Source: Candidatus Levyibacteriota bacterium (GTDB lineage: Bacteria > Patescibacteriota > Microgenomatia > Levybacterales > GWA1-39-11). Taken from it: 64,000 nt of DNA. Positions within the stretch are counted from its first letter, which is position 1. Each line of letters opens with the position of its first letter. The notes below the pieces were generated by a model. That model had not been told where the DNA came from. It made no database searches and was given only the letters and a program-made list of their open reading frames with translations. The stretch lies in NCBI GenBank assembly GCA_050255815.1, contig JBLMVJ010000035.1, positions 10,727 through 74,726 of the forward strand. The letters are read 5' to 3'. The translations under genes were made by a program, and so were the position numbers. Below are positions 1-64,000 of the stretch, one piece after another.

Positions 1-1041
1 TTACCTGAGGCATCTGATTCTGCCTTTTTGATCAAAAATAAAGGTACGGGACAAAATGTTACACAGATAGACACGCATGGAAATATTACTACTCAGGGCA
101 GCCTGCAGGCTGCTGCTGCAAGTTTTAGCGGCCAGCTTACTGCCGGAGACGCCAGCTTTAGCGGAACGTTGCGGGCATCATCTATCCTGGCTGATGATAT
201 AAACGGACTGGACCAGAAAGTGGCTACCGTTGCCGCAGACCTTATTGCCCGGGTAAAACCGGTTCAGAACATCCCCTCTTCTTCTTTTGGTGAGCCCCTT
301 GCTGATGTAAGCCTGCAGGCAAAGTTTGGGACATTTTCTGAAGGCCTGCTTTCCCTGGGGGCTTCTACCTTTGGCAATATTTCCGTTATGGATATGCTTT
401 CCATAGGATCCGGAAGCACATTCACGCTTTCCCAGGGCGCAATCAATACCTTGGGGACAGACTTGCAGATCCAGCCATTACGCCAAGCCGGAGTCAGCTT
501 TATGGCCGGTGCGGTCATCATAACACCTGATGGACAACTGCAGGTAAATGAGGACGCACTGTTTAACAAAAATCTGGCAGTCAAAGGAACGGTATATACT
601 AACTTGGTTTCTCCATTACCCAATTCTGATTTGTCCGTACAACTGGGTTCGGAGTCTACTTCTTCTGCCGGCTTTGCAGTCAGAGGGGCATCATCTTCTG
701 CAGTCCTCCGGGTGAATAACACCGGAGATGTGGTGGCATCCGGATCAGGTACGTTTGCAAAGATTAATATAAGTATGGTAGGACAGGCACTGGCTGCAAA
801 TGAAAATGAAGCGGTTGCCACCGGGTCTGCCGGAACAGCGGTGCTAAAAGCAAACAAAACCCAGCTCACTATTTTAAACCCTTTGATTACTGACCACTCC
901 CTGATTTATATAACCCCTGCCCAAAACACCTATAACCAGGTGCTGTTTTTAATGCGACAGGACCCTAAGAAATCATTTACGGTTGGGGTATCCCAACCCA
1001 TTTCCCAGGATATAGAGTTCAATTGGCTCATCGTGAACTAA
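1..1041 (+). CDS. Hypothetical secreted/surface protein, 5'-partial; reading frame is open to the window start, first in-window ATG at 28
   Basis: Frame 1 has no stop from position 1. Low-complexity Ser/Ala/Gly-rich protein with a repeated ASFSG motif. No recognisable catalytic motif. Confidence 0.5.
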   Translation, partial: LPEASDSAFLIKNKGTGQNVTQIDTHGNITTQGSLQAAAASFSGQLTAGDASFSGTLRASSILADDINGLDQKVATVAADLIARVKPVQNIPSSSFGEPLADVSLQAKFGTFSEGLLSLGASTFGNISVMDMLSIGSGSTFTLSQGAINTLGTDLQIQPLRQAGVSFMAGAVIITPDGQLQVNEDALFNKNLAVKGTVYTNLVSPLPNSDLSVQLGSESTSSAGFAVRGASSSAVLRVNNTGDVVASGSGTFAKINISMVGQALAANENEAVATGSAGTAVLKANKTQLTILNPLITDHSLIYITPAQNTYNQVLFLMRQDPKKSFTVGVSQPISQDIEFNWLIVN

Positions 1042-1090
1042 CGAAGTTAGTGAACGAGAGCGAAGCGACCTTGTGAACTAACGAAGTTAG
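1033..1090. repeat. Two copies of the 18-bp direct repeat GTGAACTAACGAAGTTAG (1033-1050, 1073-1090) separated by a 22-bp spacer; the first copy contains the stop codon of the upstream CDS
   Basis: Exact 18/18 identity read directly from the sequence. Confidence 0.8.
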
Positions 1091-1270
1091 CAGAATTGTT
1101 CCAAAAAAGTGAAAAAAAGAAAAACATTTCTTATAAAAGAATAAAATAATTTGTTAGAAGAGGGATTAAAAAAAGAAATTATGAGGCTAAATTTGACCAA
1201 TTGTTAGAAAAAGCCACAATAGTAGTTTTTATCCTTGACATTATACTTTTACACTGATAAATTTAGACAC

Positions 1271-3373
1271 ATGGGAAATAATTCAACCATTATTCTTCTT
1301 AAGAAAATATCTGTTTGGGTACTTTCTTTTGTACTATTCTTCTTCCCTCTTCTCTTTTTAGTAAACGCAACTGATCCATTCCTTTTGCCAAAACAGGTAT
1401 TCCTGGTTATGGCATCTGTAGTCCTGCTGATCCTTTGGAGCGTTATCATGGTCTTTGAAAAAAAGATTATGATCCGGACCAGTCCGTTTAATCTTCCGGC
1501 AGGACTCTTTACTTTAGCAGTACTTATTTCAGCATTCCTCTCCCGGAATATGTATGATTCACTTGCTCTTGCTATTCCGGTGTTGGCTTCTTTCATACTG
1601 TATTTTGTGGCACAAAACACCATATCAAATAAAAAGGATTTACTGTTTGTCTTATCTGCTCTTCTTTTGGGAGGAGCCGTGTCTTCCCTTATCTCAGTTT
1701 TGTACTACCTGAAGATTTACTTCCTTCCTATTCCGGCAATCCAAAGCCAGTACTTCACTACCTTTGGTTCTCCTATCCAGCACATTATTTATATAGTACC
1801 GCTTTTGATTGTTGCCGCCTACTTCCTGTCTAAAGAAGTGAGAGGGAGAAAACCTGAAGCAAACTACAATACTATATTATTTGGCGGACTTACCGGCACC
1901 CTTCTCATCTCTGCCGTCCTCTTAATAGTACAGGTAGTAACTGCACCACAAAAACCACTCTTACTGCCATACACATTTGGCTTCCAGATTGCTACCGCAG
2001 CTATTTCCCAGGACACCACACGCTTCTTAATTAGCCTGCCGTTTGGGTCCGGATTTGGCACATTCTTATCAGACTTTACCAGGTTTAAACTTCCTGATAT
2101 CAATAATGGCCAGCTTTGGGCTGCATCCTTTAGCACTTCTTCTTCTTTTGTCCTGGAGCTTTTAACCACCGTAGGAGTAGTAGGACTTTTAACCTACTTA
2201 TTTATGATTGCCAAGGTATTAAAGAATAGGACAAAAGACACCACCCCATTATTCTTTGCACTGTTAGTAGTGTTCTTAGTCTCATTCTTCCTGCCGCTTT
2301 CTATCATCTCCCTTACCCTTATCTTTATTTTAATGGCGCTGTTTACCAGCACTTTATTCCTGGACCACAGCAAAAATGTATATGATATAAGCCTTTCTAT
2401 AGTAGCTCTAAAACATGGCCTATTCTCTATAGAGGAAACGTCAGGCGCACCTAAGAAAGCTTCAGAATCTTCAAAGGTGCTTCCGATTATTGTAGCGCTG
2501 GTTATCATTCTGGTTGGCGGGTATACCGGGTATCTCTCATTCAAACTCTTGTCTGCAGACATGAAGATGGCAGACTCTTTGTCACAAAGCAAGAGGAACA
2601 ACGGCCAGGCTATTTATGACCTCCAGAGACAGGCGCTCATAGACTTCCCGTACCGCTCTGATTATTACAGGATCTTCTCCCAGATTAACCTGGCTCTTGC
2701 TAACTCTATAGCCGGTGCTGTCCCACAGGGATCTACCCCTTCCACTACGGCACAGGCAACTATTACGCAATTGCTGCAGCAAAGTATTGCAAACGGCAGG
2801 ACTGCAGTAGCCCTGGCTCCTATGAGCTCAGTAAACTGGGAAAACCTTTCCCAAATCTATAGGAGCTTAATAGGGGTAGGACAAAATGCGGGAGAATTTT
2901 CAGTGGCAACCATGAACCAGGCTATCATTTTAGATCCTTCCAACCCACTCCTGAGGGTAGAATTAGGGGGTATCTACTACCAGCTGCAGCAGTATGACGC
3001 AGCCCAAAACCAATTCCAGATTGCAATTAACCTGAAGCCTGACTTTGCAAATGCATACTACAACCTGGGCCATGCTCTTGAAGCAAAAGGAGATCTGAGA
3101 GGTGCAATAACCGCATACCAGGCAGCACAAAGCCTTACCACCAATGATAATGATAAAAAGAGGTTGGATTCTGAAATGGAAGTTATCCTGAAAAAAATTG
3201 GGACAGAGGTAAAACCGGGCACTCAGCCATCAGCAGCTGCTCCATCTGCAGACCAACCACCACTTGGAATAAGTACACCTTCAGCACAACTGCCTAGCCA
3301 AAAAGACCAGGTAAAATTACCTTCACCACCAACTGAAACTCAACCAACAGCCACACCTAAAACTACGAAATAA
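1271..3373 (+). CDS. Polytopic membrane protein with C-terminal TPR repeats and a Pro-rich tail; O-antigen ligase (Wzy_C)-like, paralog 1
   Basis: ORF 1235..3373; start moved to the ATG at 1271 downstream of a TTGACA(1224)/TAAATT promoter-like pair. About 10-12 hydrophobic helices over the first ~400 aa, then TPR-like 'AYYNLGHALEAKGDL', then a P/T/Q-rich C-terminus. The Wzy_C assignment is inferred from architecture only. Confidence 0.7.
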   Translation: MGNNSTIILLKKISVWVLSFVLFFFPLLFLVNATDPFLLPKQVFLVMASVVLLILWSVIMVFEKKIMIRTSPFNLPAGLFTLAVLISAFLSRNMYDSLALAIPVLASFILYFVAQNTISNKKDLLFVLSALLLGGAVSSLISVLYYLKIYFLPIPAIQSQYFTTFGSPIQHIIYIVPLLIVAAYFLSKEVRGRKPEANYNTILFGGLTGTLLISAVLLIVQVVTAPQKPLLLPYTFGFQIATAAISQDTTRFLISLPFGSGFGTFLSDFTRFKLPDINNGQLWAASFSTSSSFVLELLTTVGVVGLLTYLFMIAKVLKNRTKDTTPLFFALLVVFLVSFFLPLSIISLTLIFILMALFTSTLFLDHSKNVYDISLSIVALKHGLFSIEETSGAPKKASESSKVLPIIVALVIILVGGYTGYLSFKLLSADMKMADSLSQSKRNNGQAIYDLQRQALIDFPYRSDYYRIFSQINLALANSIAGAVPQGSTPSTTAQATITQLLQQSIANGRTAVALAPMSSVNWENLSQIYRSLIGVGQNAGEFSVATMNQAIILDPSNPLLRVELGGIYYQLQQYDAAQNQFQIAINLKPDFANAYYNLGHALEAKGDLRGAITAYQAAQSLTTNDNDKKRLDSEMEVILKKIGTEVKPGTQPSAAAPSADQPPLGISTPSAQLPSQKDQVKLPSPPTETQPTATPKTTK

Positions 3374-3375
3374 GT

Positions 3376-5523
3376 ATGGAAAGTAAAGATGTGCCGTCAA
3401 TAGTATCAAAGCTGCAGATAGGCGTGTTGTGCACCATGCTGGTATTATTCCCCTTAGCATTTATTCCTAACTCCACTGACTCATTTACCATGGGTAAGAG
3501 CCTAATCCTCATACTGGGGACTTCCCTTCTTATCCTGTTGTGGGCAATTGCATCTATATATAAGAAAGGCTTTGTCTATAAATCCAGCCCATTTAACCTT
3601 CCGGTTGCCCTTTTTGGCGTAGTGGTACTTATTTCCTCCCTGCTCTCCCGCAATATGTATGATTCTCTTGTTGCAGCTGTTCCCGTAGTCTTCTCTTGCG
3701 TATTGTACTTTACCATTTCTTATATGATAAGCAGCAGAAAAACACTTATTTTAGCTATTACCAGCCTTATTGCCGGCGGCGCACTGACTGCCCTTTTAAG
3801 TACCGCTTACTATCTGAAACTTTATTTCCTGCCTATTCCGGGTATTAATAACCAGTACTTTTCCCCGTTTGGGTCAGGCGTACAGGAAGCAATTTACCTG
3901 ATTGCCCTTCTCATGTTCCCGCTTTTCTCCCTATTAAGACAAACAAAGACCAGAAAGCTTACGGTTACGCAGGATTTCCTCATTGAAGCAGGTTTGGGAG
4001 GCGCACTTTTGATAGGGGTAATCTTTATTACCCTTTCCATCATTACTTCCCCAACCAAACCTATTATATTGCCATACACATATGGCTTGCAGATTGCAGC
4101 CGCTACTATTAGCCAGGATATCTCGCGCCTCTTTATCTCATTCCCATTTGGATCCGGCTTTGGCACGTTCTTAAATGACTTTGCCCGCTTCAGACTGCAG
4201 GAGCTGAACGCAAACACTACGTTTGCTACCGCCTACCCATCCTATTCATCATCTTTTGCCCTGGAGCTGATGACTACCACCGGCATCTTAGGCATCCTTT
4301 CTTACCTCTTTATAGTGTTTAAGGCCTTAAAAACCCGCATGAAAGACAGCAATCCATCTTACTTTGGCCTGGTTATCTTATTTATTGTCTCATTCTTCTT
4401 ACCGTTTGGCCTTCCAACTATTGCACTGGTCTTTATTCTTTTGGGAGTCTATTCATCATCCTTATTCCTGGCAAATGACAGGCGGGTACATAATACCAGC
4501 CTCTCACTGGTTGCCTTTGACCAGGGAATTATTTCTACAGAGGATGTGTTGAGGAATGAGCGGGTTAAGTCTGAGAGTATTATCCTGCCGGTTCTTATCA
4601 CTATCTTAGTGGTACTAATAGGAGGATTTGCTTCATTTATGATGGTACGCCTGGTAGATGCAGACACCAAAATGGTTTCCTCTTTGGTTGTACCTGCCGG
4701 TAAGAAGCTCACCATCCAGCAGCAATATGACTTGCAAAGAAATGCGGTAAATGAATTCCCTTATAAATCAGACTACCAGAGGACATTCTCCCAGCTTAAT
4801 ATGAACCTGGCTAACTCTATTGCTGCCAGCCTGCCAAAAGGCGCTACCCCATCAGCAGTTGTACAGCAAAGCGTCAACCAGCTCTTACAGCAATCAGTAA
4901 ATTCAGCCAGAAGCGCTGCTGATATAGCACCGCTTACTTCAACCAACTGGTCCAATCTGGCACAAATTTACCGGAACCTGATAGGCGTGGGCCAGGGAGC
5001 TGACCAGTTTGCCATTGCAGCCATGAACCAGGCAACACTGTTAGACCCAACCAATCCATTCTTAAGGCTGGACTACGGTGGTATTTATTACCAGTTAAGC
5101 CAGCTGGATGCAGCCCAAAACCAATTCCAGATTGCCATTAACCTGAAGCCTGACTTTGCTAATGCCTATTACAATCTGGGCCATGTGATAGAGTCCAAAG
5201 GAGACCTTTCTACCGCACTTTCTCTCTACCAGACTACCCTTTCCCTGGCCGGAAACAATCCAACAGATAAAAAGAAACTCAGTGATGAAATAGAAGCATT
5301 GAAGAAAAAGATTAATGAAACAGCAGCTACTCAACAGCAGCAGACACCGGTAAACCTGCAGACCAGCGCAGGCCAGCAGCAACCTATTGGCATTAACGCT
5401 CCTTCAGCTCAATTTCCAGCACCTAGCAGGCCGGTAAAACTTCCTCCACCTCCTGGTGCCAGCGCTTCTCCGGAACCGTCTCCTTCGGCTGCTCCCAGGC
5501 CTACGGCCACCCCCACACAATAA
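3376..5523 (+). CDS. Polytopic membrane protein with C-terminal TPR repeats; O-antigen ligase (Wzy_C)-like, paralog 2
   Basis: Starts 2 nt after the stop of the preceding gene. Collinear similarity to paralog 1 (e.g. 'NMYDSL', 'FGSGFGTFL', 'QNQFQIAINLKPDFANAYYNLGH'). Confidence 0.8.
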   Translation: MESKDVPSIVSKLQIGVLCTMLVLFPLAFIPNSTDSFTMGKSLILILGTSLLILLWAIASIYKKGFVYKSSPFNLPVALFGVVVLISSLLSRNMYDSLVAAVPVVFSCVLYFTISYMISSRKTLILAITSLIAGGALTALLSTAYYLKLYFLPIPGINNQYFSPFGSGVQEAIYLIALLMFPLFSLLRQTKTRKLTVTQDFLIEAGLGGALLIGVIFITLSIITSPTKPIILPYTYGLQIAAATISQDISRLFISFPFGSGFGTFLNDFARFRLQELNANTTFATAYPSYSSSFALELMTTTGILGILSYLFIVFKALKTRMKDSNPSYFGLVILFIVSFFLPFGLPTIALVFILLGVYSSSLFLANDRRVHNTSLSLVAFDQGIISTEDVLRNERVKSESIILPVLITILVVLIGGFASFMMVRLVDADTKMVSSLVVPAGKKLTIQQQYDLQRNAVNEFPYKSDYQRTFSQLNMNLANSIAASLPKGATPSAVVQQSVNQLLQQSVNSARSAADIAPLTSTNWSNLAQIYRNLIGVGQGADQFAIAAMNQATLLDPTNPFLRLDYGGIYYQLSQLDAAQNQFQIAINLKPDFANAYYNLGHVIESKGDLSTALSLYQTTLSLAGNNPTDKKKLSDEIEALKKKINETAATQQQQTPVNLQTSAGQQQPIGINAPSAQFPAPSRPVKLPPPPGASASPEPSPSAAPRPTATPTQ

Positions 5524-5575
5524 GGGTTTAGGGTTTAGTTCACACAAAGAATCGAGCAATCAAAATAAACTCCCA

Positions 5576-5626
5576 CCTTAATTTCATCTCTTGAATATGA
5601 AACCATGGAGAAACGAATGAGTGAAC
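5576..5626 (+). repeat. Dispersed ~55-bp repeat element, copy A (CCTTAATTTCATCTCTTGAATATGAAACCATGGAGAAACGAATGAGTGAAC)
   Basis: Similar to copies at 22700-22752 and 44778-44834. Lies ~50 nt after the stop of 3376..5523. Confidence 0.6.
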
Positions 5627-5827
5627 CACAGGACCCCAAATCAGACAGCTTCAAGCTTTTAGATTCATCCCAAGGGTAATAATTTTTAACTATACCCTAT
5701 ACCCTAAACGCTATTTCTCGAGCTCCTTTGAAATAAAAATATCAATCAAGTCCTTGAGCGAGAAAAATACCGGGAGTCTTTGGCAAGCAAGCAGGTCTAC
5801 GAGTGCGCCAAGAGTTAACGGTACACC

Positions 5828-6952
5828 CTATTGGAGGAAGGACAGAGGATTCTGGTTGCCGGAGGCTGAACGTACTTCAAAGTGTAAATGCGGTCCCGTA
5901 GTCCTACCGGTCACCCCTACCCATCCTACCACCGTCTTTCCGGCGGTTACCCTATCCCCTGCAGAAACACCCAAACCACTCATATGGGCATATAGCGTAG
6001 AATACCCATTATCACCGTGAATCACCACGTGGGTTCCATAGCCGTAATTCCAACCGCTGGGGTACGCAGCAGACACTACGCCGTTCTGTGCGGCTATAAT
6101 AGGCGTCCCAATAGGCGCGCCTAAGTCAACTCCCGGGTGGTACCAGTAGAATCCCTGGTTCAGGGTTCCTCTGATAGGCCAGGTAAACCCGGCGTCTGTT
6201 ACGGTAACCGGACCGCTTGCTATATACGTCTGCCTCACATACTGCGGACTTACCTGCTCTTCAGGCTTCACCCCATCAGGAACTATAATAATCTGACCGG
6301 TAACCAGTGAGAATGTCTGGGGATTTGCAAAATCGTTAAACGGAAAATCTACTATAGCCTGCGCGTTTACATTGTATTTTTTAGCTATGGAATAAATAGT
6401 ATCACCCTCTGCAACTTTATGGGAAATTCCGGTGACCGGCAGGATCTTGAGGTTATCGCCTATAGAAATGTCATCCCCGGAGAGGTCATTTGCCCACTTG
6501 ATAGTGTCTGAAGAAATTCCAAATTTAGAAGCTATAGTAGAAATGGTATCTCCTTTCTGCACGGTGTAGGTAATAACTTTGTCACGGACTCCTACCGTAT
6601 TTTGGGTTTGGAAGACGTTATCCTGGGAAAGCGTGAGGGAATCAGCCTGGGGGGACTGGGCAAAGGAAAGCATGCTTTTCTGGGTAGGCAGCAGCTGGGA
6701 ATCAGTAATAAACGGGGAAATCATAACCCCTACCGTCAAAATAACCATAATGCTGACATGCAGGAACATACGGTTTCTCCTGCCGCGCCTTATTAAAACG
6801 CCCTTTACTATATTGTTTTTCTGTTTTTCAAACTCATTGGAGATAAAAATAAACTTGTCCTGTATGTAAATTTTGAAGAAGATGGAGAAAGCTTTTGCTT
6901 CAGAAAGGATAAAACCAATACTTTTTCTAACCGTTTTCAACGTATTTCTCAT
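5828..6952 (-). CDS. LysM-domain peptidoglycan-binding M23 family metallopeptidase
   Basis: N-terminal TM segment. Two LysM motifs ('YTVQKGDTISTIASKFGIS', 'HKVAEGDTIYSIAKKYNVN'). M23 signature 'HxxxD ... GPHLHFEVR' at the C-terminus. Confidence 0.9.
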   Translation of the reverse strand: MRNTLKTVRKSIGFILSEAKAFSIFFKIYIQDKFIFISNEFEKQKNNIVKGVLIRRGRRNRMFLHVSIMVILTVGVMISPFITDSQLLPTQKSMLSFAQSPQADSLTLSQDNVFQTQNTVGVRDKVITYTVQKGDTISTIASKFGISSDTIKWANDLSGDDISIGDNLKILPVTGISHKVAEGDTIYSIAKKYNVNAQAIVDFPFNDFANPQTFSLVTGQIIIVPDGVKPEEQVSPQYVRQTYIASGPVTVTDAGFTWPIRGTLNQGFYWYHPGVDLGAPIGTPIIAAQNGVVSAAYPSGWNYGYGTHVVIHGDNGYSTLYAHMSGLGVSAGDRVTAGKTVVGWVGVTGRTTGPHLHFEVRSASGNQNPLSFLQ

Positions 6953-7008
6953 AAGGGGAATGAAAGATACTGTACCAAAAAAGGGTTAACAAAACAAGGG
7001 TGCGGAGG

Positions 7009-8271
7009 CTAGTCCTTGCCTAAATTCATTAAGAATTCGTCATTAGTGTCTGTTTTGGCAAGCTTTTCAAGCAAAACCTCTGCCCGCTCATCCGGATTCA
7101 GGATGTCAATCATGCGGCGCATCATAACTACTTTCCTATACTTATCTTCAGGCATCAGAAGCTCTTCCTGACGTGTACCTGATTTTTCTACGTTTATAGC
7201 CGGGAAGATCCTGCGTTCAGCCAGCCTGCGGTCCAAATGCAGCTCCATATTACCGGTTCCTTTAAACTCTTCAAAAACCAGGTCATCCAGCCTGGATCCG
7301 GTCTCTACTAATGCGGTACCTATAATAGTAAGCGATCCTCCATCTTCACAGTTACGTGCGGCCCCAAAGAAACGCTTGGTTGGGTATAAAGCTGCCGGAT
7401 CATATCCTCCGGAAAGGGTACGACCTGAAGGCTCTATAGACAAGTTATAGGCACGGGCCAGCCTGGTAATAGAATCCAGAAGAATTACTACGTGTTTGCC
7501 GTTTTCTACTAAGCGTTTTGCTCTATCTAGGGCTATCTCAGCCACCCTGGTCTGGATCTCAGGAGACTCATCAAAATTGGAAGCTACCACGTCACCCTTC
7601 ACGGAACGCGCTATATCCGTCACCTCTTCAGGACGTTCTCCTATAAGAACCGCCATAAGATGAACATCCGGGAAGTTAGTGGTAATACCGGTGGCAACAT
7701 CCTTCAGGATAGTGGTTTTACCTGCTTTTGGCGGGGAAACTATCATACCGCGCTGTCCAAAACCAATAGGCGCCACCAGGTCAACTACACGGGTAGAAAG
7801 CGGATGTTTTTTAGTAGCCAAAGTAATTTGTGTATTAGGATAGATAGGAGTTAAGTCATCAAAGTAAGGGCGCTTGGTGGACTTTTCAGCCTCAATCCCG
7901 TTTACCTTGCTTATTTTAAGTAAACCATAATAGCGCTCATTATCCTTTGGCGGACGTCCCAGCCCCTCCACCAGGTCTCCCGGACGCAGCCAGAAGCGTC
8001 TGATCTGGGAAGCTGAGATGTAGATATCACGGTCTGATGGCCTGAATTTTGGCCTCAGGAAACCATGGCCTTCATGCTGGATATCTAAAATGCCGGAAAC
8101 TACCTCTCCGGACTCTTCACGCTCATAATCTGAACTGCCGTAGCCGCGCCTATCCTCAATAACCGGTTCTTCCCGGGCTGATACAGGCTCCCCTACCGGC
8201 TCTGAAGCTACAGGCTCTGCCTGACCCTCTTCAACAGGCTCCTTAATAGTTGTTTTACGTGCGACTGGCAT
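7009..8271 (-). CDS. rho: Transcription termination factor Rho
   Basis: Rho RNA-binding region 'RFWLRPGD', Walker A 'PPKAGKTT', and a RecA-like core collinear with Rho throughout. Confidence 0.95.
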   Translation of the reverse strand: MPVARKTTIKEPVEEGQAEPVASEPVGEPVSAREEPVIEDRRGYGSSDYEREESGEVVSGILDIQHEGHGFLRPKFRPSDRDIYISASQIRRFWLRPGDLVEGLGRPPKDNERYYGLLKISKVNGIEAEKSTKRPYFDDLTPIYPNTQITLATKKHPLSTRVVDLVAPIGFGQRGMIVSPPKAGKTTILKDVATGITTNFPDVHLMAVLIGERPEEVTDIARSVKGDVVASNFDESPEIQTRVAEIALDRAKRLVENGKHVVILLDSITRLARAYNLSIEPSGRTLSGGYDPAALYPTKRFFGAARNCEDGGSLTIIGTALVETGSRLDDLVFEEFKGTGNMELHLDRRLAERRIFPAINVEKSGTRQEELLMPEDKYRKVVMMRRMIDILNPDERAEVLLEKLAKTDTNDEFLMNLGKD

Positions 8272-8392
8272 AGTTAAATTGAAAAGATAGAGATATAGCT
8301 GTTACCCAAGATTCCGGAATGAAATGAACTAAATTTGTGTCTGTGTCATCTTGGAAAAAGAATTACGCGGTAATTTCTGAAGCTATGGTTGT

Positions 8393-8422
8393 ATTAAAAC
8401 ATGAGACCCGCCATCTTGTCAA
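8393..8422 (-). promoter_or_regulatory. Putative sigma70-type promoter of rho on the minus strand (TTGACA-N17/18-TTTAAT), giving a ~115-nt leader
   Basis: Reverse complement of 8393-8422 reads TTGACAAGATGGCGGGTCTCATGTTTTAAT. Confidence 0.3.
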
Positions 8423-8698
8423 GAGACAAGACTCAAGCTACAAGCTAATAATTATCCTCTTCTCTTACCCTTTTACTGCCCAGCTCTTACATTATTATGG
8501 GAAAGCCACTCCAAAATGATTTATAGCGTTCGAGAAAACGAAGTGACTCGAGTTAATGCTATGAACTATAGACCATTAACCATGAACGTATCCCACTTTT
8601 TTACGAAGGAAAAAAGCAAGACCGGAGTGCCAACGAGGATCTTTACTTTTCGAAAGAAGTGAGAAAAACAAGGTCTAAAGATTAGACCCTATAGTATC

Positions 8699-8727
8699 TT
8701 GACAAAGCTCAGCTATTATGATATACT
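8699..8727 (+). promoter_or_regulatory. Near-consensus sigma70 promoter TTGACA-N17-TATACT upstream of the sortase-substrate gene
   Basis: TTGACA at 8699-8704, a 17-nt spacer, TATACT at 8722-8727; read directly. Confidence 0.55.
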
Positions 8728-8778
8728 CCCTGGCGAGCCTGATTTTACAGGCAAATTTACATTTTCCGAAGAAAAAAT

Positions 8779-9450
8779 ATGAACTTTACTAAACTTTCTA
8801 AAATCGCTCTTACCGCCTCAGCTATCCTCATGGGATCCGCAAACCTTGCCTTTGCAGCAGGGTCTACTAATTGTGAAATAGTATACGGTGGCGGACAAGT
8901 TTGTACTCCTCAGATTAAATTTACTATAGATAAAAAGATCCAGAAGCCTACAAAAGGTGGAGGGTTTGTAGACAACCTGGGGGCAAATGATGACAAATTT
9001 AATCCCGGCCAAGACGTAGTCTTTCAAATCACTGTTCAAAATACCGGAGACCAGGCAGTAACATTAAACGTTGTTGACGTGCTTCCTTCTTATATAACTT
9101 TTGTTTCAGGCGGAAACTTTGATTCAGGATCTAATAAGGTTACCAACCAGGTCTCACTCAACCCGAATGATTCAAAAACCTTTACTATTGCAACCAGGGT
9201 GGTAAATGCCGGAGGTCTTCCTGCAAACCAATCAGTTACGTGTGTTACTAACGTTGCAAACGCTATGACCACTGACAACAACAACAGCGCGCAGGATACC
9301 GCACAATTCTGTATCCAGAATAATGTAACCGTACAGCCTCAGATTCCATCAAAATCTATCCCAAATACCGGTCCTGAAGCTTTAGCCTTACTTATTCTCC
9401 CTCCAGTAGGCGCAGCAGGTTTTTACTTAAGACGTAAAGCTGTCCTCTAA
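8779..9450 (+). CDS. Secreted surface protein with a C-terminal sortase sorting signal (IPNTG + hydrophobic segment + basic tail)
   Basis: N-terminal signal peptide 'MNFTKLSKIALTASAILMGSANLAFA'. C-terminus 'SIPNTGPEALALLILPPVGAAGFYLRRKAVL' is a classical LPXTG-type anchor. Confidence 0.8.
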   Translation: MNFTKLSKIALTASAILMGSANLAFAAGSTNCEIVYGGGQVCTPQIKFTIDKKIQKPTKGGGFVDNLGANDDKFNPGQDVVFQITVQNTGDQAVTLNVVDVLPSYITFVSGGNFDSGSNKVTNQVSLNPNDSKTFTIATRVVNAGGLPANQSVTCVTNVANAMTTDNNNSAQDTAQFCIQNNVTVQPQIPSKSIPNTGPEALALLILPPVGAAGFYLRRKAVL

Positions 9451-9745
9451 TAAATCTAGAACCAAAAGGTCGGAGAGAGCGGTTTTGTCTCTTCAAACAA
9501 AGCTATCCACCACTCCCAAACTTTCTAGACAATCCCAACGACCAAAAAAATAGAACCTCTCTCCCCTACCTTTTAAGGCTTTGCCTTGCGAAAGGCATTT
9601 GCTTGCCTGAAAAAGACGGGGTTAGGGCGTGTATTTTTTACACTCCCGAATGTGCGTTTAGCTCAACTGATGTATTAGCTTATGTCAGAAAGGCAAAAAC
9701 GTGTTCTTTAACAAAAGGCATGTAGAAAAATGAAGTTTCCATTGC

Positions 9746-9842
9746 ATCCACTTATGTGGATTTAATGGATGCTCCGATAATATCGGAGCAAGGTACTGTA
9801 AGTACCGGGTTTTGCGCGCTATGAGGAGAGACATGGCGCGCG
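9746..9842 (+). other. Four consecutive hairpins: ATCCAC-tta-GTGGAT, GCTCCGAT-aat-ATCGGAGC, GGTAC-tgta-GTACC, and GCGCGC...GCGCGC enclosing a GAGGAG RBS
   Basis: Inverted repeats read directly. Located at the left edge of the high-GC island. Confidence 0.5.
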
Positions 9843-9881
9843 ACATCCGGTACTTACCGAGAAAAAACGGAGAAGCAGAAC

Positions 9882-10040
9882 ATGACACAGCCCTCTACAC
9901 CCGAGACCAACACCCTCGCCCATGCGCTTGCGCAAGCTTTGGCTAACCGCCAAGGTAAAAATCCACGCAAGCTGCGGACAGCAAAGGACTTTGAGTTTCT
10001 GGGCCGCGAGGTACTGAAGGTCATAGGACAACAGGCATAG
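9882..10040 (+). CDS. Hypothetical small protein (52 aa) within the high-GC island
   Basis: ATG at 9882, stop at 10038-10040. An alternative overlapping 37-aa ORF starts at 9833, directly after a GAGGAG RBS. Which is real is unresolved. Confidence 0.25.
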   Translation: MTQPSTPETNTLAHALAQALANRQGKNPRKLRTAKDFEFLGREVLKVIGQQA

Positions 10041-10048
10041 GAGAACTC

Positions 10049-10333
10049 ATGAACCTACTTCTGGGATACGGATCACTTGCATTCACCTCTTGGTGGATCG
10101 CAGGTACTATCGTCTTTCTTCTGATGCGCAAGCACCGGAAGACCGTCCTCTGGAGAGTGGTTTACGGACCGCTCGTGTTTATCCTCGCGGACTTTATACC
10201 TGCCCTGGCGCAAGCTATGGGTATGCGTATTTGGTACGCTGAAGGAAACGTCAACATCGCCTTCTGCCGGCATGACCCGTCAGAATTCAAGGCGATCTGC
10301 AGAGACTGCGGACAAGAGGTTCACAAATCCTAG
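10049..10333 (+). CDS. Hypothetical small membrane protein (94 aa, two TM helices, C-terminal C-x10-C-x2-C)
   Basis: AGGAGA RBS 4 nt upstream of the ATG. Hydrophobic segments 'SLAFTSWWIAGTIVFLLM' and 'VVYGPLVFILADFIPAL'. Confidence 0.45.
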   Translation: MNLLLGYGSLAFTSWWIAGTIVFLLMRKHRKTVLWRVVYGPLVFILADFIPALAQAMGMRIWYAEGNVNIAFCRHDPSEFKAICRDCGQEVHKS

Positions 10334-10344
10334 GAGGACAGCGA

Positions 10345-10557
10345 TTGAAGACTAGACCGCCGCCGAAGGCACTTTCCTTGGGAAGCCCCAAAAAGGCAAG
10401 CCCAAAAAGCAAGGTAGTATCCCGCAAACGCGTAAGCGTGTTCGGAACTTGCTTTCTAATGCAGAAATGCACGGGAAGAAATTCCTGGATCCTTACCGGC
10501 CCTAGTTCATCCGAATTCTGGCTTTGCAAGCCAACAGCTCATGGAGAGATGCCATGA
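10345..10557 (+). CDS. Possible small, highly basic protein (70 aa, TTG start) in the island
   Basis: AGGAGG at 10333-10338, 6 nt before the TTG. Low-complexity, K/R/S/P-rich product; may be non-coding. Confidence 0.2.
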   Translation: MKTRPPPKALSLGSPKKASPKSKVVSRKRVSVFGTCFLMQKCTGRNSWILTGPSSSEFWLCKPTAHGEMP

Positions 10558-11990
10558 ATTGGACTGCGCTACTAGCGTGGGTGATGGACCCAGTCCGCAC
10601 CCTTGACGAACTTCGGCAGGCGCACCTTGCCCTGATCGGCCATCCCAACATGGGGAACCGCGTTCAGGTGCGTGCGCGCGTGAGGAACTACATCAATCTG
10701 ATGATCGCCACCCAAGGTGGAGGAGCTCCTGCTCCTTGGCACCCTGGCATGGGCGCTCCTGTGGTTCCTCCAACGCCAACACCTGGCCCTGCGCCCGTTC
10801 CTGGTCCTGGCCCTGCGCCCGTTCCTGGTCCTGGCCCTGCGCCCATCGTCCCGCTCGTTCCGGTTGTCGGCTATCGCCCACGCATGTGGACGTACCGCCG
10901 AATGATACGGAGAGCGCTAAACGAGGGCAACACCGCCTGGATGGATACCGAACTCACGGCATGGGGAGACCCTCCGGGAGTCGGCACTCCAGCACAGCGT
11001 GCGTACCGGCTCGAGAACTTCTCGAGGTCACGGCACGGGTGGAACCGCATCGGGCATGATATCCCGGAGCTTGTTCCGCCTGGCGCACCGGCACCGGCAC
11101 CCCGCCGACAGGTGGACTACGGTCCCCTTGGGTGGATCGCAGGTGCTCTGCTGATCGCAGCCGGCGCAGCCGTACTGTTCTTCGCCTTGATTCTGCCTCT
11201 CTCCAAGTGGGGATGGGACCAGAGCTTCGGCGACGACACGGCAGTGCAGCAGCCCGGCAACCAGCCTGGTAACCAGCCCGGCGGCAACAACGGCAACGGT
11301 AGCGGCAACGCGAACCAGCCTGGCAACAACGGCAACGGTAGCGGCAACGCGAACCAGCCCGGCAACCAGCCCGGCAATAGCGGCGTCATCAAGAACTTGG
11401 CCGACGGCCAGTTCCCCTGGACACCGCCCACACCGGGTACCGACCTTGGGAACGACAAGCAGTTCACCAGCACCATCATCGAGCAGGCCAAGCAGGGAGA
11501 CTGGATTCACAGGCTCTTCAACCCTGGCTTGTTCAACGCAGCCAATAACTACGGCGGAGCCGATTCTTGGGCTATTAGCCTGAACGTCGGTCCGAACGCT
11601 GGTGGCAGCTGGAAGGGCGAGGGAGTCTCGGGACGCTTCGTCTACCGTGCTGTGCAGAATCAGGTGGGTTGGTGCCTTGGCATCCTCACCTCGAAGACGT
11701 GGAACAACATCGACCTGAAGAGTCAACTCCTCAGCGGTTCAGACCCCAGTTTGCCGATCGGATTCAACGTCCGCATCGAACCAGGGTCTACCGTGATGGT
11801 GAAGACGAACTCAGGCGAGATCAAGTCCGGCGTCACAAGCGACATGGGTGATATCCAAGTCGTTCTGCCAGACAGCGGGCTGACCACCATCTGCACTGCG
11901 TTCAGCACTGCAGCACCTACGGGTGAAAGCCAGCTTTGGGTGGGACCTCGGGACCGCTCCAAGGACATCAACACGATCGACGCGCGGTAA
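10554..11990 (+). CDS. Hypothetical single-pass membrane protein (478 aa) with Pro-rich and QPGN/NGNGSGNA repeat linkers; high-GC
   Basis: ORF 10524..11990; likely start is the ATG at 10554, preceded by GGAGAG. Central TM helix 'GPLGWIAGALLIAAGAAVLFFALILPL'. Tandem DNA repeats at 10786-10857 and 11281-11358. Confidence 0.6.
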   Translation: MNWTALLAWVMDPVRTLDELRQAHLALIGHPNMGNRVQVRARVRNYINLMIATQGGGAPAPWHPGMGAPVVPPTPTPGPAPVPGPGPAPVPGPGPAPIVPLVPVVGYRPRMWTYRRMIRRALNEGNTAWMDTELTAWGDPPGVGTPAQRAYRLENFSRSRHGWNRIGHDIPELVPPGAPAPAPRRQVDYGPLGWIAGALLIAAGAAVLFFALILPLSKWGWDQSFGDDTAVQQPGNQPGNQPGGNNGNGSGNANQPGNNGNGSGNANQPGNQPGNSGVIKNLADGQFPWTPPTPGTDLGNDKQFTSTIIEQAKQGDWIHRLFNPGLFNAANNYGGADSWAISLNVGPNAGGSWKGEGVSGRFVYRAVQNQVGWCLGILTSKTWNNIDLKSQLLSGSDPSLPIGFNVRIEPGSTVMVKTNSGEIKSGVTSDMGDIQVVLPDSGLTTICTAFSTAAPTGESQLWVGPRDRSKDINTIDAR

Positions 11991-12345
11991 CGCACGGCGA
12001 TCCCAGACTCCTCGGAGTTGCCGATGGAGAGTACCTTAACGTCACGAGCACCGCCTAACCGCTGTGATGATCGTGGTCCGCCTGGAAAAGGAGGTTGACG
12101 ATAACCCTCTGGGTTGTCAGGATCCTGAGCGCAAGCTTGAGGATCTCCTCCACTACGGCGGACAGACTGGACAGTTTATGTGTTTCACGCTCCTTTGAGT
12201 TTTGCATTCAAAGAAAGTCGTGTCACGGCAAAAACTGGTTCCAGTCAGGGTGAGAGACTCATTTATTGAGAATTGATTGGATTTTTTCCATCAAGTCTCT
12301 TTTGAGACTTTCTCCCACCTACATGCCTTTGCGTCTCCCTCACCA

Positions 12346-12368
12346 TTATGGTGAGGGACTGATGAGTA
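12346..12368. other. Perfect hairpin TCCCTCACC-atta-GGTGAGGGA, a member of the CCCTCACC/GGTGAGGG hairpin family also found inside the 23S insertions
   Basis: 9-bp stem read directly. About 45 nt upstream of the 12411 start codon. Confidence 0.6.
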
Positions 12369-12410
12369 TTCTTTCGGAGAAATCTGAGGGAAACGAAACG
12401 CAAAAAAAAC

Positions 12411-13211
12411 ATGAGCATATTAAAATCTGTCCTTTTCTTTATCTTATTTTTGGCTGTTGCAGCCGGGGCTTTCTATGGGGTAGCTGAGCCCCAAAACACC
12501 CTTATTTCTTCCGTAGGCCCTATGCAGCTGACTGCCGGAGGTGCAGGACTCAGCCTGTTCCAGGGAAGCACCGGGCAGTATTATGATTTCTCACCATTTA
12601 AAGATACGGTAACCTTCCAGAACACTACCACTAACGCGCTGGTTACTGCCCAGGATATCCAGTCAACCGGTTATAAAACTTCCCTAAAAGTACCGTTCAT
12701 ACAGAATCTATGGGAAACCTTTCTCTTTTACACAGGAGCAGACACCCCTTCCATGAGGTTTCTGACCGGCAAAAACATCACCTACTCCTCTACCATTAAA
12801 GCCAACAAATTAATAGTCACCAGGACTATTCAGGGGGAGAAAAATCCTATTACAAAAACTGATATGACCATTACCTTTCATGCTATGGATTTTGTGTTTG
12901 ACCGGACAGGAAATTTATATAATTATGTAGACCCTGGAACACAGTCATTCTTTGAGCAGACTTATAACAAAACCTTGACACCTCAGCTGAATGACACTTC
13001 TATCACTGTTATGGGAAATATTGTTTTTATTTATAACCCTAAAATTGCCGCCGTTATGGCTATCCAAACCGTAGGGAACCAGACTATTACGGTGGACCGG
13101 AATGAGAAAGTAATCAGGATTTCTGAAACACCAAAGGTAAAAAACAATATCTACCAGGATTCTCTGCAGGTAACCGTTTTAAACACGCCAAAGGAGGCTT
13201 TTAACCTATGA
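12411..13211 (+). CDS. Hypothetical secreted or membrane-anchored protein
   Basis: N-terminal hydrophobic signal/anchor 'VLFFILFLAVAAGAFYG'. No known motif. Confidence 0.6.
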   Translation: MSILKSVLFFILFLAVAAGAFYGVAEPQNTLISSVGPMQLTAGGAGLSLFQGSTGQYYDFSPFKDTVTFQNTTTNALVTAQDIQSTGYKTSLKVPFIQNLWETFLFYTGADTPSMRFLTGKNITYSSTIKANKLIVTRTIQGEKNPITKTDMTITFHAMDFVFDRTGNLYNYVDPGTQSFFEQTYNKTLTPQLNDTSITVMGNIVFIYNPKIAAVMAIQTVGNQTITVDRNEKVIRISETPKVKNNIYQDSLQVTVLNTPKEAFNL

Positions 13212-15049
13212 TAAACGCTATTTTAGCCGCTTTAGCCCTCTACTTGTTGCCTATTATCTTAGGCCGCCCATTGGTAAGGTTTTTCTATAAAAAAGAACTA
13301 GCCTATCCGTTTATTAGCTATTTTACGGCTGGATCTATGCTTTTATATGCCGGGATGCTTCTTTCCTATGCATTAAAACCTTACATCCCTCTGTTCTCAA
13401 GCTTTACTTTGCTGCAGGAAACTATCCTGGCGCTCTCATTTATCATGCTCCCGTTAAACCTGCTGGTAAAAAGGGATGATATTGACCTGGAACCGTTTAC
13501 ATTTCCTGCACTTCTTTCAGCAGGAATTGGCCTTATTTCCTATCTCATATGGCAATATAAATCCCCGTACTCATTTAACTGGGATATGTTTGAGCACCAA
13601 ACACTGGTAAACCAGATTTTGGGTGGACACCTGAGCGTTATTCCATCTCAGCTTACCGATACCTTTGGGTTTAACGGTTACTCTACCCTGTTCCATAGCC
13701 TGGTTGCAGCTTCCCAAACGTTTTTTAGCCCCCAAATACTGCAATACTGGACGGTTATCTCAGGTTTCCATTTAGTAATTGCTGCATTTGCATCATACCT
13801 GTTAACCCGTGAGATCACTGACAATAAACTTGCCGCATCTCTTGCTGCTCTGGTAACCGGTATGGTTTTTGATTCCAGCATTTCATTTACCACCATGTTT
13901 TTTATCCCGCAAACATTTACGGCAGTCCTGTTTGCTTTCCTGTTTACCCAGCTATTATCAGAGGCTAAATCCGGCCGTATTACCAGCCTGCCATTGGCAA
14001 TTTTCCAAGGCCTATTTCTGCTTATCAACCATTATATTGTAGGCCTGGCAGCGGCTGTTTTTTACCTGGGTTCTTATGTCTATATTAAGTTTTCAGCGCT
14101 ACTGGAACGTAGGTTTGGCGCGCGCCATATGGTAATGGCAGTCCTGTTTTTGGCTTTGTTAGGGATCATCTTCTCTCCCGCCCTGCCGTTAGGATTTATT
14201 AACAGCGGAGAGGCTCAGGACTATACCTTAACTATGGTAGATAAATTCAATATTATGAAACAGACATACGGTTACCTGATGCTGCTTTTATTACCGTTAG
14301 GGATCTGGTCAGCAGTAGGAAGTAAAAAACGCATACCACTCTTTTCCTTAATTATTACGGTACTGTTACTTTCTATTGTAATTGCACAACTTCCTTATAC
14401 GGTAAAATTCTTTACCCTGGCCCGCTTTTTTATTGATGCATTTATTGCCATAGGAATTTATTATGTTCTAAAGCCTATGAACACGTTTTTTAAAGGCTTA
14501 TCCTTGGGGGTCTTGGTGCTTGCACTAGGCGGACTTCTGGTAATAAATGCGGCTAACTGGAAAGGGATCTTGCGCTACCAGAACAGCTATACACAAATAT
14601 CCCCGTTTGAGCTGCAGGCAGCAAGCTTTTTGAAAAACGCTTATGGAGGATCTTCCGTCCTTATGGTTTCTGATCCGGCAACCCAGAACATGATGGAGCC
14701 TATTTCAGGCGTAAATTCCCAGGGAGGGGCTTATATGAGCACGTATTCCCGGGAAACTCTGGCTGAGGCAGGTACCACAGATAATCCAGTGCGGGCAGCC
14801 ACAGACCTCTACAAGATTCAGGATAAAATTATACCTGAAGATAAAAGGATTTTAGTCCTTTCAGGGCGCTACTTTGCCTGGCAGAGCGCTTCTATTGGCC
14901 TCAAGAAGGCATTTTCTTACAACGTTTGGAACCCTTCAGGACTTACTCTGGAAGATATAGGGAAAATTGACCACATGCTCTCTGATACAACCCATTTTAA
15001 GTTGGTTTACCAAAACCCTGAAGTGGCTATTCTAGAGGTAACAAAGTAG
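13208..15049 (+). CDS. Large polytopic membrane protein; candidate GT-C-fold, polyprenyl-phosphate-sugar-dependent glycosyltransferase
   Basis: ATGA start/stop overlap with the upstream gene. More than 10 predicted TM helices followed by a soluble C-terminal domain. Genomic context is GT2 (DPM-synthase-like), GT4 and galE. Confidence 0.7.
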   Translation: MINAILAALALYLLPIILGRPLVRFFYKKELAYPFISYFTAGSMLLYAGMLLSYALKPYIPLFSSFTLLQETILALSFIMLPLNLLVKRDDIDLEPFTFPALLSAGIGLISYLIWQYKSPYSFNWDMFEHQTLVNQILGGHLSVIPSQLTDTFGFNGYSTLFHSLVAASQTFFSPQILQYWTVISGFHLVIAAFASYLLTREITDNKLAASLAALVTGMVFDSSISFTTMFFIPQTFTAVLFAFLFTQLLSEAKSGRITSLPLAIFQGLFLLINHYIVGLAAAVFYLGSYVYIKFSALLERRFGARHMVMAVLFLALLGIIFSPALPLGFINSGEAQDYTLTMVDKFNIMKQTYGYLMLLLLPLGIWSAVGSKKRIPLFSLIITVLLLSIVIAQLPYTVKFFTLARFFIDAFIAIGIYYVLKPMNTFFKGLSLGVLVLALGGLLVINAANWKGILRYQNSYTQISPFELQAASFLKNAYGGSSVLMVSDPATQNMMEPISGVNSQGGAYMSTYSRETLAEAGTTDNPVRAATDLYKIQDKIIPEDKRILVLSGRYFAWQSASIGLKKAFSYNVWNPSGLTLEDIGKIDHMLSDTTHFKLVYQNPEVAILEVTK

Positions 15050-15194
15050 TTTTAATGAAAGCTGGGCAGTTTGACTTAGCCCTATAGTTTTTGATACAAT
15101 ACACATATGTTTCAGAGTGAACTGTTCCACTTAGATAGTGGAGCATCCCTTCGGGCAAGTTCTTCTGAACCAATTTTAGTTTAAAAATTAAAGT

Positions 15195-15956
15195 ATGTTT
15201 CAGAATAAAAAAGTTTCAGTCATTATTCCATGCAGAAATGAGGAGGCTGCGCTCTATTCCATGCTGCAAAATATCCCCTCTATAGTAGATGAAGTTATTG
15301 TGGTTGATAACGGATCTACTGATAATACGGCCTTTATTGCTACCACCTTAGGGGCAAAAGTCATCAAAGAAAAAAAACAAGTTGACGGTGTAGGTTATGG
15401 ATTTGCCCACCAGACCGGAATGAAACATGCAAAAGGTGATTTCATAGTTGCCCTAGATGGGGATAATACTTACCCTATAGAAAAGATCCCGGAAATCCTG
15501 GCTTATATGGAAAAAGCGCGGGTGGATTTTGTGTCCTGCGCTCGCTTCCCGCTTTCTAACACTGCTGCCATTTCCAAACTACGGCAGTTGGGTGTTAAAA
15601 TTTTAAATTTAGAGGCTTCCCTTTTGTTTGGGTACCATATGAAAGACGTGTTAAGCGGCATGTGGGTTATGAGAAAAGAATGTGTAAGAAAATTGAACGC
15701 AAAATCAGGAGAATGGAATTTCTCCCCTGAAATCAAACTTACCGCATTAATGCATCCTGAGATCAGGTTCTCTGAATACCATATTTCCCACTCTATCCGT
15801 TATAACGGCGTCTCAAAACAGCAGATCTGGAAAACAGGATTAAACCACATGTTTTATATTCTGGAGCTCCGGACAAAATACGCTAAGATGCACCTGCCCA
15901 GACTTAACGTACAGTTTAGCTTTTATAAAGCTGCCTGGGCAAAACTGACTGCCTAA
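15195..15956 (+). CDS. Glycosyltransferase family 2 (dolichyl/polyprenyl-phosphate sugar synthase-like)
   Basis: 'VSVIIPCRNEE', 'VVDNGSTDNT' and 'ALDGDNTYP' motifs typical of GT2 DPM1-like enzymes. Confidence 0.9.
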   Translation: MFQNKKVSVIIPCRNEEAALYSMLQNIPSIVDEVIVVDNGSTDNTAFIATTLGAKVIKEKKQVDGVGYGFAHQTGMKHAKGDFIVALDGDNTYPIEKIPEILAYMEKARVDFVSCARFPLSNTAAISKLRQLGVKILNLEASLLFGYHMKDVLSGMWVMRKECVRKLNAKSGEWNFSPEIKLTALMHPEIRFSEYHISHSIRYNGVSKQQIWKTGLNHMFYILELRTKYAKMHLPRLNVQFSFYKAAWAKLTA

Positions 15957-15961
15957 TATCC

Positions 15962-17170
15962 ATGAGAATTCTTTTAATCACCCCATATTTCTATCCCCAT
16001 AAAGGGGGAAGCCAGCAGTATGCGCTGGAGCTCTATAAAACCATCATGAAGCAGAATAAAGATATTCAAGTTGATGTCCTCACCTATAACACAGACCAGT
16101 CAAAAAGTGTGGAAGAATATGAAGGGTTTACCATCTACCGTGTGCCTTGTGTCCAACTCCTGAAGGGACAATTTGCTATTCCTCATTATTGGGAGCTGAG
16201 AAAAACACTGAATAAACTATTCAGGGAAAACCGCTATACGTTTGTGAATAGCCATACGCGGTTTTTTGAAAGTTCCTGGTGGGCGCCGTATGTTGCTTCA
16301 CATTTCCATACCAAATCTATCCTGACTGACCATTGCGCAGCACATCCCACCCATAAAACTAAACTGGTTACCGGCGTGTCATACGTAATAGATAAATTCA
16401 TAGCGCCCCTGTTTTTGCAAAAATATGACTATATTACCGTGACTAATAAAGCCACCCAGGATTTCTTAAGCTCACTTATTTCAAAAGAGTCAGAGGTTAT
16501 TTATGGCGGCGTAGATACAAAACTCTTTAAACCCAGGACAAACAGGAGCAAAGAAAGAAAAATTTTAGGGATCAAAAAAAGATTTTCAAAGAATGATGTG
16601 GTGGTAGCATTTGTAGGCCGCATGATCTATTCCAAGGGTCCGCAAATACTTTTGGAAGCAGCCAAAAAAATTACAAAAAAATACCCGCGGGCATACTTTA
16701 TTTTTGGAGGAAACGGTAGCCTGTACCCTGAGCTTTCTGCCTTCCAAAATGACCATATTTTCTTTACCGGAGAGCTCACAAAAGAAGAAATATCTGACCT
16801 GTTAGCCAAGTCCGATGTCCTGGTTCATCCTTCTTTACACCATGAAGGCTTTCCAAATGTTATTTTAGAAGCAGGAGCAGCAGGCTGTGCAGTTATTGCA
16901 ACAAATATGGGCGGAACGTATGAAATTATTACCCCCAGAACCGGGATCATGGTAAAACCAACAGTTTCAGCAGTAAGCTCAAAACTGGAGCTCCTAATAA
17001 AAAATGGCTTGCAAAGACGTAAATTGGGAAACAGCCTGCATAAATGGGTAGCTGATAATTACGACTGGAAAAGGATTGCGAAGGTATACCAAAAATCCAT
17101 GCAGGAAAAGATCCGGGAAAATACGTTACTGTTCCCAACCATGCGGATGCGCTCTATACCACGTCACTAA
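15962..17170 (+). CDS. Glycosyltransferase family 1 (GT4-like)
   Basis: C-terminal 'EGFPNVILEAGAAGCAVIATNMGG' sugar-nucleotide binding motif. Confidence 0.9.
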   Translation: MRILLITPYFYPHKGGSQQYALELYKTIMKQNKDIQVDVLTYNTDQSKSVEEYEGFTIYRVPCVQLLKGQFAIPHYWELRKTLNKLFRENRYTFVNSHTRFFESSWWAPYVASHFHTKSILTDHCAAHPTHKTKLVTGVSYVIDKFIAPLFLQKYDYITVTNKATQDFLSSLISKESEVIYGGVDTKLFKPRTNRSKERKILGIKKRFSKNDVVVAFVGRMIYSKGPQILLEAAKKITKKYPRAYFIFGGNGSLYPELSAFQNDHIFFTGELTKEEISDLLAKSDVLVHPSLHHEGFPNVILEAGAAGCAVIATNMGGTYEIITPRTGIMVKPTVSAVSSKLELLIKNGLQRRKLGNSLHKWVADNYDWKRIAKVYQKSMQEKIRENTLLFPTMRMRSIPRH

Positions 17171-18133
17171 CGAGTCAATACTCTGCTCCAGCGTATGTTC
17201 CGGGCTCCATTTTAAAAGCTCTTTTGCACGCGTTATATCTGCAACCATTTTGGCATATTCACCCTGGCGCGTTTGTGATTTTTCCAAAGGCAACTGAGCA
17301 CCTGTTTTTTGCTCTACAGCTTTTATAATTTCTAGAACCGAGTTTCCGGATTCTGTCCCTATGTTCATAATTTCACTATTGCCACCATTTAAAAGATACT
17401 CAAGAGCGAGAATATGGGCATTGTTTAGGTCTACTACGTTCACATAATCCCGGATAGGTGTCTTGTCCGGTGTGTCTACCTCAGGACAGGTCAGATAGAA
17501 CGGCTCTATCCCTAAAGCACCGCGTACGGCATTCTGCATGAGGTGTACAGAAGGTTTTTTGCTGTCACCTATCATTCCGTCATCTGTTGCCCCGCAGACG
17601 TTAAAATACCGCAAAATAACGTAATTTAGGCCCTTTAATTTTCCGTACCACTCAATCATTTTCTCTGTCATACGTTTTGACTCCCCATACGGATTACTGG
17701 GGTTGGTGGGATGTTTCTCATCTATGGGAACGTACTGGGCTTCCCCATACACGGCGCAGGTGGAGGAAAAAATAATGTTTTTAATGTTACGGGAAAGCAT
17801 GGCTGCCAGAAGGACCTGGGCGGACGTAGTGTTGTTCCCAAAATATTTCTCCGGGCTTTGCATAGATTCATTTACTGAGCAATTGGCTGCATAATGGATA
17901 ACTGCCTCTATGTCCGGATTTGAATCAAGCACGTGTTCTATGTCTTTTTTGATTTCACCTTCATAGATATTCAGGTTATCGCCAAATTTTTCTTGTAATG
18001 CCTGCATTGCACCATGGAATCCCGTGGAAAAGTTATCCAGGGCCACCACCTGGTAGCCTTTTTGGAGGAATAAGTAGGCGGCTACTGACCCTATATACCC
18101 TGCTGCACCGGTAATTAATATTTTCTTTGCCAT
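17126..18133 (-). CDS. galE: UDP-glucose 4-epimerase
   Basis: N-terminal Rossmann motif 'ILITGAAGYIGS', SDR catalytic YxxxK, and a length typical of GalE. Confidence 0.85.
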   Translation of the reverse strand: MAKKILITGAAGYIGSVAAYLFLQKGYQVVALDNFSTGFHGAMQALQEKFGDNLNIYEGEIKKDIEHVLDSNPDIEAVIHYAANCSVNESMQSPEKYFGNNTTSAQVLLAAMLSRNIKNIIFSSTCAVYGEAQYVPIDEKHPTNPSNPYGESKRMTEKMIEWYGKLKGLNYVILRYFNVCGATDDGMIGDSKKPSVHLMQNAVRGALGIEPFYLTCPEVDTPDKTPIRDYVNVVDLNNAHILALEYLLNGGNSEIMNIGTESGNSVLEIIKAVEQKTGAQLPLEKSQTRQGEYAKMVADITRAKELLKWSPEHTLEQSIDSLVTWYRAHPHGWEQ

Positions 18134-18216
18134 TTGGGGTTAATTGTAGCAAATTACCACAAAAAAAGCTTCCGGGTTTAACGGAGAGGGATGTTCTCCG
18201 TAAAGCCATAAAAAAA

Positions 18217-18330
18217 CTCCTGACCCTTACGGAGAATAAGAATCCCTGCCCAAGACTCCTACTCTCCGTAACGATCAGGAGCAATGGGACATGCCCAAGA
18301 CTCCTGCTCCGATTTATCGGAGTGACTTTC
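18217..18330. repeat. Imperfect ~37-bp tandem repeats (TGCCCAAGACTCCT...CTCCG...) in the galE upstream region, including the hairpin GCTCCGATTTATCGGAG
   Basis: 'cccaagactcct' occurs twice 37 nt apart. 'ctccgtaa' recurs. Confidence 0.5.
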
Positions 18331-18447
18331 TCCCTTTAAACCGGAAGCTTCAAAAAGCCCAGTATATTGGGAAAAACGGAAATATATTTTCGTGAAAATA
18401 GTTGTAAAAACAATCTATTTTCATCAAAATAGCTTCATCAATTTTCC

Positions 18448-18476
18448 TTGACAGGAAAATATATTTTTGCTAATTT
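18448..18476 (+). promoter_or_regulatory. Sigma70-like promoter TTGACA-N17-TAATTT in a 700-bp AT-rich intergenic region
   Basis: TTGACA at 18448-18453, a 17-nt spacer, TAATTT at 18471-18476. Confidence 0.4.
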
Positions 18477-18482
18477 TATCTC

Positions 18483-18598
18483 AAAGTACTAGTCTCACCC
18501 TGCCTAGAGACTATGTACTTATAAATTTTCTAAAAGAGCATTGCTTTTCGTACTTAAGAATTTATACAACTAGTAGCGAAAGCGATGCTCTTTTTTTT
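18483..18598 (+). ncRNA. Candidate small RNA (~116 nt) with two hairpins; the second is followed by T8 (intrinsic terminator)
   Basis: Hairpin 1 at 18486-18519 (GTACTAGTCTC...GAGACTATGTAC). Hairpin 2 arms at 18535-18553 and 18574-18590 (AGAGCATTGCTTTTCG / CGAAAGCGATGCTCT), followed by TTTTTTTT at 18591-18598. No ORF. Confidence 0.35.
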
Positions 18599-19054
18599 GG
18601 TAAAGTACTGCTCTCAGAGCAAGACTACCGGAATATGTAACCCTTTTTTCAAAAGCTCCTTCAATTGCTCTTTTCCCACCTTGTCCACGGTTATCTGATA
18701 TAAATCCGTCTCAAAATTCTGCTTCTTTTTTTCTTTGGTAAACAATTTAAAGAGCTTCATAACAGATAAAGTATACCACTTCTTGTCAACTCTTTCAACC
18801 TATAGATAAACAGTCTACACCCTAGAGTTTTTAGGCATACAAAAAGGATTGTTAAATCAATGAAAAAAAATCACAGAAAAAAATGTGGATAACTTTAGGG
18901 AAAATATTTTACCTCTTGACAGAGAATGTTAACGGGTTAAAAGGTTAAGAAAATTAAAGGGTTTTAAAAAAAACGGAAAGAGTTTGGGGATAAGAAAAAT
19001 TTGAGCAAACATCCAACTCGTTAACACGTGAACACGTTAACCGGTTAATAGTTT

Positions 19055-19885
19055 TTACTCTACCATGCGGCCAAAGAAGATGCGGCCGGCATCAGTGGCT
19101 ATGACGCGGGAAACTACTACCTTTATAGTCTTATCTATGAGGTTTTCACCGTTTTCTACTACTATCATGGTACCATCAGGCAAGTACCCTACCCCCTGGT
19201 TAGGGCCTTTTCCACGTTGCACTATCTTCACAAAAAACTCTTCACCCGGAACCGCCGTAGTCTTTAAGATATTTGCCATTTCAAACAAATCTATAGACGT
19301 GGCACCGGTTATCCGGGCTTTTTTAGAGAGGTTGTAGTCACATGTAATAATCCGTCCACGGGTCTTTCTGGCATAGCCAATAATCCGTTCATCTACCGGC
19401 TTTTTTCCGTCCTCATCATCTACGTTTAGCATCTTTACCCCGCGCATCTTCCGGAAATCCTCCAGGCTCTTTAAAGCGTTCCTGCCACGTTCTTTTTTAA
19501 CGTCATCTTTAGAATCCGCAATGTTCTTTAATTCATCTAAAACACCGGAAAGGATGACGAAATTACCAATAAATACGCCAATTTTTACCAGGTCAAACAC
19601 GCGGCCGTCTATAATAGCGGATGTATCCAGAATAAAACCGGGATCTTCTTTTTCTTTACTTGACCGTTTTCTGGAAGCAGGCCTGGGGACACTCTGGACT
19701 ACCCGCTTTGCTACTTCTTCAGCAATCTGGGCAACTACTTTAGGCGGAAGTAAAATGCCCTGCACTGCCTGGCGCGCTATCCCACGCGCATTTTTATTAG
19801 ACACTATCACTTCTGGGATCTCCTCCGTGCTTTTACGAGGTTTTTTTACTGCTGTTTTTTTTGTGGATGATTTCTTAACTGCCAT
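19055..19885 (-). CDS. PIN and TRAM domain protein (YacL-like)
   Basis: PIN start 'ILDTSAIIDGR'. C-terminal TRAM-like 'VKIVQRGKGPNQGVGYLPDGTMIVVENG...VVVSRVIATDAGRIFFG'. Adjacent to radA as in Firmicutes. Confidence 0.7.
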   Translation of the reverse strand: MAVKKSSTKKTAVKKPRKSTEEIPEVIVSNKNARGIARQAVQGILLPPKVVAQIAEEVAKRVVQSVPRPASRKRSSKEKEDPGFILDTSAIIDGRVFDLVKIGVFIGNFVILSGVLDELKNIADSKDDVKKERGRNALKSLEDFRKMRGVKMLNVDDEDGKKPVDERIIGYARKTRGRIITCDYNLSKKARITGATSIDLFEMANILKTTAVPGEEFFVKIVQRGKGPNQGVGYLPDGTMIVVENGENLIDKTIKVVVSRVIATDAGRIFFGRMVE

Positions 19886-20039
19886 ATGTAATTCAGCTTC
19901 AATTATAACACGTAACGTGATATATCGGAATTCAGAATTGAATCCCGTTATACCACGTAGTGGTACAGAAGCAATGCGATTCTATCATAGCTCAAACAAC
20001 GTTAGATTACGTTCTAGTCCTGAGAAGATTCTGAGAATA

Positions 20040-21434
20040 TTAGGAAAGTTTGCTAACCAGAGGTAATAATCCCTTTGCAGTTTCCATGGTCACGGCTTTA
20101 AACCCAAACTTCTTTGCCTCCTTGATACGTTTTTCCAGGTTCATAACCTTCTTAATCTCTCCCAACAGGCCTACCTCTGCTATGGCAGCAGTTTTAGCAA
20201 GCGATTTTCCTTTCAGGGAGCTTATGATAGACAGGCACACTGCCAGGTCTGAAGCCGGCTCTGATATCTTAAAGCCACCTACTACATTTACGTACACATC
20301 ATACTTATCCAGCGGCAGCTTTCCATGTTTCTGCAGGATAGCCAGCAAGAGTTCCAGGCGTTTCTCTGAAACACCGTTTGCAACGCGGCGGGGAAAAGCC
20401 AGGCTGGAATGGATTACTAATGCTTGTATCTCTACTAAAATAGGTCTGCTCCCCTCCATGATAACTGCTACACAAGAACCGGGGGAAGCAACAGAGTCAC
20501 CCATGAACAATTCAGACAAGTCTGTAATTTGTTTAAGGCCATATTCTTCCATACCAAATATTCCCACCTCTGAGGTATCCCCAAACCTGTTTTTAAATGC
20601 CCGTAGAATACGCACTCCGGTCATTTTCTCTCCTTCCAGGTATAACACGGTATCAACCATATGGGACAACATCATAGGGCCTGCCACCATCCCTTCCTTA
20701 GTCACATGGCCTATGAGAAAAACCGGGGTGTGAGTAGTCTTTGCAAAAGCTACAAGCCTACCCGTAGCATGGCGCACCTGGGGAATAGAACCTGCATAAC
20801 CGGGGACGTCCCCACTCTCCATAGTCTGGATTGAGTCAATGATCAGCAGGTCAAAGTGTTCTTGCTGTGCCTGCTCCAGGGCTAAATCTATGTCTGAGGT
20901 AGCTAAGATAAATAAATTTTCCGAGTTAGTTTTCCTGTCTTTTTGCAGCCTTTGTGCCCGGAGAGTAACTTGCGCTTCAGATTCTTCACCGGTAACATAC
21001 AGTATCTTGCGGGTGGCGGGTAGCGAGTGGCTTGTAGTTTTCTCACCACCTGCTACGTGCCCTTTGCTATCTGCCAGGTTAAGCGCCGTCTGTAAAAGTA
21101 TTGTTGACTTACCAACCCCCGGATCTCCTGAAAGTAAGACTACGGAACCGGGGACAATCCCGGCTCTGGCCTCCTCCCCCAAAACTCTATCAAACTCTGA
21201 GAACCCCGTAGAAAACCGCTCTACCAAATTTACTTTCACATCACTTATCCTGGTCGGCTTTGCTGAGGAAACGAATTTGGAACTGTGACTCTTTGCCCCT
21301 CTGCCCCTCTGACTCTCAGAAGTCTTAAACTCTTTCATGGTATTCCATTCCCCACACTCCGGGCATTTTCCGTACCATTTTTGCGAGTCGTATCCGCAAC
21401 TACTGCAGACGAATGAAATATTAGTTTTAGACAT
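20040..21434 (-). CDS. radA: DNA repair protein RadA (Sms)
   Basis: N-terminal zinc finger 'CSSCGYDSQKWYGKCPECGEW', Walker A 'GDPGVGKST', 'KNRFG' motif, and a Lon-like C-terminal domain. Confidence 0.95.
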   Translation of the reverse strand: MSKTNISFVCSSCGYDSQKWYGKCPECGEWNTMKEFKTSESQRGRGAKSHSSKFVSSAKPTRISDVKVNLVERFSTGFSEFDRVLGEEARAGIVPGSVVLLSGDPGVGKSTILLQTALNLADSKGHVAGGEKTTSHSLPATRKILYVTGEESEAQVTLRAQRLQKDRKTNSENLFILATSDIDLALEQAQQEHFDLLIIDSIQTMESGDVPGYAGSIPQVRHATGRLVAFAKTTHTPVFLIGHVTKEGMVAGPMMLSHMVDTVLYLEGEKMTGVRILRAFKNRFGDTSEVGIFGMEEYGLKQITDLSELFMGDSVASPGSCVAVIMEGSRPILVEIQALVIHSSLAFPRRVANGVSEKRLELLLAILQKHGKLPLDKYDVYVNVVGGFKISEPASDLAVCLSIISSLKGKSLAKTAAIAEVGLLGEIKKVMNLEKRIKEAKKFGFKAVTMETAKGLLPLVSKLS

Positions 21435-21449
21435 ATTTCCGAGGGAATT

Positions 21450-21505
21450 TAGAGTCTAGAATTCAGATTTCAGAATTAAATTTTGAATTCTAAATTTTGA
21501 ATTCT
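21450..21505. repeat. AT-rich palindromic repeats of the TTCAGAATT / GAATTCTAAATT family in the radA-rpsA intergenic region
   Basis: 'aattttgaattctaa' occurs twice in tandem. Related motifs at 34487-34555 and 42783-42845. Confidence 0.6.
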
Positions 21506-21510
21506 AAATT

Positions 21511-22596
21511 CTACCGGTATCCTACGAAGGTCTTCGTAACAATAGGAGATAATACAACTACTCTCTTTTTGGTATCAACTTCTACCACTTCTGCACTTAC
21601 AGACTGTCCTGGTTCATAGGTGGTACCTGCAGGAATCTTGCTGGAAGAAATAAATCCATTTACACCGTCTCCCAGTTTAACAGTCACACCCTTTGACCTT
21701 ACATCTGAAACGGTCCCGGTTACTTTCTCTTCCGGCTTAAACTTCTCTGCTGCTTTAGCAAATGAGTCGTTGAGCAGAGATTTTACTGAAAGGTTTACCC
21801 TCCTGTTCTCTGCGTCTACGCTTAACACTACCGCCTCAAATGCATCACCTTTTTTATATAAATCATTTAAGTTCTCTACCCTCTCATGGGAAATCTCAGA
21901 AATATGGATAAAACCTTCGGTAAGTTTTCCTTCTGTTGCCTGCGTAGTCACATACACACCATATGATGCAACCTGGGAAACAGTTACCGGCACTTTTTTA
22001 TCTTTGGGGAAAAGTTTGCGCAAAATCTCTGCATCAGTTACATATGAAACAGCTTTCTGGGAAAAAATAGCCCTCTTTTTTGTTTTGTCAGACTCAATAA
22101 TTTTTACTTCTATAGTTTTGCCGCTTAGGTTCTCTCCGTCAAGCACCTGTGAGTTAGGAAGAAAACCGCGGATGCCATTTTCTGCTTCAACAAAAAATCC
22201 GCCGCGGGTAGGTTCTAAAACTTTCACGCTTACGGTCAGGTTATCTGCCAGTGCCTTGTCTAAATTAGAGAAAATGAGGTTGCCCAGCGTACGGCGCAGA
22301 GAAACAACAGGAAAACCCTCTTCTGCTTCAGGAGAAATAACAACAGCTTTTACTTTTTCTCCTACTTTCAGCATGGAAAGCAGGTGGTTGAGGTTATTTT
22401 TATCAACTTCCAGAACTAATGCATCTGATTTTGCACCAATATCTAAAAGGATTTCTTGGGGAGTGAGTTTTTTAACGGTTCCTTCTACTTCCTCACCTTT
22501 TTTAAACACCTTAAAACTTGAGGATGACCTGGCCATGAGCTCAGCCATGGAAGAAGCATGTCCTGGATTAGATGCGTTTTTGCTTGAAGTTGGCAC
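21511..22596 (-). CDS. rpsA: 30S ribosomal protein S1 (short, four S1 domains)
   Basis: Repeated S1-domain pattern ('GEEVEGTVKKL...', 'GTVSDVRSKGVTVKLGDGVNGFI'). Confidence 0.85.
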   Translation of the reverse strand: MPTSSKNASNPGHASSMAELMARSSSSFKVFKKGEEVEGTVKKLTPQEILLDIGAKSDALVLEVDKNNLNHLLSMLKVGEKVKAVVISPEAEEGFPVVSLRRTLGNLIFSNLDKALADNLTVSVKVLEPTRGGFFVEAENGIRGFLPNSQVLDGENLSGKTIEVKIIESDKTKKRAIFSQKAVSYVTDAEILRKLFPKDKKVPVTVSQVASYGVYVTTQATEGKLTEGFIHISEISHERVENLNDLYKKGDAFEAVVLSVDAENRRVNLSVKSLLNDSFAKAAEKFKPEEKVTGTVSDVRSKGVTVKLGDGVNGFISSSKIPAGTTYEPGQSVSAEVVEVDTKKRVVVLSPIVTKTFVGYR

Positions 22597-22699
22597 TTAG
22601 TAATTCCCCTTTCATAATTAGAATGATACATTCTACCACAGGAAGAACCTATCCGCAAGGAAATTCCAAAGCTCTTATTTCCCTTCTGATCGATCCCTT

Positions 22700-22752
22700 C
22701 CAATTCCATCACTTGAAACAGAACCCATGAGAAACGAGTGAACGAGCGCCCG
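22700..22752 (+). repeat. Dispersed ~55-bp repeat element, copy B
   Basis: CCAATTCCATCACTTGAAACAGAACCCATGAGAAACGAGTGAACGAGCGCCCG aligns with copies A and C. Confidence 0.55.
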
Positions 22753-22881
22753 GAAAGAACACACATGAGGGACTGTTGCGAAGCGGTTCTTTCAGTGAGT
22801 GAACGAGTTTTGAATGGATGAATGGTTCATCGTGATGGCAGTTTTTGCTCAACTTTTTGCTGCCAAAAAGTTGAAAGAAAC

Positions 22882-23343
22882 CTAAATGAACCTAAAAAGA
22901 ATCACGTAGAGGATAAAAACTGTGGCCACTTGTGTCACTATGCCCCACGGCTGGTCCAGGCGGGAATTAATAAGATGCTGCACTTTATACATCCATTTGG
23001 ACCATTGGGAGAATACATTATTAGTCCGCAAAATAAGGTACGGTGCCGTAATCCAGTCAGGCAGCTGGGCGGCAATAACAGAAGCAAACAAAAGTATACT
23101 GTCTGTCCCCCCTAAAACCCCATGGTACAGTACATAAGCTGACAGAAAGCTAATCCCCACGTCTATACCGGATTCTATGACAAGCGCCTGCTTAGTCTTA
23201 TCCCGGTGGTGGAGTCCGGTATCCCAGTGGGGAATTAAATCTAGCGCAAAATGGGAAACAAAAGAGGCTGGGATTGCTACATATGGGTTGTGGAATTTTG
23301 CGGCAATAAGTGCTGCAACTAACGCGTGTCCGGTGGCTGTCAT
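22882..23343 (-). CDS. DUF457/YdjM-like membrane-bound metal-dependent hydrolase family protein
   Basis: Multiple TM segments and conserved His residues ('HFALDLIPHWD'). Weak, family-level call only. Confidence 0.45.
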   Translation of the reverse strand: MTATGHALVAALIAAKFHNPYVAIPASFVSHFALDLIPHWDTGLHHRDKTKQALVIESGIDVGISFLSAYVLYHGVLGGTDSILLFASVIAAQLPDWITAPYLILRTNNVFSQWSKWMYKVQHLINSRLDQPWGIVTQVATVFILYVILFRFI

Positions 23344-23641
23344 GCGATCAATTATATCAGATTTCAGATAACACTGGTCTTCTTCCCGTCATAATTCTGT
23401 CAAGATTTAATAACTTCAATAAGGCAAAATAATCTTCTATGAACAGCTATGAATTAGGGAAAAACATTGGACAAGCACAGGATAAAGGTATTGAACATAG
23501 GCTTTCTCCACCCAGGCCAGGCATAGAAACAAGAAGAATGACGACAAGGGCTGTAATAGATGTACTATTACTCAGAGAAAGAGGGATTACTCTTGGGAAA
23601 CCTTCTGCCAAGAGGGTTAAATAATCTGCTAAAATATCCTC

Positions 23642-24241
23642 ATGGATCTTTTGATAGGGGTTGTCATCCTCATTTTCTCTGCTATTTTACATGAGGTTAT
23701 GCACGGATGGGTAGCTGATAAGTTAGGCGACCCTACGGCCCGGCTCATGGGGCGCTTGACCCTCAATCCCATCCCCCACATAGACCCGCTCATGAGCGTT
23801 GTCATTCCCATTATTCTGATTCTGGCACACTCCCCTATTATTTTTGGGGCTGCAAAACCGGTCCCGGTAAATCCTATGCATTTGCATGACGGGAAAAAAG
23901 ATTTTGCACTGGTAGGACTAGCGGGTCCGTTAACTAATGCAGTTATTGCAATTATTGCAGCCGGCCTTTTACACATAGTTCCTGCTGATAACTTCATTGC
24001 CTATATATTATCCCTGGTAGTCCTCTATAACCTCATCCTGGCTTTTATCAACCTAATCCCTATCCCGCCACTAGATGGATCACGGGTCATCACATTCTTG
24101 CTCCCTGACGATCTGGCACGCAAGTACCTTTCTATAGAGTCTTTTGGTATTGTCATCTTATTCCTTCTTCTGTCGTTTACTAATCTGGGAGCTGTCCTTT
24201 TCAACCTCATCACCTTCTCCATGCACTTATTAGGTTTGTAG
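23642..24241 (+). CDS. Peptidase M50 (site-2 protease) family membrane metalloprotease
   Basis: HExxH 'LHEVMHGWVA' in a TM helix and the downstream 'PLDGSRV' motif. Confidence 0.8.
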   Translation: MDLLIGVVILIFSAILHEVMHGWVADKLGDPTARLMGRLTLNPIPHIDPLMSVVIPIILILAHSPIIFGAAKPVPVNPMHLHDGKKDFALVGLAGPLTNAVIAIIAAGLLHIVPADNFIAYILSLVVLYNLILAFINLIPIPPLDGSRVITFLLPDDLARKYLSIESFGIVILFLLLSFTNLGAVLFNLITFSMHLLGL

Positions 24242-24278
24242 TTGCAAGAAAATACACAGTCTTGTACCATTAGTTCAG

Positions 24279-25529
24279 ATGAAAATTACTGATATCAAAG
24301 CGCTTGAAATCCTTGACTCCCGCGGCAACCCCACCGTACGCACTTTTTTGCAAACTGAGGATAACTCCTGGCATGTTGGATCTGTCCCTTCCGGCGCCTC
24401 TACCGGATCTAATGAAGTCTTGGAGCTGCGTGACAATGATGAGAAGCGGTATGGCGGGAAAGGTGTCCAGAAAGCCGTAGAGAACGTAAATACAAAGATC
24501 AAAGACCTGGTCAAAGACCAGGAAACAGACCCTAAAGAGATAGACAAAAAAATGCTGGAGCTCGATGGTACCGGGGATAAATCAAACCTGGGTGCAAATG
24601 CAATACTGTCAGTTTCCATGGCAGTGACCCACGCTGCCGCACACTCTTCCCACCTGCCTCTTTGGCAATATGTAAGGCAATACTTCTTCCCCAACCTGAA
24701 TAACCTGGAAGCAAATAAATTTCCCCAGCTTATGGTGAACATAGTAAACGGTGGCAAGCATGCAGGCTGGAACTTTGACCTGCAGGAATTTATGGTAGTA
24801 CCGGTCTCCGCTACTCCCTCTGAGAGTATCAGGGTTGCCTCTGAAGTCTTCCATTCACTTGGGAAATTACTGAAGGAGAAAAATCTTTCCACTTTAGTGG
24901 GTGATGAAGGCGGCTATTCCCCTGCTTTAGGTTCTAATGAAGAAGTATTGGATACCATAACAGAAGCAGCAAAACGCGCTGGATATGAAAGAGGAAAAGA
25001 CTACCGCCTTTCTCTAGACTGTGCTGCATCCGAGTTTTTTGAGGACGGCAAATATATATTTAAGAAGGCAAATAAAACGTTAAACGGGGAAGAACTCAGG
25101 AATTATTATAAGGAGCTGGGGCAAAAATATGGAATACTTTCTTTTGAAGACCCCTTTGATGAAGATGACTGGGATTCTTGGAAGGCATTCCAGGAAACTT
25201 CTGGCTCGGAATTCACCTTAATAGGAGATGACCTGTTTACTACAAATCCTGAGCGAATTAAACACGGAATAGAAATGAAAGCCGCAAACGGGGTTTTAAT
25301 CAAGTTAAACCAGATAGGCACGGTGTCTGAAACCGCAGAAGCAATACGGCTAGGAAAAGATGCGGGCTGGAAGATAGCCGTCTCCCACCGGTCAGGAGAA
25401 ACAGAAGATAATTTTATTGCAGATTTAGCTTATGCCAGCAACGCTGACTTTATCAAATCCGGCTCCATGAGCAGATCTGAAAGACTTTCCAAATACAACC
25501 GCCTCCTGGAAATAGAAAAAGGTATCTAG
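24279..25529 (+). CDS. eno: Enolase
   Basis: 'ILDSRGNPTV' N-terminus and 'SHRSGETED' signature. Confidence 0.97.
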   Translation: MKITDIKALEILDSRGNPTVRTFLQTEDNSWHVGSVPSGASTGSNEVLELRDNDEKRYGGKGVQKAVENVNTKIKDLVKDQETDPKEIDKKMLELDGTGDKSNLGANAILSVSMAVTHAAAHSSHLPLWQYVRQYFFPNLNNLEANKFPQLMVNIVNGGKHAGWNFDLQEFMVVPVSATPSESIRVASEVFHSLGKLLKEKNLSTLVGDEGGYSPALGSNEEVLDTITEAAKRAGYERGKDYRLSLDCAASEFFEDGKYIFKKANKTLNGEELRNYYKELGQKYGILSFEDPFDEDDWDSWKAFQETSGSEFTLIGDDLFTTNPERIKHGIEMKAANGVLIKLNQIGTVSETAEAIRLGKDAGWKIAVSHRSGETEDNFIADLAYASNADFIKSGSMSRSERLSKYNRLLEIEKGI

Positions 25530-25573
25530 ATCCCTTGCTTTATACTTAATACATACTACATAATACTTAATAC

Positions 25574-26203
25574 ATGTCTTACCTGGTTTTAGTCCGTCAT
25601 GGATTATCTGAGTACAATAAAAAGGGCTTATGGACCGGATGGACTGATGTATCACTGGCGCCGGAAGGGATTGAACAGGCTAAAAAAACCGGCGAAGAAT
25701 TAAAAGACATCCGCATAGATTACGCTTACACCTCTGATTTAAAAAGGACCCAGGAAACGTTACACGAAATTCTACAGGTTATCGGCCAGTTTCCGGAAAT
25801 AACTTCAGATAAAGCCTTTAATGAGCGTAATTACGGAATCTACACTGGACGCAACAAATGGGATGTAAAAAAAGAGGTTGGGGAGGAAAAGTTTTTAGAT
25901 ATCAGAAGAGTTTATGATTACTCCATTCCTGAAGGGGAATCTTTAAAGCAGGTTTATGAACGCGAAGTGCCATATTATAAAGCGGAGATTGAACCAAAAC
26001 TCATGGCAGGTAAAAATGTTGTGATTGCATCCTCCGGAAATCCATTGCGGGCGTTGGTTAAATACCTGGAAAATATTTCAGACGAGGACATAGACAAGCT
26101 TGAAATAGGAACAGGCGAAGCATATGTTTACCAGATAGATTCCAATGGCAAAGTAATTAATAAGGAAATCAGAGGTAAAAATCCCATGGCAGGAAAGGTA
26201 TAG
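25574..26203 (+). CDS. gpmA: 2,3-bisphosphoglycerate-dependent phosphoglycerate mutase (histidine phosphatase family)
   Basis: 'LVRHGLSEYN' RHG motif. Adjacent to eno. Confidence 0.8.
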   Translation: MSYLVLVRHGLSEYNKKGLWTGWTDVSLAPEGIEQAKKTGEELKDIRIDYAYTSDLKRTQETLHEILQVIGQFPEITSDKAFNERNYGIYTGRNKWDVKKEVGEEKFLDIRRVYDYSIPEGESLKQVYEREVPYYKAEIEPKLMAGKNVVIASSGNPLRALVKYLENISDEDIDKLEIGTGEAYVYQIDSNGKVINKEIRGKNPMAGKV

Positions 26204-26944
26204 TTACTTCTGAGGTACTGCGGCTTGAATCTCCGGCTTCACCATAGTGTATGGAAGCGTTATGAGTTTATTGTCTGCCTTAATCCGCAGCTCATCCTGC
26301 TTATTAAACTTCACAAATTTCTCAGCAACAAAAACGTTCACATCCCTACCCTCCTTATTAGTACCGGTAACTTTTACCCACTCCTTCTTTCCGTCCTGAT
26401 CATATAATCCTCCATAAACCTCTACCATTTTTAAATCATCAAGCTTAATACCCAGCTTCTCAACATCCTGTTGGGACATAACTGAACCATCCACTCTTGG
26501 CTCTAAATGGAATATAGGAGCTTGGTACTCTGCTTTCGTAGTAATATTTCCGCTAATAGGAATCTCTCCTATGGATCCTCCTCTATAAACTATTCCATCT
26601 CTTCCTGTATTTGGATCCGTAGCTATGGCTTCCGGCCTAGGATCCCCAAATTTATGGCCTTCTGACGCTAGGCTTTCTGCAAGGGCATTAGTATCTGCTT
26701 CCTGCTGTGTAGTGAGTCCTATTTGGGTAATATGGGAGGCTGCAGAATCTATGGTGCCCGCAGCGTCCCCTATAGGTCCTGAGGCAACCTTTACCCCGCC
26801 TATTCCGAGCGCTGCAATAAAAGCTGCTACGGTTAACTTTGCTTTTTCTGAAAAACGAGGTTTCCGGGGGCTTGAAATGTCCCGGGCATTCTCCATTTTA
26901 AAGCTGGGGCGCCTATCCCCTACTGTGTCTACCATACCTACCAT
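26204..26944 (-). CDS. Hypothetical membrane-anchored protein
   Basis: Single TM 'LTVAAFIAALGIGGV'. No motif. The start may be the internal Met (MENARD...). Confidence 0.5.
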   Translation of the reverse strand: MVGMVDTVGDRRPSFKMENARDISSPRKPRFSEKAKLTVAAFIAALGIGGVKVASGPIGDAAGTIDSAASHITQIGLTTQQEADTNALAESLASEGHKFGDPRPEAIATDPNTGRDGIVYRGGSIGEIPISGNITTKAEYQAPIFHLEPRVDGSVMSQQDVEKLGIKLDDLKMVEVYGGLYDQDGKKEWVKVTGTNKEGRDVNVFVAEKFVKFNKQDELRIKADNKLITLPYTMVKPEIQAAVPQK

Positions 26945-26984
26945 CCTACCTTTTTAGCTCTTCCGGTGTCAAGCTGGTAGATAA

Positions 26985-27983
26985 ATGCAGTATAATATTC
27001 CCATGTCTCCCATCATTTCAGTTGACCATCTAGTAAAAACATATAAAGTCCACAAGAAAGACCCGGGGTTTATGGGATCCGTAAAGTCTTTAGTAAACAG
27101 AAAATATGAACAGGTCCATGCGGTAAAAGATATTTCTTTTGAGATAAATCCCGGAGAGCTGGTAGGCTTTATAGGGCCTAATGGTGCAGGAAAAACTACC
27201 ACGCTGAAATGTCTGTCCGGTTTGCTTTTTCCCAGTGCCGGAAAGGTTGAAGTATTAGGATATGAACCTTTCCAAAGAAAAACCCCTTTTCTGAAGCAGA
27301 TTGCCCTGGTCATGGGACAGAAAAACCAGCTCTGGTGGGACCTTCCCCCTACAGAAACTTTTATCTTAAATAAGGAAATATATGAGGTGCCGGAGAAGCG
27401 GTTCAAAGAAACACTGAATGATTTAGTGGAACTCTTAGATGTAAAGGACGTGTTGAATATTCAGGTCCGGAAGTTATCTCTAGGGCAACGCATGAAATGT
27501 GAGCTAATTGCTGCCCTTCTCCACTCCCCTAAGGTTTTATTTTTAGACGAGCCAACCATAGGACTGGATGTAGTAATGCAGAAAAAACTCCGCGACTTTA
27601 TTAAACAATACAATGAAAAATACAACGCCACTATTATTTTGACCAGTCATTATATGGAGGATGTGCGGCAGCTATGTGAGCGAGTCATAGTCATAGACCA
27701 TGGAATGCTGCTGTTTGACGGAAGATTAGACGCGCTGGTGAAAGAATACACCCAGCACAAACTGATCTCTATAGTGTTTGAGAAAAAAGTGGAACGAAAG
27801 GATCTGGAAAAGTTAGGAACAGTACTGGAATATGACTTTCCAAAGGTTATCCTTTCCGTAAACCGCAAAGATTCCAACCAGGCTACTTCAAAACTCCTGA
27901 AAGACTTCCCCGTTGCGGATTTAAATATCCAGGAACCGGATATAGAAGACATCATTAGAGAGGTCTTTTCAAGAAAGAAATAA
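26985..27983 (+). CDS. ABC transporter ATP-binding protein
   Basis: Walker A 'GPNGAGKTT', ABC signature 'LSLGQRMK', Walker B 'LFLDEPTIGLD'. Confidence 0.9.
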   Translation: MQYNIPMSPIISVDHLVKTYKVHKKDPGFMGSVKSLVNRKYEQVHAVKDISFEINPGELVGFIGPNGAGKTTTLKCLSGLLFPSAGKVEVLGYEPFQRKTPFLKQIALVMGQKNQLWWDLPPTETFILNKEIYEVPEKRFKETLNDLVELLDVKDVLNIQVRKLSLGQRMKCELIAALLHSPKVLFLDEPTIGLDVVMQKKLRDFIKQYNEKYNATIILTSHYMEDVRQLCERVIVIDHGMLLFDGRLDALVKEYTQHKLISIVFEKKVERKDLEKLGTVLEYDFPKVILSVNRKDSNQATSKLLKDFPVADLNIQEPDIEDIIREVFSRKK

Positions 27984-28093
27984 ACCAAGAAATTCAGTAG
28001 AAATAGATAGAAATTCATAGAAACTAAATTGTATTTATTGCTGCACTTCAGTTTCTACCAATTTCAACTAATAGCTACCATTTTCTATGCCTT

Positions 28094-28894
28094 ATGTTGC
28101 GCAGTCTGAAATTATTTTTAGTAGAATGCCAGCTGGTGATTGAGGTAAAAAGCCTCTCCGTAGTGTGGTTTTTAGCCTCCATTTCAGGATCTATCCTTAT
28201 GATTATCTTCTGGACCGGTGTTACCAGCGCAAACGGCGGCTCCATTTCCGGCTGGAACACGGGAAGTTTTGCCACGTACTACCTCCTGGTTGCTCTGGCG
28301 GGGTCTCTCTTTATAGCCCATATAGAAGAAAATGTTTCCTTTCAAGATATCCAAAGAGGTGAGCTCTCTATGTATCTTTTGAAACCCTTCCCTTATTTTA
28401 GGTTTAAGCTGCTGATTGAGCTCCCCTGGCGCTTCATGCAAGGTGCTTTTGCCATTATAAGCATGATTTTAGTATTTCTGCTGGTTCCTCACCTGATCCA
28501 GATCACCCTTTCCCCGGTCCTGCTTCCTATGGCAATTTTATTAGTTTTCAGCGCCTTTTTATTGTCATTTACTTTCAAAATGTGCCTGGGGCTTCTGGCT
28601 TTCTGGTTTACAGAAATCAACTCACTCCTGCAGCTGACTGAAATTATTCTTACCCTCTGCGCAGGCTTCATAGTGCCATTGGTGTTCCTCCCAAATTATT
28701 TGCAAACCCTTTTTAATATCCTTCCGTTCTCTTACATGGTCTACTACCCTATCCTGGCACTTTTAGGAAAACTTAACCCAGACCAAGAAATACGAGTGTT
28801 TGGTATACAAATGTTGTGGACCTTTTTATTCTATCTACTCTATAAATTTCTCTGGAGGAAAGGAAGGCTGAAATTTACTGCCGTAGGACACTAA
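28094..28894 (+). CDS. ABC-2 family transporter permease, paralog 1
   Basis: Six TM helices. Shares the 'G.LS.YLLKP' motif with the next three genes. Confidence 0.7.
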   Translation: MLRSLKLFLVECQLVIEVKSLSVVWFLASISGSILMIIFWTGVTSANGGSISGWNTGSFATYYLLVALAGSLFIAHIEENVSFQDIQRGELSMYLLKPFPYFRFKLLIELPWRFMQGAFAIISMILVFLLVPHLIQITLSPVLLPMAILLVFSAFLLSFTFKMCLGLLAFWFTEINSLLQLTEIILTLCAGFIVPLVFLPNYLQTLFNILPFSYMVYYPILALLGKLNPDQEIRVFGIQMLWTFLFYLLYKFLWRKGRLKFTAVGH

Positions 28895-28895
28895 T

Positions 28896-29681
28896 ATGCA
28901 TTACCTAAAGATCTTAAAAGCGCTGATAGTCATTAACACCGCATACGCGTTAGAGTACAAGGCGCATTTTGTGGCCCAGGTTTTTGCAAGCCTGGCCTGG
29001 GGCGTATTTTCCGTGGTCAACATGATCCTTTTGACGTACCGCGTCCACTCTGCTTTTGGCTGGAGCAGGAATGAGCTCATCCTTCTTTCCGTTATGGTTA
29101 ATGTAGTCTATGGCATCCACCGTATGTTGTTTGATGTAAACTTCTGGAGATTCTCCCGGATTATCCATTATGGAGAAATGGACATGGTGCTGTTAAAGCC
29201 CGTGGACTCCCAGTTCCAAATGAGCATGTGGATCATAGATATTAGCGGTATCTTCAGATTTTTAGTTGCCCTAGCGCTCACCTTTATCCTGGTTTTTGCC
29301 ATGCACTTTCCTATTTCTCTGACAAGTGTGTTGATTGCCACTATTTTAAGCCTGGCCGGTGTGGTCCTTCTCTATGCTTTCACCTATATCTTCCTAACCC
29401 TCACCATCTGGTTCTCTAACCTCTCTAACCTGATGGGACTGGTGAATAATATCCTTTCTATGTCCCGGTATCCAAAAGAAATGTATGAAGGATTAGGCAC
29501 CTACTTTTTCTTTTTTCTCTTGCCTTTAATTGTTATAATAAGCACTCCTACAAAAGCTCTCATCCAAAAGGGGAACCTGTTAGATAGTCTGCTTTTAGTA
29601 CTCTTTACTATCCTATTTTTTGCAATCTCAAGGGTGTTCTGGAAATTCGCCCTGCGGTTCTATGTCAGTGCTTCAGGATAA
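28896..29681 (+). CDS. ABC-2 family transporter permease, paralog 2
   Basis: 'YGEMDMVLLKPVDSQF' motif. Polytopic. Confidence 0.7.
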   Translation: MHYLKILKALIVINTAYALEYKAHFVAQVFASLAWGVFSVVNMILLTYRVHSAFGWSRNELILLSVMVNVVYGIHRMLFDVNFWRFSRIIHYGEMDMVLLKPVDSQFQMSMWIIDISGIFRFLVALALTFILVFAMHFPISLTSVLIATILSLAGVVLLYAFTYIFLTLTIWFSNLSNLMGLVNNILSMSRYPKEMYEGLGTYFFFFLLPLIVIISTPTKALIQKGNLLDSLLLVLFTILFFAISRVFWKFALRFYVSASG

Positions 29682-29684
29682 ACA

Positions 29685-29758
29685 GGAAATTAATAGATAT
29701 TCATAGAAATTAAGAAATTGATTGTAATTACACAATTTAGTTTCCATGAATTTCGCGA
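29685..29758. repeat. 74-bp palindromic intergenic element, copy 1 (GGAAATTAATAGATATTCATAGAAATTAAGAAATTGATTGTAATTACACAATTTAGTTTCCATGAATTTCGCGA)
   Basis: About 95% identical to 48527-48599. Terminal inverted repeat GGAAATTAA...TTAATTTCC. Confidence 0.85.
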
Positions 29759-29792
29759 CCGTAGGGAGCTTATTTCCAAAAATTTCTTTCTT

Positions 29793-30587
29793 ATGTATAA
29801 ATATTTCCGTATCTTCACCAATGTCTGGGGCAAAGCCCTTTCTTACCGGGTCAACTTTATCATGTGGCGTGTCCGTGTGGTGCTCCAACTTCTAACGTTA
29901 TTCTTTTTGTGGTCTACTATTCTCACCAACAGGACTGCTATCTTTGGCTACTCTACTTCCCAAATGCTCACGTACATTTTAGGCACTTCGCTCATTTCTT
30001 CTGTAGTTTTGTCCAGCCGCACTTTTGAAGTAGGAGACCAGATAAATGACGGTACGCTTTCTAATTTTCTGATCAAACCCATGTCCTACATAAAATACTG
30101 GTTCTTTTATGACCTGGGGGATAAAGCCAGCAACATATTTTTCTCTATAATCGAATTAACGATAATCATCTTTCTGTTCCGTCCGCCCCTTTATGTCCAA
30201 ACCAATCCCACCTATCTCATGTTTACCCTGGTTTCCGCGTTTTTAGCATTACTTTTATACTTTTACTTTGGCTTTTTACTGGGGCTTTTAGGATTCTGGA
30301 GCAATGAAGTGTGGGGACCACGCTTTATTTTCTTTATCATCATTAACTTTTTTGCCGGCGCTATGTTCCCGCTGGATGCGCTGCCAAAACAAGTGGTAAG
30401 CGTTCTCCAGCTTTTCCCATTCCCGTACCTTCTATACTTTCCGCTGAAGATTTATTTAGGAAAGATTTCTTTCCCGTTGATTATTCAAGGGCTCTTCATC
30501 TGTTCCGTGTGGATGGTAGGATTGTATTTTATTTGTAAATTTATCTGGTTAAAAGGATTGAAATTGTATGGGGCGCAAGGGAGATGA
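29793..30587 (+). CDS. ABC-2 family transporter permease, paralog 3
   Basis: ORF 29718..30587. Start moved to the ATG at 29793 because the 5' part overlaps the repeat element. 'DGTLSNFLIKPMSY' motif. Confidence 0.65.
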   Translation: MYKYFRIFTNVWGKALSYRVNFIMWRVRVVLQLLTLFFLWSTILTNRTAIFGYSTSQMLTYILGTSLISSVVLSSRTFEVGDQINDGTLSNFLIKPMSYIKYWFFYDLGDKASNIFFSIIELTIIIFLFRPPLYVQTNPTYLMFTLVSAFLALLLYFYFGFLLGLLGFWSNEVWGPRFIFFIIINFFAGAMFPLDALPKQVVSVLQLFPFPYLLYFPLKIYLGKISFPLIIQGLFICSVWMVGLYFICKFIWLKGLKLYGAQGR

Positions 30588-30655
30588 GAATGTATCAAGT
30601 GTTAAGTAGCAAGTAGTATGTATTTTCTTGTGTCTCTTTGACTCTTTTGTAACCT

Positions 30656-31453
30656 TTGACTCTCATAATTATGTCTAAATATTTTAAAATCTGGTTCACT
30701 TCTATGCTGCACCAGGCGCAGACTGCGTTTGCGTCCCGCCTGGGGGTGGTAGTGTTTTTAGTGGGAAAGCTCTTGCGCTTCTACTTTTTCCTCCTCTTCC
30801 TCTTTTTAATAGTCCATCAAACAAAAAGCATAGCGGGATATTCTCTATGGGAAGTAATTTTTTTCTATGCAACGTTTAATTTAATAGATTCTTTTCCCCA
30901 AATGGTCCTCCGATCTGTCTATGGATTTAGGAATTATGTAGTGTCAGGATTTTTTGATTTTTATATGGTCCAACCAGTCTCCCCCCTATTTAGGTCACTT
31001 TTTGGCGGTTCTGATATTCTTGATATCCCAATGCTATTTTTATCTATTGGATATATTATTTATTCTTCATTTATGCTACCCCATTTTTCAATCACCGGCG
31101 TCTTTTTATACATCTTACTGATCTTAAATGCCTTTATTATCTCTTTAGCATTCCATATTCTGGTCTTATCTATTGGGGTTATAAGCACGGAGGTGGATAA
31201 TACGGTAATGCTCTACCGGGACCTGACACAAATGGGAAGGCTGCCTATAGATATTTATAAACAAGCAGTAAGTTTTATCCTGACGTTTGTAATTCCCGTG
31301 GGAGTTATGATCACGTTTCCCGTAAAAGCGCTTCTGGGCGCACTTTCTCTCCAATTCATAGGATACTCTGTGGTATTTTCCGTGGTATTTCTTACGCTCT
31401 CACTCTTTCTCTGGACAAAGTCATTGAAAAATTACACCAGTGCCAGCAGCTAA
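30656..31453 (+). CDS. ABC-2 family transporter permease, paralog 4
   Basis: 'SGFFDFYMVQPVSPLF' motif. Polytopic. Confidence 0.7.
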   Translation: MTLIIMSKYFKIWFTSMLHQAQTAFASRLGVVVFLVGKLLRFYFFLLFLFLIVHQTKSIAGYSLWEVIFFYATFNLIDSFPQMVLRSVYGFRNYVVSGFFDFYMVQPVSPLFRSLFGGSDILDIPMLFLSIGYIIYSSFMLPHFSITGVFLYILLILNAFIISLAFHILVLSIGVISTEVDNTVMLYRDLTQMGRLPIDIYKQAVSFILTFVIPVGVMITFPVKALLGALSLQFIGYSVVFSVVFLTLSLFLWTKSLKNYTSASS

Positions 31454-31456
31454 TGA

Positions 31457-32062
31457 CTATTTGTTGTACTTGCTCATATAGAGGTCTATGCCGTGTTTTA
31501 CAATAAGCGCTACATCTTTCACCGTCTGGTTCACCATAGTCCTGGTTTTACTCTTATCTGCTGCGGTAAATGCTGCCAGAACATAGCCGCCAACCACCTC
31601 TGAAGTTTGGTTTTTTCCGCGTACTTGGCCTGTTCTACCCGGATGGCCAATACCCAACCGGATCCTGAGGAATTTATCCGTACCCAAGCGTTCTAAAATA
31701 GACTCTACTCCATTATGGCCACCTGATGCCCCGCCAAACCTAATCCTGATTTTCCCCAGGGGTAAATCCAGGTCATCATGGACTATGCAAATATCTTCAG
31801 GTTTTATTTTAAAATAAGAAGAATATAATTGGATTGCTTCACCGGAATTATTCATGAAAGTGGTAGGCTTGAGAAGCACTATTTTCTCCCCTTCTATTTC
31901 TACTTCTGCGGTTAGTGATTTAAACTTTTTCTCTTCACTCCATTCCGTCTTTTTCAATTTTGTATACTTCTTGAGGATAGTGTCCAACGCAATAAATCCC
32001 ACATTATGGCGGGTATTTTCATACTTCTCACCGGGATTTCCAAGACCTACTATTAGCTTCAC
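31457..32062 (-). CDS. pth: Peptidyl-tRNA hydrolase
   Basis: 'KLIVGLGNPGEKYENTRHNVGF' Pth signature. Confidence 0.95.
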   Translation of the reverse strand: MKLIVGLGNPGEKYENTRHNVGFIALDTILKKYTKLKKTEWSEEKKFKSLTAEVEIEGEKIVLLKPTTFMNNSGEAIQLYSSYFKIKPEDICIVHDDLDLPLGKIRIRFGGASGGHNGVESILERLGTDKFLRIRLGIGHPGRTGQVRGKNQTSEVVGGYVLAAFTAADKSKTRTMVNQTVKDVALIVKHGIDLYMSKYNK

Positions 32063-32195
32063 GAATCAATTATATCACGCAAAATTAAGAAAAATGTGAT
32101 GTTTGTCACAGAAAACTAACAGGGAATGAAATATTCGAGTTAATAAGACCTTTCCGCGCTAAAACGTGGACTTCGCCTGCTTTTTGAAAAAAGTT

Positions 32196-33350
32196 TTAAT
32201 AATTTTTGCCGGGGTTGGTGATGAGGACTTCATGGGGGTGGGATTCCGTAAGGGAGGCCTGGGTAATCTGGATGAAACGGACCTTTTTCTGCAATTCAGG
32301 AATAGTCTTTGCTCCTACATAAAACATGCCGGACTTCATACCACCTATTGCCTGGCTCAGAATGTCTTGTAGGTTTCCTTTTACCGGTACCAGTCCCTCT
32401 ACCCCTTCAGCAACTAGTACTTTATCTTTATAAGATTTACCGTGGTACTCATCCTCACTCTTTATTTTTGCCCCGTGCTGCATAGCGCCAACAGACCCCA
32501 TTCCCCGGTAAGATTTAAAGCGGTAAACTTTCTGATCTTTCTTCCAGATACTCTTAAAACGGGTCGGGACATTTTCCGCAGTTAATTCTATTACCTCTCC
32601 CGGCGCTTCTTCTGTGGAAGCAAAAAAGGAACCCATCATAACCGTTTCAGCGCCTGCTGCAAGGGCTTTCACCATGTCACCTGAGTACTTGATACCCCCG
32701 TCTGCAATAACCGGCACCCCATGCTTTTTAGCGGCCCTTACGGTTTCCATAATGGCAGTTATCTGAGGAACTCCCATCCCTGAGATAATCCGGGTAGTAC
32801 AAATGGCACCAGGACCCATCCCTACTCTCAATGAATCTGCTCCTGCTTTACATAAATCTTCTGCTGCGTCATATGTAGCAATATTTCCTATAATAAGCTC
32901 TACTTTTGGATAATTCTTTTTGATAAATTTGGTGGCTTCTATGAATTTATTAGTCCACCCGTGTGCTGAGTCTAGCACTATAACATCTGCGCCTGCTTTC
33001 AGAAGTGCTTCCAAACGTTCTTTGTAACCGTCCGAAACACCAATAGCAGCACCTACTAAAAGCTTCTCTTTCTTTACCTGATAAACTTCTTCTGCTTGTC
33101 TTATAGGAGTGAGATTTCTATGGATAATTCCTATACCACCTAATTTTGCCAGCCCTATGGCCAGCTCAGATTCAGTTACGGTATCCATGGGAGCGGAAAC
33201 AAAGGGAGATTGTAAAGAGATTTTTTTAGTTAAACGGGTGGAAAGGTCTATATCAGAACGGGAAAAATCAGAATAACCGGGGGTAAGCAAAACATCATCA
33301 AAGGTGAGACCTACGGGAAGTTGATTTAGGGTACCAGAAGTAGCTGCCAT
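32196..33350 (-). CDS. IMP dehydrogenase/GMP reductase family protein (no CBS insert)
   Basis: TIM-barrel IMPDH core with catalytic-loop '[11 protein letters not shown]' and 'GGIKYSGD'. Confidence 0.8.
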
Positions 33351-33460
33351 GATTAATGATACAGCACGCTCCCTGTATTGTCAATAATAGTAGATGAAAG
33401 GGAAATCGCAGGGAAAGTGGAGGTAAAACACTTCACTCGCTAATAATTGGAAGAATAACT

Positions 33461-33615
33461 AAACCGATTTTGCTCCTCAGTCCTGGCCTTGACCTTAGGC
33501 GCGCAGTCCCAAAGGGGGACGAGCACCGCAAGTCAAGCAACTGGAATGGAAACAAAACAGTACAAATGTAGTAGATGATAAACCGGCTTTGCCCTTCAGT
33601 CCTGGCCTTGACCTA
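33461..33615. repeat. 35-bp imperfect direct repeats (AAACCGrtTTTGCyCyTCAGTCCTGGCCTTGACCT) at 33461-33495 and 33581-33615 flanking an 85-bp segment; the second copy is the 3' end of 5S rRNA
   Basis: Read directly. The enclosed segment begins TTAGGCGCGCAGT-hairpin-CGAGCACCGCAA, also seen at 44883-44922. Confidence 0.6.
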
Positions 33616-33719
33616 TCTTCCCATGTTGTGTAACAACAAAGTATTGTGAGCGCTGACGTGTTTCACTTCTCTGTTCGGAATGGGAAGAGGTGGGACCACA
33701 TCGCTCTAAAGACCAAGAC
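33599..33719 (-). rRNA. rrf: 5S ribosomal RNA
   Basis: Reverse complement contains GGTCCCACCTCTTCCCATTCCGAACAGAGAAGTGAAAC...CATGGGAAGATAGG. Helix I pairing GTCTTGGTC/GGCCAGGAC. Confidence 0.8.
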
Positions 33720-34000
33720 TCAAGAGCAAAACCGGTAAGATCCGAATCTACTCGAATAGTTTGGGGTAACTTCTAGGCTACCCCATTCTTCTCGAATATT
33801 TCGAATTAACATTAACAAACACTAGCGCATTCGAATTGATTCGATTTAAATTCGAACCATTCGAGAATGATTTCTTAGAATCCACGCTATTTGGATCGAC
33901 CTATTAGTACAACTTCGCTGAAACAGTTACCTGTCTTACACGTGTTGCCTATCAACCTGATGGTCTCTCAGGGGTCTAAAAGAGATCTTATCTTAGGGTG

Positions 34001-34033
<33 letters not shown>

Positions 34034-34268
34034 CATGGAAATCTAGCTACCCAGCAGTGCACTTGTAAGTACAACTGGCACACCAGGGATTTCCTCACCC
34101 CAGTCCTCTCGTACTAGGGGCGACTCCCTTCAAATCTCAAACGGTTGTCCTGGATAGAGTCCGAACTGTCTTACGACGTTCTTAACCCAGCTCGCGTACC
34201 TTTTTAACTGGCGAACAGCCAGACGCTTGGGAGCTTCTCCACCCCCGCGCTAAGATGAGCCGACATCG

Positions 34269-34699
34269 CTGTCAATCCAATCAGTAATTAAGAAAGACTT
34301 AAAAACTTAAAACTGATGGTGATACTCTTGTTACCAAGAGCCTCTGACTATACCTTCATCCGCCAACTGGCGGAGCTAGTCGTATGATACAGATTATAAA
34401 TTTCTCTTTATGAGATGAATCCATATCTCACCCTCTCACCTATGCTGGTGAGGGGTTCAGTCGATAGGGTCCAAAAGAAATTTAAAATTCAGAAGTTAAA
34501 ATTCAGAATTAAATTCTTAATTCTGAAATCTGAATTCTTAACTCTATTTGAACCTCGGTATTACCCTCTTGTGTTCAGAAAGTAGGGTTTCACCGATTTG
34601 GACTAGTTATTTAAATTATTAGTACCTTGTTTTTTGACTCAAATACTAATAAATACAGGCAAGAGTATTACTACTCAGGCGCCCCGATATTTTCATATA
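34269..34699 (-). other. Putative group I intron (~431 nt, no ORF) in 23S domain V at the GGCACCU|CGAUGUCGGCUC junction (E. coli ~2500 region)
   Basis: Exon sequences that are contiguous in E. coli are separated here. The 5' exon ends in U and the insertion ends in G. Confidence 0.6.
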
Positions 34700-34742
34700 A
34701 GGTGCCAAACCGCATCGTCGCTGTGGACGCTTGGATGCGATC

Positions 34743-34775
<33 letters not shown>

Positions 34776-35229
34776 AAGCTACGTCCCAACCACTAAGGAA
34801 CGCAGGATCACTAACACCTGCTTTCGCACCTGCTCGACTTGTAGGTCTCGCAGTCAAGCTGGCTTGTGCGTTTGCACAATACGCTCCGATTTCCGTCCGG
34901 AGTTAGCCAACCTTTGTACGCCTCCGTTGCACTTTAGGAGGCAACCTCCCCAGTTAAACTGCCCACCAGACACTGTCTTTTAGCCGTATTTTTATGCGGC
35001 ATTAAAGTAATGCTCACTCATCTTAAAGAGAGGTATTTCATTGATGACCGAAGTCTCCCTCCTATACTAAACAGTTAAAATAAGCTTGCAAATGTCAAGC
35101 TACAGTAAAGCTCCCGGGGTCTTTTTGTCCTAGGACAACCAGGCCGCGTCTTCACAGCCATCTCAATTTCGCCGTGTAAATGTTCAAGACAGTTACTCAG
35201 TCGTTCTACCTTTCGTGCGGGTCGGAACT

Positions 35230-35548
35230 CCATTGTTTTAATGTTCCAACATGGAACCTCACAGTCGCCTGTGAGATCGGACTATATCTTTCCCTTACCA
35301 AATTGGTGAGGGATCTAGCGTCTAGTCTCTGAGGGTTTTCCGATAAATCGGAATCTTCCCTGCTGATTGGCTCCACCAAGCAGATTTTTACTCTTACGAG
35401 TACTGTTGGATACTGAGCTGTTCCAGCAAATAGCTAGATTTTACACTCATTTAGGTTAACGATTGTGTTCTTACGTGACTGTTTTGCTTGTTCCTGATGT
35501 GTATCCCGATTAGATCGGGACTCGGGCAAGTTGATTTGACCCAAACCA
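35230..35548 (-). other. Putative group I intron (~319 nt, no ORF) in 23S at GUCGGGU|AGUUCCGACC (E. coli ~1951 site)
   Basis: Exons flanking the insertion are contiguous in E. coli. The 5' exon ends in U and the insertion ends in G. Confidence 0.6.
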
Positions 35549-37359
35549 ACCCGACAAGGAACTTCGCTACCATAGAACAGTTATAGTTACTGCTGCCGTT
35601 CACCGGAGCTTTAGAAAGCGGCTCCACCTTGCGGTTTCACCACCCACTATTGACTTACCGGCACTGGGCAGGTGTCAGCCCCTATACGTTACCTTTCGGT
35701 TTTGCAGGGACCTGTGTTTTAGATAAACAGTCGCTAAGTAATCTTTTGCTTAACCTGGATGTTACTCCAGGCAGGGCATCTCCCATAGGTTACGCCCAGC
35801 TTTTGTTGCCGAGTTCCTTGAACATTTGTCTCACGGTCGCCTTAGTCTACTCGACCAATCCACCTGTGTCGGTTATGCGGTACGGCAAAATATAGCACTC
35901 CTCACGAATCTTTTCCTGAAGACTGAAACTTACGATCCTCACCCTACTTTCTTGCGATTTCAGATTTGCATTCGCCACTTAATTAAACACTTTGACGGAT
36001 TTGCCCATCAAAACTATCTTATGGCTTGGACCCTGTTTACAGGGCGATCCTTTCCACTCTTGTCCATCCTTGAGTAATAACGCACTATACTCTGTAGCAG
36101 AATATTAACTGCTTGTCCATCCGGCTACCCCGCGCTTTATGACGGGCCACCGTTAGGAGCCGACTAACGCTGCGCTGACTTACATTGCGCAGCAAACCTT
36201 GGATTTTCGGCGGACGCCGTTCTCAGGCGTCATTCGCTACTCATGCCGGCATTCTCACTTGTAAACGCTCCACCATACCTTACAGTACAGCTTCGCTGCA
36301 TTTACGACGCTCCCCTACCACTTGCTCCGATAAATCGGAGTCAAATCTCCATCGTCGGTATTAAGCTTAATCCTCGATCATTTCCGGCGCCATTCTCCAA
36401 TGTCGACTAGTGAGCTGTTACGCTTTCTTTAAAGGATGGCTGCTTCTGAGCCAACCTCCTAGCTGTCTATGGAAAATGACTTCCTTATCAACTTAGCTTA
36501 AATTTAGAGACCTTAGATGGGAGTCTGGGCTGTTTCCCTTTAGACCCACGAGCTTAGCCCCGCAAGTCTGACTCTCTATTAAGTTTTTACGGTATTCGGA
36601 GTTTGATTGATCCTGAAAAGTTGCCTCTCCAGAGACCATTCAGTGCTCTACCCCCGTAAAAACATACAAAAGGCTATACCAAAATATATTTCGGGGAGAA
36701 CCAGCTATCTCCAGGTTCGTTTAGTATGTCACCCCTTACCACAAGTCGTCTCAGATCATTGCTGCGATCACGAGTTCGGGCCTTCCTCATCCTTTCGAAC
36801 AAGTTCACCCTGCTCATGGTAAGCTCACCTGGTTTCGGGTCTTTTGCAATGCGCATTTAGGTATCCCAGTTAGAGATCGCTTTCACTATGCCTCCCCCCT
36901 CACCTTTCCAACGAAAATTCCAACCTTTGTTTTAAATCGAGCTTGTTTCGATAATATTTCAAAGTGGTAATCCTCATTAGAATGGTGAGGGGTTAGACTG
37001 CGCAATACAAAAACTCACCGGCTCATTCTTCAATAGGCACGACGTTATACCCTTGCGGGCACTTCGTCTGCTTGTTAGCTAATAGTTTCAGTAACTCTTT
37101 CATTCCCCTCCCGGGGTGCTTTTCACCTTTCCCTCGCGGTACTAGTTCACTATCGGTAGATGTTGATATTTAGCTTTGGAGCGTGGTCGCCCCGGCTTCC
37201 CACAGGGTTTAATCGTACCCCATGGTACTCAGGAACAGGCAAGAAGTGAAAATCATTTCAAATACGGGACTATCACCCTCTTTGGTCTCTTTTTCCAAAA
37301 CGTTCTTCTATGATTTCCATTTGTGACTTCTTTTGCATTTAAGCAAGCCGTCCTACAAC

Positions 37360-37660
37360 CCCCCTCACCTTTTTATCACTAACCTTTTTAAAAGTTCTTG
37401 CCAAGCTTTTGCGCGCTTCTTAAGCGCCTGCTCTCTTCTAAAAGCTAATTTATAAGAAGTATATGCTTCATAATAAATAAGCTCCCATGGCAAAAACTTT
37501 TTAGTATATATAGACTTTCCTTTATTATGGTCCGTAAATCGAGTTTTAAGATCTTTTGTTGAACCAATATAAAACTGGTCGAACTTTACACTCTTAAGAA
37601 TATACGTGTAGAACATAAGTCTATTATAGTTATTTAAGTTAGGAACAAAAAGGTGAGGGG
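37360..37660 (-). mobile_element. Hairpin-bounded intervening sequence in 23S domain I carrying a GIY-YIG nuclease ORF; ~15-bp terminal inverted repeats CCCCCTCACCTTTTT / AAAAAGGTGAGGGG
   Basis: Replaces the variable region after AGCGAACG (E. coli ~270-350). Flanking rRNA blocks identified on both sides. Confidence 0.6.
37365..37616 (-). CDS. Small GIY-YIG nuclease superfamily protein (COG2827-like, 83 aa) encoded inside the 23S rRNA gene
   Basis: 'YTYILKS...FYIGSTKDLKTRFTDHNKGK...PWELIYYEAY...RREQALKK' matches the small URI-domain endonuclease family. Same strand as the rRNA. Confidence 0.75.
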   Translation of the reverse strand: MFYTYILKSVKFDQFYIGSTKDLKTRFTDHNKGKSIYTKKFLPWELIYYEAYTSYKLAFRREQALKKRAKAWQELLKRLVIKR

Positions 37661-38222
37661 TTTGAGCTGTTCCGCGTTCGCTCGCCGCTACTGACGGAAT
37701 CTCTGTGATTTCTTTTCCTCGGACTACTTAGATGTTTCAGTTGGTCCGGTATCCCGCCGACTACTAATATATTAATCTTGCGACTAATAACTTCATAGCA
37801 GGCTCCCAGTTAAACTGGGGGGTTTCCCCATTCGGACACCACCGGATCATAATGTCTTCGGCCATTCCCCGGTGATTTTCGCGAGCCAGATGCGTCCTTC
37901 TTCGGTCAACACCTCCTAGGCATCCACTATTAGCATGAATCAAATAGCGTAGATTCTAAAAAACCAATTCATTAAAAACCATGCCTCGGCTTGAAACATG
38001 GAAAATCCGCCACCCGGCGGATTTTTTTAATCCTCCGTCCCGATTAGATCGGGACTTCGGCCTAGTTGTTTGTTTGTAATTCTTCCAATTATTAATGAGC
38101 AAAACGCTTTTTGCGTTGCCCTCGGATGTAATCCGAGGCCATATCTCTCCTGTACTCGTTTCTCGCCGGGAAGTATATTGCCCTTCCACCAGCGAGGAAC
38201 CAATACAAGAAAACTAAAAAAG

Positions 38223-38295
38223 TGGACCCAAGGAGATTTGAACTCCTGACCTCGTCATTGCAAATGACGCGCTCTACCAGCTAAGCTATGGGCCC
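38223..38295 (-). tRNA. tRNA-Ala (anticodon TGC)
   Basis: Reverse complement reads GGGCCCATAGCTTAGCTGGTAGAGCGCGTCATTTGCAATGACGAGGTCAGGAGTTCAAATCTCCTTGGGTCCA. Anticodon loop TTTGCAA. No encoded CCA. Confidence 0.9.
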
Positions 38296-38560
38296 CGAGT
38301 GTAACGAGGGGCACACAAGGTTCTGATTTCGCAGAAATCAGGTTCTTATGGGCCCTTGAGATATATTGCAATCACTCAAACCTGCTTACCTAAGCATGAA
38401 GCTTGGCAAAGCGGTCCACAAAAAAGACATTTTCAAACCAAAACAGGGAATCAAAAAAAATAGAAACGCGAGCAACAGGGATCGAGATTACTCGATGTAT
38501 TGAGGTTAAATTACGTTTTTCGTCATAAAATAGGCTTGATTTCCCGTAAAGGTAAAGACT

Positions 38561-38589
38561 ATTCTAGCTTTATTTGAGGCTCTTGTCAA
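38561..38589 (-). promoter_or_regulatory. Near-consensus sigma70 promoter TTGACA-N17-TAGAAT driving tRNA-Ala-23S-5S
   Basis: Reverse complement of 38561-38589 reads TTGACAAGAGCCTCAAATAAAGCTAGAAT. Confidence 0.5.
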
Positions 38590-38604
38590 GAGTCAAGAAA
38601 ATAC

Positions 38605-40068
38605 TCAGGATGCAATCTTTTCTTCACTTTCCGGAGCAGCAAAAACAGTACTGGGTTTTAAAAGCATGCTGGTAGCATAATACACCATGCCTGCAGTCCA
38701 AGCTTGATCCAAAGCGCTTGTCTGTCCTGAAAACCTGTCCCGCCAGCGCACATAGGCTCCGGTTTCATCCCGTTTAAACATCTCTATATTAGAACCAAAC
38801 TCACGGATCCGCTCCAGTGATGCTTCTAAAACTTCTTCTGCTTCCCGCCGGTATCCCCTTTTATCCAGTCCTATCGCGGCAAGACCGGACATAAATGGCC
38901 AGTATGTCTCCGGACCATTATGATACCCGTCAGGGTCATGCACTTTTGTATATTTCCCATATGTCCTAAAGCCAGCCTCAGGGTTAAACAGGTCTTCCAT
39001 AAACCCCCGCTTTACCAGATCATGGATATATTGCTCTTCTACTACACTCTCCCCTTTGTGGGTTGCCCACAGGGCAAGTATTGGATCAACCGTAATATTG
39101 GTCACTCTTCTATTGTCTTCATCCAGCGCTTCCGCAAAATACCAAAGATCGGCTTTTTGATCCCGCATAAGAAATCCCCCTTCCGCAGAGTTGAACCGGG
39201 CCTTTAGCTCTGCAGCTTCTTGCCGCAATGTTTCAGCGTAGGCAGGATCTACTCCTTCAAAAAAATCAGCTCCATACCTAAGCGCTCCCCACACAAAAAT
39301 ATTTACCTCAACCGGCTTCCTCCCGAATGGCTTACGGGGATCCCTTCCCTTTTCTTCTGTCACATCATTCTCATGAAGCATGCTGTATGCACTATCTTTC
39401 CAGTTTTGGTTTAAAAGGCCGCCAAATTTCCGGTTAGGATTATAGGAAAAGCCCGCAAATCCGTTGTATTCCCGGATATTTCTCCTGCACCATTCCAGCT
39501 CTTGCTTCATAACCGCCCGCTGCTCAGGGGTAGGATCAAATATCTTCTCCTGGTATAGTTCTCCTTTCAGGATGACGTCTAAAGGAGTTGCATCAGCGCT
39601 GTCCCAGTTTTTCATAATCCCGTCTTTATCTACAAACCATGGACGCTCTCCCCGCGCCAACTGTTCATCAGTCCTGGTTATTAAATGCTCATACCCGGTT
39701 TTTCTGGCTTCATGGATGCTCTGTCCTGCCCAAACACCCAGCTCAGGGTCATCTGCAGGTGCAATATAATAATCCATAGCAAAAAATCCGTTAATAGCAC
39801 GGTTAAACAAAGATCTTTCTGCGGGACTCAGGGTTGTTTTATCCTTAAACGTTTCCAGAAGATAACTAAACGTAATGTAGGTATCGCGCCCAAAATGGGC
39901 ATGATACATTCCTTCAGACCCTTTTGAAGATGAGGCAAAATAGCCTTCATCTGTAATAAGTTCATCTAAATTCTCAAGGGCACGCGCCTGAAGCTTTACG
40001 AGGTCTCTTGTGCTCAACCTATGTTCTGAAGGAATGGATCTTGTCCTACTCTCTAAGTAGTTGTTCAT
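38605..40068 (-). CDS. Putative six-hairpin glycoside hydrolase (GH63 / amylo-alpha-1,6-glucosidase GDE_C-like) family protein
   Basis: 487-aa soluble protein. W/Y/D-rich segments reminiscent of (alpha/alpha)6 glycosidases. The family assignment is tentative. Confidence 0.4.
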   Translation of the reverse strand: MNNYLESRTRSIPSEHRLSTRDLVKLQARALENLDELITDEGYFASSSKGSEGMYHAHFGRDTYITFSYLLETFKDKTTLSPAERSLFNRAINGFFAMDYYIAPADDPELGVWAGQSIHEARKTGYEHLITRTDEQLARGERPWFVDKDGIMKNWDSADATPLDVILKGELYQEKIFDPTPEQRAVMKQELEWCRRNIREYNGFAGFSYNPNRKFGGLLNQNWKDSAYSMLHENDVTEEKGRDPRKPFGRKPVEVNIFVWGALRYGADFFEGVDPAYAETLRQEAAELKARFNSAEGGFLMRDQKADLWYFAEALDEDNRRVTNITVDPILALWATHKGESVVEEQYIHDLVKRGFMEDLFNPEAGFRTYGKYTKVHDPDGYHNGPETYWPFMSGLAAIGLDKRGYRREAEEVLEASLERIREFGSNIEMFKRDETGAYVRWRDRFSGQTSALDQAWTAGMVYYATSMLLKPSTVFAAPESEEKIAS

Positions 40069-40139
40069 AACGCCGAGAATAGGATATACCTACGGGAAAA
40101 AATCTGCAAGCTGGGCAAAAGATTAAAGTAATCTATTGT

Positions 40140-41138
40140 TTAGAAAACAAGCGCCAGTAACCGGTAGGCTATGAATGCTAGCCCGGCACATATGGGAATG
40201 GTAAATATCCACGCCCTCACTATACTTCCGGCCACGTTCCAACGGACGGCTGAAGCACGCTTGCTTGCCCCTACTCCTAAAATAGTGGAAGAAATAACGT
40301 GTGTAGTAGACAGGGGAAACCCAAACCGGGAGGCTACTTCTATGATAACCCCTGCAGACGTTTCTGCCCCAAAACCATAGACCGGAGTAAGTCTTACCAG
40401 TTTAGAACCCATGGTGTTGATAATCCGCCACCCTCCTCCGGCAGTCCCTAAAGCCATGGCAATGGCTGACATGATAATAACCCAGAGCGGCACCCTAAAC
40501 GGTTCGGCAGGAATCAAATGGGAAGAAATAAGAGATAAGGTAATAATACCCATGGTCTTTTGGGCATCATTGCTGCCATGGGAAAAGGCCATAAATGCTG
40601 AGGACAGGATTTGTGCCCGCCGGAAAAATCCGTTCACTAACCCCAGCCTTACATTAGCAAATAAAACAAAGATGATTTTCATAAAAATGAATCCGGCAAA
40701 TAGTCCCGCCACCGGAGAAGCCAGGAATGGCACCACTACTTTTTGAAGGAGAGCCTGCCATTGGACCTGGTTCACTCCCGCAAATGCAATGCCCGCCCCC
40801 ACCAACCCTCCTATTAAGGCATGTGAGGAACTGGAAGGAATACCTTTCCGCCACGTAATTAAATTCCAAATGATTGCCGCGATAAGCGCTGCAATAATTA
40901 CCTGCTCGGGTACGTTTGTCCCTACAATCCCACTCCCAATAGTTTTAGCAACCGCTGTTCCGGAAATAGCCCCTAAGAAATTGAGCCCGGCTGCCATAAT
41001 TATGGCCCAAAAGGGAGATAAAACCCTGGTTGAGACTACTGTTGCTATAGCATTTGCCGTATCATGGAAGCCGTTTATAAAGTCAAAAATAACTGATAAA
41101 AGCAGTATTATGATGAGGATGAGGTGTAGGTCACTCAT
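40140..41138 (-). CDS. pit: Inorganic phosphate transporter, PiT family
   Basis: 'GFHDTANAIATVVSTRVLSP' PHO4 signature, repeated in the second half ('HGSNDAQKTMGII'). Confidence 0.9.
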   Translation of the reverse strand: MSDLHLILIIILLLSVIFDFINGFHDTANAIATVVSTRVLSPFWAIIMAAGLNFLGAISGTAVAKTIGSGIVGTNVPEQVIIAALIAAIIWNLITWRKGIPSSSSHALIGGLVGAGIAFAGVNQVQWQALLQKVVVPFLASPVAGLFAGFIFMKIIFVLFANVRLGLVNGFFRRAQILSSAFMAFSHGSNDAQKTMGIITLSLISSHLIPAEPFRVPLWVIIMSAIAMALGTAGGGWRIINTMGSKLVRLTPVYGFGAETSAGVIIEVASRFGFPLSTTHVISSTILGVGASKRASAVRWNVAGSIVRAWIFTIPICAGLAFIAYRLLALVF

Positions 41139-41760
41139 ACTTAGTTATGAGGCTGGAGAGAATATCTGCAATATCCTCTAAAGAATCCGTTGCTTGCTCC
41201 ATGGTTTCGTAGATGTCTTTCAGGATGATTATTTTTTTTATGTCCCGGCTCTTAAAAAGCGACCGAAGTCCTTCTTTTAAGAGGACGTCTGCTTCATTTT
41301 CTTTATTATTAATTTCTACCACCAATTTGTGTACTTTAGAGAAATTCTTGCGTGAGCGAATAAGCGGCAAAGCTTTTGAAACAAGTTGGCTGGCCTCTAA
41401 AATAATTTGGGCAAAATGAATGATAGTTTCATCTTTTTTCTTAAGGGGATATACTTCCAGCCTGTTTCCTGAAAGATGAATCAGATCAATGACATCATCC
41501 AGTGCCCGGGTGAGGAACATGATATCTTCCCTATCCATGGGAGGCACAAAGGCTTTGCTGACTTCTTCATAGAGCTGGTGTGCTATTTCATCCCCTGCCT
41601 GCTCCAGATTATGAATTTTCTTGGCAATTTTTGCTGAATTCCGGGGATTTTTTGCAAGAGAAAGAAGTTCCAAAGCAGCTTTCACATTGTTCTCTGCTGC
41701 TTCCTCAAATGATTGATAAAAAATACCTGATCTGGTTTGGAAAACCGATAATAATTTCAC
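41131..41760 (-). CDS. DUF47 (PhoU-like) PiT-associated regulator
   Basis: Overlaps the pit start. About 205-aa helical protein, as found in conserved pit operons. Confidence 0.75.
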   Translation of the reverse strand: MKLLSVFQTRSGIFYQSFEEAAENNVKAALELLSLAKNPRNSAKIAKKIHNLEQAGDEIAHQLYEEVSKAFVPPMDREDIMFLTRALDDVIDLIHLSGNRLEVYPLKKKDETIIHFAQIILEASQLVSKALPLIRSRKNFSKVHKLVVEINNKENEADVLLKEGLRSLFKSRDIKKIIILKDIYETMEQATDSLEDIADILSSLITKYE

Positions 41761-41853
41761 TGAATATACTTAAAGATCCTACAATATTATACTATCCGGG
41801 GCAAGGGGAGAAATTTATTGGGTAGCTTTGAAAAGAGTTGATGCAACAGGAAT

Positions 41854-42789
41854 TTATGCTTTTTGCATGGTGAGCCAGCGCTCTATATCTAGTGCTGCCA
41901 TGCAGCCAAATCCTGCGGCAGTTACTGCCTGGCGGTACCTATCATCCTGGACATCCCCGGAAACAAAAACACCTTCTATATTAGTCCTCACCCGTTCTTT
42001 TGCGCTTACATACCCGCTTTGCGTCAAATCTACCCCTTTAAAGATAGATGAATTTGGCGTATGGCCAATAGCCACAAATATACCGTCTATAGGCATTTCT
42101 GTTACTTCCTGGGAGACGGTATTCTGGATTTTAACCTTCTCTACTTTGTTCCCCCCCAGTACTTCAACAATTTGAGAGTTAAGCATAACTTTAATTTTTG
42201 GGTTATTTTTTACTTTATCCTGCATAATCTGGGATGCCCTAAAGCTGTCCCTTCTATGGAGCAAGGTAACTTCTGCAAAATTGGTGAGGAAGTTTGCTTC
42301 CTCCATAGCAGAATCCCCTCCGCCTACAACTATGATCTTTTTTCCCCTAAAAAATGCCCCGTCACAGGTTGCACAGTATGAAATACCGCGCCCGGTCAGC
42401 TCTTTTTCACCCGGTACGCCCAGTGTTTTTGAATTCTCACCGGTAGCCAGGAGAAGGGCTTTGCCTTTATAGGTCTTCCCGTCCGCTGTTATAGAAAACG
42501 GAGAGGATGCCCCTGTCAAATCTGTAGGATCAGCATCCGCATTCACGAACGTTACTCCAAAACGCTCTGCCTGGCTTCTCATTTCCATCATAAGCTGGGG
42601 TCCCTGTATTCCTTTGGGAAAGCCCGGGAAGTTTTCAACCTCCGTAGTAAGCATGAGCTGGCCACCCCAAGTCTTCCCTGCAATGATAAGAGTTTTAAGT
42701 CCGGCTCTGGAGGTATAAATTCCTGCAGTGAGGCCGGAAGGACCGGATCCTATGATGATTACATCAAAAATGGGTAATTCAGAATTCAT
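41854..42789 (-). CDS. trxB: Thioredoxin-disulfide reductase
   Basis: FAD motif 'IIGSGPSGLTAGIY', redox-active 'CATCDG', NADPH motif 'VVGGGDSAMEEA'. Confidence 0.95.
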   Translation of the reverse strand: MNSELPIFDVIIIGSGPSGLTAGIYTSRAGLKTLIIAGKTWGGQLMLTTEVENFPGFPKGIQGPQLMMEMRSQAERFGVTFVNADADPTDLTGASSPFSITADGKTYKGKALLLATGENSKTLGVPGEKELTGRGISYCATCDGAFFRGKKIIVVGGGDSAMEEANFLTNFAEVTLLHRRDSFRASQIMQDKVKNNPKIKVMLNSQIVEVLGGNKVEKVKIQNTVSQEVTEMPIDGIFVAIGHTPNSSIFKGVDLTQSGYVSAKERVRTNIEGVFVSGDVQDDRYRQAVTAAGFGCMAALDIERWLTMQKA

Positions 42790-42845
42790 AATTCAGAGTT
42801 AATAATTAAATTTAGAGTTTAGAATTTTATATTCTAAATTCTTAC
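42783..42845. repeat. AT-rich palindromic TTCAGAATT / TCTAAATT repeats between trxB and trxA
   Basis: 'gaattcataattcagagttaataattaaatttagagtttagaattttatattctaaattc'. Same family as 21450-21505 and 34487-34555. Confidence 0.55.
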
Positions 42846-43168
42846 GAGGAGAGGGCTTCGTCCAGTGCTTTCTTAAATACGTCTTTTGGCTGGACTCCCA
42901 CGGTAGTTGCTACCGGCTTTCCCTTCTGGAAAATAATAACCGTGGGGATAGACATGATCCCAAAACTGGAAGGGGTTTTTACGTTCTCATCTACGTTCAT
43001 CTTCCCTACCTTTACCTTCCCCTCATACTCTTTCTCCAATTCTTCAATAATAGGAGTGAGCATATGGCAGGGAGTGCACCACTCTGCCCAAAAATCCACC
43101 ACAAAAGGAACGTCTGACTTTAAAACGTCTTGCTCAAATGTATCATCAGAAAGTTTTACAACTGACAT
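42842..43168 (-). CDS. trxA: Thioredoxin
   Basis: 'WAEWCTPCHM' active site. 108 aa. Confidence 0.9.
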   Translation of the reverse strand: MSVVKLSDDTFEQDVLKSDVPFVVDFWAEWCTPCHMLTPIIEELEKEYEGKVKVGKMNVDENVKTPSSFGIMSIPTVIIFQKGKPVATTVGVQPKDVFKKALDEALSS

Positions 43169-43305
43169 ATTTGTATACCGGGAATCCTTAAAAGAAGAAT
43201 GCAGAACTAACGGTACGGAAACCAGTATAATCTCCCGACCGGCTTAAAGTCAAGAAAGAGTTTTCACAGCCTCGGAATTTGAAAATAGACCCCTAAAAGC
43301 ATATA

Positions 43306-44736
43306 ATGAGTGTCCCAGAGAGATTATTATTATTAGGGGAGGGTTGCTTTATGAAAGTAAGTTCTGCCCGAGAGGACATATTTATTGTTTTTTTGTCCTT
43401 CTGGAGCACAATTTTATTAACGCGTTATCTAACGTTTGAATTTATTAAGGTGTTCCACCAGTATCCTGTCCTGTACCTTTCAGGTGTGCCTATCCATCAC
43501 TTTTTAGTTGGCCTCATTCTAGTTTCTTTTGTCCTGGTAGTACGCATATTCAGGAATAGTTTTTCCCTGATTAATTTGATTCTCTTAGGCATGGGGTTGG
43601 GCTTTATTACTGATGAATTCTGGCTCATAACCACCGGGGATTTCACTACAAATAATATCTACTGGGCAGGGGAAAATCTCACGGCTATCGTTGTTTTGGG
43701 CCTCCTCTCTTTTTTGTTTGTGAAGTTTCTGGAAAGGCGGTCCAGTATGAAGCTGGATAAAGGAAACCGTCCGCTGCATGTAAACCCAAAAAATCCGCTG
43801 GTCTCCGTGGTTATCCCCGCTTTAAATGAAGAGAAGTTCCTGGAAAATAACCTATATAGCATCATCCAGCAAAAATTTAAGGATTTTGAGCTGATTGTAG
43901 TAGACAACAATTCTACTGACAGGACTGCTGAAATAGCCCGGTCTTTTGGTGCAAAAGTCATTTTCAACGCAGTAAAAGGCGTGGGCGCAGCGCGCCAGGC
44001 CGGATTCATGGCGGCAAAAGGCAAAATTATAGCTACCACAGACGCTGACAATATTTTACCCAGGGATTGGTTGGAAACCATAGTGAAACGGTTTGAAAAA
44101 GACCCTGAACTGGTAGCTTTTGGGGGCCTTTTCCGCCTCTACTCCGGACCGCTTTCAGCACGTATTGCCGTAAAGTACCTTTCCTATCATATGTTCAAGC
44201 TGGATAAGCTGTTTGCGCATAACTGGAGTTTAATTGCCCAGAACATGGCGGTGAAGAAAAGCGCATTCCTGAAAGTAGGTGGCTTTAAGCATGTCCAAAT
44301 GGGAGAAGACGCGGACCTGGCACAACGGCTGGGCAATATTGGAAAGGTTGAACTGGACCCCAACTTTTTAGTATATGCATCCGGAAGGCGCGTGCGGCAC
44401 GGCCTGTGGTATGGCATCTGGTCTTATGGCCCCAATGCGTTTAGCCGAATGTTTTTTAAAAAGCATAAATTTGACCGCCTACCCACGGTGAGGAAAGAAA
44501 AATCTATCATCAACAACTTCTCTTTTATTCCGCTTTTAGCTTCAGTTATTTACCTTATTATCCTGTTTACCTCTATGAATGCGTCTTTAAACCATGCAAA
44601 ACAGGATTTGTTGCATAAAACGTCTATCAGCATCTCTAAGATGAAGCTTAAAAAGATTGCGTCAGAACTGGGCCCAACCCTCCCCTGGAGTGAACTGATT
44701 AAGAAAACTCGCGACCTCCACTTCCTGGAGAATTAG
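43306..44736 (+). CDS. Membrane-anchored glycosyltransferase family 2
   Basis: N-terminal ~150-aa TM region, then 'VSVVIPALNEE', 'IVVDNNSTDRT', 'TDADN'. A C-terminal TM follows. An alternative start is the ATG at 43351. Confidence 0.85.
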   Translation: MSVPERLLLLGEGCFMKVSSAREDIFIVFLSFWSTILLTRYLTFEFIKVFHQYPVLYLSGVPIHHFLVGLILVSFVLVVRIFRNSFSLINLILLGMGLGFITDEFWLITTGDFTTNNIYWAGENLTAIVVLGLLSFLFVKFLERRSSMKLDKGNRPLHVNPKNPLVSVVIPALNEEKFLENNLYSIIQQKFKDFELIVVDNNSTDRTAEIARSFGAKVIFNAVKGVGAARQAGFMAAKGKIIATTDADNILPRDWLETIVKRFEKDPELVAFGGLFRLYSGPLSARIAVKYLSYHMFKLDKLFAHNWSLIAQNMAVKKSAFLKVGGFKHVQMGEDADLAQRLGNIGKVELDPNFLVYASGRRVRHGLWYGIWSYGPNAFSRMFFKKHKFDRLPTVRKEKSIINNFSFIPLLASVIYLIILFTSMNASLNHAKQDLLHKTSISISKMKLKKIASELGPTLPWSELIKKTRDLHFLEN

Positions 44737-44777
44737 GTGCTATTCTCTTCAACTCTGCGAAATCATATAAACAACTT

Positions 44778-44834
44778 CCTTAATTTCATCACTTGGAATA
44801 TAAAACCATGGAGGAATGAATGAGTGAGCGCCCG
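44778..44834 (+). repeat. Dispersed ~55-bp repeat element, copy C
   Basis: CCTTAATTTCATCACTTGGAATATAAAACCATGGAGGAATGAATGAGTGAGCGCCCG. ~90% identical to copy A over the first 45 nt. Confidence 0.6.
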
Positions 44835-44841
44835 AAAAAAA

Positions 44842-44884
44842 TCACAGACCCGCACGTGCGATTGGGTCTGTGACTTCTTATTTT
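44842..44884. terminator. Bidirectional intrinsic terminator: TCACAGACCC-gcacgtgcgatt-GGGTCTGTGA with T-rich tracts on both strands
   Basis: 10-bp perfect stem, followed by CTTCTTATTTT on the plus strand and preceded by AAAAAAA (T7 on the minus strand). Sits between convergent genes. Confidence 0.65.
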
Positions 44885-44922
44885 AGGCGCGCAGTTCCGA
44901 TTTATCGGAACGAGCACCGCAA
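44883..44922. repeat. TTAGGCGCGCAGT - GTTCCGATTTATCGGAAC hairpin - CGAGCACCGCAA framework, second copy of the motif at 33495-33531
   Basis: Arms identical. The central hairpin differs (GTCCCAAAGGGGGAC at 33507). Confidence 0.6.
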
Positions 44923-44951
44923 AGCTTAATACATTTTGAATATAATCAAAA

Positions 44952-45401
44952 TTAAGCTTTATAATACCGTTTGATTTGGAATAATAGGTAAAAACCTACT
45001 AAATCAAACACAACTCCGGAGATAGAAATAGCAAGAACAGATGAAACAAGTGTTACTACTTCTGACCAGAACATCATGTTCCACCCATTCATCTTGCCGC
45101 TTTTAAGTCCGGGGAAGGCTGCAAGCATTAATCCTGAAGAAGCAATTAACAAAACTGCTGCTAATATGCCGCTTCCGGCTGCTCTTACGCCTCCTACTCC
45201 TCCTAAGGCAGCAAGCGGAGAAAGTGTTGCCATGATTCCCAAACCTGCAATTCCTGCAAGCAATCCTAATATTCCAAAGATTAAAGCAACCCATGGAGCA
45301 AGTTTAACTAATACTTCCTGGAAGTTTTTAGGCAGGGAAGGAACTGCGGAATACCACTTCTCTACTGTCTCTATGATTGAATCAGTTGATGATTTTGCCA
45401 T
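44952..45401 (-). CDS. Hypothetical Gly-zipper-rich small membrane protein (149 aa)
   Basis: ORF 44952..45596 trimmed to the Met at 45401, which is preceded 9 nt upstream by AGGAGGTGAC. Three hydrophobic Gly/Ala-rich helices. Confidence 0.5.
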   Translation of the reverse strand: MAKSSTDSIIETVEKWYSAVPSLPKNFQEVLVKLAPWVALIFGILGLLAGIAGLGIMATLSPLAALGGVGGVRAAGSGILAAVLLIASSGLMLAAFPGLKSGKMNGWNMMFWSEVVTLVSSVLAISISGVVFDLVGFYLLFQIKRYYKA

Positions 45402-45613
45402 ATATACAAAGTCACCTCCTTTAGAAGCTCTTGCTTGTTGAGAAGCAAAAAGCTTAGAGATTCTTAAGCCCCTCGGAAAACGCTCCGTGAGGCGTGAACG
45501 AATAGTTCTGAAAAGCCGAACGGTAAGTTCAGTGGGGCTAAACAGACTATCTATAATTATTGTGTATGAAAATTTCCTTTGATGCAAGAGGACCAATACT
45601 ATATGATAGGATG

Positions 45614-47032
45614 CTAGAGCTCCAGACCCATCTGCGGGCTTGTCTTCTTCTTATCTATATGCAATATTCCATCTTCTGCATTCCATATTGCTACTTTTCC
45701 GTATTCTCCGTCAAATCCCGGGATTATTGAAATATTCCTGGACCTTACCTTCTCTACTCCTTCCGCTACGTCATTTCCCACCAGTTTTCTTATTTCATCA
45801 AGAGAGGTCCTTAAAAGGATTTCATGTTCTGTGCTAAACTTCTGCACTAAAGAGTCAAATACGGCCAAGACCTTTTGGGATGATGGCATGGAATGTATAG
45901 CCTCTGCAATGACCTCCAATAATGGGACCAGATTTACAGATGGAGGCCTGATTGCTTTAACGTCCTGTATCCATACCACCCCATTTCCGTCTTGTTTCAG
46001 GGTAAAATTCTGGGAAGGGTTTGAAGCCAGGTCCTCTACCCTATGCATTACTCCTACCGTTAAAGGCCTGCGGCATACCGGACATAATTTATCTTTTGGT
46101 GTTTCATCAGGTGAATAGGAGACTTTACAATTCCGGTGGCCGGTATAATGGTACTTACCCTCTTCAGGATAGAACTCTATGGTATAGCCCAGCTCAAACA
46201 CCTTTTCTTTTCCCCGTACCAGCCCATTCATGATGTTGCTATACGTAATATCCTCATCTTTAATTCTTGATTCCTGATTCTTGCTTCTTAACACTGTTGC
46301 TTCCCGGCCCATTTTCTCCAAAGAATGCGCATCAGAAAAAGAAACAATAGAGCGGGTGTCCAGTTCTTTAATCCGCCAATTCATAGATGGATCTGAAGAA
46401 AGCCCGGTCTCTATGGCAAAAATGTATTTAGCATACTCTCCAAAACAGTCTGTAATATGGTCATACCCTGATTTAGACCCATATAAAGAAAACCATGGTG
46501 TCCAGACATGGCATGGGATCAAAACTATACGGGGATTAATTTCAAAAAGCATTTCAGCCAGGTTTCTGGAACTGATCCCTAAAATTGGCCTACCATCAGA
46601 GGACAAGTTTATTCCCCGGCTTACCAGGCCTTTATTAACCTTCTCTGCCGTCTCAAAATCAGGAGACAGGATAAGGTTATGGATACGGTGGACTTTTCCG
46701 TTTTCTGAATAGATAGCTGCCACCTCTACTGAAAGCATAAAATAAGGACCTAAGAAAGGCTGGGGAGGCAATGCATTTGCAGGAATAAACCGGTCTTTTA
46801 ACTTGAATATACCCGGCTGGAATTCCTCAAGCTGGGAAAAGACTTCCTTAAACCAGACAGGATGGGTAAAGTCAGCCACTGAAAGGATATTAATCCCCTT
46901 CTTTCTGCCCCACAAATACATATTGGGGAGGTTCATGCGGGGAGAAACTGCACGTGAGAATCTGGAATGAAGATGTAGGTCTAAGACTAGTTCCATGCAC
47001 CTCATTAAAGCATGGAAAATTCTAAGATTCAA
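45614..47032 (-). CDS. PHP-domain protein, endonuclease Q-like (TIGR00375-like) with zinc ribbon
   Basis: N-terminal 'LDLHLHSRFSRA' PHP metal-binding motif. Internal 'CPVCRRPLTVGVMHRVEDL' C-x2-C. The size is compatible with the EndoQ family. Assignment tentative. Confidence 0.4.
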   Translation of the reverse strand: MNLRIFHALMRCMELVLDLHLHSRFSRAVSPRMNLPNMYLWGRKKGINILSVADFTHPVWFKEVFSQLEEFQPGIFKLKDRFIPANALPPQPFLGPYFMLSVEVAAIYSENGKVHRIHNLILSPDFETAEKVNKGLVSRGINLSSDGRPILGISSRNLAEMLFEINPRIVLIPCHVWTPWFSLYGSKSGYDHITDCFGEYAKYIFAIETGLSSDPSMNWRIKELDTRSIVSFSDAHSLEKMGREATVLRSKNQESRIKDEDITYSNIMNGLVRGKEKVFELGYTIEFYPEEGKYHYTGHRNCKVSYSPDETPKDKLCPVCRRPLTVGVMHRVEDLASNPSQNFTLKQDGNGVVWIQDVKAIRPPSVNLVPLLEVIAEAIHSMPSSQKVLAVFDSLVQKFSTEHEILLRTSLDEIRKLVGNDVAEGVEKVRSRNISIIPGFDGEYGKVAIWNAEDGILHIDKKKTSPQMGLEL

Positions 47033-47040
47033 TCTGCTAT

Positions 47041-47235
47041 TTATGCTGCCGGTTGGAATGAGGGACGGATTTTGCGCGGTTTTCTTGGTCTTCCCGGCTG
47101 GGGAGGAACCTCTCCGGCTGTCGCTTTTAATACCGGCCTATTTACCGGCTGCAACACCCGTTCTATCCCCTGACCTTCTCTATGAAAGGGTTCAGGAAGA
47201 GGCGCAAAACTTCTGCGTTCAATAGAGTCTGCCAT
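47041..47235 (-). CDS. Possible small basic Pro/Arg-rich protein (64 aa) immediately upstream of the PHP-domain gene
   Basis: ATG at 47235 (reverse complement) within ORF 47041..47322. Locally higher GC. No motif. Confidence 0.25.
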   Translation of the reverse strand: MADSIERRSFAPLPEPFHREGQGIERVLQPVNRPVLKATAGEVPPQPGRPRKPRKIRPSFQPAA

Positions 47236-47307
47236 ATGAAAAAGATAATACTGCGAAATTAAAAAGAATGCAAGCTGAGCTTGTAAGGATTTGGGGGGTA
47301 CTATATA

Positions 47308-47604
47308 ATGGGTTACATGCAAAAGGTAGGTACTATTTTAGATAAATTTAACCCCGTAGCTGATAAATATATCTCACGCGAGTTTCAATCTTTTGGTATC
47401 TACATGTCAGAAGAATTAAACGATTATAAGCACAAATCCCTCTATATAAAGTTGGCAAAAACTACCAATAGGGCACTTTTAGAGAAGGCGCTCTCCTTTG
47501 TTAAAGACGCAAAAACCACTACCCCTAATAAAGGCGCCCTGTTTATGTGGAAGCTAAAACAACTCCGGGATGCAGCTGAGGGGAAAGAAGAGAAAAGCAC
47601 GTAG
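47308..47604 (+). CDS. Hypothetical protein (98 aa)
   Basis: ORF only; Lys-rich. Confidence 0.4.
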   Translation: MGYMQKVGTILDKFNPVADKYISREFQSFGIYMSEELNDYKHKSLYIKLAKTTNRALLEKALSFVKDAKTTTPNKGALFMWKLKQLRDAAEGKEEKST

Positions 47605-47630
47605 CACGTAGTTTCTAGCAAAAAAAGACT

Positions 47631-47924
47631 ATGAATTCTTCTTATGAAAAAGTTTACATGGCAACAAGGCAAATCCCAAAAGGGAAAGTTACTACCTATG
47701 GAGCCATAGGCAAGAAGCTTAATATGTCTCCCCGGGTAGTAGGACATGCGCTTCACGCCAATCCTTATGAAGGTGACGTTCCCTGCCACCGGGTGGTAAA
47801 CCGTGACGGACGAGTAGCGCCTAACTTTGCCTTTGGAGGGAAAGATATCCAAAAAAAACTACTTGAAGCGGAAGGAGTTATTTTTCAAGACCAACTTCAC
47901 GTGAAGCCGGAATTCATTATCTGA
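47631..47924 (+). CDS. Methylated-DNA-[protein]-cysteine S-methyltransferase DNA-binding/active-site domain protein (Ogt C-terminal-like, 97 aa)
   Basis: 'PCHRVV' active-site motif and a helix-turn-helix 'TTYGAIGKKL'. Confidence 0.8.
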   Translation: MNSSYEKVYMATRQIPKGKVTTYGAIGKKLNMSPRVVGHALHANPYEGDVPCHRVVNRDGRVAPNFAFGGKDIQKKLLEAEGVIFQDQLHVKPEFII

Positions 47925-48485
47925 CTACCACGTCTGGCACGCAGCGTCTCCCATACAGACTTTCCATGATATGCTGTTTCTAGGCCCATACTGGTCAAAC
48001 ATGCTATCCTTTGGATTATTAAGGTACTGGGTTACCTCTACTCCGCAGGCAATAAGCGCATATTGGATTCCGTCAGACCGGTAAAGAAAAGCTTTCTTTG
48101 TCCCGTTCCCGGCAGGAGTAGGACAAGAAGTATCCCCACCGGTAGGGTCTGCCGGCAGCGCTTGTATGTACTTAGGGGCCAGGTTGGGTATCCATCCCCC
48201 TGCTCCACCATTATTACTAAACGTATCCCCTCCGTCAGAGGAATAATAAGCGTCACCTGTTGAAGGATAATTTCCGTTATCGTTGTAATATTGTTCCAGC
48301 GCTCCCTGCAGCTGCTTCAGGATGGTACGCCTCTGGGAATCCCGTGCTTTTGCAAATTGGGTAAGGGGGTTTAGAACAGAGAGGAGGACTACAGCAAGAA
48401 CTCCTAAAATTCCTATAACGGTAATCAGCTCAATGAGAGTGAATCCGGCACGAGTTTCTATAAGCTTTGGGGCAGAAAACCTCAT
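47925..48485 (-). CDS. Type IV pilin / pseudopilin with prepilin N-terminal cleavage-methylation domain
   Basis: 'AGFTLIELITVIGILGVLAVV' class III signal. The C-terminal region is Gly-rich with Cys pairs. Confidence 0.85.
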   Translation of the reverse strand: MRFSAPKLIETRAGFTLIELITVIGILGVLAVVLLSVLNPLTQFAKARDSQRRTILKQLQGALEQYYNDNGNYPSTGDAYYSSDGGDTFSNNGGAGGWIPNLAPKYIQALPADPTGGDTSCPTPAGNGTKKAFLYRSDGIQYALIACGVEVTQYLNNPKDSMFDQYGPRNSISWKVCMGDAACQTW

Positions 48486-48526
48486 ATCTTAAGTTAACCA
48501 CAGGAAAATTGACTAGTCAATGAAAA

Positions 48527-48599
48527 GGAAATTAATAGATATTAATAGAAATTAAGAAATTGATTGTAATTGCACAATTAATTTCCATGAATTTCGCGA
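48527..48599. repeat. 74-bp palindromic intergenic element, copy 2
   Basis: GGAAATTAATAGATATTAATAGAAATTAAGAAATTGATTGTAATTGCACAATTAATTTCCATGAATTTCGCGA. 42 nt upstream of the pilin start on the opposite strand. Confidence 0.85.
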
Positions 48600-48626
48600 A
48601 GCAAGTTTCTATCAGTTTCTAAGGTG

Positions 48627-50399
48627 TTATTTCTTTTGCGCTTTGAAGATTTCTTCTACTTCTTGCAGGGTGGTTGCGTCTTCCGGCTTTTTGTCATCCC
48701 TAAATTTTTCTAACCTGGGAAACCGCAAAGCATAGCCCGGCACATCTACGTCAAATGCTGACCCTGATTTGGAAGGCTTCATACTGCGTCCTGCGGTATG
48801 CACGGGGGATCGGGTCAACTCATCAGCCTTAATTTCTACCACTATTTCCGGGTTTACCCACACATCCGGCTCCAGCCATTTATCTACTTCAAACAGTACT
48901 GGCTTGTGGCTTGCCTTAATCCTCTCTGCCCTCCTGTGCAGCTCTTTCCATTCTTCATCAGTCAGTCCGGTTCCCACCTTTGCTATAGTTTCAAATTTAT
49001 CCTGTTTCTCATTGTAAATCCCTATCAAAAACGCTCCTATCCCAAAAGACGTCCGCTTTCCCCGTCCTGAATAATACCCCATGACTACACAGTCCACCGT
49101 GTCTTCCAGTTTTGACTGGTATGACCGTTTCAGCTTTATCCAATTCCAGCCCCTGGCGCCCGCCTGATACGTACCGTCTAGTTTTTTAGCCAGGATTCCC
49201 TCCAACCCCCGGGAAATGGCATCATCAAAAAAGTTTTCTATTTCTTTTGCATCCCCCAGAACCTGCTCTTCTGCCTGATAGATAGTCTTTCCTTCTTTAA
49301 TGATTCTAGAAACTGCCTTCCTGCGGTCTTTATATGCTTCAGGGATATAATTTTTTCCATTCAGGTACAGCAGGTCAAAAACCATCAGCTTCAGGGGAAT
49401 CTTTTTTGCCATTTCTTCTATGTCATACTTCCGCTTTCTTTGGGCGGTCAGCTGGAACGGAAGATATTCATTTGTTTCCGGATTGTAGGCAATTGCTTCC
49501 CCCTCCAGAATCACTTCATCCGCATCTATTTGGGAGACCAGCCCTTCCTCTACATCCGGGTACATAAAGGTAACCTCTTCAAGATTTCGCGTGAATAGCT
49601 TTACTCTAAACCCTTTCCCCTTTTCCCTCTTCAGGTGCGCCTGTAGCCTAAATCCGTCAAATTTTGGCTCTATAGCGCATTCCCCTATCTTATCTACAAT
49701 TTCCTGCCCTGAAGAAAGACGCTCTGCGCGGGCCATAAGGATGGGGGTAAAAACTGATGGCTTTATATGTGATAAGCCCTTCAAGCCATCCTCTTTTATA
49801 GTTTTTCCTATTATTCCCAAATCAGGCCGGATGTTATATGCCCGCTCAATTTCCGGTCTGGCTTTCTTATCTTTCCCCAGCATCCAGGATAAAGAATCCA
49901 GAACGGTCATATCAGAAAAGCCCAGGCGGAGCTTTGCCACCGGAATCCTGGAAACAAATCTGCGGGATAACGGATCTAAATCCTGCAAAAGCTCTGCCAT
50001 AAGACCTATTTTTTTCTCTACAGAACCCGCTCCTCCACTTTCTGCAACCTGCCTCAACACTTCAAACACCTGGGAAACCGTACCATCTCTTCCCATTTTT
50101 GTTCCCCCCAGGCTTTGGGCTATCTCACCCAAATCCCCAACTTTTTTATATTCTGCTGCAGCTTTTTCATCTGAAACAGCAAAAGCCTGGGCTATAGCTC
50201 TTACCATCATCTTGTCAGCCATCCCAAACTCTAACGGTTCAAAAAGCGGCGCTACCCTTCCCTGCAAAAGATACATTACTTTATCAAAAACGTCCGCCGG
50301 CACTTTTTCAAAAAGTTCTGAGAGAATGAGAATCATGTCATTGCGGGAAGCAGTGTTTTCCAGTTTTTCTAAATGGATTGATAGCTCTGAGAATTTCAT
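48627..50399 (-). CDS. lig: ATP-dependent DNA ligase
   Basis: Motif I 'EPKFDGFRLQ', adenylation and OB domains, 590 aa. Confidence 0.95.
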   Translation of the reverse strand: MKFSELSIHLEKLENTASRNDMILILSELFEKVPADVFDKVMYLLQGRVAPLFEPLEFGMADKMMVRAIAQAFAVSDEKAAAEYKKVGDLGEIAQSLGGTKMGRDGTVSQVFEVLRQVAESGGAGSVEKKIGLMAELLQDLDPLSRRFVSRIPVAKLRLGFSDMTVLDSLSWMLGKDKKARPEIERAYNIRPDLGIIGKTIKEDGLKGLSHIKPSVFTPILMARAERLSSGQEIVDKIGECAIEPKFDGFRLQAHLKREKGKGFRVKLFTRNLEEVTFMYPDVEEGLVSQIDADEVILEGEAIAYNPETNEYLPFQLTAQRKRKYDIEEMAKKIPLKLMVFDLLYLNGKNYIPEAYKDRRKAVSRIIKEGKTIYQAEEQVLGDAKEIENFFDDAISRGLEGILAKKLDGTYQAGARGWNWIKLKRSYQSKLEDTVDCVVMGYYSGRGKRTSFGIGAFLIGIYNEKQDKFETIAKVGTGLTDEEWKELHRRAERIKASHKPVLFEVDKWLEPDVWVNPEIVVEIKADELTRSPVHTAGRSMKPSKSGSAFDVDVPGYALRFPRLEKFRDDKKPEDATTLQEVEEIFKAQKK

Positions 50400-50968
50400 T
50401 TTTTAACGGGAGGTTTTACTCTAAATACCATGGTTCCACTTTTTTCTAACCTTAATGGTTCGAGAATTGTTGACCATGTGGGAGTTAATTTCCATTTATC
50501 TGCACCAATCTCTTCAGGTCTTATTTGTCTACCTTTTATAGAAAAAAATACATTCAGTACTTCCGCACGTGATCTATTATTTGTGTTTGCTAATATTATC
50601 CCTGTTTCTGTACCTTGCATACTTGCAAGTGCTCCTTCAATGCCAAAAATGCCGATTGTGCCTCTCACCTTTTTTCCAGCCCTAATACCGGTTAATAGTT
50701 TTGCTTCTCCTGGGGTTGGGTTTAAAATAAAACCTTTAGAGGTAAGCATCATGTCAGGATCGATATTATAAGCATCTTTTACGTCCATAGAATTTCCTTC
50801 AAGCTCAGTTGCACCATCTACAATATTTACCTCGCGGTCTTTAATAAGAATCTTTACCCCACTCCCAATAGCGGCATGCTCGATTGCATTGAGTGCAGTT
50901 TCCCTATCTCTCCAATCAAGTTCCTGCAAATGTGCAAAGTCTAATTCTTCTTGTAATACATCTACCAT
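50396..50968 (-). CDS. Hypothetical protein translationally coupled to the DNA ligase gene (190 aa)
   Basis: 4-nt overlap with the lig start. Gly-rich 'GTIGIFGIEGALASMQGTETGIILANTNN'. No confident family. Confidence 0.6.
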   Translation of the reverse strand: MVDVLQEELDFAHLQELDWRDRETALNAIEHAAIGSGVKILIKDREVNIVDGATELEGNSMDVKDAYNIDPDMMLTSKGFILNPTPGEAKLLTGIRAGKKVRGTIGIFGIEGALASMQGTETGIILANTNNRSRAEVLNVFFSIKGRQIRPEEIGADKWKLTPTWSTILEPLRLEKSGTMVFRVKPPVKK

Positions 50969-51013
50969 ACTGTGTTTGTATTGTACACTTTTTTGTGGCT
51001 ATACACCTCTGGA

Positions 51014-52045
51014 TTAAGCCATGACGTATTTCACGCCTTTTGTCACGCCTTTCTTCTTCAGTATCCCTTTTTTCACCAAATCCTGCACTTCCCTTAACAC
51101 CGTATCCTCAGATACCATAGGAAACAAAGAACTGTATGCCTTATTCTCTATATAGCCGTTTTGTTTTATATACTCTATAACTTTTAATTGCCTATCAGAA
51201 AGCATAATAGGCCCGCCCAGCTTTTTGCGCAATCCTAAATCTGCAGAAATAGACTCAATTTTTGCTTTTATTTTAGACAGTTCTGAAGACAAGCATTCGG
51301 TGAAATATGCAAGCCATACCGTCTGGTCTCCCTTAAACTTCTCCACACTCTGGAGCGCGTCATAATATTCTTTGGGATTATTATCAAAGTGTTCTTCCAG
51401 GGAGAAAAACTGGCGGATGTCATACCCTTCTTTAAACAAAACCAGGGTAGAGAGCGCGCGCCCTACCCTGCCATTCCCGTCTAAAAATGGATGGATCCGG
51501 ACAAATTCATAATGCACTACACCGGCCTTTAATACCGGATGCATATCTGATTCTTCCTGAATAAAGGACACCAGTTCTTTTACCTGCCAGGGAACCTCTA
51601 TCACTTTTGGCGGGCGGAAAGAAACCTCTCCGGTTATAGAATTTTTAATGACTACATCTTTATCCCGGTAGTCCCCTGATTTATCCAGAGGTAAAATGTT
51701 TGCCACCACTATCTTATGCAGCTGGCGAATTGTGTCCTCATCTATGCGCTTGCCCATAGTCCGCCCCATATATTCCATGACCTTCCGGTAGTTAATGACT
51801 TCCTGTACGTCCCTATTCCGCGCCGCAATAGTTTCACCGTCTAAGATTTTTTGGACCTGGATAAGGGACAATTCATTCCCTTCTATATGGGTACCAAAAT
51901 GGACTGAGCGGACCACTGCCTCTTCCTGGAACTTTTTCTCCCAATAGGGAAGCAATGGGGCATTTTCTATAACTTCCTTTGCCGCCTCTGTACTACCAAT
52001 ATTTTTAAGGATTGCGTTGGTGATAGAAAACGTGGGTGCGTACAT
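51014..52045 (-). CDS. Fic family protein (AMPylase/phosphocholine transferase family) with C-terminal winged-helix domain
   Basis: Fic motif 'HPFLDGNGRVGRAL'. Confidence 0.9.
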   Translation of the reverse strand: MYAPTFSITNAILKNIGSTEAAKEVIENAPLLPYWEKKFQEEAVVRSVHFGTHIEGNELSLIQVQKILDGETIAARNRDVQEVINYRKVMEYMGRTMGKRIDEDTIRQLHKIVVANILPLDKSGDYRDKDVVIKNSITGEVSFRPPKVIEVPWQVKELVSFIQEESDMHPVLKAGVVHYEFVRIHPFLDGNGRVGRALSTLVLFKEGYDIRQFFSLEEHFDNNPKEYYDALQSVEKFKGDQTVWLAYFTECLSSELSKIKAKIESISADLGLRKKLGGPIMLSDRQLKVIEYIKQNGYIENKAYSSLFPMVSEDTVLREVQDLVKKGILKKKGVTKGVKYVMA

Positions 52046-52075
52046 GCTAAAAACGAATGGTATTAGTGTGAATAT

Positions 52076-52342
52076 TTACGAACGCTTTTCTTCAAGTCGT
52101 CTGAGAAGACCTGAGAGCTGGTAGGTCACAAAGACCGCAATAATAGTAACAATAATGGCATAGAGAAGTAGCGAGATGAGTCCTGCATTTCCGGGAAGAT
52201 ATTTCTTCACATAACTATTTACAACTTCCTGAATAAGACTATTCCAGGCAAGAGCTGAAACCAGCCCAAAACCTGCAGTTGCCAGAGTCAGCATCTGGCG
52301 GACAATCTCTATGTGAAGCTTTTGCTTTTTTTCACTTGCCAT
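52076..52342 (-). CDS. Hypothetical small membrane protein (88 aa, two TM helices)
   Basis: Hydrophobic segments 'LTLATAGFGLVSALAW' and 'LISLLLYAIIVTIIAVFVTY'. Confidence 0.5.
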   Translation of the reverse strand: MASEKKQKLHIEIVRQMLTLATAGFGLVSALAWNSLIQEVVNSYVKKYLPGNAGLISLLLYAIIVTIIAVFVTYQLSGLLRRLEEKRS

Positions 52343-52486
52343 AGGACTATGCTCAAGAATACTCTCTTTTGCAATTTGCTTTTGAGCACATACTCAGAAA
52401 GTGAGGATTGCAAATTCGAGCTTGATGAGTATATTCTAACACACTTGTAAATTTACGGAGGGTTAAAGTACAATACAGGCAACTCC

Positions 52487-53533
52487 ATGACGGTTACACA
52501 TCTCACTCTTCAACACCTGAGGAATCATCTGAAACGCTCATTTGAATTCAAAGATATCACTATTATCATAGGCCGGAACACTGCGGGCAAAACAAATATC
52601 CTGGAGGCGCTCTCTATCCTCTCCCATGGTACTTCCTTCCGGGCAGTACGGGATGCAGATGTAATCCAGGAGGGACGTGATTTTGCAAAAATAGAAGCAG
52701 ATGTTTCAACTACTGATGACAAAGCCAGGCTACATGCTATTTTTGCATTACACGGAACTTATTTATCTAAAAAGTACCAGGTGAACGGCGTTGCCCGGTC
52801 TCTACGTACATTTTCCGAATATTTCTACACAGTCCTTTTTACCCCCCAGGATATAGAAATAGTTACTGATACGCCTTCCCTGCGCCGCCGCTACATAGAT
52901 TCTATCCTAACCAAATCCCACAAAGAATACCGTTCTGCCCTCTCTAAATATGAAAAAGCGCTGCGCCAAAGAAACCGCATGCTGCATGATGCAAAGATAG
53001 GCCGGAAAGAATACAGACGTGCGGATTATGAATTCTGGGAGAACCTACTCATAGAACATGGAACAATAATTCATCGGTTCCGAGAGGTATTTGTAGACTA
53101 TGTTAATAATTTCAAAAAGGAAGTTTTCCAATTTGAAATGTTTTATGACCACAGTATCATATCTACTGAGCGCCTGTTTAAGTATCATTTTGAAGAAGCT
53201 GCTGCAGGTGTGACGTTAGTGGGACCACAGAGGGATGACTTTAAATTCTTCTTCCCGGGTACCAAGAAGGAAATCAAGGAGTTCGGTTCCCGCGGTGAAC
53301 AGCGGCTCACCATCCTTCAGCTCAAACTAATAGAAATTAGCTACTTGCTACACGCTACCGGCCAAAGGCCTATCTTACTTTTAGATGACATATTCTCAGA
53401 GTTGGATGCGGAGAACATAGATATGATTTACCATTTTATTGAGGACCAGCAAACCATTATCACTACCACGCACCGGGAATTTGTCCCCAAAAAAATCCTC
53501 AAGCAAGAGAATTTAGCGATAATTGAACTTTAG
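52487..53533 (+). CDS. recF: DNA replication and repair protein RecF
   Basis: Walker A 'GRNTAGKTNILEAL', signature 'GEQRL', Walker B 'LLLDDIFSELD'. Confidence 0.9.
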   Translation: MTVTHLTLQHLRNHLKRSFEFKDITIIIGRNTAGKTNILEALSILSHGTSFRAVRDADVIQEGRDFAKIEADVSTTDDKARLHAIFALHGTYLSKKYQVNGVARSLRTFSEYFYTVLFTPQDIEIVTDTPSLRRRYIDSILTKSHKEYRSALSKYEKALRQRNRMLHDAKIGRKEYRRADYEFWENLLIEHGTIIHRFREVFVDYVNNFKKEVFQFEMFYDHSIISTERLFKYHFEEAAAGVTLVGPQRDDFKFFFPGTKKEIKEFGSRGEQRLTILQLKLIEISYLLHATGQRPILLLDDIFSELDAENIDMIYHFIEDQQTIITTTHREFVPKKILKQENLAIIEL

Positions 53534-54056
53534 AAAGTTCGCCTTTTGAAATATAGAAAAATGTATTGTGGGGAGCGGAAACCAGATAGAATCCCGCCAA
53601 AGGCAACAGTACTTTCATAACAGCCGAATGGGAAACAATAAGAATATTGGCACCATTTTCTTTTGCCTTGATTTCACTATACGCAGCAGCAACCCTGGCC
53701 CTCAGTTCTGTCTTTGGCTCACCATAATCTTCATGCCCCAATGCCCTCACCTCAGAGAATGTCCTTCCTTCCATATCCCCTGCGCTCCGCTCATTAAACC
53801 CTGCTACTTTAACCAGATCAGCTATTCCCAACTCTTCCTGCAGAATTTCCCCGGTCTCTATGGTCCTGAGGTATTCAGAAGTATACACCGTTGAAAAAAC
53901 AAAACCTCTTTGTTTAAGTTTTCTTCCTAATGCCCTCGTCTCATCTTTGGAAGATTCCAGGAGGGGAATATGAGGAGTGCTTCCCTGGATCCGGTATTCC
54001 AGATTCCACTGGGTTTTCCCATGCCTTACAAAACCCTCAATCTGCTCTTTTCCCAT
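53499..54056 (-). CDS. Histidine phosphatase family protein (phosphoglycerate mutase-like)
   Basis: 'VRHGKTQWN' RHG motif and C-terminal 'SHSAVM'. Confidence 0.8.
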   Translation of the reverse strand: MGKEQIEGFVRHGKTQWNLEYRIQGSTPHIPLLESSKDETRALGRKLKQRGFVFSTVYTSEYLRTIETGEILQEELGIADLVKVAGFNERSAGDMEGRTFSEVRALGHEDYGEPKTELRARVAAAYSEIKAKENGANILIVSHSAVMKVLLPLAGFYLVSAPHNTFFYISKGELSKVQLSLNSLA

Positions 54057-54096
54057 GAAGGGAATGTATCAAGAAAAGCTAGAAAAATCAATCCGT

Positions 54097-54972
54097 TTAT
54101 GTGGTTTTGACAAAGTTAGTAAAAAGCTCTTTAATGTCTTTTGATTCCGAAGTATGGGTAATCTCATAAACAAAATGCGCAAGAGGAAGTTTTACTCCGG
54201 TTTCTTTCTCAAAATACGGGATAGACTCCACCGTGTAATACCCTTCTACAGTTCCCCTGGTTAATTCCAGACTTTTTTCCGGTGAGTGAAAGGCCAGATG
54301 CTTCCCAAAAGTAAAATTTCTGGATTCTTCACTGCTGCAGGTTAAAATAAGATCCCCTACGGTTGCCGGCATAGCCTTCTCATCTATAGGGTAATCAAGT
54401 TTTTTACGCAGGTTATTAAATTCTTCCATAGCCAAAAGCATGATTTTTACACGGGTATTCATCTCATACCCCAATCCGTCAGTAACCCCGCATGCTATGG
54501 CATAGATATTTTTAAACGCTGCTGCTAACTCCAATGACCGCACTCCGCGGGTTACTTTTACCCTAAAAAAGTCTGTCTGGAATAGTTTTTTTACCTCTTC
54601 CGCTTTTTCCTCATTGTCTTTGAATCCCAGGTTAACCAGCGTTGGCATTTTTTTCACTACTTCTTCAGCAAAACTGGGACCCATGAGGGTGAAATATGAA
54701 GGATCATCCAATGTCTTTGAAACTATTTGGAAAGGCAGGTCATGAGTATGCCGCTCTATTCCTTTTGCGCAGTTAATGTAGGTTATACCTTTTACACCCC
54801 GGCTGGGCTCCAATACTTCCCGGATTGCCTGGGTAGGAATGGCACCCACTACCGTAGACCCTTCTCCCAAAACCTCCCCATCCTGCCATATAGAAACCTG
54901 GTGGCTATTTGCATCCAAAACTGACTTCATGGCGGTTCCAAAAGCACCCGCTCCCATGAGTGTAATGTTCAT
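54097..54972 (-). CDS. gpsA: NAD(P)H-dependent glycerol-3-phosphate dehydrogenase
   Basis: 'ITLMGAGAFGTAM' Rossmann motif, 'GPSFAEEV', 'KNIYAIACGVTDGLG', 'LTCSSEESRNFTFG'. Confidence 0.7.
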   Translation of the reverse strand: MNITLMGAGAFGTAMKSVLDANSHQVSIWQDGEVLGEGSTVVGAIPTQAIREVLEPSRGVKGITYINCAKGIERHTHDLPFQIVSKTLDDPSYFTLMGPSFAEEVVKKMPTLVNLGFKDNEEKAEEVKKLFQTDFFRVKVTRGVRSLELAAAFKNIYAIACGVTDGLGYEMNTRVKIMLLAMEEFNNLRKKLDYPIDEKAMPATVGDLILTCSSEESRNFTFGKHLAFHSPEKSLELTRGTVEGYYTVESIPYFEKETGVKLPLAHFVYEITHTSESKDIKELFTNFVKTT

Positions 54973-55032
54973 ATTTATTTGAGATATTCGAGAAATAAAA
55001 TAATCTTCATTGATATTTGAGTTGATTCGAGC

Positions 55033-55845
55033 TTATTGTAGTCCTTTCATCACATAAGGGATTTCATTTGCCAGGTCTGAAGCATTGAAGGCAAGCCCTA
55101 CCTTCTTTTCCAGTGACTCCCCTGCTTTTTTATTAATGTATGAAGCTGCACAAGCTGCCAAAAATGCCTCATTTTTGCAGTATAATGATGCTGCCAGCCC
55201 TGCCAGCACATCCCCGGTCCCGCCTTTTGTCATGCCGGCATTTCCTCCTGAAACAGTAACGGTTTGGTCAGGTGATGCTATCACGTCCTCTACCCCCTTT
55301 TTCAAGATCACACAATGGTATGTATTTGCTGCTTCTGAAATATCCCTACCGTCCAGCAGGGTTTCATATTCTTTTTGATGGGGAGTAAGAATTGGCATCT
55401 GGTTCAAACCCAGTAGTATTTCCGGTTCTATAGTCTGCAGGCTACCGCCATCCAAAACCCAGCGCTTATCAGGATACGAAATCAAAAGTCGTTCAGTAAG
55501 AAGTTTTGTATCCTCTTCTCCCGGCTCCTGCCCTTCGGGACGGGGCAAACCGGGACCAATGAGAATAACATCTGCTTCTCTTATGTAGTCATCCAGTTTT
55601 TCCCTGGGTACCACAATGCCATTTTTAAAATCTTCTTTTGCTTTTTGGATAAGTTCATTGTTTTGGGGGACTGAGGAATAAAAAACCATGTCTACTATCC
55701 GTGATGCAACAGTTAGCGGCCAGATAGAGGCGGCGTGGAAAAGTGTAGAACCCGCAATGATAAGGATTTTTCCATTCTGCCCTTTGTGGGAATCAGCCGG
55801 CGGCACATAGAGACTCTTCAGAACTGATGGATCAAACTCATGCAT
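55033..55845 (-). CDS. nnrD: ADP-dependent NAD(P)H-hydrate dehydratase (YjeF C-terminal domain)
   Basis: 'GKILIIAGS', 'GGNAGMTKGGTGDVLAGLAASL'. Confidence 0.85.
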   Translation of the reverse strand: MHEFDPSVLKSLYVPPADSHKGQNGKILIIAGSTLFHAASIWPLTVASRIVDMVFYSSVPQNNELIQKAKEDFKNGIVVPREKLDDYIREADVILIGPGLPRPEGQEPGEEDTKLLTERLLISYPDKRWVLDGGSLQTIEPEILLGLNQMPILTPHQKEYETLLDGRDISEAANTYHCVILKKGVEDVIASPDQTVTVSGGNAGMTKGGTGDVLAGLAASLYCKNEAFLAACAASYINKKAGESLEKKVGLAFNASDLANEIPYVMKGLQ

Positions 55846-55964
55846 GGGGATATTGTATCATCTTAAGAGTATCAGGAGCATCATGGGTATCACGTGTATC
55901 AAGGGGAATTTGGAAAAAGCTCTTGGTACCCTTGGTACTTTTGGTACGCTTGCTACCCTTTTCT

Positions 55965-56675
55965 CTATTCACCTTCTATGGTTGTGCCATGAAAATCGCG
56001 CCCTTCCAGCGCGTTTTTAATGTTGTCAAAGTCATCACCCTTAAGGATAATAACCTTAAGCCCTAGCTCCTGTGCCTTTTGTGAGGCAATAGGATCAAAG
56101 GGCAAATTCATACCCGGAACCCATTCATCTCCGGTTAATTTCCGGAAGCCGCTCCAGGTGATTTTCTCTAACGGTTTTGCTTTGGGGTCTATTCGGGGGT
56201 CTGCGGTGTATACCTGGGGAATGTTAGTAAGGTTGAGGACTGTCTTTACGTTGTAGTCTTCACAGATCATGGTGGCGCAAAAATCCGTGCTCCAGCCCGG
56301 CTTCCACCCTGCAGCAATCACTACCGGCTCCTCTACCTTACGGATAATTTCATAATGCTTAATCACATAGGGGTGCGCAATGTCCCGGAAAATAGTCCTG
56401 ACCAAATGGGCATTTAATTTAGTTGCATGGATCCCAAGCCAATCCAAATCATCAGAAGTAAGCTCATGACCTACTACATTACGTCCGGCATCCCGGTATT
56501 TGCGTGCAATAGTACCTCCTCCAACCACTAAAAAAAATTGAAGGTTTGGGTCTGCCTTCAATTCTTTTCTGATAAATGCATTGAGGTTAGAGAGGAATTC
56601 CGTAGATACTCCACCATCAGGGACAAGAAGTGATCCTCCCACAGAGAGTACAATTTTGTGTTTACCGTTTGCCAT
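55965..56675 (-). CDS. pyrH: Amino-acid-kinase-fold protein, probable UMP kinase (archaeal-type)
   Basis: 'KIVLSVGGSLL' and 'FLVVGGGTIARKY' motifs. 236 aa. Confidence 0.55.
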   Translation of the reverse strand: MANGKHKIVLSVGGSLLVPDGGVSTEFLSNLNAFIRKELKADPNLQFFLVVGGGTIARKYRDAGRNVVGHELTSDDLDWLGIHATKLNAHLVRTIFRDIAHPYVIKHYEIIRKVEEPVVIAAGWKPGWSTDFCATMICEDYNVKTVLNLTNIPQVYTADPRIDPKAKPLEKITWSGFRKLTGDEWVPGMNLPFDPIASQKAQELGLKVIILKGDDFDNIKNALEGRDFHGTTIEGE

Positions 56676-56774
56676 ACCAAAAAGAGCGAATCAGGTATCA
56701 TGTAGGATAACAAATACGCCTGTGGAAATCAAGGCTGATTGAATATAACCGGCATTAAGCTTATTATGTAAAAG

Positions 56775-56909
56775 ATGCCTGAAAATACTTTTCCTGAAAA
56801 AATTCCTGTCCAGTCCTGCCCCCAATGTGGTGAAACCATAGGGGCTATACCCGGTGGACGGGATGCTACCTGCCATAATTGTGGATTCAAAGATCCCTGT
56901 TGTGAGTAA
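56775..56909 (+). CDS. Possible small zinc-ribbon protein (44 aa; CPQCG...CHNCG)
   Basis: Hand-translated ORF below the 60-aa track cutoff. Two CxxC pairs. Weak RBS. Confidence 0.3.
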   Translation: MPENTFPEKIPVQSCPQCGETIGAIPGGRDATCHNCGFKDPCCE

Positions 56910-56947
56910 AAGTTCCGCCTTGTTGACATGAGGAGTATACTAGAAGT

Positions 56948-57529
56948 ATGAGTTGGATTTTCAGGCTGTACATTTTCTTTGTTGCCATTATACTCACTAC
57001 AACCACCGGTTTTGGCATAGCTGCTTTTTATCCCCAACCCATCTCTCCCAGGTACCCTATCTCCAACCCTACGGTTATAGTTCCAAAAAGCTGCTACGCT
57101 ACTCCGCAGGAAGCTGCTACTCCTGAGTGCCAAAAAATTTATGCACAGTTAGAATCAGGACAAACGCAAAACATACAAGCCCAACAGGATTTTGAAAATA
57201 AAATGGAAGCTTACAATAATATAAATGCCGGATACACCAGGACCGCAATCTTTTTAGGCATTTCAGTAGGTGCTTTATTTGCCATTTTAGGGATTGGGAT
57301 TATCAGGTTTTCTCCGCTGGTTGCAAACGGGGTTATCCTGGCCGGAGTTTTGACTGCTATCTTAACGCGCTTTCTGATCATGCTGGCCTCATTGGGCTCA
57401 TCCGCTACCGGAAGTTCCAGTGCTGACGCCCTTTCCTATGTTGAGTTCACTATTCTCCTGATGCTGTCAGCAGCTGTCCTTTTTGTAGGCTTTACCACGC
57501 TGCGCTCACTGCAGGTAAAAACAAAATAA
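56948..57529 (+). CDS. Hypothetical membrane protein (193 aa)
   Basis: Four hydrophobic helices. GAGGAG upstream. Confidence 0.55.
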   Translation: MSWIFRLYIFFVAIILTTTTGFGIAAFYPQPISPRYPISNPTVIVPKSCYATPQEAATPECQKIYAQLESGQTQNIQAQQDFENKMEAYNNINAGYTRTAIFLGISVGALFAILGIGIIRFSPLVANGVILAGVLTAILTRFLIMLASLGSSATGSSSADALSYVEFTILLMLSAAVLFVGFTTLRSLQVKTK

Positions 57530-58387
57530 CTACCGGAGTTTAAAGTATTTAAGGATTTCTAAAAAGCCGTTTTCATCTACTGAGGGTGCCAGGAAATAGT
57601 TGCCATCCCCTTTTGTTTTCGCCTCTTCCTGTAATGCAAGGCTGGTATTTCCTACTACCGCTACGTTTCCGCATTCCTTCATAAAAACCCAATCTCCTGT
57701 AGTGTCCCCTACCCCCAAAATTTCAGGAAATGAAAGCCCCATGGAATCAACTACTTCCCGGACAGCGGAAAGTTTTGTAATTCCTTTCAGGGTAACCAGG
57801 GCATACCGCCAATCCCCGGTCATGGGATGGGACGTCCATAACAAGTTTATCCGGTCTAGGTAAGGCCCTATGATTTTTTTAATTTCCTCTATTTCCTCTG
57901 CTGTCCTGACGGTTGCCAGCATTTTTATCACCTCTAATTCTTCCACATGTTTTTCTAAAGATGGTGAAACCAGGATTTGTTTTTCCATAACGCCTGACCT
58001 TTTCTCCGTGATTTCCGGATTATGTGATGCATCCACAAATGTGTCAGTAAGCGTGTTTACACTAATATGGATCTTTTTTTCAACACAAGCCTTAATTATT
58101 TCTTGTACCAGTTTAGTTTCCAGGGTATGCTTCCTGATAATTTCTTTTTTTATAGGGTTAAAGATGAGGGTACCGCCGTCACCTATATGGGGGTTATCCA
58201 GGTGAGCTTCCCAAATGATATTTTCTATAACGTAAGATGCTTTACCGGTACACAATATAACAGGAATTCCCTTCTGATTGAGGGTTTTGAGGGCATGCAT
58301 CACCTCAGGGTTAGGTTTAGGAAAATTAAACCCTTTCTTATTTCCTATAATAACCCCATCAATATCTGAAATTATTGCGCGAATCAT
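57530..58387 (-). CDS. HAD superfamily hydrolase (Cof-like)
   Basis: 'IISDIDGVII' DxD motif I and C-terminal 'GVGDTTGD' motif IV. Confidence 0.8.
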   Translation of the reverse strand: MIRAIISDIDGVIIGNKKGFNFPKPNPEVMHALKTLNQKGIPVILCTGKASYVIENIIWEAHLDNPHIGDGGTLIFNPIKKEIIRKHTLETKLVQEIIKACVEKKIHISVNTLTDTFVDASHNPEITEKRSGVMEKQILVSPSLEKHVEELEVIKMLATVRTAEEIEEIKKIIGPYLDRINLLWTSHPMTGDWRYALVTLKGITKLSAVREVVDSMGLSFPEILGVGDTTGDWVFMKECGNVAVVGNTSLALQEEAKTKGDGNYFLAPSVDENGFLEILKYFKLR

Positions 58388-58424
58388 TACGTAATTCTAA
58401 CATTTCCAATGATAGACTTATACT

Positions 58425-58979
58425 ATGGATCAAAAACTGGAGGCGGCAACACTTGCCGGGGGGTGTTTTTGGTGTACGGAGGCTATCTTTAAACGGCTAA
58501 AAGGCGTTGAAAAAGTAACCTCAGGTTACTCCGGCGGCAAACAGGAAAACCCGAGTTACGAGGAAGTGTCCTCCGGTGACACTGGCCACGCGGAAAGCAT
58601 CCAAATAGAATTTGACCCTAGCATAATTCCTTATGAGAAAATTCTGGAGATTTTCTTCCATTTACATGACCCTACCACAAAAAACCGGCAGGGAAATGAC
58701 GTGGGAGAACAATATAGATCTATGATCTTCTATCACTCTCTATATCAAAAGTCAGCTGCAGAAAAGGTAAAACAGGAAGTAGAAAAAGAAGGAAAATACA
58801 AAGACCCAATAGTAACTGAGATAATCCCCTATGACGCCTTCTACTCTGCTGAAGGCTACCACCAGAATTATTATGAGAATAACCAGAACCAGGGATACTG
58901 CAGTTTTATCATTACCCCAAAAATCCAGAAACTCCTACGGGAATATACAAAAGAAGTGAAAGAGGAATACCTTTCTTAA
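58425..58979 (+). CDS. msrA: Peptide methionine sulfoxide reductase MsrA
   Basis: 'ATLAGGCFWCTEAIF' active-site motif. Confidence 0.9.
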   Translation: MDQKLEAATLAGGCFWCTEAIFKRLKGVEKVTSGYSGGKQENPSYEEVSSGDTGHAESIQIEFDPSIIPYEKILEIFFHLHDPTTKNRQGNDVGEQYRSMIFYHSLYQKSAAEKVKQEVEKEGKYKDPIVTEIIPYDAFYSAEGYHQNYYENNQNQGYCSFIITPKIQKLLREYTKEVKEEYLS

Positions 58980-59518
58980 GCCCTTTTCTTAGAAGTTCTT
59001 AACACAAAGAGTTTTGCAATAAAAACTACCACCATAGTTGCTGCCCAGCCAAAGAAGACCTGCCAGAGAAGTTTATTTTCCCGTATCTCCACCTCTTTTA
59101 AGGAACGCCCTACCAGCACGTATCCATTCTTATACTTTTCTACCACTGCTGCGGAACGCACACCTGCCTGGGGCTGCCAGGTAAAGCGTACTTCTTGTTT
59201 TTGGGAGACGGTATCAAAAACTCCGACAGGAAGTTCCGGAACCTTACCGCCAATTTCCCCCGTTGAAATAGTCAATTTCTTATTTGCGTCAAAAATCATG
59301 ATAAAAACCGCCAGGCTTTTACCCATATCTATGCGGGAAGGCGGGATAATGGTGTCAGCAGGAGTGCCCTGGGCCAGGCTGTTTGCTATGTCCTGGGCAA
59401 ACTGGATCTGGGGGTCATTTGCGTTCATACGCAAATTCTGCTGTTCTACAAAATACATAAGTCCGCACAAAAGTGTAACCGCGAGCCCCAGAGGAATAAA
59501 TTTTCTCAAGCCTCCCAT
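58976..59518 (-). CDS. Hypothetical membrane-anchored protein
   Basis: N-terminal and C-terminal TM segments. No motif. Confidence 0.5.
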   Translation of the reverse strand: MGGLRKFIPLGLAVTLLCGLMYFVEQQNLRMNANDPQIQFAQDIANSLAQGTPADTIIPPSRIDMGKSLAVFIMIFDANKKLTISTGEIGGKVPELPVGVFDTVSQKQEVRFTWQPQAGVRSAAVVEKYKNGYVLVGRSLKEVEIRENKLLWQVFFGWAATMVVVFIAKLFVLRTSKKRA

Positions 59519-59591
59519 ACCTCCATTATAACGTCAGAATTTTAAAAAAAACAAGTTCCCTTTAAAATTTAGCTTTCTTCCTTTATAATCA

Positions 59592-60194
59592 ATGTTTATG
59601 GCCACCCTCCCAACTAACTACCAAAAACATATGTCCGCTGACCCATCCCGCAAATTCTTCCTGCGCCGTTTTAACAAGACATTGGTTAAAAACATAAAAA
59701 ACCTGAATGTTTCCTCTATTCTAGACGCGGGGTGCGGGGAAGGATTTACCCTTAACCAGCTATATGAGGCAAAAGCGGCAAAACACCTGGAAGGGGTGGA
59801 TTTTTCAAAACAGGCAGTAAGCCTGGGAAATAAACAGTTTCCCAAGCTGAAACTAAAACAGGGTGACATTTACAAACTACCCTACAAAAAAGATGAATTT
59901 GAGCTGGTTATATGTTCTGAGGTTTTAGAGCATTTGGAACACCCGGAAAAGGCTGTTAGAGAAGTACTTCGCGTTTCCAAAAAGTATGTGCTCTTCAGCG
60001 TACCCAATGAGCCCTTTTTTATGGGATCCAGACTTTTAAAAGGCATGAATATCAAACAGCTGGGCAACCACCCGGAACACATTAACCATTGGAACGTTTT
60101 TTCCTTCCCGCAAATGCTACAGAAAAACGGGGTAAAAGTGAAAAAAGTCCTCTACCCATTCCCGTGGATTTTAGTATTAGGGAAAAAAGAATAA
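59592..60194 (+). CDS. Class I SAM-dependent methyltransferase
   Basis: Motif I 'ILDAGCGEGF' and motif II 'FELVICSEVLEHL'. Confidence 0.8.
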   Translation: MFMATLPTNYQKHMSADPSRKFFLRRFNKTLVKNIKNLNVSSILDAGCGEGFTLNQLYEAKAAKHLEGVDFSKQAVSLGNKQFPKLKLKQGDIYKLPYKKDEFELVICSEVLEHLEHPEKAVREVLRVSKKYVLFSVPNEPFFMGSRLLKGMNIKQLGNHPEHINHWNVFSFPQMLQKNGVKVKKVLYPFPWILVLGKKE

Positions 60195-60197
60195 CTT

Positions 60198-61142
60198 CTA
60201 TTCTTCAGAGGAATATTTGAGACGGCCCAGAAATTTCTCCCCATTCTCCTGGCGGTCATTTAAGTGGACCAGAAGGTCTGCAAGAAAACCGGTGAAAAAT
60301 GCCTGGATACCGGACAGGACCAACATCACCCCTAAGAATAATAACGGACGAGTCCCTATAGTCTCTCCTGCAAAATGGAGAAATGACAAATATCCAAGCA
60401 CAAGTATACCCAAAAGAAATAGGATCTCTCCAACTATTCCAAAGAAATGCAAGGGCCGTTCTTTGTATCTGCTTAAAAAGATCATGGTTAACATATCCGG
60501 CATGTCTTTCCAGAGTTTTGAAAACCCGTACTTGGAAACGCCAAATTTCCGCTTAGCATGTTCTACCGGCACTTCCATGACGGTAAATCCATGCTGATAC
60601 GCCAAAAGGGGGATAAACCGGTGGAATCCTCCATACAGCTTTAAGGACTTTGCTGCCTGCGCGGTATATCCTTTTAAACCGCAGTTATAATCATGCAGTT
60701 TTAGTCCCCAAAAACGGTTTGCCAAAGAATTAAAGAACTTGGAAGATAATTTTTTCTTGAAAGAATCCTGCCTGTTTTTCCTCCATCCGCACACTACCTC
60801 TGCCCCGTTTGGGTCTTCCAGTGCGTCCAATATTTTTTTTATCTCAGACGGCTTATCCTGTAAATCTGCGTCTAACGTAACAATATATTCACCTTTTGCC
60901 TGGGAAAACCCTACGCTCAGCGCCTCAGATTTCCCCACATTTTTGCGGAAAGAAAAGATCTTCACATCCTTATCCTTTTTATGGAAAGCTTTCAGTAAAC
61001 GGAGGGTTGCATCTGTGGACCCGTCATCAATGAACAAAATCTCATAAGGCTTTTTTAGCTTGGATAGCTCTTTTACCAGCACTTCATAGAACGCTTCCAG
61101 AGACTCCTCTTCATTGTAAACCGGAACTACAATACTAATCAT
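60198..61142 (-). CDS. Glycosyltransferase family 2, GtrB-like polyprenyl-phosphate sugar synthase with C-terminal TM helices
   Basis: 'MISIVVPVYNEE', 'IDDGSTD', 'LDADLQD', then two C-terminal TM helices as in GtrB/ArnC. Confidence 0.9.
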   Translation of the reverse strand: MISIVVPVYNEEESLEAFYEVLVKELSKLKKPYEILFIDDGSTDATLRLLKAFHKKDKDVKIFSFRKNVGKSEALSVGFSQAKGEYIVTLDADLQDKPSEIKKILDALEDPNGAEVVCGWRKNRQDSFKKKLSSKFFNSLANRFWGLKLHDYNCGLKGYTAQAAKSLKLYGGFHRFIPLLAYQHGFTVMEVPVEHAKRKFGVSKYGFSKLWKDMPDMLTMIFLSRYKERPLHFFGIVGEILFLLGILVLGYLSFLHFAGETIGTRPLLFLGVMLVLSGIQAFFTGFLADLLVHLNDRQENGEKFLGRLKYSSEE

Positions 61143-61267
61143 TTTGGATATTATAGCATCTTCCAGGATGGAAGATGATATATCGAAAGATTCATTAGTT
61201 ATAAATCTCCCAAAGGGATATGGTATATGAGGGTTCTTTTTAGTTATACCAAAACTGAGGCTAATTA

Positions 61268-63682
61268 CTAAATTTTAGAGAATGCTATGAAGTCTCCGGT
61301 CTCATATAAAATTTTGTAGGAAGGGTTTTTTCTGAGGTTTTCAACCATTTGTTTCTGCGCAGGAAGAGACGGCTGTGCATAGGTATCATTAAGAAGAAAA
61401 ACAATTACATCAGCCTCATCTAATCCATTGGGAATGGTGTAAATCTTCTCCCTCTGGGATAGATGAGAACCAACATTATTACTGGCTGCTACACTATATT
61501 TTTCATCTATGGTCATAAGAAACTGTGAAATTTCCTTACGGTTTGAAAGCTGCCTGGTAAACATATCTATGTTAGGATGCAGGCTTCCCGGAAGAGGCCC
61601 TAAAACATATGCGGAGAACAGGGAGGATCCCAGCAGGACTGCTATTAAAACAGTGTCATTTAAAAGCCTTATCCTTTTTTGTGCAATCTTTATTCCATAC
61701 ACTGCTGAAGTAAAGATAAACGGGGTGATAGTTGCCGTGTACTGGTAATAAATTTCATGCAGCTGCCCGTTATTGCTTAAGACATTAATAGCTAAATCAG
61801 GAATGGCAAAGATAAGTGACGGGATTGCAAAGAGCGGTAAAAAAGCAACCGGAGACATAATCTCAAGAATATAATTAATCCGTGCGGGGGATGCTAACAA
61901 CTGGACCCATTTCTGGGGGGCAATAAACAGGGACAGGAAAATTTCCCCGGGAGAAGACCCCAAATGGGAAAAGTAAGAAAGTGCAAAATGGACATCTCCT
62001 CTTTGTCCCGGTATCACATGGGAAACCAAAACGTAAAACATGCCTAAAGAGATAAAAAAGGTAAGAATACCCGTTACTGCAACGCCTAGCCGGGTTATGT
62101 GCAGGCTTTTCTTCTTCCACTCTATGCCATCCATGGCAAGGCGTATCCCTAAAAACGCTGCAACAATCCACACTTCTTCTTTCGTCAATGCTGACAATAC
62201 GATAAACAGGAAAAACAAAAACCTCTTTTTTTTCAAAAGAAAATAATAAGCGGCCAGCAAAAATCCGGTGGCTAAAACAACCGGATGGAAATCATATAAA
62301 ACTGAGTACGAAAGGCCGGGATTTAAAAGATAGGCGCAGGAAACTGCAAGGGCAAGAAGCGGTTTTTTTAAAACGGATTTTGCAATAAGAAAGATAAAAA
62401 CAGCGCCCATTGCAACGGTAAATGCCTGTAAAAAGATAAGGACCCGGGGGTCAGACCAAAAAGCATACAGCGGCGCAAAAAAGACCAGGATCACATCAGC
62501 GTGAAAGGCAAGACGGGAAATAACCTTAGTCCCATTAGGGTCAGTAAATTGGAAAACGTTCCCGTGCAAGGTATTCCATACCGTCTGGTCCATATTTCCC
62601 AGGTCAAATCTGCCGGTAAAAAAATTGTCATAACGCAAAAATCCTGCAATGGTGTAATACAGGGTAAATAAGGAAACCATAACCCCCAGGAAAAGTTCTG
62701 TACCATACTCTTGCACCATGAATATAACCCTTTGGATAGTTTTGCTTCTATACCAAAGCACTACAAAACATACAAAAAGAACTTCCCCTGCAACTTGTAA
62801 GATGCGTGCTAAAATAGATGCAAAAACTGCCACTCCCACACCCAAAAACGGGGCCAGTCCTACAGACATCATCCCTTCCCTCACACCCAAACCCATAGGG
62901 GTTAAAATAGTAATATATCCAAAAAAGAGGCTGAATATAAAAAATGAGATAAATGCCAGGAGCATAAAAGGGGTCAAAAACGTCACGGATAAAACAGCAA
63001 AAAATGTCCCCAAACCAAATAGGGAAAGGTAACAGATGGTAAGAAACAGCAACTGAAGTGTCTGCACAGCGGTAAAACCGGGCAGCAAAGGCCGTAAGCG
63101 CTTTGCAAACGGAGCGGGTACCTTAGTCAAAAACCAGGAATGAAATAAGAAAATGCTTCCCATTAAAACTCCTCCTGCCTCTAAAAGGAACATGAGAATT
63201 GAAGAAAGTGGATTGTTGTAGAACACGTATTGGTTAAGAAGCGGCAAGGCAGGTATGCTAGCCAGAACACACCCGGCAGCAAAAAATTCAGCTTCTATAA
63301 GCAGGAGGTGGAAGATTTCTTTCTTTTTTGCCCCATGTGCAGAAAGCAGTATTCCCTTGCCTAAAAAAGACCAAAAGTTGCCCGGAATATAACGCTTCAA
63401 TTCTGAAATTGACCATATATATGTTGCGCGCTCACGGGGAATTGTAATATTTTTATTGCACAGCAGGATGTACCAGATGATGCTTCTAATTAAAAAGTAG
63501 AAAAAGTAACATGCTACGGAAAAGAATAAAAATGAAAAAGAAACGTGGGAAAAAACCCGGGAGAAAGAAATGTTTTGCTTTGATAAGGTGTACAGGAGAA
63601 AGACAAAAGCAAGTGCGGCCAGCGGCCAGCTGAACAGAAATTTCAGCGTGTTGTAATACCGTGAGAACGGTGATAATTTCAT
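61268..63682 (-). CDS. Large membrane protein: N-terminal UPF0104/MprF-like flippase-type TM domain fused to a DUF2079-like (GT-C-like) polytopic domain
   Basis: 'ILTPMGLGVREGMMSVGLAPFLG' motif of the LPG-synthase TM/flippase family in the first ~320 aa, then >12 further TM helices and a C-terminal soluble domain. Domain calls are from motif recall only. Confidence 0.75.
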   Translation of the reverse strand: MKLSPFSRYYNTLKFLFSWPLAALAFVFLLYTLSKQNISFSRVFSHVSFSFLFFSVACYFFYFLIRSIIWYILLCNKNITIPRERATYIWSISELKRYIPGNFWSFLGKGILLSAHGAKKKEIFHLLLIEAEFFAAGCVLASIPALPLLNQYVFYNNPLSSILMFLLEAGGVLMGSIFLFHSWFLTKVPAPFAKRLRPLLPGFTAVQTLQLLFLTICYLSLFGLGTFFAVLSVTFLTPFMLLAFISFFIFSLFFGYITILTPMGLGVREGMMSVGLAPFLGVGVAVFASILARILQVAGEVLFVCFVVLWYRSKTIQRVIFMVQEYGTELFLGVMVSLFTLYYTIAGFLRYDNFFTGRFDLGNMDQTVWNTLHGNVFQFTDPNGTKVISRLAFHADVILVFFAPLYAFWSDPRVLIFLQAFTVAMGAVFIFLIAKSVLKKPLLALAVSCAYLLNPGLSYSVLYDFHPVVLATGFLLAAYYFLLKKKRFLFFLFIVLSALTKEEVWIVAAFLGIRLAMDGIEWKKKSLHITRLGVAVTGILTFFISLGMFYVLVSHVIPGQRGDVHFALSYFSHLGSSPGEIFLSLFIAPQKWVQLLASPARINYILEIMSPVAFLPLFAIPSLIFAIPDLAINVLSNNGQLHEIYYQYTATITPFIFTSAVYGIKIAQKRIRLLNDTVLIAVLLGSSLFSAYVLGPLPGSLHPNIDMFTRQLSNRKEISQFLMTIDEKYSVAASNNVGSHLSQREKIYTIPNGLDEADVIVFLLNDTYAQPSLPAQKQMVENLRKNPSYKILYETGDFIAFSKI

Positions 63683-63782
63683 GCTTCATATTGTAGCACG
63701 GAACACGTTTACTCCATCTGAGAAAAATCTTAAGGATTAGGCTGTCTTGCAAAGGAAGCAGGAACGAGTATATATTAATAAT

Positions 63783-64000
63783 ATGTTTCCCAGGCTTTTT
63801 AGGATCCTCTTGTTGCTTTTGGTGCTCTACACTCTTCTCCCTTCTGTGGCATTAGGGCAACAAACCTCTACCGGAAGCGTCCAGGGAGCTGCAACACTGG
63901 GCGTGGCCCGGATAGTAGAAACGGCTGAGAAAAACCCGCAGGATGGCAGCATACTGACTGACACCCCCAAAGGTGCAGCACTTTCAAGCCTGGCCTATGA
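63783..64000 (+). CDS. Hypothetical secreted protein, 3'-partial (runs off the window)
   Basis: ATG at 63783 followed by the signal-peptide-like 'MFPRLFRILLLLLVLYTLLPSVALG'. No stop before the window end. Confidence 0.45.
   Translation, partial: MFPRLFRILLLLLVLYTLLPSVALGQQTSTGSVQGAATLGVARIVETAEKNPQDGSILTDTPKGAALSSLAY

Follow-up and report, generated by a model that had tools for sequence, protein, structure and literature searches.

Three copies of a short intergenic repeat with the anatomy of a translation-initiation region in DNA gained by a Levybacteria lineage

The window analysed here, a 64-kb stretch (G+C ~43%) from a MAG of Candidatus Levyibacteriota (Levybacteria, candidate phyla radiation), carries three dispersed copies of a short intergenic repeat, which lie where a preliminary description of the sequence had placed them, all on the plus strand and in one orientation (c1, c2 and c3; Table 1). 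What the copies have in common is a translation-initiation region and not a peptide, and each of them sits in DNA that syntenic relatives lack. We tentatively favour the view that the copies arose recently, within this lineage alone, as pasted-in fragments of one source resembling the 5' end of a gene or mobile element, and that they are mostly neutral. The repeat is an undescribed, lineage-restricted member of the short interspersed intergenic repeats, and it does not qualify as a MITE, a REP unit, an Rfam RNA or a conserved small-protein gene.

Table 1. Positions of the repeat copies, their small ORFs and neighbouring features in the 64-kb window.
Feature	Position	Strand	Details
Copy c1	5558..5626	+	SD-like GGAG 5607-5610, ATG 5617; nhmmer E 1.1e-18
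Copy c2, most diverged	22697..22763	+	SD reduced to GAGA 22729-22732, start GTG 22738; nhmmer E 2.2e-18
Copy c3, most complete	44761..44846	+	GGAGG 44810-44814, ATG 44820; nhmmer E 5.8e-21
c1 small ORF	5617..5679	+	MSEPQDPKSDSFKLLDSSQG, 20 codons (last 20 of ORF 5605-5679); first 3 codons common to other copies
c2 small ORF	22738..22821	+	(V/M)NERPERTHMRDCCEAVLSVSERVLNG, 27 codons
c3 small ORF	44820..44873	+	MSERPKKITDPHVRLGL, 17 codons; crosses terminator hairpin, stop in right arm
c1 spacer	5524..5827		304 nt vs 92 nt in syntenic L013/L014 (79%), with no similarity to the core there
c2 gained DNA	22659..22881		153-aa gene stop to rpsA -35 box: 223 nt vs 12-13 nt in relatives
c3 gained DNA	44737..44839		GT2 stop to ancestral hairpin: 103 nt vs 15 nt in L008
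Ancestral two-way terminator hairpin	44842..44873		TCACAGACCC...GGGTCTGTGA, T-run on - strand; outside repeat
rpsA promoter	22630..22658	-	TTGCGG, 17 nt, TGgTAGAAT; kept in relatives, outside repeat; 85% over 62 nt to L001
Inverted degenerate rpsA promoter copy and second GAGTGAACGAG	22776..22807	+	Within c2 spacer; 22637-22658 / 22776-22797, 77%
18-nt inverted repeat AGGGTTTAGGGTTTAGTT / AACTATACCCTATACCCT	5523..5705		89% complementary; brackets c1 and its small ORF; absent from c2 and c3

The preliminary description had given the repeat a length of ~55 bp; the repeat itself stands but its size does not, for blastn places the beginning of c1 and c3 ~18 nt further upstream and gives a unit of ~70 nt. 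c2 has diverged clearly more than the consensus first proposed implies. In blastn comparisons c1 (5558-5624) matches c3 (44761-44827) over 68 nt at 84% identity (E 7e-12), and c2 (22697-22763) matches c3 (44775-44846) over 72 nt at 76% identity (E 9e-7). An nhmmer profile built from the three copies aligns all of them above background, with the E-values listed in Table 1, and finds no further copy within the 64-kb window, where the next match has an E of 2.7. The 16-mer AATTYCATCWCTTGRA, with up to 2 mismatches allowed, occurs in the window at 3 sites, exactly those of c1, c2 and c3, against 0.55 expected. In order, the core consists of AATCA.ATAAAC (c1 and c3 only), a variable pentamer, CCTTAATTTCATC, w, CTTGrA, AATAT, r, AAACCATGGAG, rAAyGA and ATG AGT GAr, and its conserved blocks of 10-13 nt are CCTTAATTTCATC, AAACCATGGAG and GAATGAGTGA.

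The edges of the copies are staggered rather than fixed, c1 and c2 being overlapping sub-segments of c3 in the blastn alignments. Beyond the core, on either side, similarity between the three spacers does not exceed that of shuffled sequence (p 0.69 for the downstream flanks of c1 and c3, p 0.48-0.91 for the upstream flanks), and no collinear 7-mer outside the core is common to the copies; the only exception is that c2 and c3 stay marginally similar for another 18 nt (p ~0.05 against shuffles). The match between c2 and c3 may also enter ~16 nt of sequence that the relative L008 marks as ancestral flank at the c3 locus.

Other repeats occur in the window. A second dispersed intergenic repeat (GGAAATTAATAGATATTCATAGAAATTAAGAAATTGATTGTAATT...) is found at 29678-29742 and 48520-48584, with 91% identity over 65 nt and a shorter relative at 28000-28027. 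An AT-rich palindromic family (GAATTCAGAATTAAATTTTGAATTCT-like) has copies at 21429-21526, 34476-34545 and 42773-42842 with 64-77% identity between them, one inside the 23S rRNA region and another overlapping the start of the gene at 41854-42789. The 23S rRNA gene itself (33883-37949, minus strand) is 4067 nt long against a 2925-nt model, with a group I intron match at 35258-35526 and evidently further insertions; no 16S gene adjoins it, and upstream lie a tRNA (38223-38295) and then a protein gene. The ORF at 10524-11990 has a G+C of 0.60 against 0.43 for the genome and contains tandem AACCAGCCYGGC and 39-nt repeats at 11247-11375; these would code for a low-complexity protein rich in Asn, Gln, Pro and Gly or be a sign of foreign DNA.

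The conserved unit runs from an AU-rich stretch through GGAG(G) and 5-6 nt to an ATG or GTG followed by 3-5 common codons, M/V-S/N-E-(R-P), with R-P following in c2 and c3. The spacing between the SD-like motif and the start codon is 6 nt in c1 (GGAG, ATG) and 5 nt in both c3 (GGAGG, ATG) and c2 (GAGA, GTG). It had been noted earlier that the reading frames of the copies are not conserved, which is true from the first ATG, that in CCATGG, but not from the second start, which is in the same register in all three copies. Nucleotide conservation in the nhmmer alignment is strongest upstream of the start codon and not inside the ORF, and the decay of c2 falls on the translation signals, with GGAGG changed to GAGA and ATG to GTG. 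The conserved content is therefore a translation-initiation region and not a peptide. Such a start is not the local habit: most genes of the window lack an SD motif, and only 6-7 nt separate their ATG from an extended -10 box, TGnTAnAAT, a pattern that suggests widespread leaderless mRNAs in this Levybacteria genome. Since most of the genes look leaderless, a strong GGAGG followed by ATG is not a typical gene start here. Gene starts with TGnTAnAAT and no SD include those of 17126-18133, 22882-23343, 57530-58387, 60198-61142 and 61268-63682.

Comparison with relatives sets the copies in recently acquired surroundings. At the syntenic sites the spacers are much shorter (Table 1) and hold no trace of the repeat, so all three copies lie in DNA gained in this lineage, and presence in the window against absence from relatives is seen at 3/3 sites. 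The short spacer at rpsA is found in L001 and L002 (88% S1 identity), in L003 and in L004-L007, and the relatives at the GT2 locus are L008 and L009 (86% identity). For c1 we used L013 and L014 and left out L012, the closest M23 relative (90%), because its synteny is broken and its neighbouring gene is not the TPR protein. None of the 27 loci compared contains core-like sequence, and in the orthologous spacers the core aligns nowhere better than shuffles, apart from the ancestral c3 flank common with L008. The hairpin in that flank is conserved in L008, with 91% identity over 44 nt (44831-44873 in the window), and there only 15 nt separate it from the GT2 stop; c3 was inserted between the GT2 stop codon and this pre-existing hairpin. 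The gained DNA exceeds the core by 20-35 nt on the left and by much more on the right, and is otherwise unique to each site.

Searches outside the window, which covered genomes of 185,579 species, JGI metagenome contigs, IMG/VR, phages and plasmids (collections among which the window's own genome is not included), found no homologue. Exact-pattern scans for the core returned nothing from genome contigs (one genome per species, 185,579 species) or metagenome contigs, and looser sub-patterns gave 2, 3, 7 and 1 matches, about the number expected by chance, in unrelated taxa, limited to the pattern itself and with unlike flanks. In blastn comparisons run in distant mode, c3 matched phage and plasmid records over just 20-30 nt, at chance level. 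A literature search on candidate phyla radiation bacteria that covered repeats, leaderless translation and the use of SD motifs turned up nothing relevant.

Two of the copies had been described as lying ~40-50 nt downstream of membrane or GT genes and one as lying upstream of rpsA, and this is what we find. c1 is 52 nt past the stop of a 715-aa TPR membrane protein and c3 41 nt past that of GT2, so that both sit between convergent genes, directly after the stops of plus-strand cell-envelope genes (a multi-pass TPR protein and a GT2 glycosyltransferase), while c2 sits between two minus-strand genes, 103 nt upstream of the GTG of rpsA, which is on the opposite strand, and beyond the rpsA promoter. 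Each of the three cores points at the 3' end of a minus-strand gene 118-201 nt away, a coincidence of common orientation and facing gene ends that is not significant with n=3 (chance p ~0.1). The gene before c1 is one of two tandem paralogues (1235-3373 and 3376-5523) with ~72% nucleotide identity, which encode multi-pass membrane proteins of ~710 aa with C-terminal TPR repeats; the pair is also present in the relative L013. Telomere-like GGGTTTAGGGTTTAG lies at 5523-5540, with an imperfect inverted copy at 5688-5705 and a spacing of 147 nt, around c1.

The c2 spacer is a patchwork of local duplications, which include an inverted copy of the rpsA promoter and a duplicated 11-mer. The latter accounts for part of an earlier observation, namely that a related motif recurs: GTGAACGAG indeed occurs at 1050, 22738 and 22799 (3 matches against 0.14 expected), and the matches at 22738 and 22799 belong to the 11-mer GAGTGAACGAG, present twice in this spacer, while the match at 1050 is not significant alone and belongs with a separate 18-nt direct repeat. 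This direct repeat, GTGAACTAACGAAGTTAG, is found at 1033-1050 and 1073-1090, with a small hairpin in each unit and the first unit overlapping the stop of the ORF at 28-1041. The occurrence of GTGAACGAG noted earlier at 1044 falls between the two units.

What leads us to favour copied fragments is that boundaries are staggered, that the SD motif and start codon of c2 have decayed, that the spacers are patchworks, and that neither structure nor promoter nor conserved peptide was found. A single source would have supplied the AU-rich leader, the SD-like GGAG(G), the start codon and the first 3-5 codons, and its fragments would have entered intergenic spacers together with unrelated filler DNA, probably by templated or non-homologous insertion or by insertion of an element that has since eroded. 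The staggered edges, together with a c2/c3 match that may reach the ancestral c3 flank, fit a c3 locus that served as template better than a fixed unit that moved by transposition. No dedicated function of the repeat family would be required; c1 and c3, in the 3' untranslated regions of the upstream plus-strand genes, could start translation of unrelated peptides of 17-20 codons, and c2 is already in decay. Templated filler-DNA insertions and template-switch duplications offer a parallel for the staggered boundaries, for direct and inverted nearby duplications within one spacer and for the lack of element ends; unlike them, the same source segment is reused here at least 2 times, and the mechanism is deduced from the DNA sequence only. 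To our knowledge, such a mechanism is undocumented in candidate phyla radiation bacteria. Solo ends of insertion sequences and pseudogene fragments of gene starts are also comparable, with a leader of ~57 nt, a ribosome-binding site, a start and a few codons after which homology stops, and with a place in lineage-specific insertions; unlike those relics, all copies are cut within ~20 nt of one another, which random deletion would not give, and no parent element or gene was found.

Several observations weigh against the fragment reading. No parent sequence is known, a search for a parent gene or full-length element (in the own genome, across 64 kb of one MAG) having found none. All copies have one orientation, and each faces the end of a convergent minus-strand gene. 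The same ~70 nt would have been used in at least 2 independent insertions, which is unexpected for random templated insertion and would point to an abundant or mobile source or to selection. Additionally, the sharp fall from 84% identity to background at the edges of the core might mark constraint on the core and not the points where copying stopped. A strong GGAGG with an ATG is also atypical of gene starts in this mostly leaderless genome.

A first alternative, which we consider unlikely, is that the copies are sibling regulatory RNAs or 3'-UTR RNA elements, in which the ~70 nt would serve as a conserved seed or for binding, each copy having a 3' part of its own after it. Read from the plus strand, such elements would belong to the 3' UTRs of two mRNAs, those for the TPR membrane protein and for GT2; on the minus strand, an anti-SD-like CUCAUUCNUUYCUCC would be followed by an AU/GU hairpin and then by a U-rich tail. 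All copies are intergenic, in one orientation and with sharp core boundaries, and 3/3 are downstream of minus-strand genes, which is in keeping with this reading. Sibling small-RNA families such as Qrr, OmrA/B, LhrC and the csRNAs are likewise intergenic paralogues with a conserved 5' part and divergent 3' parts; unlike them, the repeat has no promoter, common terminator or conserved fold, its conserved part resembles a plus-strand mRNA start site, and it is known here as sequence alone.

For the small RNA suggested in the preliminary description we found no support. At the gathering threshold, Rfam matches in the whole window were confined to 23S, a group I intron, 5S and one tRNA, and permissive scans of the three regions (E up to 5) gave only irrelevant sub-threshold matches. 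RNAalifold finds 4 pairs at -0.65 kcal/mol on the plus strand. On the minus strand it finds a 15-pair AU/GU hairpin (TTTCAT...ATGAAA; consensus -6.4 kcal/mol), in which three G-U pairs correspond to A-C mismatches on the plus strand and one pair is compensatory, a covariation check that with three sequences carries no statistical power. This hairpin is weak, with non-significant z-scores of -0.7, -1.5 and -0.1, and is missing from the minimum-energy fold of c3; the U-rich stretch just 3' of it is present in c1 and c3 only. The cores fold at -5 to -15 kcal/mol with z from +0.6 to -1.5 on either strand. The hairpin after c3 is strong (z -3.3 on the plus strand and -5.6 on the minus strand), but it is ancestral and older than the repeat, so that larger folds are significant only for c3 because of this terminator, and on the minus strand c3 lies beyond it. 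No terminator-like site was scored in the three regions, the main stem on the minus strand having at most 1 G-C pair. A promoter reading of the core was rejected, as no -35/-10 pair is common to the copies on either strand and the core lacks TGnTAnAAT; a consistent promoter for an RNA is thus missing on both strands.

Doubtful, too, is a second alternative, that the copies are transposable-element fragments or a non-autonomous derivative (MITE-like or the solo end of an insertion sequence) that spreads by transposition. Every copy is in DNA missing from relatives, and in c3 the left edge lies ~57 nt before the start codon, a distance typical of an insertion-sequence left end that bears the transposase ribosome-binding site. 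The lineage gain agrees with the miniature mobile element proposed in the preliminary description, but the terminal inverted repeats, target duplications and conserved ends of such an element are absent. Inverted repeats do bracket c1 (18 nt) and c2 (22 nt, 22637-22658/22776-22797), but they differ between the copies, the left arm at c2 is merely the rpsA promoter, and in the three spacers only such copy-private repeats were found, with none around c3. The core has no terminal inverted repeats of its own, no target-site duplication and no conserved second end, its boundaries being staggered and its flanks like shuffles, and the gained DNA extends past both edges of the core, as given above. 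Pfam annotation of the eight flanking genes scanned identified no transposase, and the sequence collections listed above, from 185,579 species genomes to plasmids, gave no homologue.

Established families of short repeats allow this to be put more precisely. With MITEs, the Correia/NEMIS elements of Neisseria, RUP of Streptococcus pneumoniae and ERIC, the repeat shares a short length (~70-150 nt in those families), an intergenic position, several diverged copies, frequent co-transcription in untranslated regions and presence or absence between close relatives; unlike them, its core lacks terminal inverted repeats, a target-site duplication and a conserved second end, three copies are known, and the gained DNA is larger than the common core and otherwise site-unique. 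REP/BIME elements are similar in being dispersed and lineage-specific, at gene 3' ends and between convergent genes, but the core forms neither an imperfect palindrome nor a stable stem-loop, its hairpin being weak and non-significant, and no REP-associated transposase is seen. Integrative-element att repeats do not fit either, since the intervals between the copies hold rpsA, a radA-like gene, 23S/5S rRNA and other housekeeping genes. A template/variable repeat of a diversity-generating retroelement was rejected because the differences between copies are not adenine-specific and the copies are not in coding regions.

We regard it as distinctly improbable that the core is a functional module actively spreading in one Levybacteria lineage, as sibling small RNAs or as a portable translation-start cassette.

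It is very unlikely that the copies are genuine small-protein genes, that is, genes of paralogous peptides of 17-27 residues that share the N-terminus MSE(R)P, each gene having a ribosome-binding site of its own. All copies keep the SD-like motif, its spacing, the start and the first 3-5 codons in one register, and c1 and c3 would be co-transcribed with the genes upstream. The peptides have no residues in common past positions 3-5, beyond which the ORFs (MSEPQDPKSDSFKLLDSSQG, VNERPERTHMRDCCEAVLSVSERVLNG and MSERPKKITDPHVRLGL) are unrelated, and no frame or peptide is conserved across the whole ORF, whose length differs from copy to copy; conservation peaks upstream of the start, c2 has a weakened SD motif and a GTG, and the ORF of c3 merely crosses a pre-existing terminator. 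We thus concur with the earlier judgement that the repeat is not a peptide gene, since on both strands the ORFs running across it agree neither in frame nor in length nor in sequence. Nor are the three peptides short, hydrophobic and membrane-spanning as in type I toxins: they are hydrophilic and charged, with no recognisable motif. Minus-strand coding was also rejected: the ORFs of c2 and c3 end at the same TGA with vaguely similar tails (...SLIHSSMVLYSK and ...SLVSHGFCFK), but indels shift the frame and c1 reads through. At c2 only, a 23-codon plus-strand ORF (22814-22885) encodes a hydrophobic peptide with a basic tail, MDEWFIVMAVFAQLFAAKKLKET, that resembles a type I toxin; the tail of the c2 small ORF overlaps with this ORF, as does an 11-bp palindrome.

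Finally, a candidate DNA-level protein-binding site (an operator, recombination or nucleoid-protein site) or an antisense promoter directed into convergent gene 3' ends would agree with the single orientation, with the convergent gene end that each copy faces and with the conserved blocks of 10-13 nt, but is highly improbable given that the core lacks the TGnTAnAAT box, the promoter type of most genes here, that the TTTCAT/ATGAAA half-palindrome is intact only in c1, that the copies are accompanied by no gene for a recombinase or regulator, and that the housekeeping genes between them (rpsA, the radA-like gene, rRNA) speak against att sites of an island. Readings as parS-like, DnaA-box-like or att sites were rejected, the similarity being by eye only and not conserved between copies.

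As it stands, with three members in one MAG and no functional sign, the repeat is mainly a matter for annotation and a strain marker. It also bears on how these genomes change. Candidate phyla radiation genomes are small, compact and repeat-poor, and three gains of one repeat in 64 kb, after divergence from relatives that retain 86-90% protein identity, therefore point to ongoing small-scale DNA gain in a genome of this kind. Were the core a translation-start cassette, new small ORFs would arise from it in the 3' UTRs of genes for the cell envelope, amid mostly leaderless translation, and for candidate phyla radiation bacteria a spreading module of this kind would be a new type of mobile regulatory unit, and a tiny one. 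If the copies are expressed, they would give rare access to regulation by small RNAs or small peptides in an uncultivated lineage.

Follow-up and report, generated by a model that had tools for sequence, protein, structure and literature searches.

A conserved hairpin at the left border of a GC-rich gene cassette in Candidatus Levyibacteriota points to a cis-acting RNA leader

Introduction

Stem-loops at the 5′ end of bacterial mRNAs give protection from RNase cleavage (reviewed in PMC7509114). In the known 5′ stem-loop stabilisers, such as those of ompA, aprE, ermC, vacA and recA (PMC7509114), stable hairpins lie near the 5′ end and an accessible RBS follows downstream. The number and the sequence of the hairpins are free to vary while the 5′ end stays paired. 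In addition, Agaisse and Lereclus (1996, pmid 8736542; cited by title from the references of PMC7509114) describe an SD (Shine–Dalgarno) sequence within the 5′ UTR that determines how stable an mRNA is. For this STAB-SD of Bacillus thuringiensis cryIIIA, a stabilising role through the 30S subunit is proposed.

Here we analyse a cluster of hairpins in Candidatus Levyibacteriota bacterium, a member of the candidate phyla radiation (CPR), that resembles both systems. The cluster lies in a stretch of 64,000 nt (assembly GCA_050255815.1, contig JBLMVJ010000035.1, positions 10,727–74,726, forward strand), which we call the window. As in the 5′ stem-loop stabilisers, hairpins occupy the region before the first gene; here, however, three to five of them are stacked and fill a leader of 120–240 nt, and one loop is conserved. 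As in STAB-SD, the predicted 5′ UTR carries an SD-like sequence, AGGAGAGA, which is invariant in six loci and is followed by no conserved start codon (four of the six have none after the loop). In contrast to STAB-SD, this motif forms the apical loop on top of a 26-bp helix, all of its 8 nt are invariant, and the host otherwise makes no use of SD sequences. We consider it probable that the cluster is a transcribed cis-acting RNA leader with the third hairpin as its core, and such a leader most likely acts on mRNA stability, processing or ribosome recruitment.

Genomes and searches

All coordinates are window positions, and related loci are labelled L081 to L102. The family of the surface protein encoded at this locus (protein X) was recovered with HMMER, whereas a word-indexed protein search returned X alone, probably because of low-complexity words. 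Of two scans of the genome collection, the one with the 613-aa neighbour retrieved no relatives, and for the other Rho was too conserved to single out close relatives. Exact-protein look-ups of the window ORFs gave no match because gene calls differ. A look-up of P0015 for the left border of the L096/L086 type led to contigs that end inside the cassette.

Results and discussion

Three hairpins in series

Between 9738 and 9857, we found three strong hairpins in series on the + strand. H1 (9738–9769) has 14-nt arms (9738–9751 and 9756–9769) that are 86% complementary and include the core ATCCAC/GTGGAT, with the loop TTAT. H2 (9770–9790) reads TGCTCCGAT-AAT-ATCGGAGCA and contains the perfect 10-nt arms GCTCCGAT/ATCGGAGC (9770–9779 and 9781–9790). 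H3 (9798–9857) has 26-nt arms (9798–9823 and 9832–9857) that are 85% complementary and an octaloop, AGGAGAGA, at 9824–9831; its stem contains GCGCGC...GCGCGC, flanked on the outside by TACCGG/CCGGTA. A further repeat, GGTACT/AGTACC (9792–9797 and 9801–9806), uses some of the bases of the outer H3 stem and plays no part in the minimum-energy fold. Since it competes with H3, the number of independent hairpins is three. Thus, the four inverted repeats that a first-pass annotation of this DNA had listed all exist where it placed them, but GGTAC/GTACC is an alternative pairing rather than a fourth hairpin.

A fold of the hairpin region, which the same annotation had proposed as a check, revealed structure far beyond chance: for the + strand RNA between 9730 and 9885 we obtained −74.4 kcal/mol (z = −10.6), and none of 200 shuffles was equally stable. 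The − strand of the same region reached −62.2 kcal/mol (z = −9.0). In a GC-corrected sliding scan, the 120 nt from 9741 had the highest + strand stability in the 64 kb, above rRNA.

The leaders of the relatives differ in the number and sequence of their hairpins, yet they are strongly folded as well (z = −7.0 in L099, −8.7 in L081 and −7.6 in L087). H1 is confined to the window genome; it is missing in L087, L099 and L100, and the hairpins at this place in L081 are of unrelated sequence. H2 is kept at the same position in L099 (GCTCCGA-ATTAAA-TCGGAGC) and in L100 (ACTCCGA-ATCAAA-TCGGAGT), the latter with a compensatory change from G-C to A-U. Furthermore, H2 belongs to a family of short palindromes, TCCGA..TCGGA, with five copies in the window where 0.12 are expected. 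The hairpin sequences themselves do not recur elsewhere in the window.

Two readings of the cluster as a terminator were rejected. Against an intrinsic terminator, H1–H3 are absent from the terminator scan, and what follows H3 is A-rich in the window (CGAGAAAAAACGG) as well as in L081, L087 and L099. Against termination of the DUF11 gene upstream, the hairpins lack a U tract and begin some 290 nt away from the stop codon, and another hairpin of terminator type is present at 9582–9597. A comparison of the hairpins with Rfam 15, which had also been suggested, yielded no family: nothing reached the gathering score in the window, nothing had E ≤ 10 in 9400–12500, and a scan of short stretches in 9690–9890 gave only chance-level matches (E 0.7–10, 9–17 bits).

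H3 is conserved as a structure

H3 is present in six loci, namely in the window, L082, L081, L087 (where it is duplicated as L101), L099 and L100. These represent four independent lineages, and the covariation statistics therefore rest on a small and related set. The helix measures 26 bp in all six loci with zero indels. In their alignment (A3), 94.4% of the cells are paired and 13 of the 26 pairs are altered on both sides, whereas slid controls are only 26–53% paired. Of five measures compared with 500 shuffles, four were reached by no shuffle and the fifth by one. H3 is thus a conserved structured element whose sequence drifts while the pairing stays. Conservation in homologous loci, which the first-pass annotation had made the test of its proposal, is seen with compensatory changes for H3 as well as for H2.

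The structure of H3 is also strand-asymmetric, in the sense of the cassette genes. On the + strand, 19 cells of the alignment are G.U and two are A.C, and a covariance model (R1) scores 75–83 bits on the + strand compared to 30–48 bits on the − strand. R1 matches a single copy per locus and nothing else in the window. In all six loci, 23–31 nt separate H3 from the start codon of the first ORF. Within H3, the conserved part is the loop with the upper stem: AGGAGAGA and its two closing pairs are invariant, a weak or mismatched zone is conserved at pairs 12–16, and variability is highest at the base of the stem.

RNase III substrates are continuous duplexes of roughly 20 bp or more. A helix of about 26 bp has the size of such a substrate, and RNase III sites of the T7 type have internal loops. 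H3 might be such a processing site: the helix would be cut and the upstream hairpins removed, so that a matured 5′ end is made, as in the early mRNAs of phage T7, or decay begins, as in the Escherichia coli rnc and pnp leaders, with the sequence of the loop being secondary. Like these sites, H3 lies in an untranslated region beside a gene start and forms a long and irregular helix, about two and a half turns in length, whose centre is weak. The 26 pairs (94% paired across loci) are kept without indels in all six loci, the zone at pairs 12–16 resembles the T7-type internal loops, and the RNA of this cassette appears to undergo programmed processing at its other end by a candidate hammerhead motif, described below. 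Furthermore, L083 has a helix with 26-nt arms at the position of H3 but with a different loop, so that the helix, and not the SD mimic, may be the ancestral functional part. However, processing by RNase III leaves the eight invariant loop bases and their closing pairs unexplained, as an invariant loop is not an RNase III requirement. We therefore regard it as a rather unlikely account of H3; it is also compatible with the explanation that we prefer and may add to it rather than replace it.

The loop displays an SD-like sequence that is not a start site

The first-pass annotation had noted that the last hairpin encloses GAGGAG-N4-ATG. This is correct: GAGGAG (9823–9828), AGAC and ATG (9833–9835) follow each other, with GAGGAG mostly in the H3 loop and ATG in the stem. 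GAGGAGAGA is found only once in the window. From this motif, the annotation had proposed a leader that hides the RBS and start codon (9823–9835) of a short ORF or leader peptide and regulates translation by opening. In the window, the ATG indeed begins a 37-codon ORF, and a gene caller chose this ATG in L082. However, the ATG reads ACA or ACG in L081, L087, L099 and L100, and its frame relative to the conserved first ORF differs between the remaining two loci (+1 in the window, in frame in L082). As four of the six loci lack the ATG and the other two have it in different frames, we conclude that it is not a start codon. Both bases that differ at this position belong to compensated stem pairs (22/39 and 24/37), and the 4 nt between the SD-like sequence and the ATG are a short spacing for initiation. 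Moreover, the SD-like bases are displayed in the apical loop and hence are not sequestered.

The actual start of translation lies downstream. ORF 1 (9882–10040, +) encodes a conserved 52-aa protein (alignment A2, homologues P0059–P0062) with its own SD, GGAGAAG, at 9869–9875. This SD is exposed in the linker between H3 and the start codon (9858–9881, +), which is A-rich and unpaired. We thus find RBS sequestration by H3 highly improbable. The more general proposal of a regulated leader was of the right kind, considering the compensatory conservation, the 19 G.U against two A.C cells and the constant spacing of 23–31 nt.

The invariant loop can also be read in another way. CsrA targets, for example hag or glgC, typically have two GGA sites, and the CsrA/RsmA sites of such targets combine a GGA in a hairpin loop with a second GGA at the SD tens of nucleotides downstream. 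The same arrangement is found here, as AGGAGAGA shows a GGA and a second GGA lies in the SD 40–50 nt downstream at every locus. The leader might therefore be an operator for a trans-acting repressor or activator, either CsrA-like or lineage-specific, that recognises both GGA motifs and controls translation of the first ORF, and the full invariance of the loop argues for sequence-specific recognition. However, AGGAGAGA differs from the SELEX consensus RUACARGGAUGU, and no CsrA-like signature turned up when the six-frame translation of the 64 kb was scanned with a regular expression, although the gene could sit elsewhere. As L081 combines H3 with another first ORF, the 52-aa protein cannot serve as the partner in all loci. 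An operator of this kind thus appears unlikely, more so than a site for RNase III.

A possible mechanism for the leader

Upstream of the hairpins, an invariant block, GTTCTTTAACA (9703–9713, +), contains a probable −10 hexamer, TTTAAC (9707–9712), whose role in a promoter we infer. The block is conserved in the window, L087, L083, L099, L100 and L089 and is variant in L081 (alignment A6). It is directly followed by a 12-nt box, AAAGGCATGTAG (9714–9725, +), which is the left arm of an inverted repeat that bounds the cassette. In L088, the same TTTAAC also directly precedes the 12-nt box, and a consensus TTGACA lies exactly 17 nt upstream of it. The window has no good −35 element, and a simple promoter scan reported nothing here. 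The transcript probably has its 5′ end at or beside the 12-nt box, with the start site resting on one consensus −35 in a distant relative and a poor −35 in the window.

We propose the following mechanism. Transcription would probably start at or beside the 12-nt box, just 3′ of the −10-like hexamer. The first 145 nt or so of the RNA would fold almost completely into H1, H2 and H3, and only the A-rich linker with the true SD of the first ORF would stay open. H3 would be the functional core, presenting the invariant loop on a 26-bp helix of drifting sequence, whereas H1 and H2 would be accessory and lineage-variable elements that keep the 5′ end base-paired. Such a leader would act in cis and after transcription. 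The stacked hairpins could shield the transcript from decay that depends on the 5′ end. In addition, the SD-like loop could dock the 30S subunit, or another loop-specific factor, about 45–50 nt upstream of the start codon without initiation at that site, in the manner of a STAB-SD-type stabiliser or a ribosome-capture site.

While we consider the leader as such probable, the specific mechanism of an SD mimic that docks ribosomes or stabilises the mRNA is a tentative suggestion. It is consistent with the sequence type of the loop, which is that of the SD sites of the cassette genes (GGAGAG). The complementarity of the loop to the anti-SD is an assumption, as the 16S rRNA gene lies outside the 64-kb window. 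Furthermore, the host apparently does not rely on SD-dependent initiation for its own genes, which makes a role in 30S docking either special or doubtful. Lastly, all eight loop bases are invariant, including the 3′ AGA that is not needed for pairing with the anti-SD. This suggests at least as strongly a protein or another RNA as the partner.

The cassette downstream of the leader

The leader precedes a cassette of genes that differs from the surrounding genome. ORF 1 is followed by ORF 2 (10049–10333, +; SD AGGAGAA), which encodes a predicted membrane-associated protein of 94 aa, and by the gene for protein X (10554–11990, +). X is a surface protein anchored in the membrane, in which a proline-rich linker is combined with a conserved C-terminal beta-sandwich domain that ends in ...INTIDAR. 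Its structural model has a pLDDT of 93, and fold matches to carbohydrate-binding modules are weak. Searches of Pfam and PHROGs with the cassette ORFs gave no matches. The gene for X has a GC content of 62% (GC3 71%), and across many diverged relatives the GC3 of the cassette is 0.5–0.8 compared to 0.2–0.5 in the adjoining genes. All cassette ORFs carry a strong SD of the GGAGA(G) type, whereas among the host genes in the window an SD-like motif is found in 7 of 64, which equals the background rate of 11%.

The annotation had described this region as an island. A discrete GC-rich segment is indeed present, but it is a conserved syntenic cassette and not a recent insertion. Gene content between the borders varies among relatives, and the cassette is syntenic and GC-rich in all relatives examined. 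A recent insertion with an empty site in relatives was rejected, as X occupies this position in every relative. A chimeric or contaminated assembly as the source of the GC-rich sequence was likewise rejected, since the same flanks and synteny recur in independent assemblies. With blastn, the segment had no phage match, and plasmids gave only low-complexity matches. No match was found in viral contigs for the X family, H2, H3 or a 65-nt element upstream of X. The earlier suggestion of an origin-like element thus finds no support: replication genes are absent, the locus is part of a syntenic chromosomal region, and searches of the phage and plasmid collections were negative.

The cassette contains two further non-coding elements. 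The first is AAGCAAGGTAGTATCCCG...TTCGGAACTTGCTT (10403–10465, +), about 90 nt upstream of the start codon of X. It is near-identical in the window, L081 and L082, though the proteins are about 50% identical, and L086 and L102 have shorter versions whose outer stem co-varies; these aligned poorly with the long form in an automatic alignment. A 70-aa frame overlaps the element, and in L081 the frame that corresponds to it by alignment is broken by stop codons, as read by eye. The second is a conserved and structured element in the 3′ UTR of X (12075–12163, +), which reads GGTCCGCC...GGAGG..two variable hairpins..CCTCC...GGCGGAC. L087 keeps its frame with inner hairpins of different sequence, and the element has no match in Rfam.

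The borders of the cassette

At the right border, we detected a motif of the type III hammerhead ribozyme (RF00008) at 12328–12404 (+). Cleavage is predicted after C12335, and the motif adjoins the next start codon (12411), that of a gene with host-like base composition. The core (G/U)U(C/U), CUGAUGA and GAAA is kept, and three stems are arranged in type III order in the full-length motifs of the window and L087. With the full model, the window scores 29.2 bits (E = 9e-5) and L087 31.4 bits. Further motifs with co-varying stems are found in L083 and L096 (three stems) and in L086 (stems I and III, by eye), so that the stems co-vary across five lineages. All scores (29–31 bits) are below the Rfam gathering score of 48.5. 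In contrast to described hammerheads, the window and L086 have a long and irregular stem II, a tertiary contact between loops is not obvious, and the position directly before a start codon, where the GC-rich cassette meets the host composition, is unusual. No second ribozyme was found in the left flank.

Close to the hammerhead lies the right arm of the bounding repeat, CTACATGCCTTT (12319–12330, +). It is complementary to AAAGGCATGTAG at 12 of 12 positions and ends 5 nt before the predicted cleavage site. The two arms co-vary between lineages, with 12/12 pairs in the window, 12/12 in L087, 11/11 in L083, 15/15 in L089 and 15/15 in L088. Pairing between 5′ and 3′ UTRs is known from hbs of Bacillus subtilis (PMC5737220) and icaR of Staphylococcus aureus (PMC3868564). 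In our locus, 9714–9725 perfectly complements 12319–12330, and as the 3′ partner lies 5 nt upstream of the hammerhead cleavage site, their pairing would join two processed RNA ends. The energy of the duplex between the left arm and the right flank is not significant compared to shuffles, so that the argument for pairing depends on covariation. In contrast to the hbs and icaR pairings, there are no G.U pairs, and a role at the level of DNA, such as inversion, is possible.

Such a role has been considered for the hairpins as well. The annotation had suggested a recombination or attachment site, in which the hairpins would act as cruciform or single-stranded DNA during recombination, inversion or exchange of the cassette at its left border, together with the bounding repeat. 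Several observations are in line with this: a perfect inverted repeat of 10–15 nt flanks the cassette, as in an inverton, and co-varies in five lineages without a G.U pair; the shift in base composition and SD usage falls at these borders; and relatives differ in the genes between them. In other bacteria, invertons commonly occur close to genes for surface proteins (PMC11892184, PMC11602134). H3 also resembles the attC sites of integrons, as it is an imperfect palindrome of about 60 nt at a cassette border whose structure is more conserved than its sequence. However, the R″/R′ cores of attC (RYYYAAC and GTTRRRY) are absent in 9798–9857, no integrase was found, and H3 lies at the 5′ end on the sense strand of the genes. 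While attC is conserved at the base of the stem, H3 is conserved in the loop and upper stem, and the asymmetry of its G.U pairs (19 vs 2) fits RNA and not a site in duplex DNA. Furthermore, a scan of 20 window ORFs revealed no recombinase, nor was one found in the related loci; inspection of the borders by eye showed no target-site duplication, viral and plasmid collections gave no matches, and all assemblies with both borders (the window, L087, L083, L089 and L088) show one orientation. For the hairpins themselves a recombination site is thus unsupported and a DNA-level function very unlikely, whereas the separate 12-nt box at 9714–9725, just 5′ of the hairpins, may have such a role.

Conclusion

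Taken by themselves, the hairpins are a new and narrowly distributed candidate for a cis-acting RNA leader, with good covariation support and without an entry in Rfam. The leader matters more as part of its locus, which is GC-rich, uses SD sequences, is bounded by an inverted repeat and ends in a hammerhead motif. A broader reading, which we put forward as a speculation of low probability, is that the leader forms one end of an undescribed RNA-defined cassette in CPR bacteria, which is SD-dependent and occupies one chromosomal site in an AT-rich host. If so, transcription would begin at one repeat arm and the hammerhead would cut the RNA 5 nt after the other, and the two RNA ends could pair as a panhandle or even become ligated. 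H3, through its invariant SD-mimic loop, would then recruit ribosomes to a foreign-style mRNA, and the persistent difference in composition and translation signals would stem either from repeated horizontal replacement of the cassette or from an expression regime of its own. The combination of features at this locus offers a testable system for the expression and possible exchange of surface proteins in CPR bacteria, for the role of SD-like sequences under SD-independent initiation, and for the role of hammerheads in bacterial operons.

Three consecutive hairpins and their fold

Between 9738 and 9857 on the + strand, three hairpins follow each other in succession: H1 (9738-9769; 14-nt arms, loop TTAT), H2 (9770-9790; perfect 10-nt arms with one base between) and H3 (9798-9857; 26-nt arms with 85% complementarity and the loop AGGAGAGA at 9824-9831). 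The predicted RNA fold of 9730-9885 reaches -74.4 kcal/mol on the + strand (z = -10.6) and -62.2 kcal/mol on the - strand (z = -9.0). In a GC-corrected sliding scan of the 64 kb with 120-nt windows, no other + strand stretch folds as stably as the hairpin region, and the rRNA windows all rank below it. The dense inverted repeats that the first-pass annotation had noticed at the left edge of an island are thus borne out, including GGTACT/AGTACC (9792-9806); this fourth repeat, however, falls partly within the outer stem of H3, and the minimum-energy fold does not include it.

The Rfam search suggested there returned no family matching the hairpins, in scans of either the window or short stretches. 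Two known identities could be ruled out: terminators, as the U tract is absent, and integron attC sites, as the core sites that characterize attC are absent and the wrong part is conserved.

Conservation and covariation of the probable leader

H3 is carried by the window and by five related loci from other assemblies: L082, where the copy is cut off by the contig end, L081, L087 (duplicated as L101), L099 and L100. The contigs of the relatives are mostly short, and the gapless alignment (26 + 8 + 26 nt) comprises six sequences from only four independent lineages. Across this alignment, 94.4% of the helix cells are paired, and both sides have changed in 13 of the 26 pairs. None of 500 shuffles reached the observed value in four of the five measures, and one did so in the fifth. 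When partner columns were slid by 1 to 3 positions, pairing fell to 26-53%. The outer half of the stem occurs as four unrelated sequences (GUAAGUACCGG/CCGGUACUUAC, GUAGAUGCCAG/CUGGCAUCUAC, GGGGCCC/GGGGUCC and CGUGCC/GGCACG); invariant are the upper stem GCGCG, the loop and its two closing pairs.

Read on the + strand, the non-Watson-Crick cells are G.U in 19 cases versus A.C in 2. With a covariance model derived from these six sequences, the loci score 75-83 bits on the + strand versus 30-48 bits on the - strand; each locus has exactly one match, and the window has no second copy. Both strand asymmetries argue that H3 functions in single-stranded form and in the orientation of the genes, most simply as RNA; because of the G.U asymmetry, it is unlikely that the hairpins act purely at the DNA level. 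H3 is a new RNA motif of narrow distribution and a variation on known leader elements.

The other hairpins are less widely shared. H2 is present at the matching relative position in L099 (GCUCCGA-AUUAAA-UCGGAGC) and L100 (ACUCCGA-AUCAAA-UCGGAGU, with the outer pair compensated), and H1 was seen in the window only, among the loci compared. Ahead of H3, the leader of L087 has one small hairpin; in the leader of L081, three or four hairpins are present, and their sequences are unrelated. Nevertheless, the leaders of relatives also fold stably (z = -7.0 in L099, -8.7 in L081 and -7.6 in L087). This pattern suggests that H1 and H2 are accessory, and that the conserved trait is a fully base-paired leader ending in a long helix.

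The core of H2 is also a member of a recurrent short palindrome, YTCCGATTTATCGGAR, with 5 copies in the window versus 0.12 expected (9773-9787, 18307-18322 and 44895-44910, and on the - strand 35338-35353 and 36325-36340); unrelated loci contain about 1 per 430 kb. A mobile mini-palindrome and a protein-binding hairpin are both conceivable readings. Two copies lie within the 23S rRNA region, one of them in a group I intron (35258-35526); the other presumably resembles the native domain II hairpin of E. coli 23S. A second palindrome, TCCCGATCTAATCGGGA, has two copies (35505-35519 and 38039-38053). The 23S gene (33883-37949, - strand) is 4067 nt long versus a model length of 2925 and must hold at least one further insertion besides the intron; it is flanked by 5S rRNA and tRNA-Ala, and the window contains no 16S gene. 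In the large intergenic region 18134-18620, which has no credible Rfam match, the - strand folds very strongly (z about -5.7 at 18161-18261); the region contains two copies of the direct repeat GCCCAAGACTCCT and one H2-like palindrome copy.

An apparent ribosome-binding-site mimic in the H3 loop

The first-pass annotation had proposed, as one of several possibilities, that the structure sequesters a ribosome-binding site. The window and L082 both carry the motif, GAGGAG (9823-9828), AGAC and ATG (9833-9835). However, the ATG reads ACA in L081 and ACG in L087, L099 and L100, and its bases are members of the compensated H3 stem pairs 22/39 and 24/37. Relative to the 52-aa first ORF of the cassette, the ATG is in frame in L082 and one base out of frame in the window. 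Furthermore, the SD-like bases are exposed rather than sequestered, because they are located in the loop. The proposal is thus contradicted, and to judge from these comparisons the embedded site is not an initiation site. The 52-aa protein itself is conserved (alignment A2 and homologues); it starts 23-31 nt past the end of H3 in all loci, and its ORF has its own SD within an unpaired A-rich linker.

All cassette ORFs have a strong SD (GGAGAAG, AGGAGAA and GGAGAG for the starts at 9882, 10049 and 10554), whereas GGAG, GAGG or AGGA at -18 to -5 is found in 7 of 64 long host ORFs, which is the background rate of 11%. The SD is visibly absent from Rho, the M23 peptidase, DUF11, the 266-aa gene and others, and GAGGAGAGA occurs a single time in the window. 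As strong SDs are found in cassette ORFs and not in host genes, the H3 loop appears to mimic the cassette type of ribosome-binding site in a genome that otherwise makes no use of such sites.

We propose that the leader would be a cis-acting RNA whose stacked hairpins keep the first ~145 nt paired, which would shield the mRNA from 5'-end-dependent decay. Base pairing at the 5' end is a classical protection of bacterial mRNA from such decay (review PMC7509114). H3 would present an invariant SD mimic at the tip of a long helix, with 45-50 nt between the mimic and the start codon. Its loop would dock the 30S subunit or another loop-specific factor without initiation there, which is the role of the loop that we favour, though with low confidence. 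The model for it is STAB-SD, for which Agaisse and Lereclus in 1996 (listed in PMC7509114) reportedly proposed 30S docking without initiation. One main alternative is that H3 is processed by RNase III, in line with its constant length of 26 bp; L083 has a helix with 26-nt arms at the H3 position although its loop is different. The other main alternative is a CsrA-like two-site repressor. Docking, RNase III processing and the CsrA-like reading are not mutually exclusive.

Probable ends of the cassette transcript

Just upstream of the hairpins, alignment A6 contains the invariant block GTTCTTTAACA (9703-9713), followed by the 12-nt box AAAGGCATGTAG (9714-9725). We took the block as a probable -10 region because the distant relative L088 has a consensus TTGACA exactly 17 nt upstream of the shared TTTAAC. 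The window has no good -35, and a simple promoter scan found nothing there. Transcription probably starts in or next to the box.

Over its whole length, the box is complementary to 12319-12330, at the opposite end of the cassette. Corresponding arms occur in L087 (AGGCATGTAGGA, 3053-3064; TCCTACATGCCT, 5129-5140), L083 (AAGCATACAGG, about 957-967; CCTGTATGCTT, 3220-3230), L089 (GGCATACGGGAATTT, 1163-1177; AAATTCCCGTATGCC, 2369-2383) and L088 (AAGGCATACTTAGGG, 3167-3181; CCCTAAGTATGCCTT, 4792-4806). The repeat is perfect and 11-15 nt long; its core GGCAT/ATGCC is conserved, and its variable extension co-varies in five lineages.

The right arm is directly followed by a type III hammerhead motif (12328-12404, + strand; 29.2 bits, E = 9e-5; predicted cleavage after C12335). 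It ends 2-7 nt ahead of the start codon of the next gene, whose base composition is host-like. The motif also occurs in L087 (5140-5200, 31.4 bits) and, with compensated stems, in L083 (3228-3292), L096 (952-1012) and L086 (about 1757-1850, stems I and III). None of the scores reaches the Rfam gathering score of 48.5, and the motif was found in short-stretch Rfam scans only, a 3.1-kb scan having missed it. It is likely a real ribozyme, given its complete RF00008 core and the covariation of its stems in five lineages (in L086, of stems I and III).

The cassette RNA would begin at one repeat arm and be cut by the hammerhead 5 nt past the other. The repeat may form a 5'/3' panhandle of the processed transcript, similar to the 5'/3' pairing described for the hbs and icaR mRNAs (PMC5737220, PMC3868564); however, it contains no G.U pair, and its duplex energy is not significant compared to shuffles. 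Alternatively, it may be a DNA-level inversion or cassette site, with an inverted repeat as in invertons (PMC11892184, PMC11602134). Against a DNA role, no target-site duplication is visible, no recombinase turned up among 20 ORFs scanned, and the assemblies all show one orientation.

A conserved cassette of anomalous composition

The window, from a Candidatus Levyibacteriota MAG by NCBI names, has a GC content of about 43%, which climbs to 52-68% from about 9800 to 12200. This segment encodes the 52-aa protein (9882-10040), a predicted 94-aa membrane protein (10049-10333) and the large surface protein X (10554-11990; a longer TTG form from 10524 is in the ORF listing), none of which has a Pfam or PHROG match. 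X is membrane-anchored and contains linkers rich in proline and in Gly/Asn. A representative library of 1.84 billion proteins yielded some 45 relatives of its conserved C-terminal domain (about 180 aa), which is modelled with high confidence as a beta-sandwich (pLDDT 93) that only weakly resembles carbohydrate-binding modules. Upstream, the C-terminal end of a DUF11/CLIPPER surface protein (8779-9450) looks similar to a sortase-type sorting signal, with IPNTG followed by a hydrophobic stretch and RRK. With Rho, an M23 peptidase, glycosyltransferases and an epimerase as other neighbours, this looks like a cell-envelope or cell-surface locus. The DUF11 gene is followed by a conserved non-coding stretch (AAAGGTCGGAGAGAGCGGTTTTGTCTCTTC ... 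TCTCTCTCCCCTACCTTTT; window 9451-9600, L087 2809-2935, L099 5653-5775) with a potential GGAGAGAG/CUCUCUCC pairing and then a terminator-like hairpin (9582-9597).

About twenty related loci were collected by exact-protein look-ups and one metagenome scan. They share the gene order DUF11, small ORFs, X, a 190-270-aa protein and a 550-618-aa membrane protein, and in L087 each gene from Rho on has its counterpart in the window. At this constant syntenic position, the GC3 of X is 0.46-0.82 versus 0.21-0.46 in its neighbours (loci L081-L097); the one exception is L094 (0.46 versus 0.51 in the single neighbour measured). The island of the first-pass annotation therefore exists as a GC-rich segment, but not as a recent private insertion. 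It is best described, on these comparisons, as a conserved cassette whose compositional anomaly is itself conserved and not fading to host composition.

Two further non-coding elements, both without an Rfam match, belong to the cassette. The first lies upstream of X (GUAUCCCG, a hairpin or short loop, then UUCGGAA) and is near-identical in the window (10403-10465), L081 (2262-2325) and L082 (538-605), three loci with about 50% protein identity. The more distant L086 (about 378-410) and L102 (about 345-385) have shortened versions whose outer stem co-varies. The overlapping 70-aa ORF (10345-10557) is probably not a gene. The second is a multi-stem element in the 3' UTR of X, conserved between the window (12075-12163) and L087 (about 4880-4970). 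It has a closing stem GGUCCGCC/GGCGGAC, then GGAGG/CCUCC and two inner hairpins whose sequences vary between loci, and its anti-SD-like UCUCCUCC is complementary to the H3 loop.

The cassette is thus odder than its hairpins: it is GC-rich and SD-dependent inside an AT-rich host without SD use, is bounded by a co-varying inverted repeat, ends at a hammerhead motif and includes at least two further conserved non-coding elements. There is a slim chance that the cassette as a whole is a module of a new kind, RNA-defined or exchangeable.

Follow-up and report, generated by a model that had tools for sequence, protein, structure and literature searches.

The DNA analysed here is a stretch of 64,000 nucleotides, referred to below as the window. 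It carries two near-identical short intergenic elements on the + strand, with cores at 29684-29758 (c1) and 48526-48599 (c2). c1 lies between ABC-2 permease gene 2 (28896-29681, + strand) upstream and ABC-2 permease gene 3 (29793-30587, + strand) downstream, and c2 lies between an ATP-dependent DNA ligase gene (48627-50399, - strand), whose stop faces it, and a prepilin-type gene (47925-48485, - strand), whose start faces it. Pfam annotation confirmed this gene context as it was first stated, and the original prediction that the copies occur in both orientations also held: c1 and c2 are both on the + strand, and are opposite relative to transcription (c1 genes +, c2 genes -). A third element, c3 (about 27984-28093, + strand), occupies the spacer that separates the ABC ATPase gene from permease 1. 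The ABC locus consists of one ABC ATPase gene and then four ABC2_membrane_6 permease genes (window 28094-31453), a layout that is kept in Levybacteria relatives, and its permease paralogues share only 24-32% identity. The pilin gene has a promoter of its own, predicted by consensus on the - strand at 48483-48520: TTGACT (48515-48520), 17 nt, TTAACT (48492-48497), 6 nt, and the ATG (48483-48485). c2 sits upstream of this promoter and adjoins its -35 box; the promoter is kept in a sister locus, lies just outside c2 and does not belong to the repeat.

The c1/c2 pair, its anatomy and its folding

The report of two copies about 95% identical was borne out by blastn within the window, which aligned c1 29684-29758 with c2 48526-48599 at 94.7% identity over 75 columns, both on the + strand, with an E value of 4e-27. 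The copies differ by three substitutions (29702 C/A, 29730 A/G and 29740 G/A) and one T indel. A 45-nt pattern built from c1 and c2, with one degenerate position, matched the window at the c1 and c2 sites only and matched nothing in shuffled sequences; copies in the host were thus counted in 64 kb of its genome. Identity between the two copies is 93-100% within the tract and 40-60% directly 3' of ...TTTCGCGA, that is, beyond 29758/48599. Terminal inverted repeats had been proposed for the pair, and the pairing of GGAAATTAAT with ATTAATTTCC does exist, perfect in c2 and imperfect in c1, but the right-hand repeat is not terminal: 13 shared bases, ATGAATTTCGCGA, come after ATTAATTTCC, which is therefore internal. 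The true ends of the tract, AGGAAATTAAT and (in reverse complement) TCGCGAAATTCAT, match via the repeated motif only. The c2 core holds a perfect 12-bp stem, GAAATTGATTGT/ACAATTAATTTC. The elements, 75-111 bp in length, are non-coding: no frame is free of stop codons, and none is kept between c1 and c2 across their 1-nt indel. On the minus strand the frameshift leaves ORFs of 18 and 24 codons that differ in sequence, so that no small ORF is conserved, and a small-ORF reading was rejected on this ground.

Each of the c1, c2 and c3 spacers is one long imperfect palindrome. In c1 and c2 the left arm is made of four GAAATT-like units about 10 bp apart, and a short centre is followed by a right arm of AATTTC-like units, which is broken by a small GC-clamped mini-hairpin. 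The whole c1 palindrome runs from the permease 2 stop to the permease 3 ATG (29682-29792, + strand; ATG at 29793), with GAAATT-like units starting at 29686, 29696, 29706 and 29714, AATTTC-like units starting at 29739, 29749, 29771 and 29781, and the mini-hairpin GCGACCGTAGGGAGC (29755-29769, + strand; GUA triloop, tandem G.A) within the right arm. The whole c2 palindrome extends between the pilin -35 box and the stop codon of the ligase gene (48520-48626, + strand), with GAAATT-like units starting at 48528, 48538, 48548 and 48556, AATTTC-like units starting at 48580, 48590, 48604 and 48614, and the mini-hairpin GCGAAGC (48596-48602, + strand), in which a GAA triloop is closed by C-G. The 95% tract extends from the left arm through the centre to halfway along the right arm, about three quarters of the palindrome, and identity between c1 and c2 ends after the first 4 bases of the mini-hairpin. 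c3 has four GAAAYT-like units on the left and AGTTTC/AATTTC/ATTTTC on the right. A weaker related sequence suspected at about 27985-28060 corresponds to this element and proved real but marginal, since nhmmer found it on both strands at 28000-28088 with an E value of about 1e-3. c3 appears to be an older, diverged member of the c1/c2 family. Its similarity to c1 was also considered as a relic of an ancient tandem duplication of a permease pair; this was rejected, because with paralogues only 24-32% identical a neutral similarity between the spacers could not have survived.

The predicted folds are moderate. On the + strand, c1 and c2 each give z = -2.5 against shuffled sequences; for c1, in which the + strand is the sense strand, the fold has -17.5 kcal/mol. 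The sense strand of c2, the - strand, folds at -12.2 kcal/mol with z = -1.1, no better than shuffled sequence. c3 reaches z = -3.1 on the + strand and -3.4 on the - strand. By sense-strand z (-2.5 for c1, -1.1 for c2), the c1/c2 hairpin is the weakest of its class, which is described below. The mini-hairpins have only 2-4 G-C pairs and no U run after them, and neither a sigma-70-like promoter nor an intrinsic terminator was detected by the scans within c1, c2 or c3.

Related spacers in relatives and in other CPR genomes

Levybacteria relatives keep the gene order around the ABC operon. In two of them (L021 and L023, with permease 2 about 61% identical), the gap between the ATPase gene and permease 1 is 5 bp, compared with 110 bp (c3) in the window, and the gap between permeases 2 and 3 is 2-3 bp, compared with 111 bp (c1). 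In the sister species L020 (82% amino-acid identity), permeases 2 and 3 are separated by a 153-bp spacer with no significant similarity to c1 (alignment score 23, null 17.4 +/- 2.5). L020 was therefore rejected as a c1 "empty site", its spacer being unrelated to c1. At the c2 site, the ligase and pilin genes stand in the same order in the sister contig L027, whose ligase is 84% identical, and the pilin promoter is preserved there as well (ATTGAC-N17-TTwACT-6 nt-ATG), but c2 is missing; the L027 spacer is 54 bp, and that of the window is 141 bp, 87 nt longer. The exact boundaries of the c2 insertion relative to L027 are ambiguous (two alignments) because of the internal repeats. As both are absent from the same junctions in relatives, c1 and c2 are, as far as sequence comparison goes, lineage-specific gains. 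The sister pilin itself differs at its N-terminus, where extra repeated "GFTL" segments precede the GFTLIEL prepilin motif (L027 2811-2950); the pilin of the window is without them.

Related elements in other lineages were first found by scanning genome and metagenome contigs for exact 21-22-mer words. Most of the exact-word matches were chance matches in coding sequence (I-E-I-K-K-L-I), and related non-coding elements were found as well. A c1/c2 profile in nhmmer detected three CPR loci (L017, L004 and L002) at E = 5e-7 to 8e-5. One element, L017_1, takes up the 107 bp that separate the divergently oriented genes galT and pth, with four GAAATT units on its left and four RTTTC units on its right, and matches the c1/c2 left arm at 37 of 40 bases, though the Pth protein is only 43% identical to that of the window. 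Its near-identical counterpart in L004 sits at a contig end, which is consistent with repeats of this sort breaking assemblies. A second element 0.9 kb away, L017_2, has AATTTCGCGAAGC in common with c2, and the heptamer GCGAAGC of the c2 mini-hairpin recurs in it. The orthologue of L017_2, L004_2, has ACGAAGT, a compensatory change of G-C to A-T in the mini-hairpin, and eight array units against five. In L002, whose L16 clusters at 90% identity or more with Candidatus Doudnabacteria, a GAAATT-type element lies between rpsC and rplP. Across six family members, the GAAATT/AATTTC pairing of three helices is kept in 87.9% of cells, compared with 30-64% in slid controls; double changes occur in three pairs, and covariation is weak, most of it coming from invariant motif pairs. 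Part of the similarity across lineages arises by construction, since the first matches were picked by an exact 21-22-mer, and another part may reflect convergence among AT-rich arrays of low complexity; the shared AATTTCGCGA(AGC) lies outside the exact-word query.

Palindromic arrays built on other motifs occupy further spacers of the window. Among them, an AGAATTC-type family with a 7-nt period has copies at 21435-21510, 42773-42842 and 34476-34545, pairwise 80-84% identical, of which the first lies between S1 and radA (S1>radA), the second between trxA and trxB (trxA>trxB) and the third inside a 23S gene insertion. A GTATTAA-type pair, built of GTATTAA/GTAGTAT heptamers, lies at 25530-25573 and 30588-30655, inverted and 5 kb apart, with 29-nt arms that are 83% complementary; its copy at 30588-30655 is a gained spacer between permeases 3 and 4, where the gap in relatives is at most 8 bp. 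The 23S rRNA gene (window 33883-37949, - strand) has 4067 nt compared with 2925 nt in the model. It contains a group I intron at 35258-35526 and a second, unannotated insertion, which begins at the point where the LSU match ends, near model position 2526 (window about 34684), and carries the AGAATTC-type palindrome at 34476-34545. The ligase and permease 2 proteins of the window are 100% identical to NCBI proteins from a Candidatus Levyibacteriota MAG; a group I intron and extra 23S insertions agree with such a CPR/Patescibacteria host.

In the S10/spc ribosomal-protein operon of Doudnabacteria (L029, L031, L033/L034, L002), a palindromic array of 67-140 bp stands at all junctions examined. 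The median fold z of the junction spacers is -4.1 in L029, compared with 0.0 in L021, a Levybacteria relative free of arrays. All-against-all comparison of the spacers revealed multi-copy families within a genome, 83-99% identical between junctions; the L033/L034 lineage, for example, has within-genome pairs of 96.8% over 93 nt and of 99% over 99 nt, and L031 has one of 90% over 92 nt. Relatives with L16 at least 90% identical have the same array family at different junctions, and the number of CAATTTC units also varies (3 in L033 against 2 in L042). By these sequence measures, the c1/c2 pair appears to behave exactly like the multi-copy array families of Doudnabacteria. In the CPR genomes sampled, intergenic spacers are very short, yet palindromic arrays stand in tightly coupled junctions. 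The L002 ribosomal-protein operon also holds three copies of another repeat, unlike the arrays and about 200 bp long (reverse complement 3994-4448, 5579-5790 and 6364-6566; 99-100% identical), with GC-rich inverted ends (...CTCCCCAAAGCATGGGGAG...).

For 41 palindromic spacers (from L029, L031, L033, L034, L002 and the window), the strand antisense to the mRNA folded better than the sense strand in 27 cases against 14, by a mean of 2.7 kcal/mol (Wilcoxon p = 0.011, the 41 copies not being independent). G-U pairs numbered 123 in antisense and 83 in sense. A sense-strand bias in G-U pairs was thus rejected as evidence for an RNA hairpin, since the bias runs the opposite way.

Kinship with known repeats and the preferred reading

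The elements answer to the general description of interspersed palindromic repeats: at least two dispersed copies of high identity, intergenic, capable of forming hairpins, and absent from the orthologous sites of relatives. The original prediction of a MITE- or REP-like repeat held in part. The elements are small, non-coding, palindromic, intergenic, multi-copy and absent in relatives; target-site duplications, terminal inverted repeats matching an insertion sequence (IS), GTAG and RAYT were not found. Target-site duplications were sought at c1 (...ATAAAC / CCGTAG...), at c2 (...ATGAAA / AGCAAG...) and at the better-defined, full-length pair of 96.8% identity in L033, with none seen at any of them, and the flanks of c1 and c2 have no tetranucleotide in common. 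The check for a partner transposase came out negative, in that the ORFs of the 64-kb window encode no transposase, RAYT/Y1_Tnp, other mobile-element, Nop or Tas domain recognised by Pfam. GTAG, the criterion for a REP, occurs once, in c1 only (29762-29765) and outside the tract shared with c2. In blastn searches of phages and plasmids nothing matched, a gapped pattern gave only chance matches in viral contigs, and a literature search for intergenic palindromes or MITEs of CPR returned nothing relevant.

REP/BIME elements (REPINs) of Enterobacteria and Pseudomonas are mobilised by RAYT (TnpA-REP). Like them, the elements described here are short, extragenic, imperfect palindromes in multiple copies of high intra-genome identity, which stand between co-transcribed genes and would form passive hairpins in mRNA; unlike them, they lack a conserved GTAG/CTAC, occur in a CPR host with no RAYT gene in the window, and have arms that are tandem arrays of a 6-10-nt motif. 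The Correia/NEMIS element of Neisseria is a MITE that is cleaved by RNase III when co-transcribed. The resemblance to it lies in palindromic intergenic inserts (100-150 bp in Correia) near the starts or ends of genes, in either orientation, with hairpins in polycistronic mRNA, but no counterpart was found here of the 26-bp terminal inverted repeats, the TA target duplication, the IHF site or the outward promoters that Correia elements have. Rickettsia palindromic elements (RPEs) are likewise small palindromes that have multiplied in a reduced genome, where even constrained sites such as RNA genes tolerate them; the parallel here is the copy of the AGAATTC-type sister family inside the 23S gene insertion. 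RPEs, however, typically insert in frame within protein-coding genes, whereas c1, c2 and c3 lie strictly between genes, are rich in AT and have periodic arms. With pneumococcal BOX (boxA-boxB(n)-boxC) and ERIC/IRU, the elements have in common a modular intergenic build, a variable number of internal units and hairpin potential; modules measure about 45-60 bp in BOX, and ERIC consists of 127 bp of unique sequence, whereas the unit here is 7-11 nt and is mirrored on the other arm. Arrays of TIGR-Tas systems, which are common in CPR, are built of 36-nt units in which edge repeats alternate with loop repeats, bounded by UG...CCA boxes and with spacers of 8-10 nt, and are adjoined by a Tas gene with a Nop domain (PMC12045711). 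The elements resemble such arrays as short-period, weakly conserved CPR repeats that are missed by standard annotation, and were rejected as TIGR arrays: the period is 8-10 nt, the boxes are absent, the array forms a single palindrome, and the window has no Nop-domain or Tas gene.

We consider that c1 and c2 are probably duplicative, REP/MITE-like, AT-rich repeats, "GAAATT-array palindromes", which were recently copied once and are passively co-transcribed. They would be REP/MITE-like in kind, yet the marks that define either family were not found; they are best described as interspersed palindromic repeats in a little-studied host group. GAAATT-array palindromes would then be one of several kinds of motif-array palindrome in CPR (Patescibacteria) intergenic spacers, and such spacers would have been gained at junctions that were once tight. 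The 95%-identical tract of 75 nt was probably produced by one recent copying event between the two loci. Because no target-site duplication, matching IS or mobilising enzyme was found in the window, the mechanism of this copying is something we infer: we incline to ectopic gene conversion or template switching that involved two family members already in place, with transposition of a 75-81-nt unit as the alternative route. Conversion is favoured by the identical tract stopping inside the palindrome and the mini-hairpin, and by the missing target duplication. With no promoter or terminator of its own, the element would be transcribed passively with its neighbours and could fold as an imperfect AU-rich hairpin. 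Such inserts may be tolerated in compact operons, in either orientation, because the hairpin brings the upstream stop and the downstream start or promoter together. If this reading is right, a candidate riboswitch or attenuator is removed from the window, and three odd spacers of the ABC-2 operon are explained as repeat insertions.

Alternative explanations and further observations

The palindromes could instead be functional intercistronic hairpins that act after co-transcription in the processing or stability of mRNA or in translational coupling, through an RNase III-like cut that leaves near-leaderless downstream mRNAs or through bridging of stop and start for re-initiation. The palindromes begin at the stop codon and end 3-8 nt short of the following ATG, the downstream genes have no Shine-Dalgarno sequence, and most first genes appear to be leaderless. 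In four Doudnabacteria, all ribosomal-protein junctions examined are filled while the occupant family changes, and the apex mini-hairpins covary (GCGAAGC with ACGAAGT, GGCCGAAGGCC with GTCGCGAAGCGAC; GNA/UUCG). The occupation of every Doudnabacteria junction examined fits a required function better than a purely selfish repeat. This explanation is nevertheless doubtful, given the better folding of the antisense strand mentioned above, in non-independent copies, and the position of c2, which is not between coupled genes but upstream of the pilin's own conserved promoter. Moreover, L017_1 lies between divergent genes and cannot be transcribed as one hairpin, and Levybacteria relatives do without these spacers.

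The elements may alternatively be classical MITEs, non-autonomous units of 75-81 bp moved by a transposase encoded elsewhere in the genome. The putative enzyme, in the manner of the IS200/IS605 or RAYT type, would recognise either ends that resemble GAAATTAAT / GAAATTCAT or the GC mini-hairpin. The identical tract is sharply bounded and its ends form imperfect inverted repeats, the same families stand at different junctions in close relatives, and the elements contain small extra-stable hairpins. The missing target duplications, at the full-length L033 pairs as at c1 and c2, the flanks without a common tetranucleotide and the window without a transposase all speak against this mode of movement, as does a tract that covers only about three quarters of the palindrome and stops within the mini-hairpin, and we regard it as rather unlikely. 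A broader proposal, which we likewise regard as rather unlikely, is that the palindromes belong to an undescribed, CPR-wide class of motif-array palindromes that in some lineages is built into operon expression, being required for the processing of polycistronic RNA to near-leaderless mRNAs or for re-initiation by bridging stop and start where Shine-Dalgarno sequences are largely absent from the genome, and is renewed by copying between junctions. The class would consist of fast-evolving hairpins with periodic arms and a GC-clamped GNA/UUCG apex, present at every junction of those lineages, those of the S10/spc ribosomal-protein operon included.

An action at the DNA level seems improbable. 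The helically phased GAAATT (A-tract) units would then curve the DNA or form a putative protein-binding array, with a regulator or nucleoid protein acting on both the ABC-2 operon and the pilin promoter. A3T2 units with a period of about 10 bp suit this idea, as do the placement of c2 against the pilin -35 box, the position of an UP element or activator, and the occupation of a divergent promoter region by L017_1. It is contradicted by the 7-nt periods of sister families of the class, which are not helically phased, and by unrelated neighbours (rplP, galT/pth, vapBC, permeases, pilin) that give no regulon logic; in addition, c1 and c3 are within an operon and have no recognisable promoter, and in the sister species the pilin promoter is kept where c2 is absent. 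A discrete structured RNA (sRNA, attenuator or riboswitch) in two gene copies is very improbable: c1 and c2 are indeed both on the + strand, where their folds reach the moderate z given above, but neither matches an Rfam family at the gathering score (E values up to 10 bring chance eukaryotic miRNA/snoRNA matches far below threshold), no promoter or terminator is common to both copies, the indel and stem-weakening substitutions of c1 are uncompensated, and the covariation in the family is weak and mostly from invariant motif pairs. The shared regulatory RNA hairpin or attenuator that had been offered as an alternative is thus not supported, with the opposed orientation of the copies relative to transcription and the c2 sense z of -1.1 counting against it as well.

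Given palindromic arrays in the tightly coupled junctions of CPR genomes, either hairpin inserts may be nearly neutral for coupled translation, or CPR may use intercistronic hairpins systematically. Both outcomes bear on operon expression in organisms that are mostly leaderless and poor in Shine-Dalgarno sequences, and palindromic arrays also matter for genome annotation and assembly. In the window, the ATG of most first genes is preceded at a distance of 6-8 nt by a TATAAT-like box and lacks a Shine-Dalgarno sequence (e.g., at 19885, 23343, 32062, 33350, 61142 and 63682), which suggests that leaderless mRNAs may predominate in this Levybacteria genome. A separate conserved intergenic motif of about 60 nt (CCTTAATTTCATCACTTGAATATAAAACCATGGAGAAACGAATGAGTGA) occurs three times in the window, at 5565-5624, 44767-44827 and about 22700-22760. 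It has no Rfam match and could be a small RNA or a 3'-end element.

Follow-up and report, generated by a model that had tools for sequence, protein, structure and literature searches.

GIY-YIG open reading frames (ORFs) inside the rRNA genes of CPR organisms have been described before. In the text passages of Tsurumaki et al. (2024, J Bacteriol; PMC11270868) on which we draw here, 15 such ORFs are reported in 16S insertions and 15 in 23S insertions. All 30 lie in non-intron insertions scattered over several sites, and the authors place them outside the context of homing; according to the same passages, Brown et al. (2015) were the first to note them. The other closely comparable elements are the classical intervening sequences (IVSs) of 23S rRNA, which are stem-loops that stand in place of helix tips and that RNase III cuts out (PMC4990558).

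We analyzed a GIY-YIG ORF located within a 23S rRNA gene in a window of 64,000 nucleotides (the whole stretch of DNA under study). The segment that carries it (37361-37660) is a non-intron insertion of at least 100 bp relative to E. coli rRNA and contains a Pfam GIY-YIG ORF, which is how the passages seen of Tsurumaki et al. define their set (PMC11270868). As far as those passages go, it shares with the published 23S insertions a CPR host, the same Pfam domain and a non-intron character at that minimum length, and the family to which it belongs is, like the published ORFs, sparse and found at several sites. Because GIY-YIG ORFs in non-intron CPR rRNA insertions are already in the literature, the novelty that a first-pass annotation of this DNA had assumed was overstated; the element alone is a further example of them.

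What we add is a testable anatomy, comprising a covarying stem with a reused and invariant 9-bp base, a −10-like signal, a stop codon within the stem and a nuclease gene under selection. The text passages of Tsurumaki et al. drawn on here do not describe a closing stem, an invariant core or ORF-less hairpins with the same core at multiple sites, nor do they describe a −10-like hexamer, selection on the ORF or a link to tRNA genes (PMC11270868). A limited literature search did not find the architecture of the hairpin family, the link to tRNA and rRNA genes or the association of the nuclease family with prepilins, and on GIY-YIG proteins beside tRNA genes it returned fungal mitochondrial papers only.

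Position and closing stem of the insertion

The host gene is a full-length bacterial 23S rRNA gene of 4067 nt, as compared with the 2925 nt of the Rfam model, and must therefore contain about 1.1 kb of insertions; the features assigned to it and its neighbors are collected in Table 1. An Rfam scan of the 64-kb window found no 16S rRNA.

Table 1. Coordinates of the 23S rRNA gene, its neighbors and the elements within it (positions in the window)
Feature	Position	Strand	Basis and remarks
5S rRNA	33600-33717		Rfam; downstream of 23S
Full-length bacterial 23S (LSU) rRNA	33883-37949	−	Rfam RF02541, 2126.5 bits, model positions 1-2925
Group I intron, probable	34324-34652		RF00028, 24.4 bits, sub-threshold; same 23S gene
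Short hairpin CCCCUCACC-AGCAUA-GGUGAGAGGG, same core	34431-34455	−	Core search
Group I intron, clear	35258-35526		RF00028, 80.5 bits; same 23S gene
Second hairpin insertion, ORF-less, 97 nt, same 9-bp core	36896-36992	−	Rfam, sequence, fold, core match
ORF-bearing hairpin insertion, IVS-type, 300 nt	37361-37660	−	Rfam alignment, E. coli mapping
3' arm of closing stem, GUUAGUGAUAAAAAGGUGAGGGG	37361-37383	−	Inverted-repeat search and covariation
GIY-YIG nuclease gene, 83 aa + stop, UPF0213/YhbQ/SLX1 type	37365-37616	−	Pfam, PDB searches, AF2/Foldseek
TATAAT, −10-like hexamer	37623-37628	−	Sequence; exactly 6 nt upstream of AUG
5' arm of closing stem, rRNA sense CCCCUCACCUUUUUGUUCCUAAC	37638-37660	−	Inverted-repeat search and covariation
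tRNA-Ala(UGC)	38222-38295		Rfam; precedes 23S

The ORF-bearing insertion stands where the hairpin after E. coli nt 270 would have its tip, at what we take to be the helix-15 (H15) position of the standard 23S helix numbering. The Rfam alignment places 281 extra nucleotides in the loop of LSU model hairpin 274-296. In a BLAST comparison with E. coli rrlH, the alignment on the 5' side stops at E. coli nt 270, and E. coli is without a hairpin there.

The two ends of the insertion form arms of 23 nt each that are 87% complementary and yield a stem of about 22-23 bp. Within the arms is a perfect 14-bp pairing (CCCCTCACCTTTTT/AAAAAGGTGAGGGG), and the base of the stem is an invariant 9-bp core (CCCCUCACC/GGUGAGGGG) composed of the first 9 nt of the 5' arm (37652-37660) and the last 9 nt of the 3' arm (37361-37369). 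The element and its flanks read ...AAA/CCCC...GGGG/GGUUG... (slashes mark the element boundaries), with no direct repeat in the flanks of the H15-site element that would represent a target-site duplication. The minus strand of positions 37340-37680 folds at −101.6 kcal/mol (z = −6.6), and none of 100 shuffled sequences was equally stable. The first-pass annotation had described an insertion of about 300 nt in the 23S gene, with ends able to pair into a long stem and with an ORF on the rRNA strand; the insertion is indeed 300 nt long and stably folded, and the ORF and the 23S gene are both on the minus strand. Its 15-bp inverted repeats are likewise real, but are longer than was stated.

Seven retrieved homologues (P0001, P0002, P0004, P0005 and P0008-P0010) all occupy exactly this 23S site in the same orientation, their boundaries (AAA/CCCCTCACC...GGTGAGGGG/GGTTG) are almost the same, and identical element boundaries were seen in 15 distinct homologous elements. 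In an alignment of nine homologous elements, 95.2% of the cells of a 23-pair stem were paired, as compared with 47-62% in slid controls, and compensatory changes were present at nine stem pairs (matched by 0 of 500 shuffles). The proximal 9 bp of the stem were constant across these nine elements and the distal 13 bp covaried. The non-Watson-Crick cells of the stem comprised 19 G.U versus 1 A.C in the H15 clade, and 37 G.U versus 13 A.C family-wide (binomial p = 9e-4), an excess of G.U that indicates selection on the pairing of the sense-strand RNA.

The encoded nuclease and its expression signals

The ORF begins with ATG and ends with TGA. Its product matched the Pfam GIY-YIG family (PF01541) over residues 1-71 with an E value of 1.7e-15 (57.5 bits, against a cut-off of 22.6). 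The only other Pfam match was T5orf172, and the protein was not recognized in that search as S23p (23S_rRNA_IVP, PF05635). In an alignment of 51 homologues Y5, Y16, R26, H30 and E62 were invariant and Y3 and N31 were conserved at 90% or above; the catalytic residues also line up with their equivalents in BH0048. The small GIY-YIG protein proposed in the first-pass annotation is thus confirmed by a match above the Pfam cut-off, and the loss of the GIY/YIG/Arg/Glu residues, which had been named as the finding that would speak against it, was not seen.

The nearest solved relatives by sequence, profile and fold are the UPF0213 proteins BH0048 and EF2693, followed by SLX1 and then by the catalytic domain of I-TevI (PDB profile search values of 1e-12 for UPF0213, 2e-5 for SLX1 and 5e-4 for I-TevI). 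An AF2 model of the protein (pLDDT 95.3) displays the GIY-YIG fold, a three-stranded sheet with flanking helices, in the secondary structure order E-E-H-E-H-H, and its top Foldseek matches were BH0048, SLX1 (TM 0.65-0.72) and I-TevI (TM 0.49). The catalytic domain occupies most of the short polypeptide, and a DNA-binding domain is absent. Identity to E. coli YhbQ is 26% (E 5e-5) and identity to the closest protein homologues is 64-82%; the nearest relatives, from which the CPR affiliation is deduced, are Levybacteria and Patescibacteria. Searches of the 64-kb window by tblastn and by profile found no further GIY-YIG copies.

Eight aligned ORFs from the H15 site, all of them intact, gave dN/dS values of 0.06-0.38 with synonymous sites saturated, and the H15-site ORF is under purifying selection. 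Among 16 distinct elements at this site the ORF is intact in 15, at 79-83 aa; it is disrupted in L004, where the N-terminal reading frame is faulty and YNG stands instead of YIG.

Upstream of the ORF, the TATAAT hexamer of the window element has counterparts elsewhere: a TAnAAT hexamer precedes the ATG by 5-10 nt (mode 6) in 14 of 16 distinct elements, as counted by reading the upstream sequences by eye (a scripted flag covered exact TATAAT only). The bases between TAnAAT and AUG vary among elements, and the spacing of the two is that expected of a leaderless mRNA. Neither a Shine-Dalgarno sequence nor a −35 element was found upstream of the 83-aa ORF, and positions 37250-37800 contained no canonical sigma-70 promoter or intrinsic terminator. 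Because no canonical promoter was found, the idea of a promoter here depends solely on the conserved TAnAAT, which could be merely AU-rich leader sequence. At the other end of the gene, the 3' arm of the stem also codes for the last ORF residues and the UGA stop; that stop lies within GGTGAGGGG (the invariant GGUGAGGGG base) in 15 of 16 distinct ORF-bearing elements, and occurs earlier in L094.

Related hairpins and the wider protein family

A metagenome scan with a pattern that joined the 5' flank to the 5' core returned 42 loci; because the pattern included the core, same-site hairpins without it were invisible to the scan. Thirteen of the loci have the ORF-bearing form (293-301 nt) at this site. 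Another 23 have near-perfect hairpins of 54-132 nt that lack the ORF and stand at the same site on the same 9-bp base, in at least 12 distinct forms with unrelated interiors, and the H15 site is empty or different in L021 and L035. The first-pass annotation had suggested searching other CPR 23S genes for the same element with or without the ORF, and both forms exist; the clear presence/absence polymorphism also speaks against the contrary case that it had raised, a universally present expansion segment with no ORF polymorphism. Many of the loci compared in this study are from metagenome bins with possibly wrong taxon labels (such as 'Pseudomonadales' for L004 and 'Bdellovibrionales' for L002), on short contigs.

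The divergence of the elements tracks that of the 23S sequence flanking them in the host (Mantel r 0.61, p 0.002), which suggests that inheritance is mainly vertical. When hosts were clustered by their flanks, those with the ORF fell mostly together, in a tree that at distances of ~0.3 is too poorly resolved for counting gains and losses.

The core is also present elsewhere in rRNA. In the window the 9-mer CCCCTCACC occurs 5 times, as compared with 0.53 expected (a 10-fold excess), and all five occurrences are inside the 23S gene. The second, ORF-less hairpin of Table 1 is in the loop corresponding to E. coli nt ~612-616, where Rfam aligns an 89-nt insertion at model position ~655, and folds at −52 kcal/mol; the short hairpin is inside a 431-nt insertion at E. 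coli 2500/2501. The possibility that the former arose from the ORF element by deletion was considered and rejected, since its interior is no more similar to that element than shuffles are.

Besides nt 270, 23S sites with the same core correspond to E. coli ~130-180, ~540 (helix 25, H25), ~612-617, ~1164 (the helix-45/H45 region), ~1540, ~1704-1770 and ~2790-2815, and a 16S site corresponds to E. coli ~75-94; in total, the core bounds hairpins at at least eight rRNA sites beyond H15. Two of these sites contain GIY-YIG ORFs in core-bounded hairpins, at ~1704-1770 in L112 (where TATAAT is followed by 6 nt and then ATG) and at ~2790-2815 in L137. Two 132-nt copies at different sites in L133 are identical at 131 of 132 positions. 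A 61-nt hairpin in L125 retains the last 28 nt of an ORF-bearing element, C-terminal codons included, and is the only one for which derivation from the ORF element appears clear. Judged from these sequence comparisons, the window element appears to be one member of a family of hairpins on many rRNA helix tips.

The wider protein family numbers 27,364 clusters at 50% identity. Nine of its best 80 genomic homologues are inside rRNA operons; their locations include three 16S regions, a 16S-tRNA spacer, and 23S helix 25 in a gammaproteobacterial bin and a Parcubacteria bin. A further 25 are within 150 nt of a tRNA gene, every one of them co-oriented with it (p = 6e-8), and the protein subfamily is thereby tied to stable-RNA genes across phyla (34 of the best 80 homologues). 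The remaining 46 are without a stable RNA nearby. An Rfam search at 20 loci of such 'free-standing' homologues found no hidden stable RNA adjacent to them, and roughly half of the family members are genuinely intergenic. The first-pass annotation held that small proteins of this family are normally encoded by free-standing genes; this is true of E. coli yhbQ, which stands free among protein-coding genes, but not of the homologues in rRNA operons or beside co-oriented tRNA genes.

A strong inverted repeat encloses 45 of 79 distinct copies of the gene, as compared with 2% of control positions, and a Shine-Dalgarno sequence is absent from 77 of 85 upstream regions family-wide. In L028, L039 and L064 the AUG lies 1-4 nt past the 3' end of a tRNA. 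GIY-YIG domains of the family are also associated with type IV prepilins, as fusions.

Interpretation and comparison with known systems

We consider it probable that the segment is an ORF-bearing IVS of 23S rRNA, belonging to a family of self-contained hairpins on variable rRNA helix tips, in a Microgenomates/Levybacteria-like CPR organism. It is an extended stem-loop with complementary borders that replaces a helix tip, and it is sporadic and variable among relatives, in the two size classes (with and without the ORF) given above. The arms would pair in the rRNA precursor, such that the insert folds as an insulated domain and leaves the folding of 23S undisturbed. By analogy with the classical IVSs, RNase III probably cuts the insert out without religation. 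A duplex of 22-23 bp is long enough for that enzyme. Alternatively, the insert may be tolerated as an expansion segment; the helix tips used here also host expansion segments in other domains of life, and for that reason the insert might be retained in the mature rRNA.

The mRNA of the nuclease would be transcribed without a leader from the internal −10 element, and since such a transcript would lack the 5' arm, its stop codon would be single-stranded. An RNase III cut inside the core would remove the UGA, so the transcript from the rRNA promoter may not serve as the mRNA. The hairpin element could carry the nuclease as a selfish gene or for its own maintenance, the gene persisting mostly through vertical descent; the SLX1-like fold and the absence of a DNA-binding domain make it probable that the protein is structure-specific, rather than sequence-specific, in its action on DNA. 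The diversity of sites, the ORF-less derivatives and the near-identical copies would argue for mobility of the hairpins, and the purifying selection and co-divergence with the host appear to favor long residence, with some function retained. Selection of such duration, together with host co-divergence, would be unusual for a purely selfish homing gene, and a function useful to the host would fit equally well.

A more specific form of this reading, which we offer as a tentative possibility, is that the element represents the autonomous form within an uncharacterized class of mobile hairpin cassettes. Each cassette would comprise a small GIY-YIG gene, without a Shine-Dalgarno sequence, inside a sequence-specific stem at a position from which processing enzymes of the host can remove it; the ORF-less hairpins would be non-autonomous derivatives, and the nuclease would recognize hairpin or cruciform structure and not a DNA sequence. 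RNase III would take the cassettes out of rRNA helix tips and RNase P or RNase Z out of the immediate flanks of tRNA genes, and prepilin peptidase would even remove them from type IV prepilins, where they would hold the leader-peptide position. If the hairpins are indeed mobile and driven or maintained by the nuclease, they would represent a new type of selfish element specialized for rRNA and tRNA genes, and would help to explain the richness of insertions in CPR rRNA genes. The practical bearing is on rRNA-based phylogeny and on the assembly and binning of CPR genomes.

The strong purifying selection, the divergence that tracks the host and the single GIY-YIG copy in the window also favor a different account, in which the protein is not selfish but a host housekeeping repair nuclease of the YhbQ type, its gene lodged in transcription units of stable RNAs so as to couple expression to rRNA or tRNA synthesis, and the hairpin is needed only for processing and insulation. 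The size and wide distribution of the family point the same way, as do the annotation of E. coli YhbQ as a DNA damage response nuclease and the fact that all 34 of the homologues in rRNA or tRNA units (among the best 80) are co-oriented. We nevertheless regard it as unlikely, since the sites vary by lineage (at least four 23S regions, three 16S regions, the 16S-tRNA spacer, more than 10 tRNAs and intergenic positions) and such widely differing insertion sites are explained only by mobility; ORF-less hairpins at the same site in close relatives, and copies in a Nanoarchaeota bin (L010) and in Proteobacteria, also weigh against it. Mobility would be explicit if the CCCCTCACC/GGTGAGGGG arms were the TIRs of a DNA transposon system, with the GIY-YIG protein as its transposase or hairpin-specific nuclease and the ORF-less hairpins as MITE-like elements mobilized in trans. 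Such a system would fit the same core around hairpins at at least nine rRNA sites, the ORF-bearing copies at several of them, the 99% identity of the two-site copies in L133, the L125 hairpin that resembles a deletion derivative, the over-representation of the core 9-mer in the window in the rRNA gene only, and the closeness of the protein to SLX1, whose nuclease activity is specific to DNA branches and hairpins. The bias of G.U over A.C, however, reflects selection on the pairing of sense RNA and not on a DNA repeat, the flanks contain no target-site duplication, and all copies lie within rRNA. The interiors of most ORF-less hairpins show no relationship to the ORF element, near-identical copies could also arise by gene conversion among hairpins with a common core, and a single-domain transposase of 83 aa is without precedent; we judge a transposon to be distinctly unlikely.

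The first-pass annotation had raised an intron-derived ORF as its own alternative, in which case the segment would be a self-splicing intron, degenerate or of an atypical kind, with a classical homing endonuclease gene inside it. The homing endonucleases of introns do include GIY-YIG enzymes, I-TevI among them, two group I introns (one clear, one probable) are present in the same 23S gene, and the protein has a weak match to the NCBIfam group I intron endonuclease family (TIGR01453). That match is below threshold (18.9 bits, against a cut-off of 56.05) and belongs to a protein of 83 aa without a DNA-binding domain, the insert is a simple long hairpin on a variable helix tip, and an Rfam search of positions 37340-37680 found no group I (RF00028) or group II intron at E<=10. 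The GIY-YIG ORFs of Tsurumaki et al. are, in the passages drawn on, all outside introns as well (PMC11270868). An intron origin is therefore very improbable and effectively refuted, and the annotation's other proposal, a helix-bounded non-intron intervening sequence with a GIY-YIG gene, accords with the missing intron signal and the complete set of catalytic residues. Least credible of all is that an ordinary expansion hairpin contains an ORF that arose by chance or is in decay, as has been put forward for the S23p ORF of the Coxiella IVS. ORFs of IVSs can be non-functional (PMC4990558), and the L004 copy has both its frame problem and YNG in place of YIG; against this, the other 15 of the 16 distinct H15-site ORFs are intact, and the low dN/dS and invariant catalytic residues refute such decay for the window copy.

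The preferred reading, an ORF-bearing IVS within a hairpin family, can be set beside the known systems as follows. With the classical 23S IVSs (Salmonella, Yersinia, Leptospira and Coxiella; PMC4990558) the element shares a stem-loop with complementary borders that replaces a helix tip, a sporadic distribution and, in some cases, an ORF; the helix 9/10, 25 and 45 regions used by those IVSs are also used by members of the core-hairpin family. The ORF-bearing copy in the window differs from them in its location at the helix-15 position, rather than at helices 9, 25 or 45, and in encoding a GIY-YIG nuclease rather than the S23p four-helix-bundle protein (PF05635). Strong purifying selection acts on its ORF, in contrast to the decaying S23p ORF of Coxiella; its family shares one 9-bp stem base across many sites of one gene; and excision by RNase III, known for the classical IVSs, is here a prediction.

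For the 83-aa protein, the best matches in sequence, profile and fold are to the UPF0213/YhbQ/SLX1 group (PDB 1zg2 and 1ywl; SLX1 7cq3, 4xlg and 6seh). Bacterial UPF0213/YhbQ members are, like it, single-domain proteins of about 80-100 aa. Unlike the free-standing yhbQ of E. coli, the window gene is located in the loop of an rRNA hairpin, lacks a Shine-Dalgarno sequence and ends in a stop codon that is part of the stem, and SLX1 differs from its product in having an extra RING domain and a partner, SLX4. Enzymes of the I-TevI type have in common with it the catalytic fold, a near-equal spacing of the Tyr/Tyr/Arg/His residues and a home in an essential, highly conserved gene; the window ORF departs from that type in having no intron, linker or DNA-binding domain, in scoring below the NCBIfam cut-off and in its lower structural similarity (TM 0.49).

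Hairpin copies and composites in 23S genes

The 23S rRNA gene of the window carries a second insertion in addition to the 300-nt hairpin that encodes the GIY-YIG protein (the main element). This insertion is free of an ORF and is located in a hairpin loop matching E. coli nt ~612–616; its ends carry the core, the invariant 9-bp stem base that such hairpins share with the main element at other rRNA sites. The insertions of this gene and the surrounding operon are collected in the table below.

Features of the rRNA operon in the window
Feature	Window position	Strand	Details
ORF-less hairpin insertion, 97 nt	36896–36992	(-)	Core CCCCUCACC/GGUGAGGGG at ends; fold -52 kcal/mol
431-nt insertion	34269–34699	(-)	At the E. 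coli 2500/2501 junction exactly
Short hairpin inside 431-nt insertion	34431–34455	(-)	Carries 9-nt core of main element
Group I intron without ORF	35258–35526	(-)	Match of 80.5 bits; close to E. coli nt ~1951
rRNA operon	33600–38295		Order tRNA-Ala(UGC)-23S-5S

Related hairpins are found at several 23S sites in relatives. One locus (L133, reverse strand, 2370–2501 and 3583–3714) contains two ORF-less hairpins of 132 nt, identical at 131 of 132 positions, at two different sites of a single 23S gene (E. coli ~270 and ~1164), a degree of identity that indicates duplication or gene conversion in the recent past. In another locus (L125, reverse strand, 7205–7265), the E. coli ~1704–1770 site holds a hairpin of 61 nt whose 3' 28 nt, including the codons KRLEIER and the stop, recur unchanged as the 3' end of the elements with an ORF that L090 and L111 carry at the H15 site (the position of the main element, after E. 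coli nt 270). This hairpin looks like a deletion derivative of an ORF-bearing element, at another site. A composite element is also present at the H15 site (L136, reverse strand, from position 41). Its 5' arm is the usual one and is followed by a GIY-YIG ORF that belongs to a different subfamily in its C-terminal half, and then by another hairpin, of the CCCCCACACC type that is also present in L011 and L013; recombination or nested insertion may have produced this composite.

Homologues in other lineages and contexts

An Arenicellales (gammaproteobacterial) bin contains a helix-25 intervening sequence of ~580 nt (L021, 3860–4445), formed by three consecutive hairpins that reuse the repeat CCCAGCACCU(A/G)AAUU, with a GIY-YIG ORF in the middle one. 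GIY-YIG hairpin elements therefore also occur outside the CPR bacteria. A homologue with 51% identity in a Nanoarchaeota bin (L010, 2800–3100) lies inside a perfect 20-bp inverted repeat beginning AUCCCUCACCC, and its presence there suggests either between-domain transfer or mis-binning.

Among the 80 best genomic matches to the GIY-YIG protein, 25 abut a co-oriented tRNA gene, some with almost no spacer; in these closely spaced cases the mRNA ends are predicted to come from tRNA end-processing. The ATG of the ORF lies 1–4 nt downstream of the tRNA 3' end in L028, L039 and L064, and in L030, L050, L062 and L065 the last part of the ORF runs into the 5' end of the tRNA that follows. At L073 (3787–4339) a tRNA-Ile(GAU) gene lies on either side of the GIY-YIG ORF; these two genes have diverged, and the spacer that separates them also contains a tRNA-like remnant.

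Many close homologues (P0128, P0130, P0131, P0145 and P0216) are fusions of 230–300 residues, in which a complete GIY-YIG domain (residues 1–80) is followed by a linker and then by KSGAG|FTLIE, the cleavage motif of type IV prepilins (Pfam N_methyl, T2SSG); no methionine lies near that motif. This layout therefore places the nuclease domain in the leader-peptide position of a pilin, from which prepilin peptidase would be predicted to release it.

Introns and operon layout

No 16S rRNA was found anywhere in the 64-kb window, and the 16S gene is therefore unlinked to the 23S operon. The 431-nt insertion, in which we found no convincing ORF, matched the group I intron model over its full length, but below threshold (24.4 bits, E 3.7e-4). 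E. coli position ~1951, close to the ORF-less group I intron, is among the intron sites that Tsurumaki 2024 (PMC11270868) lists as frequent in CPR.
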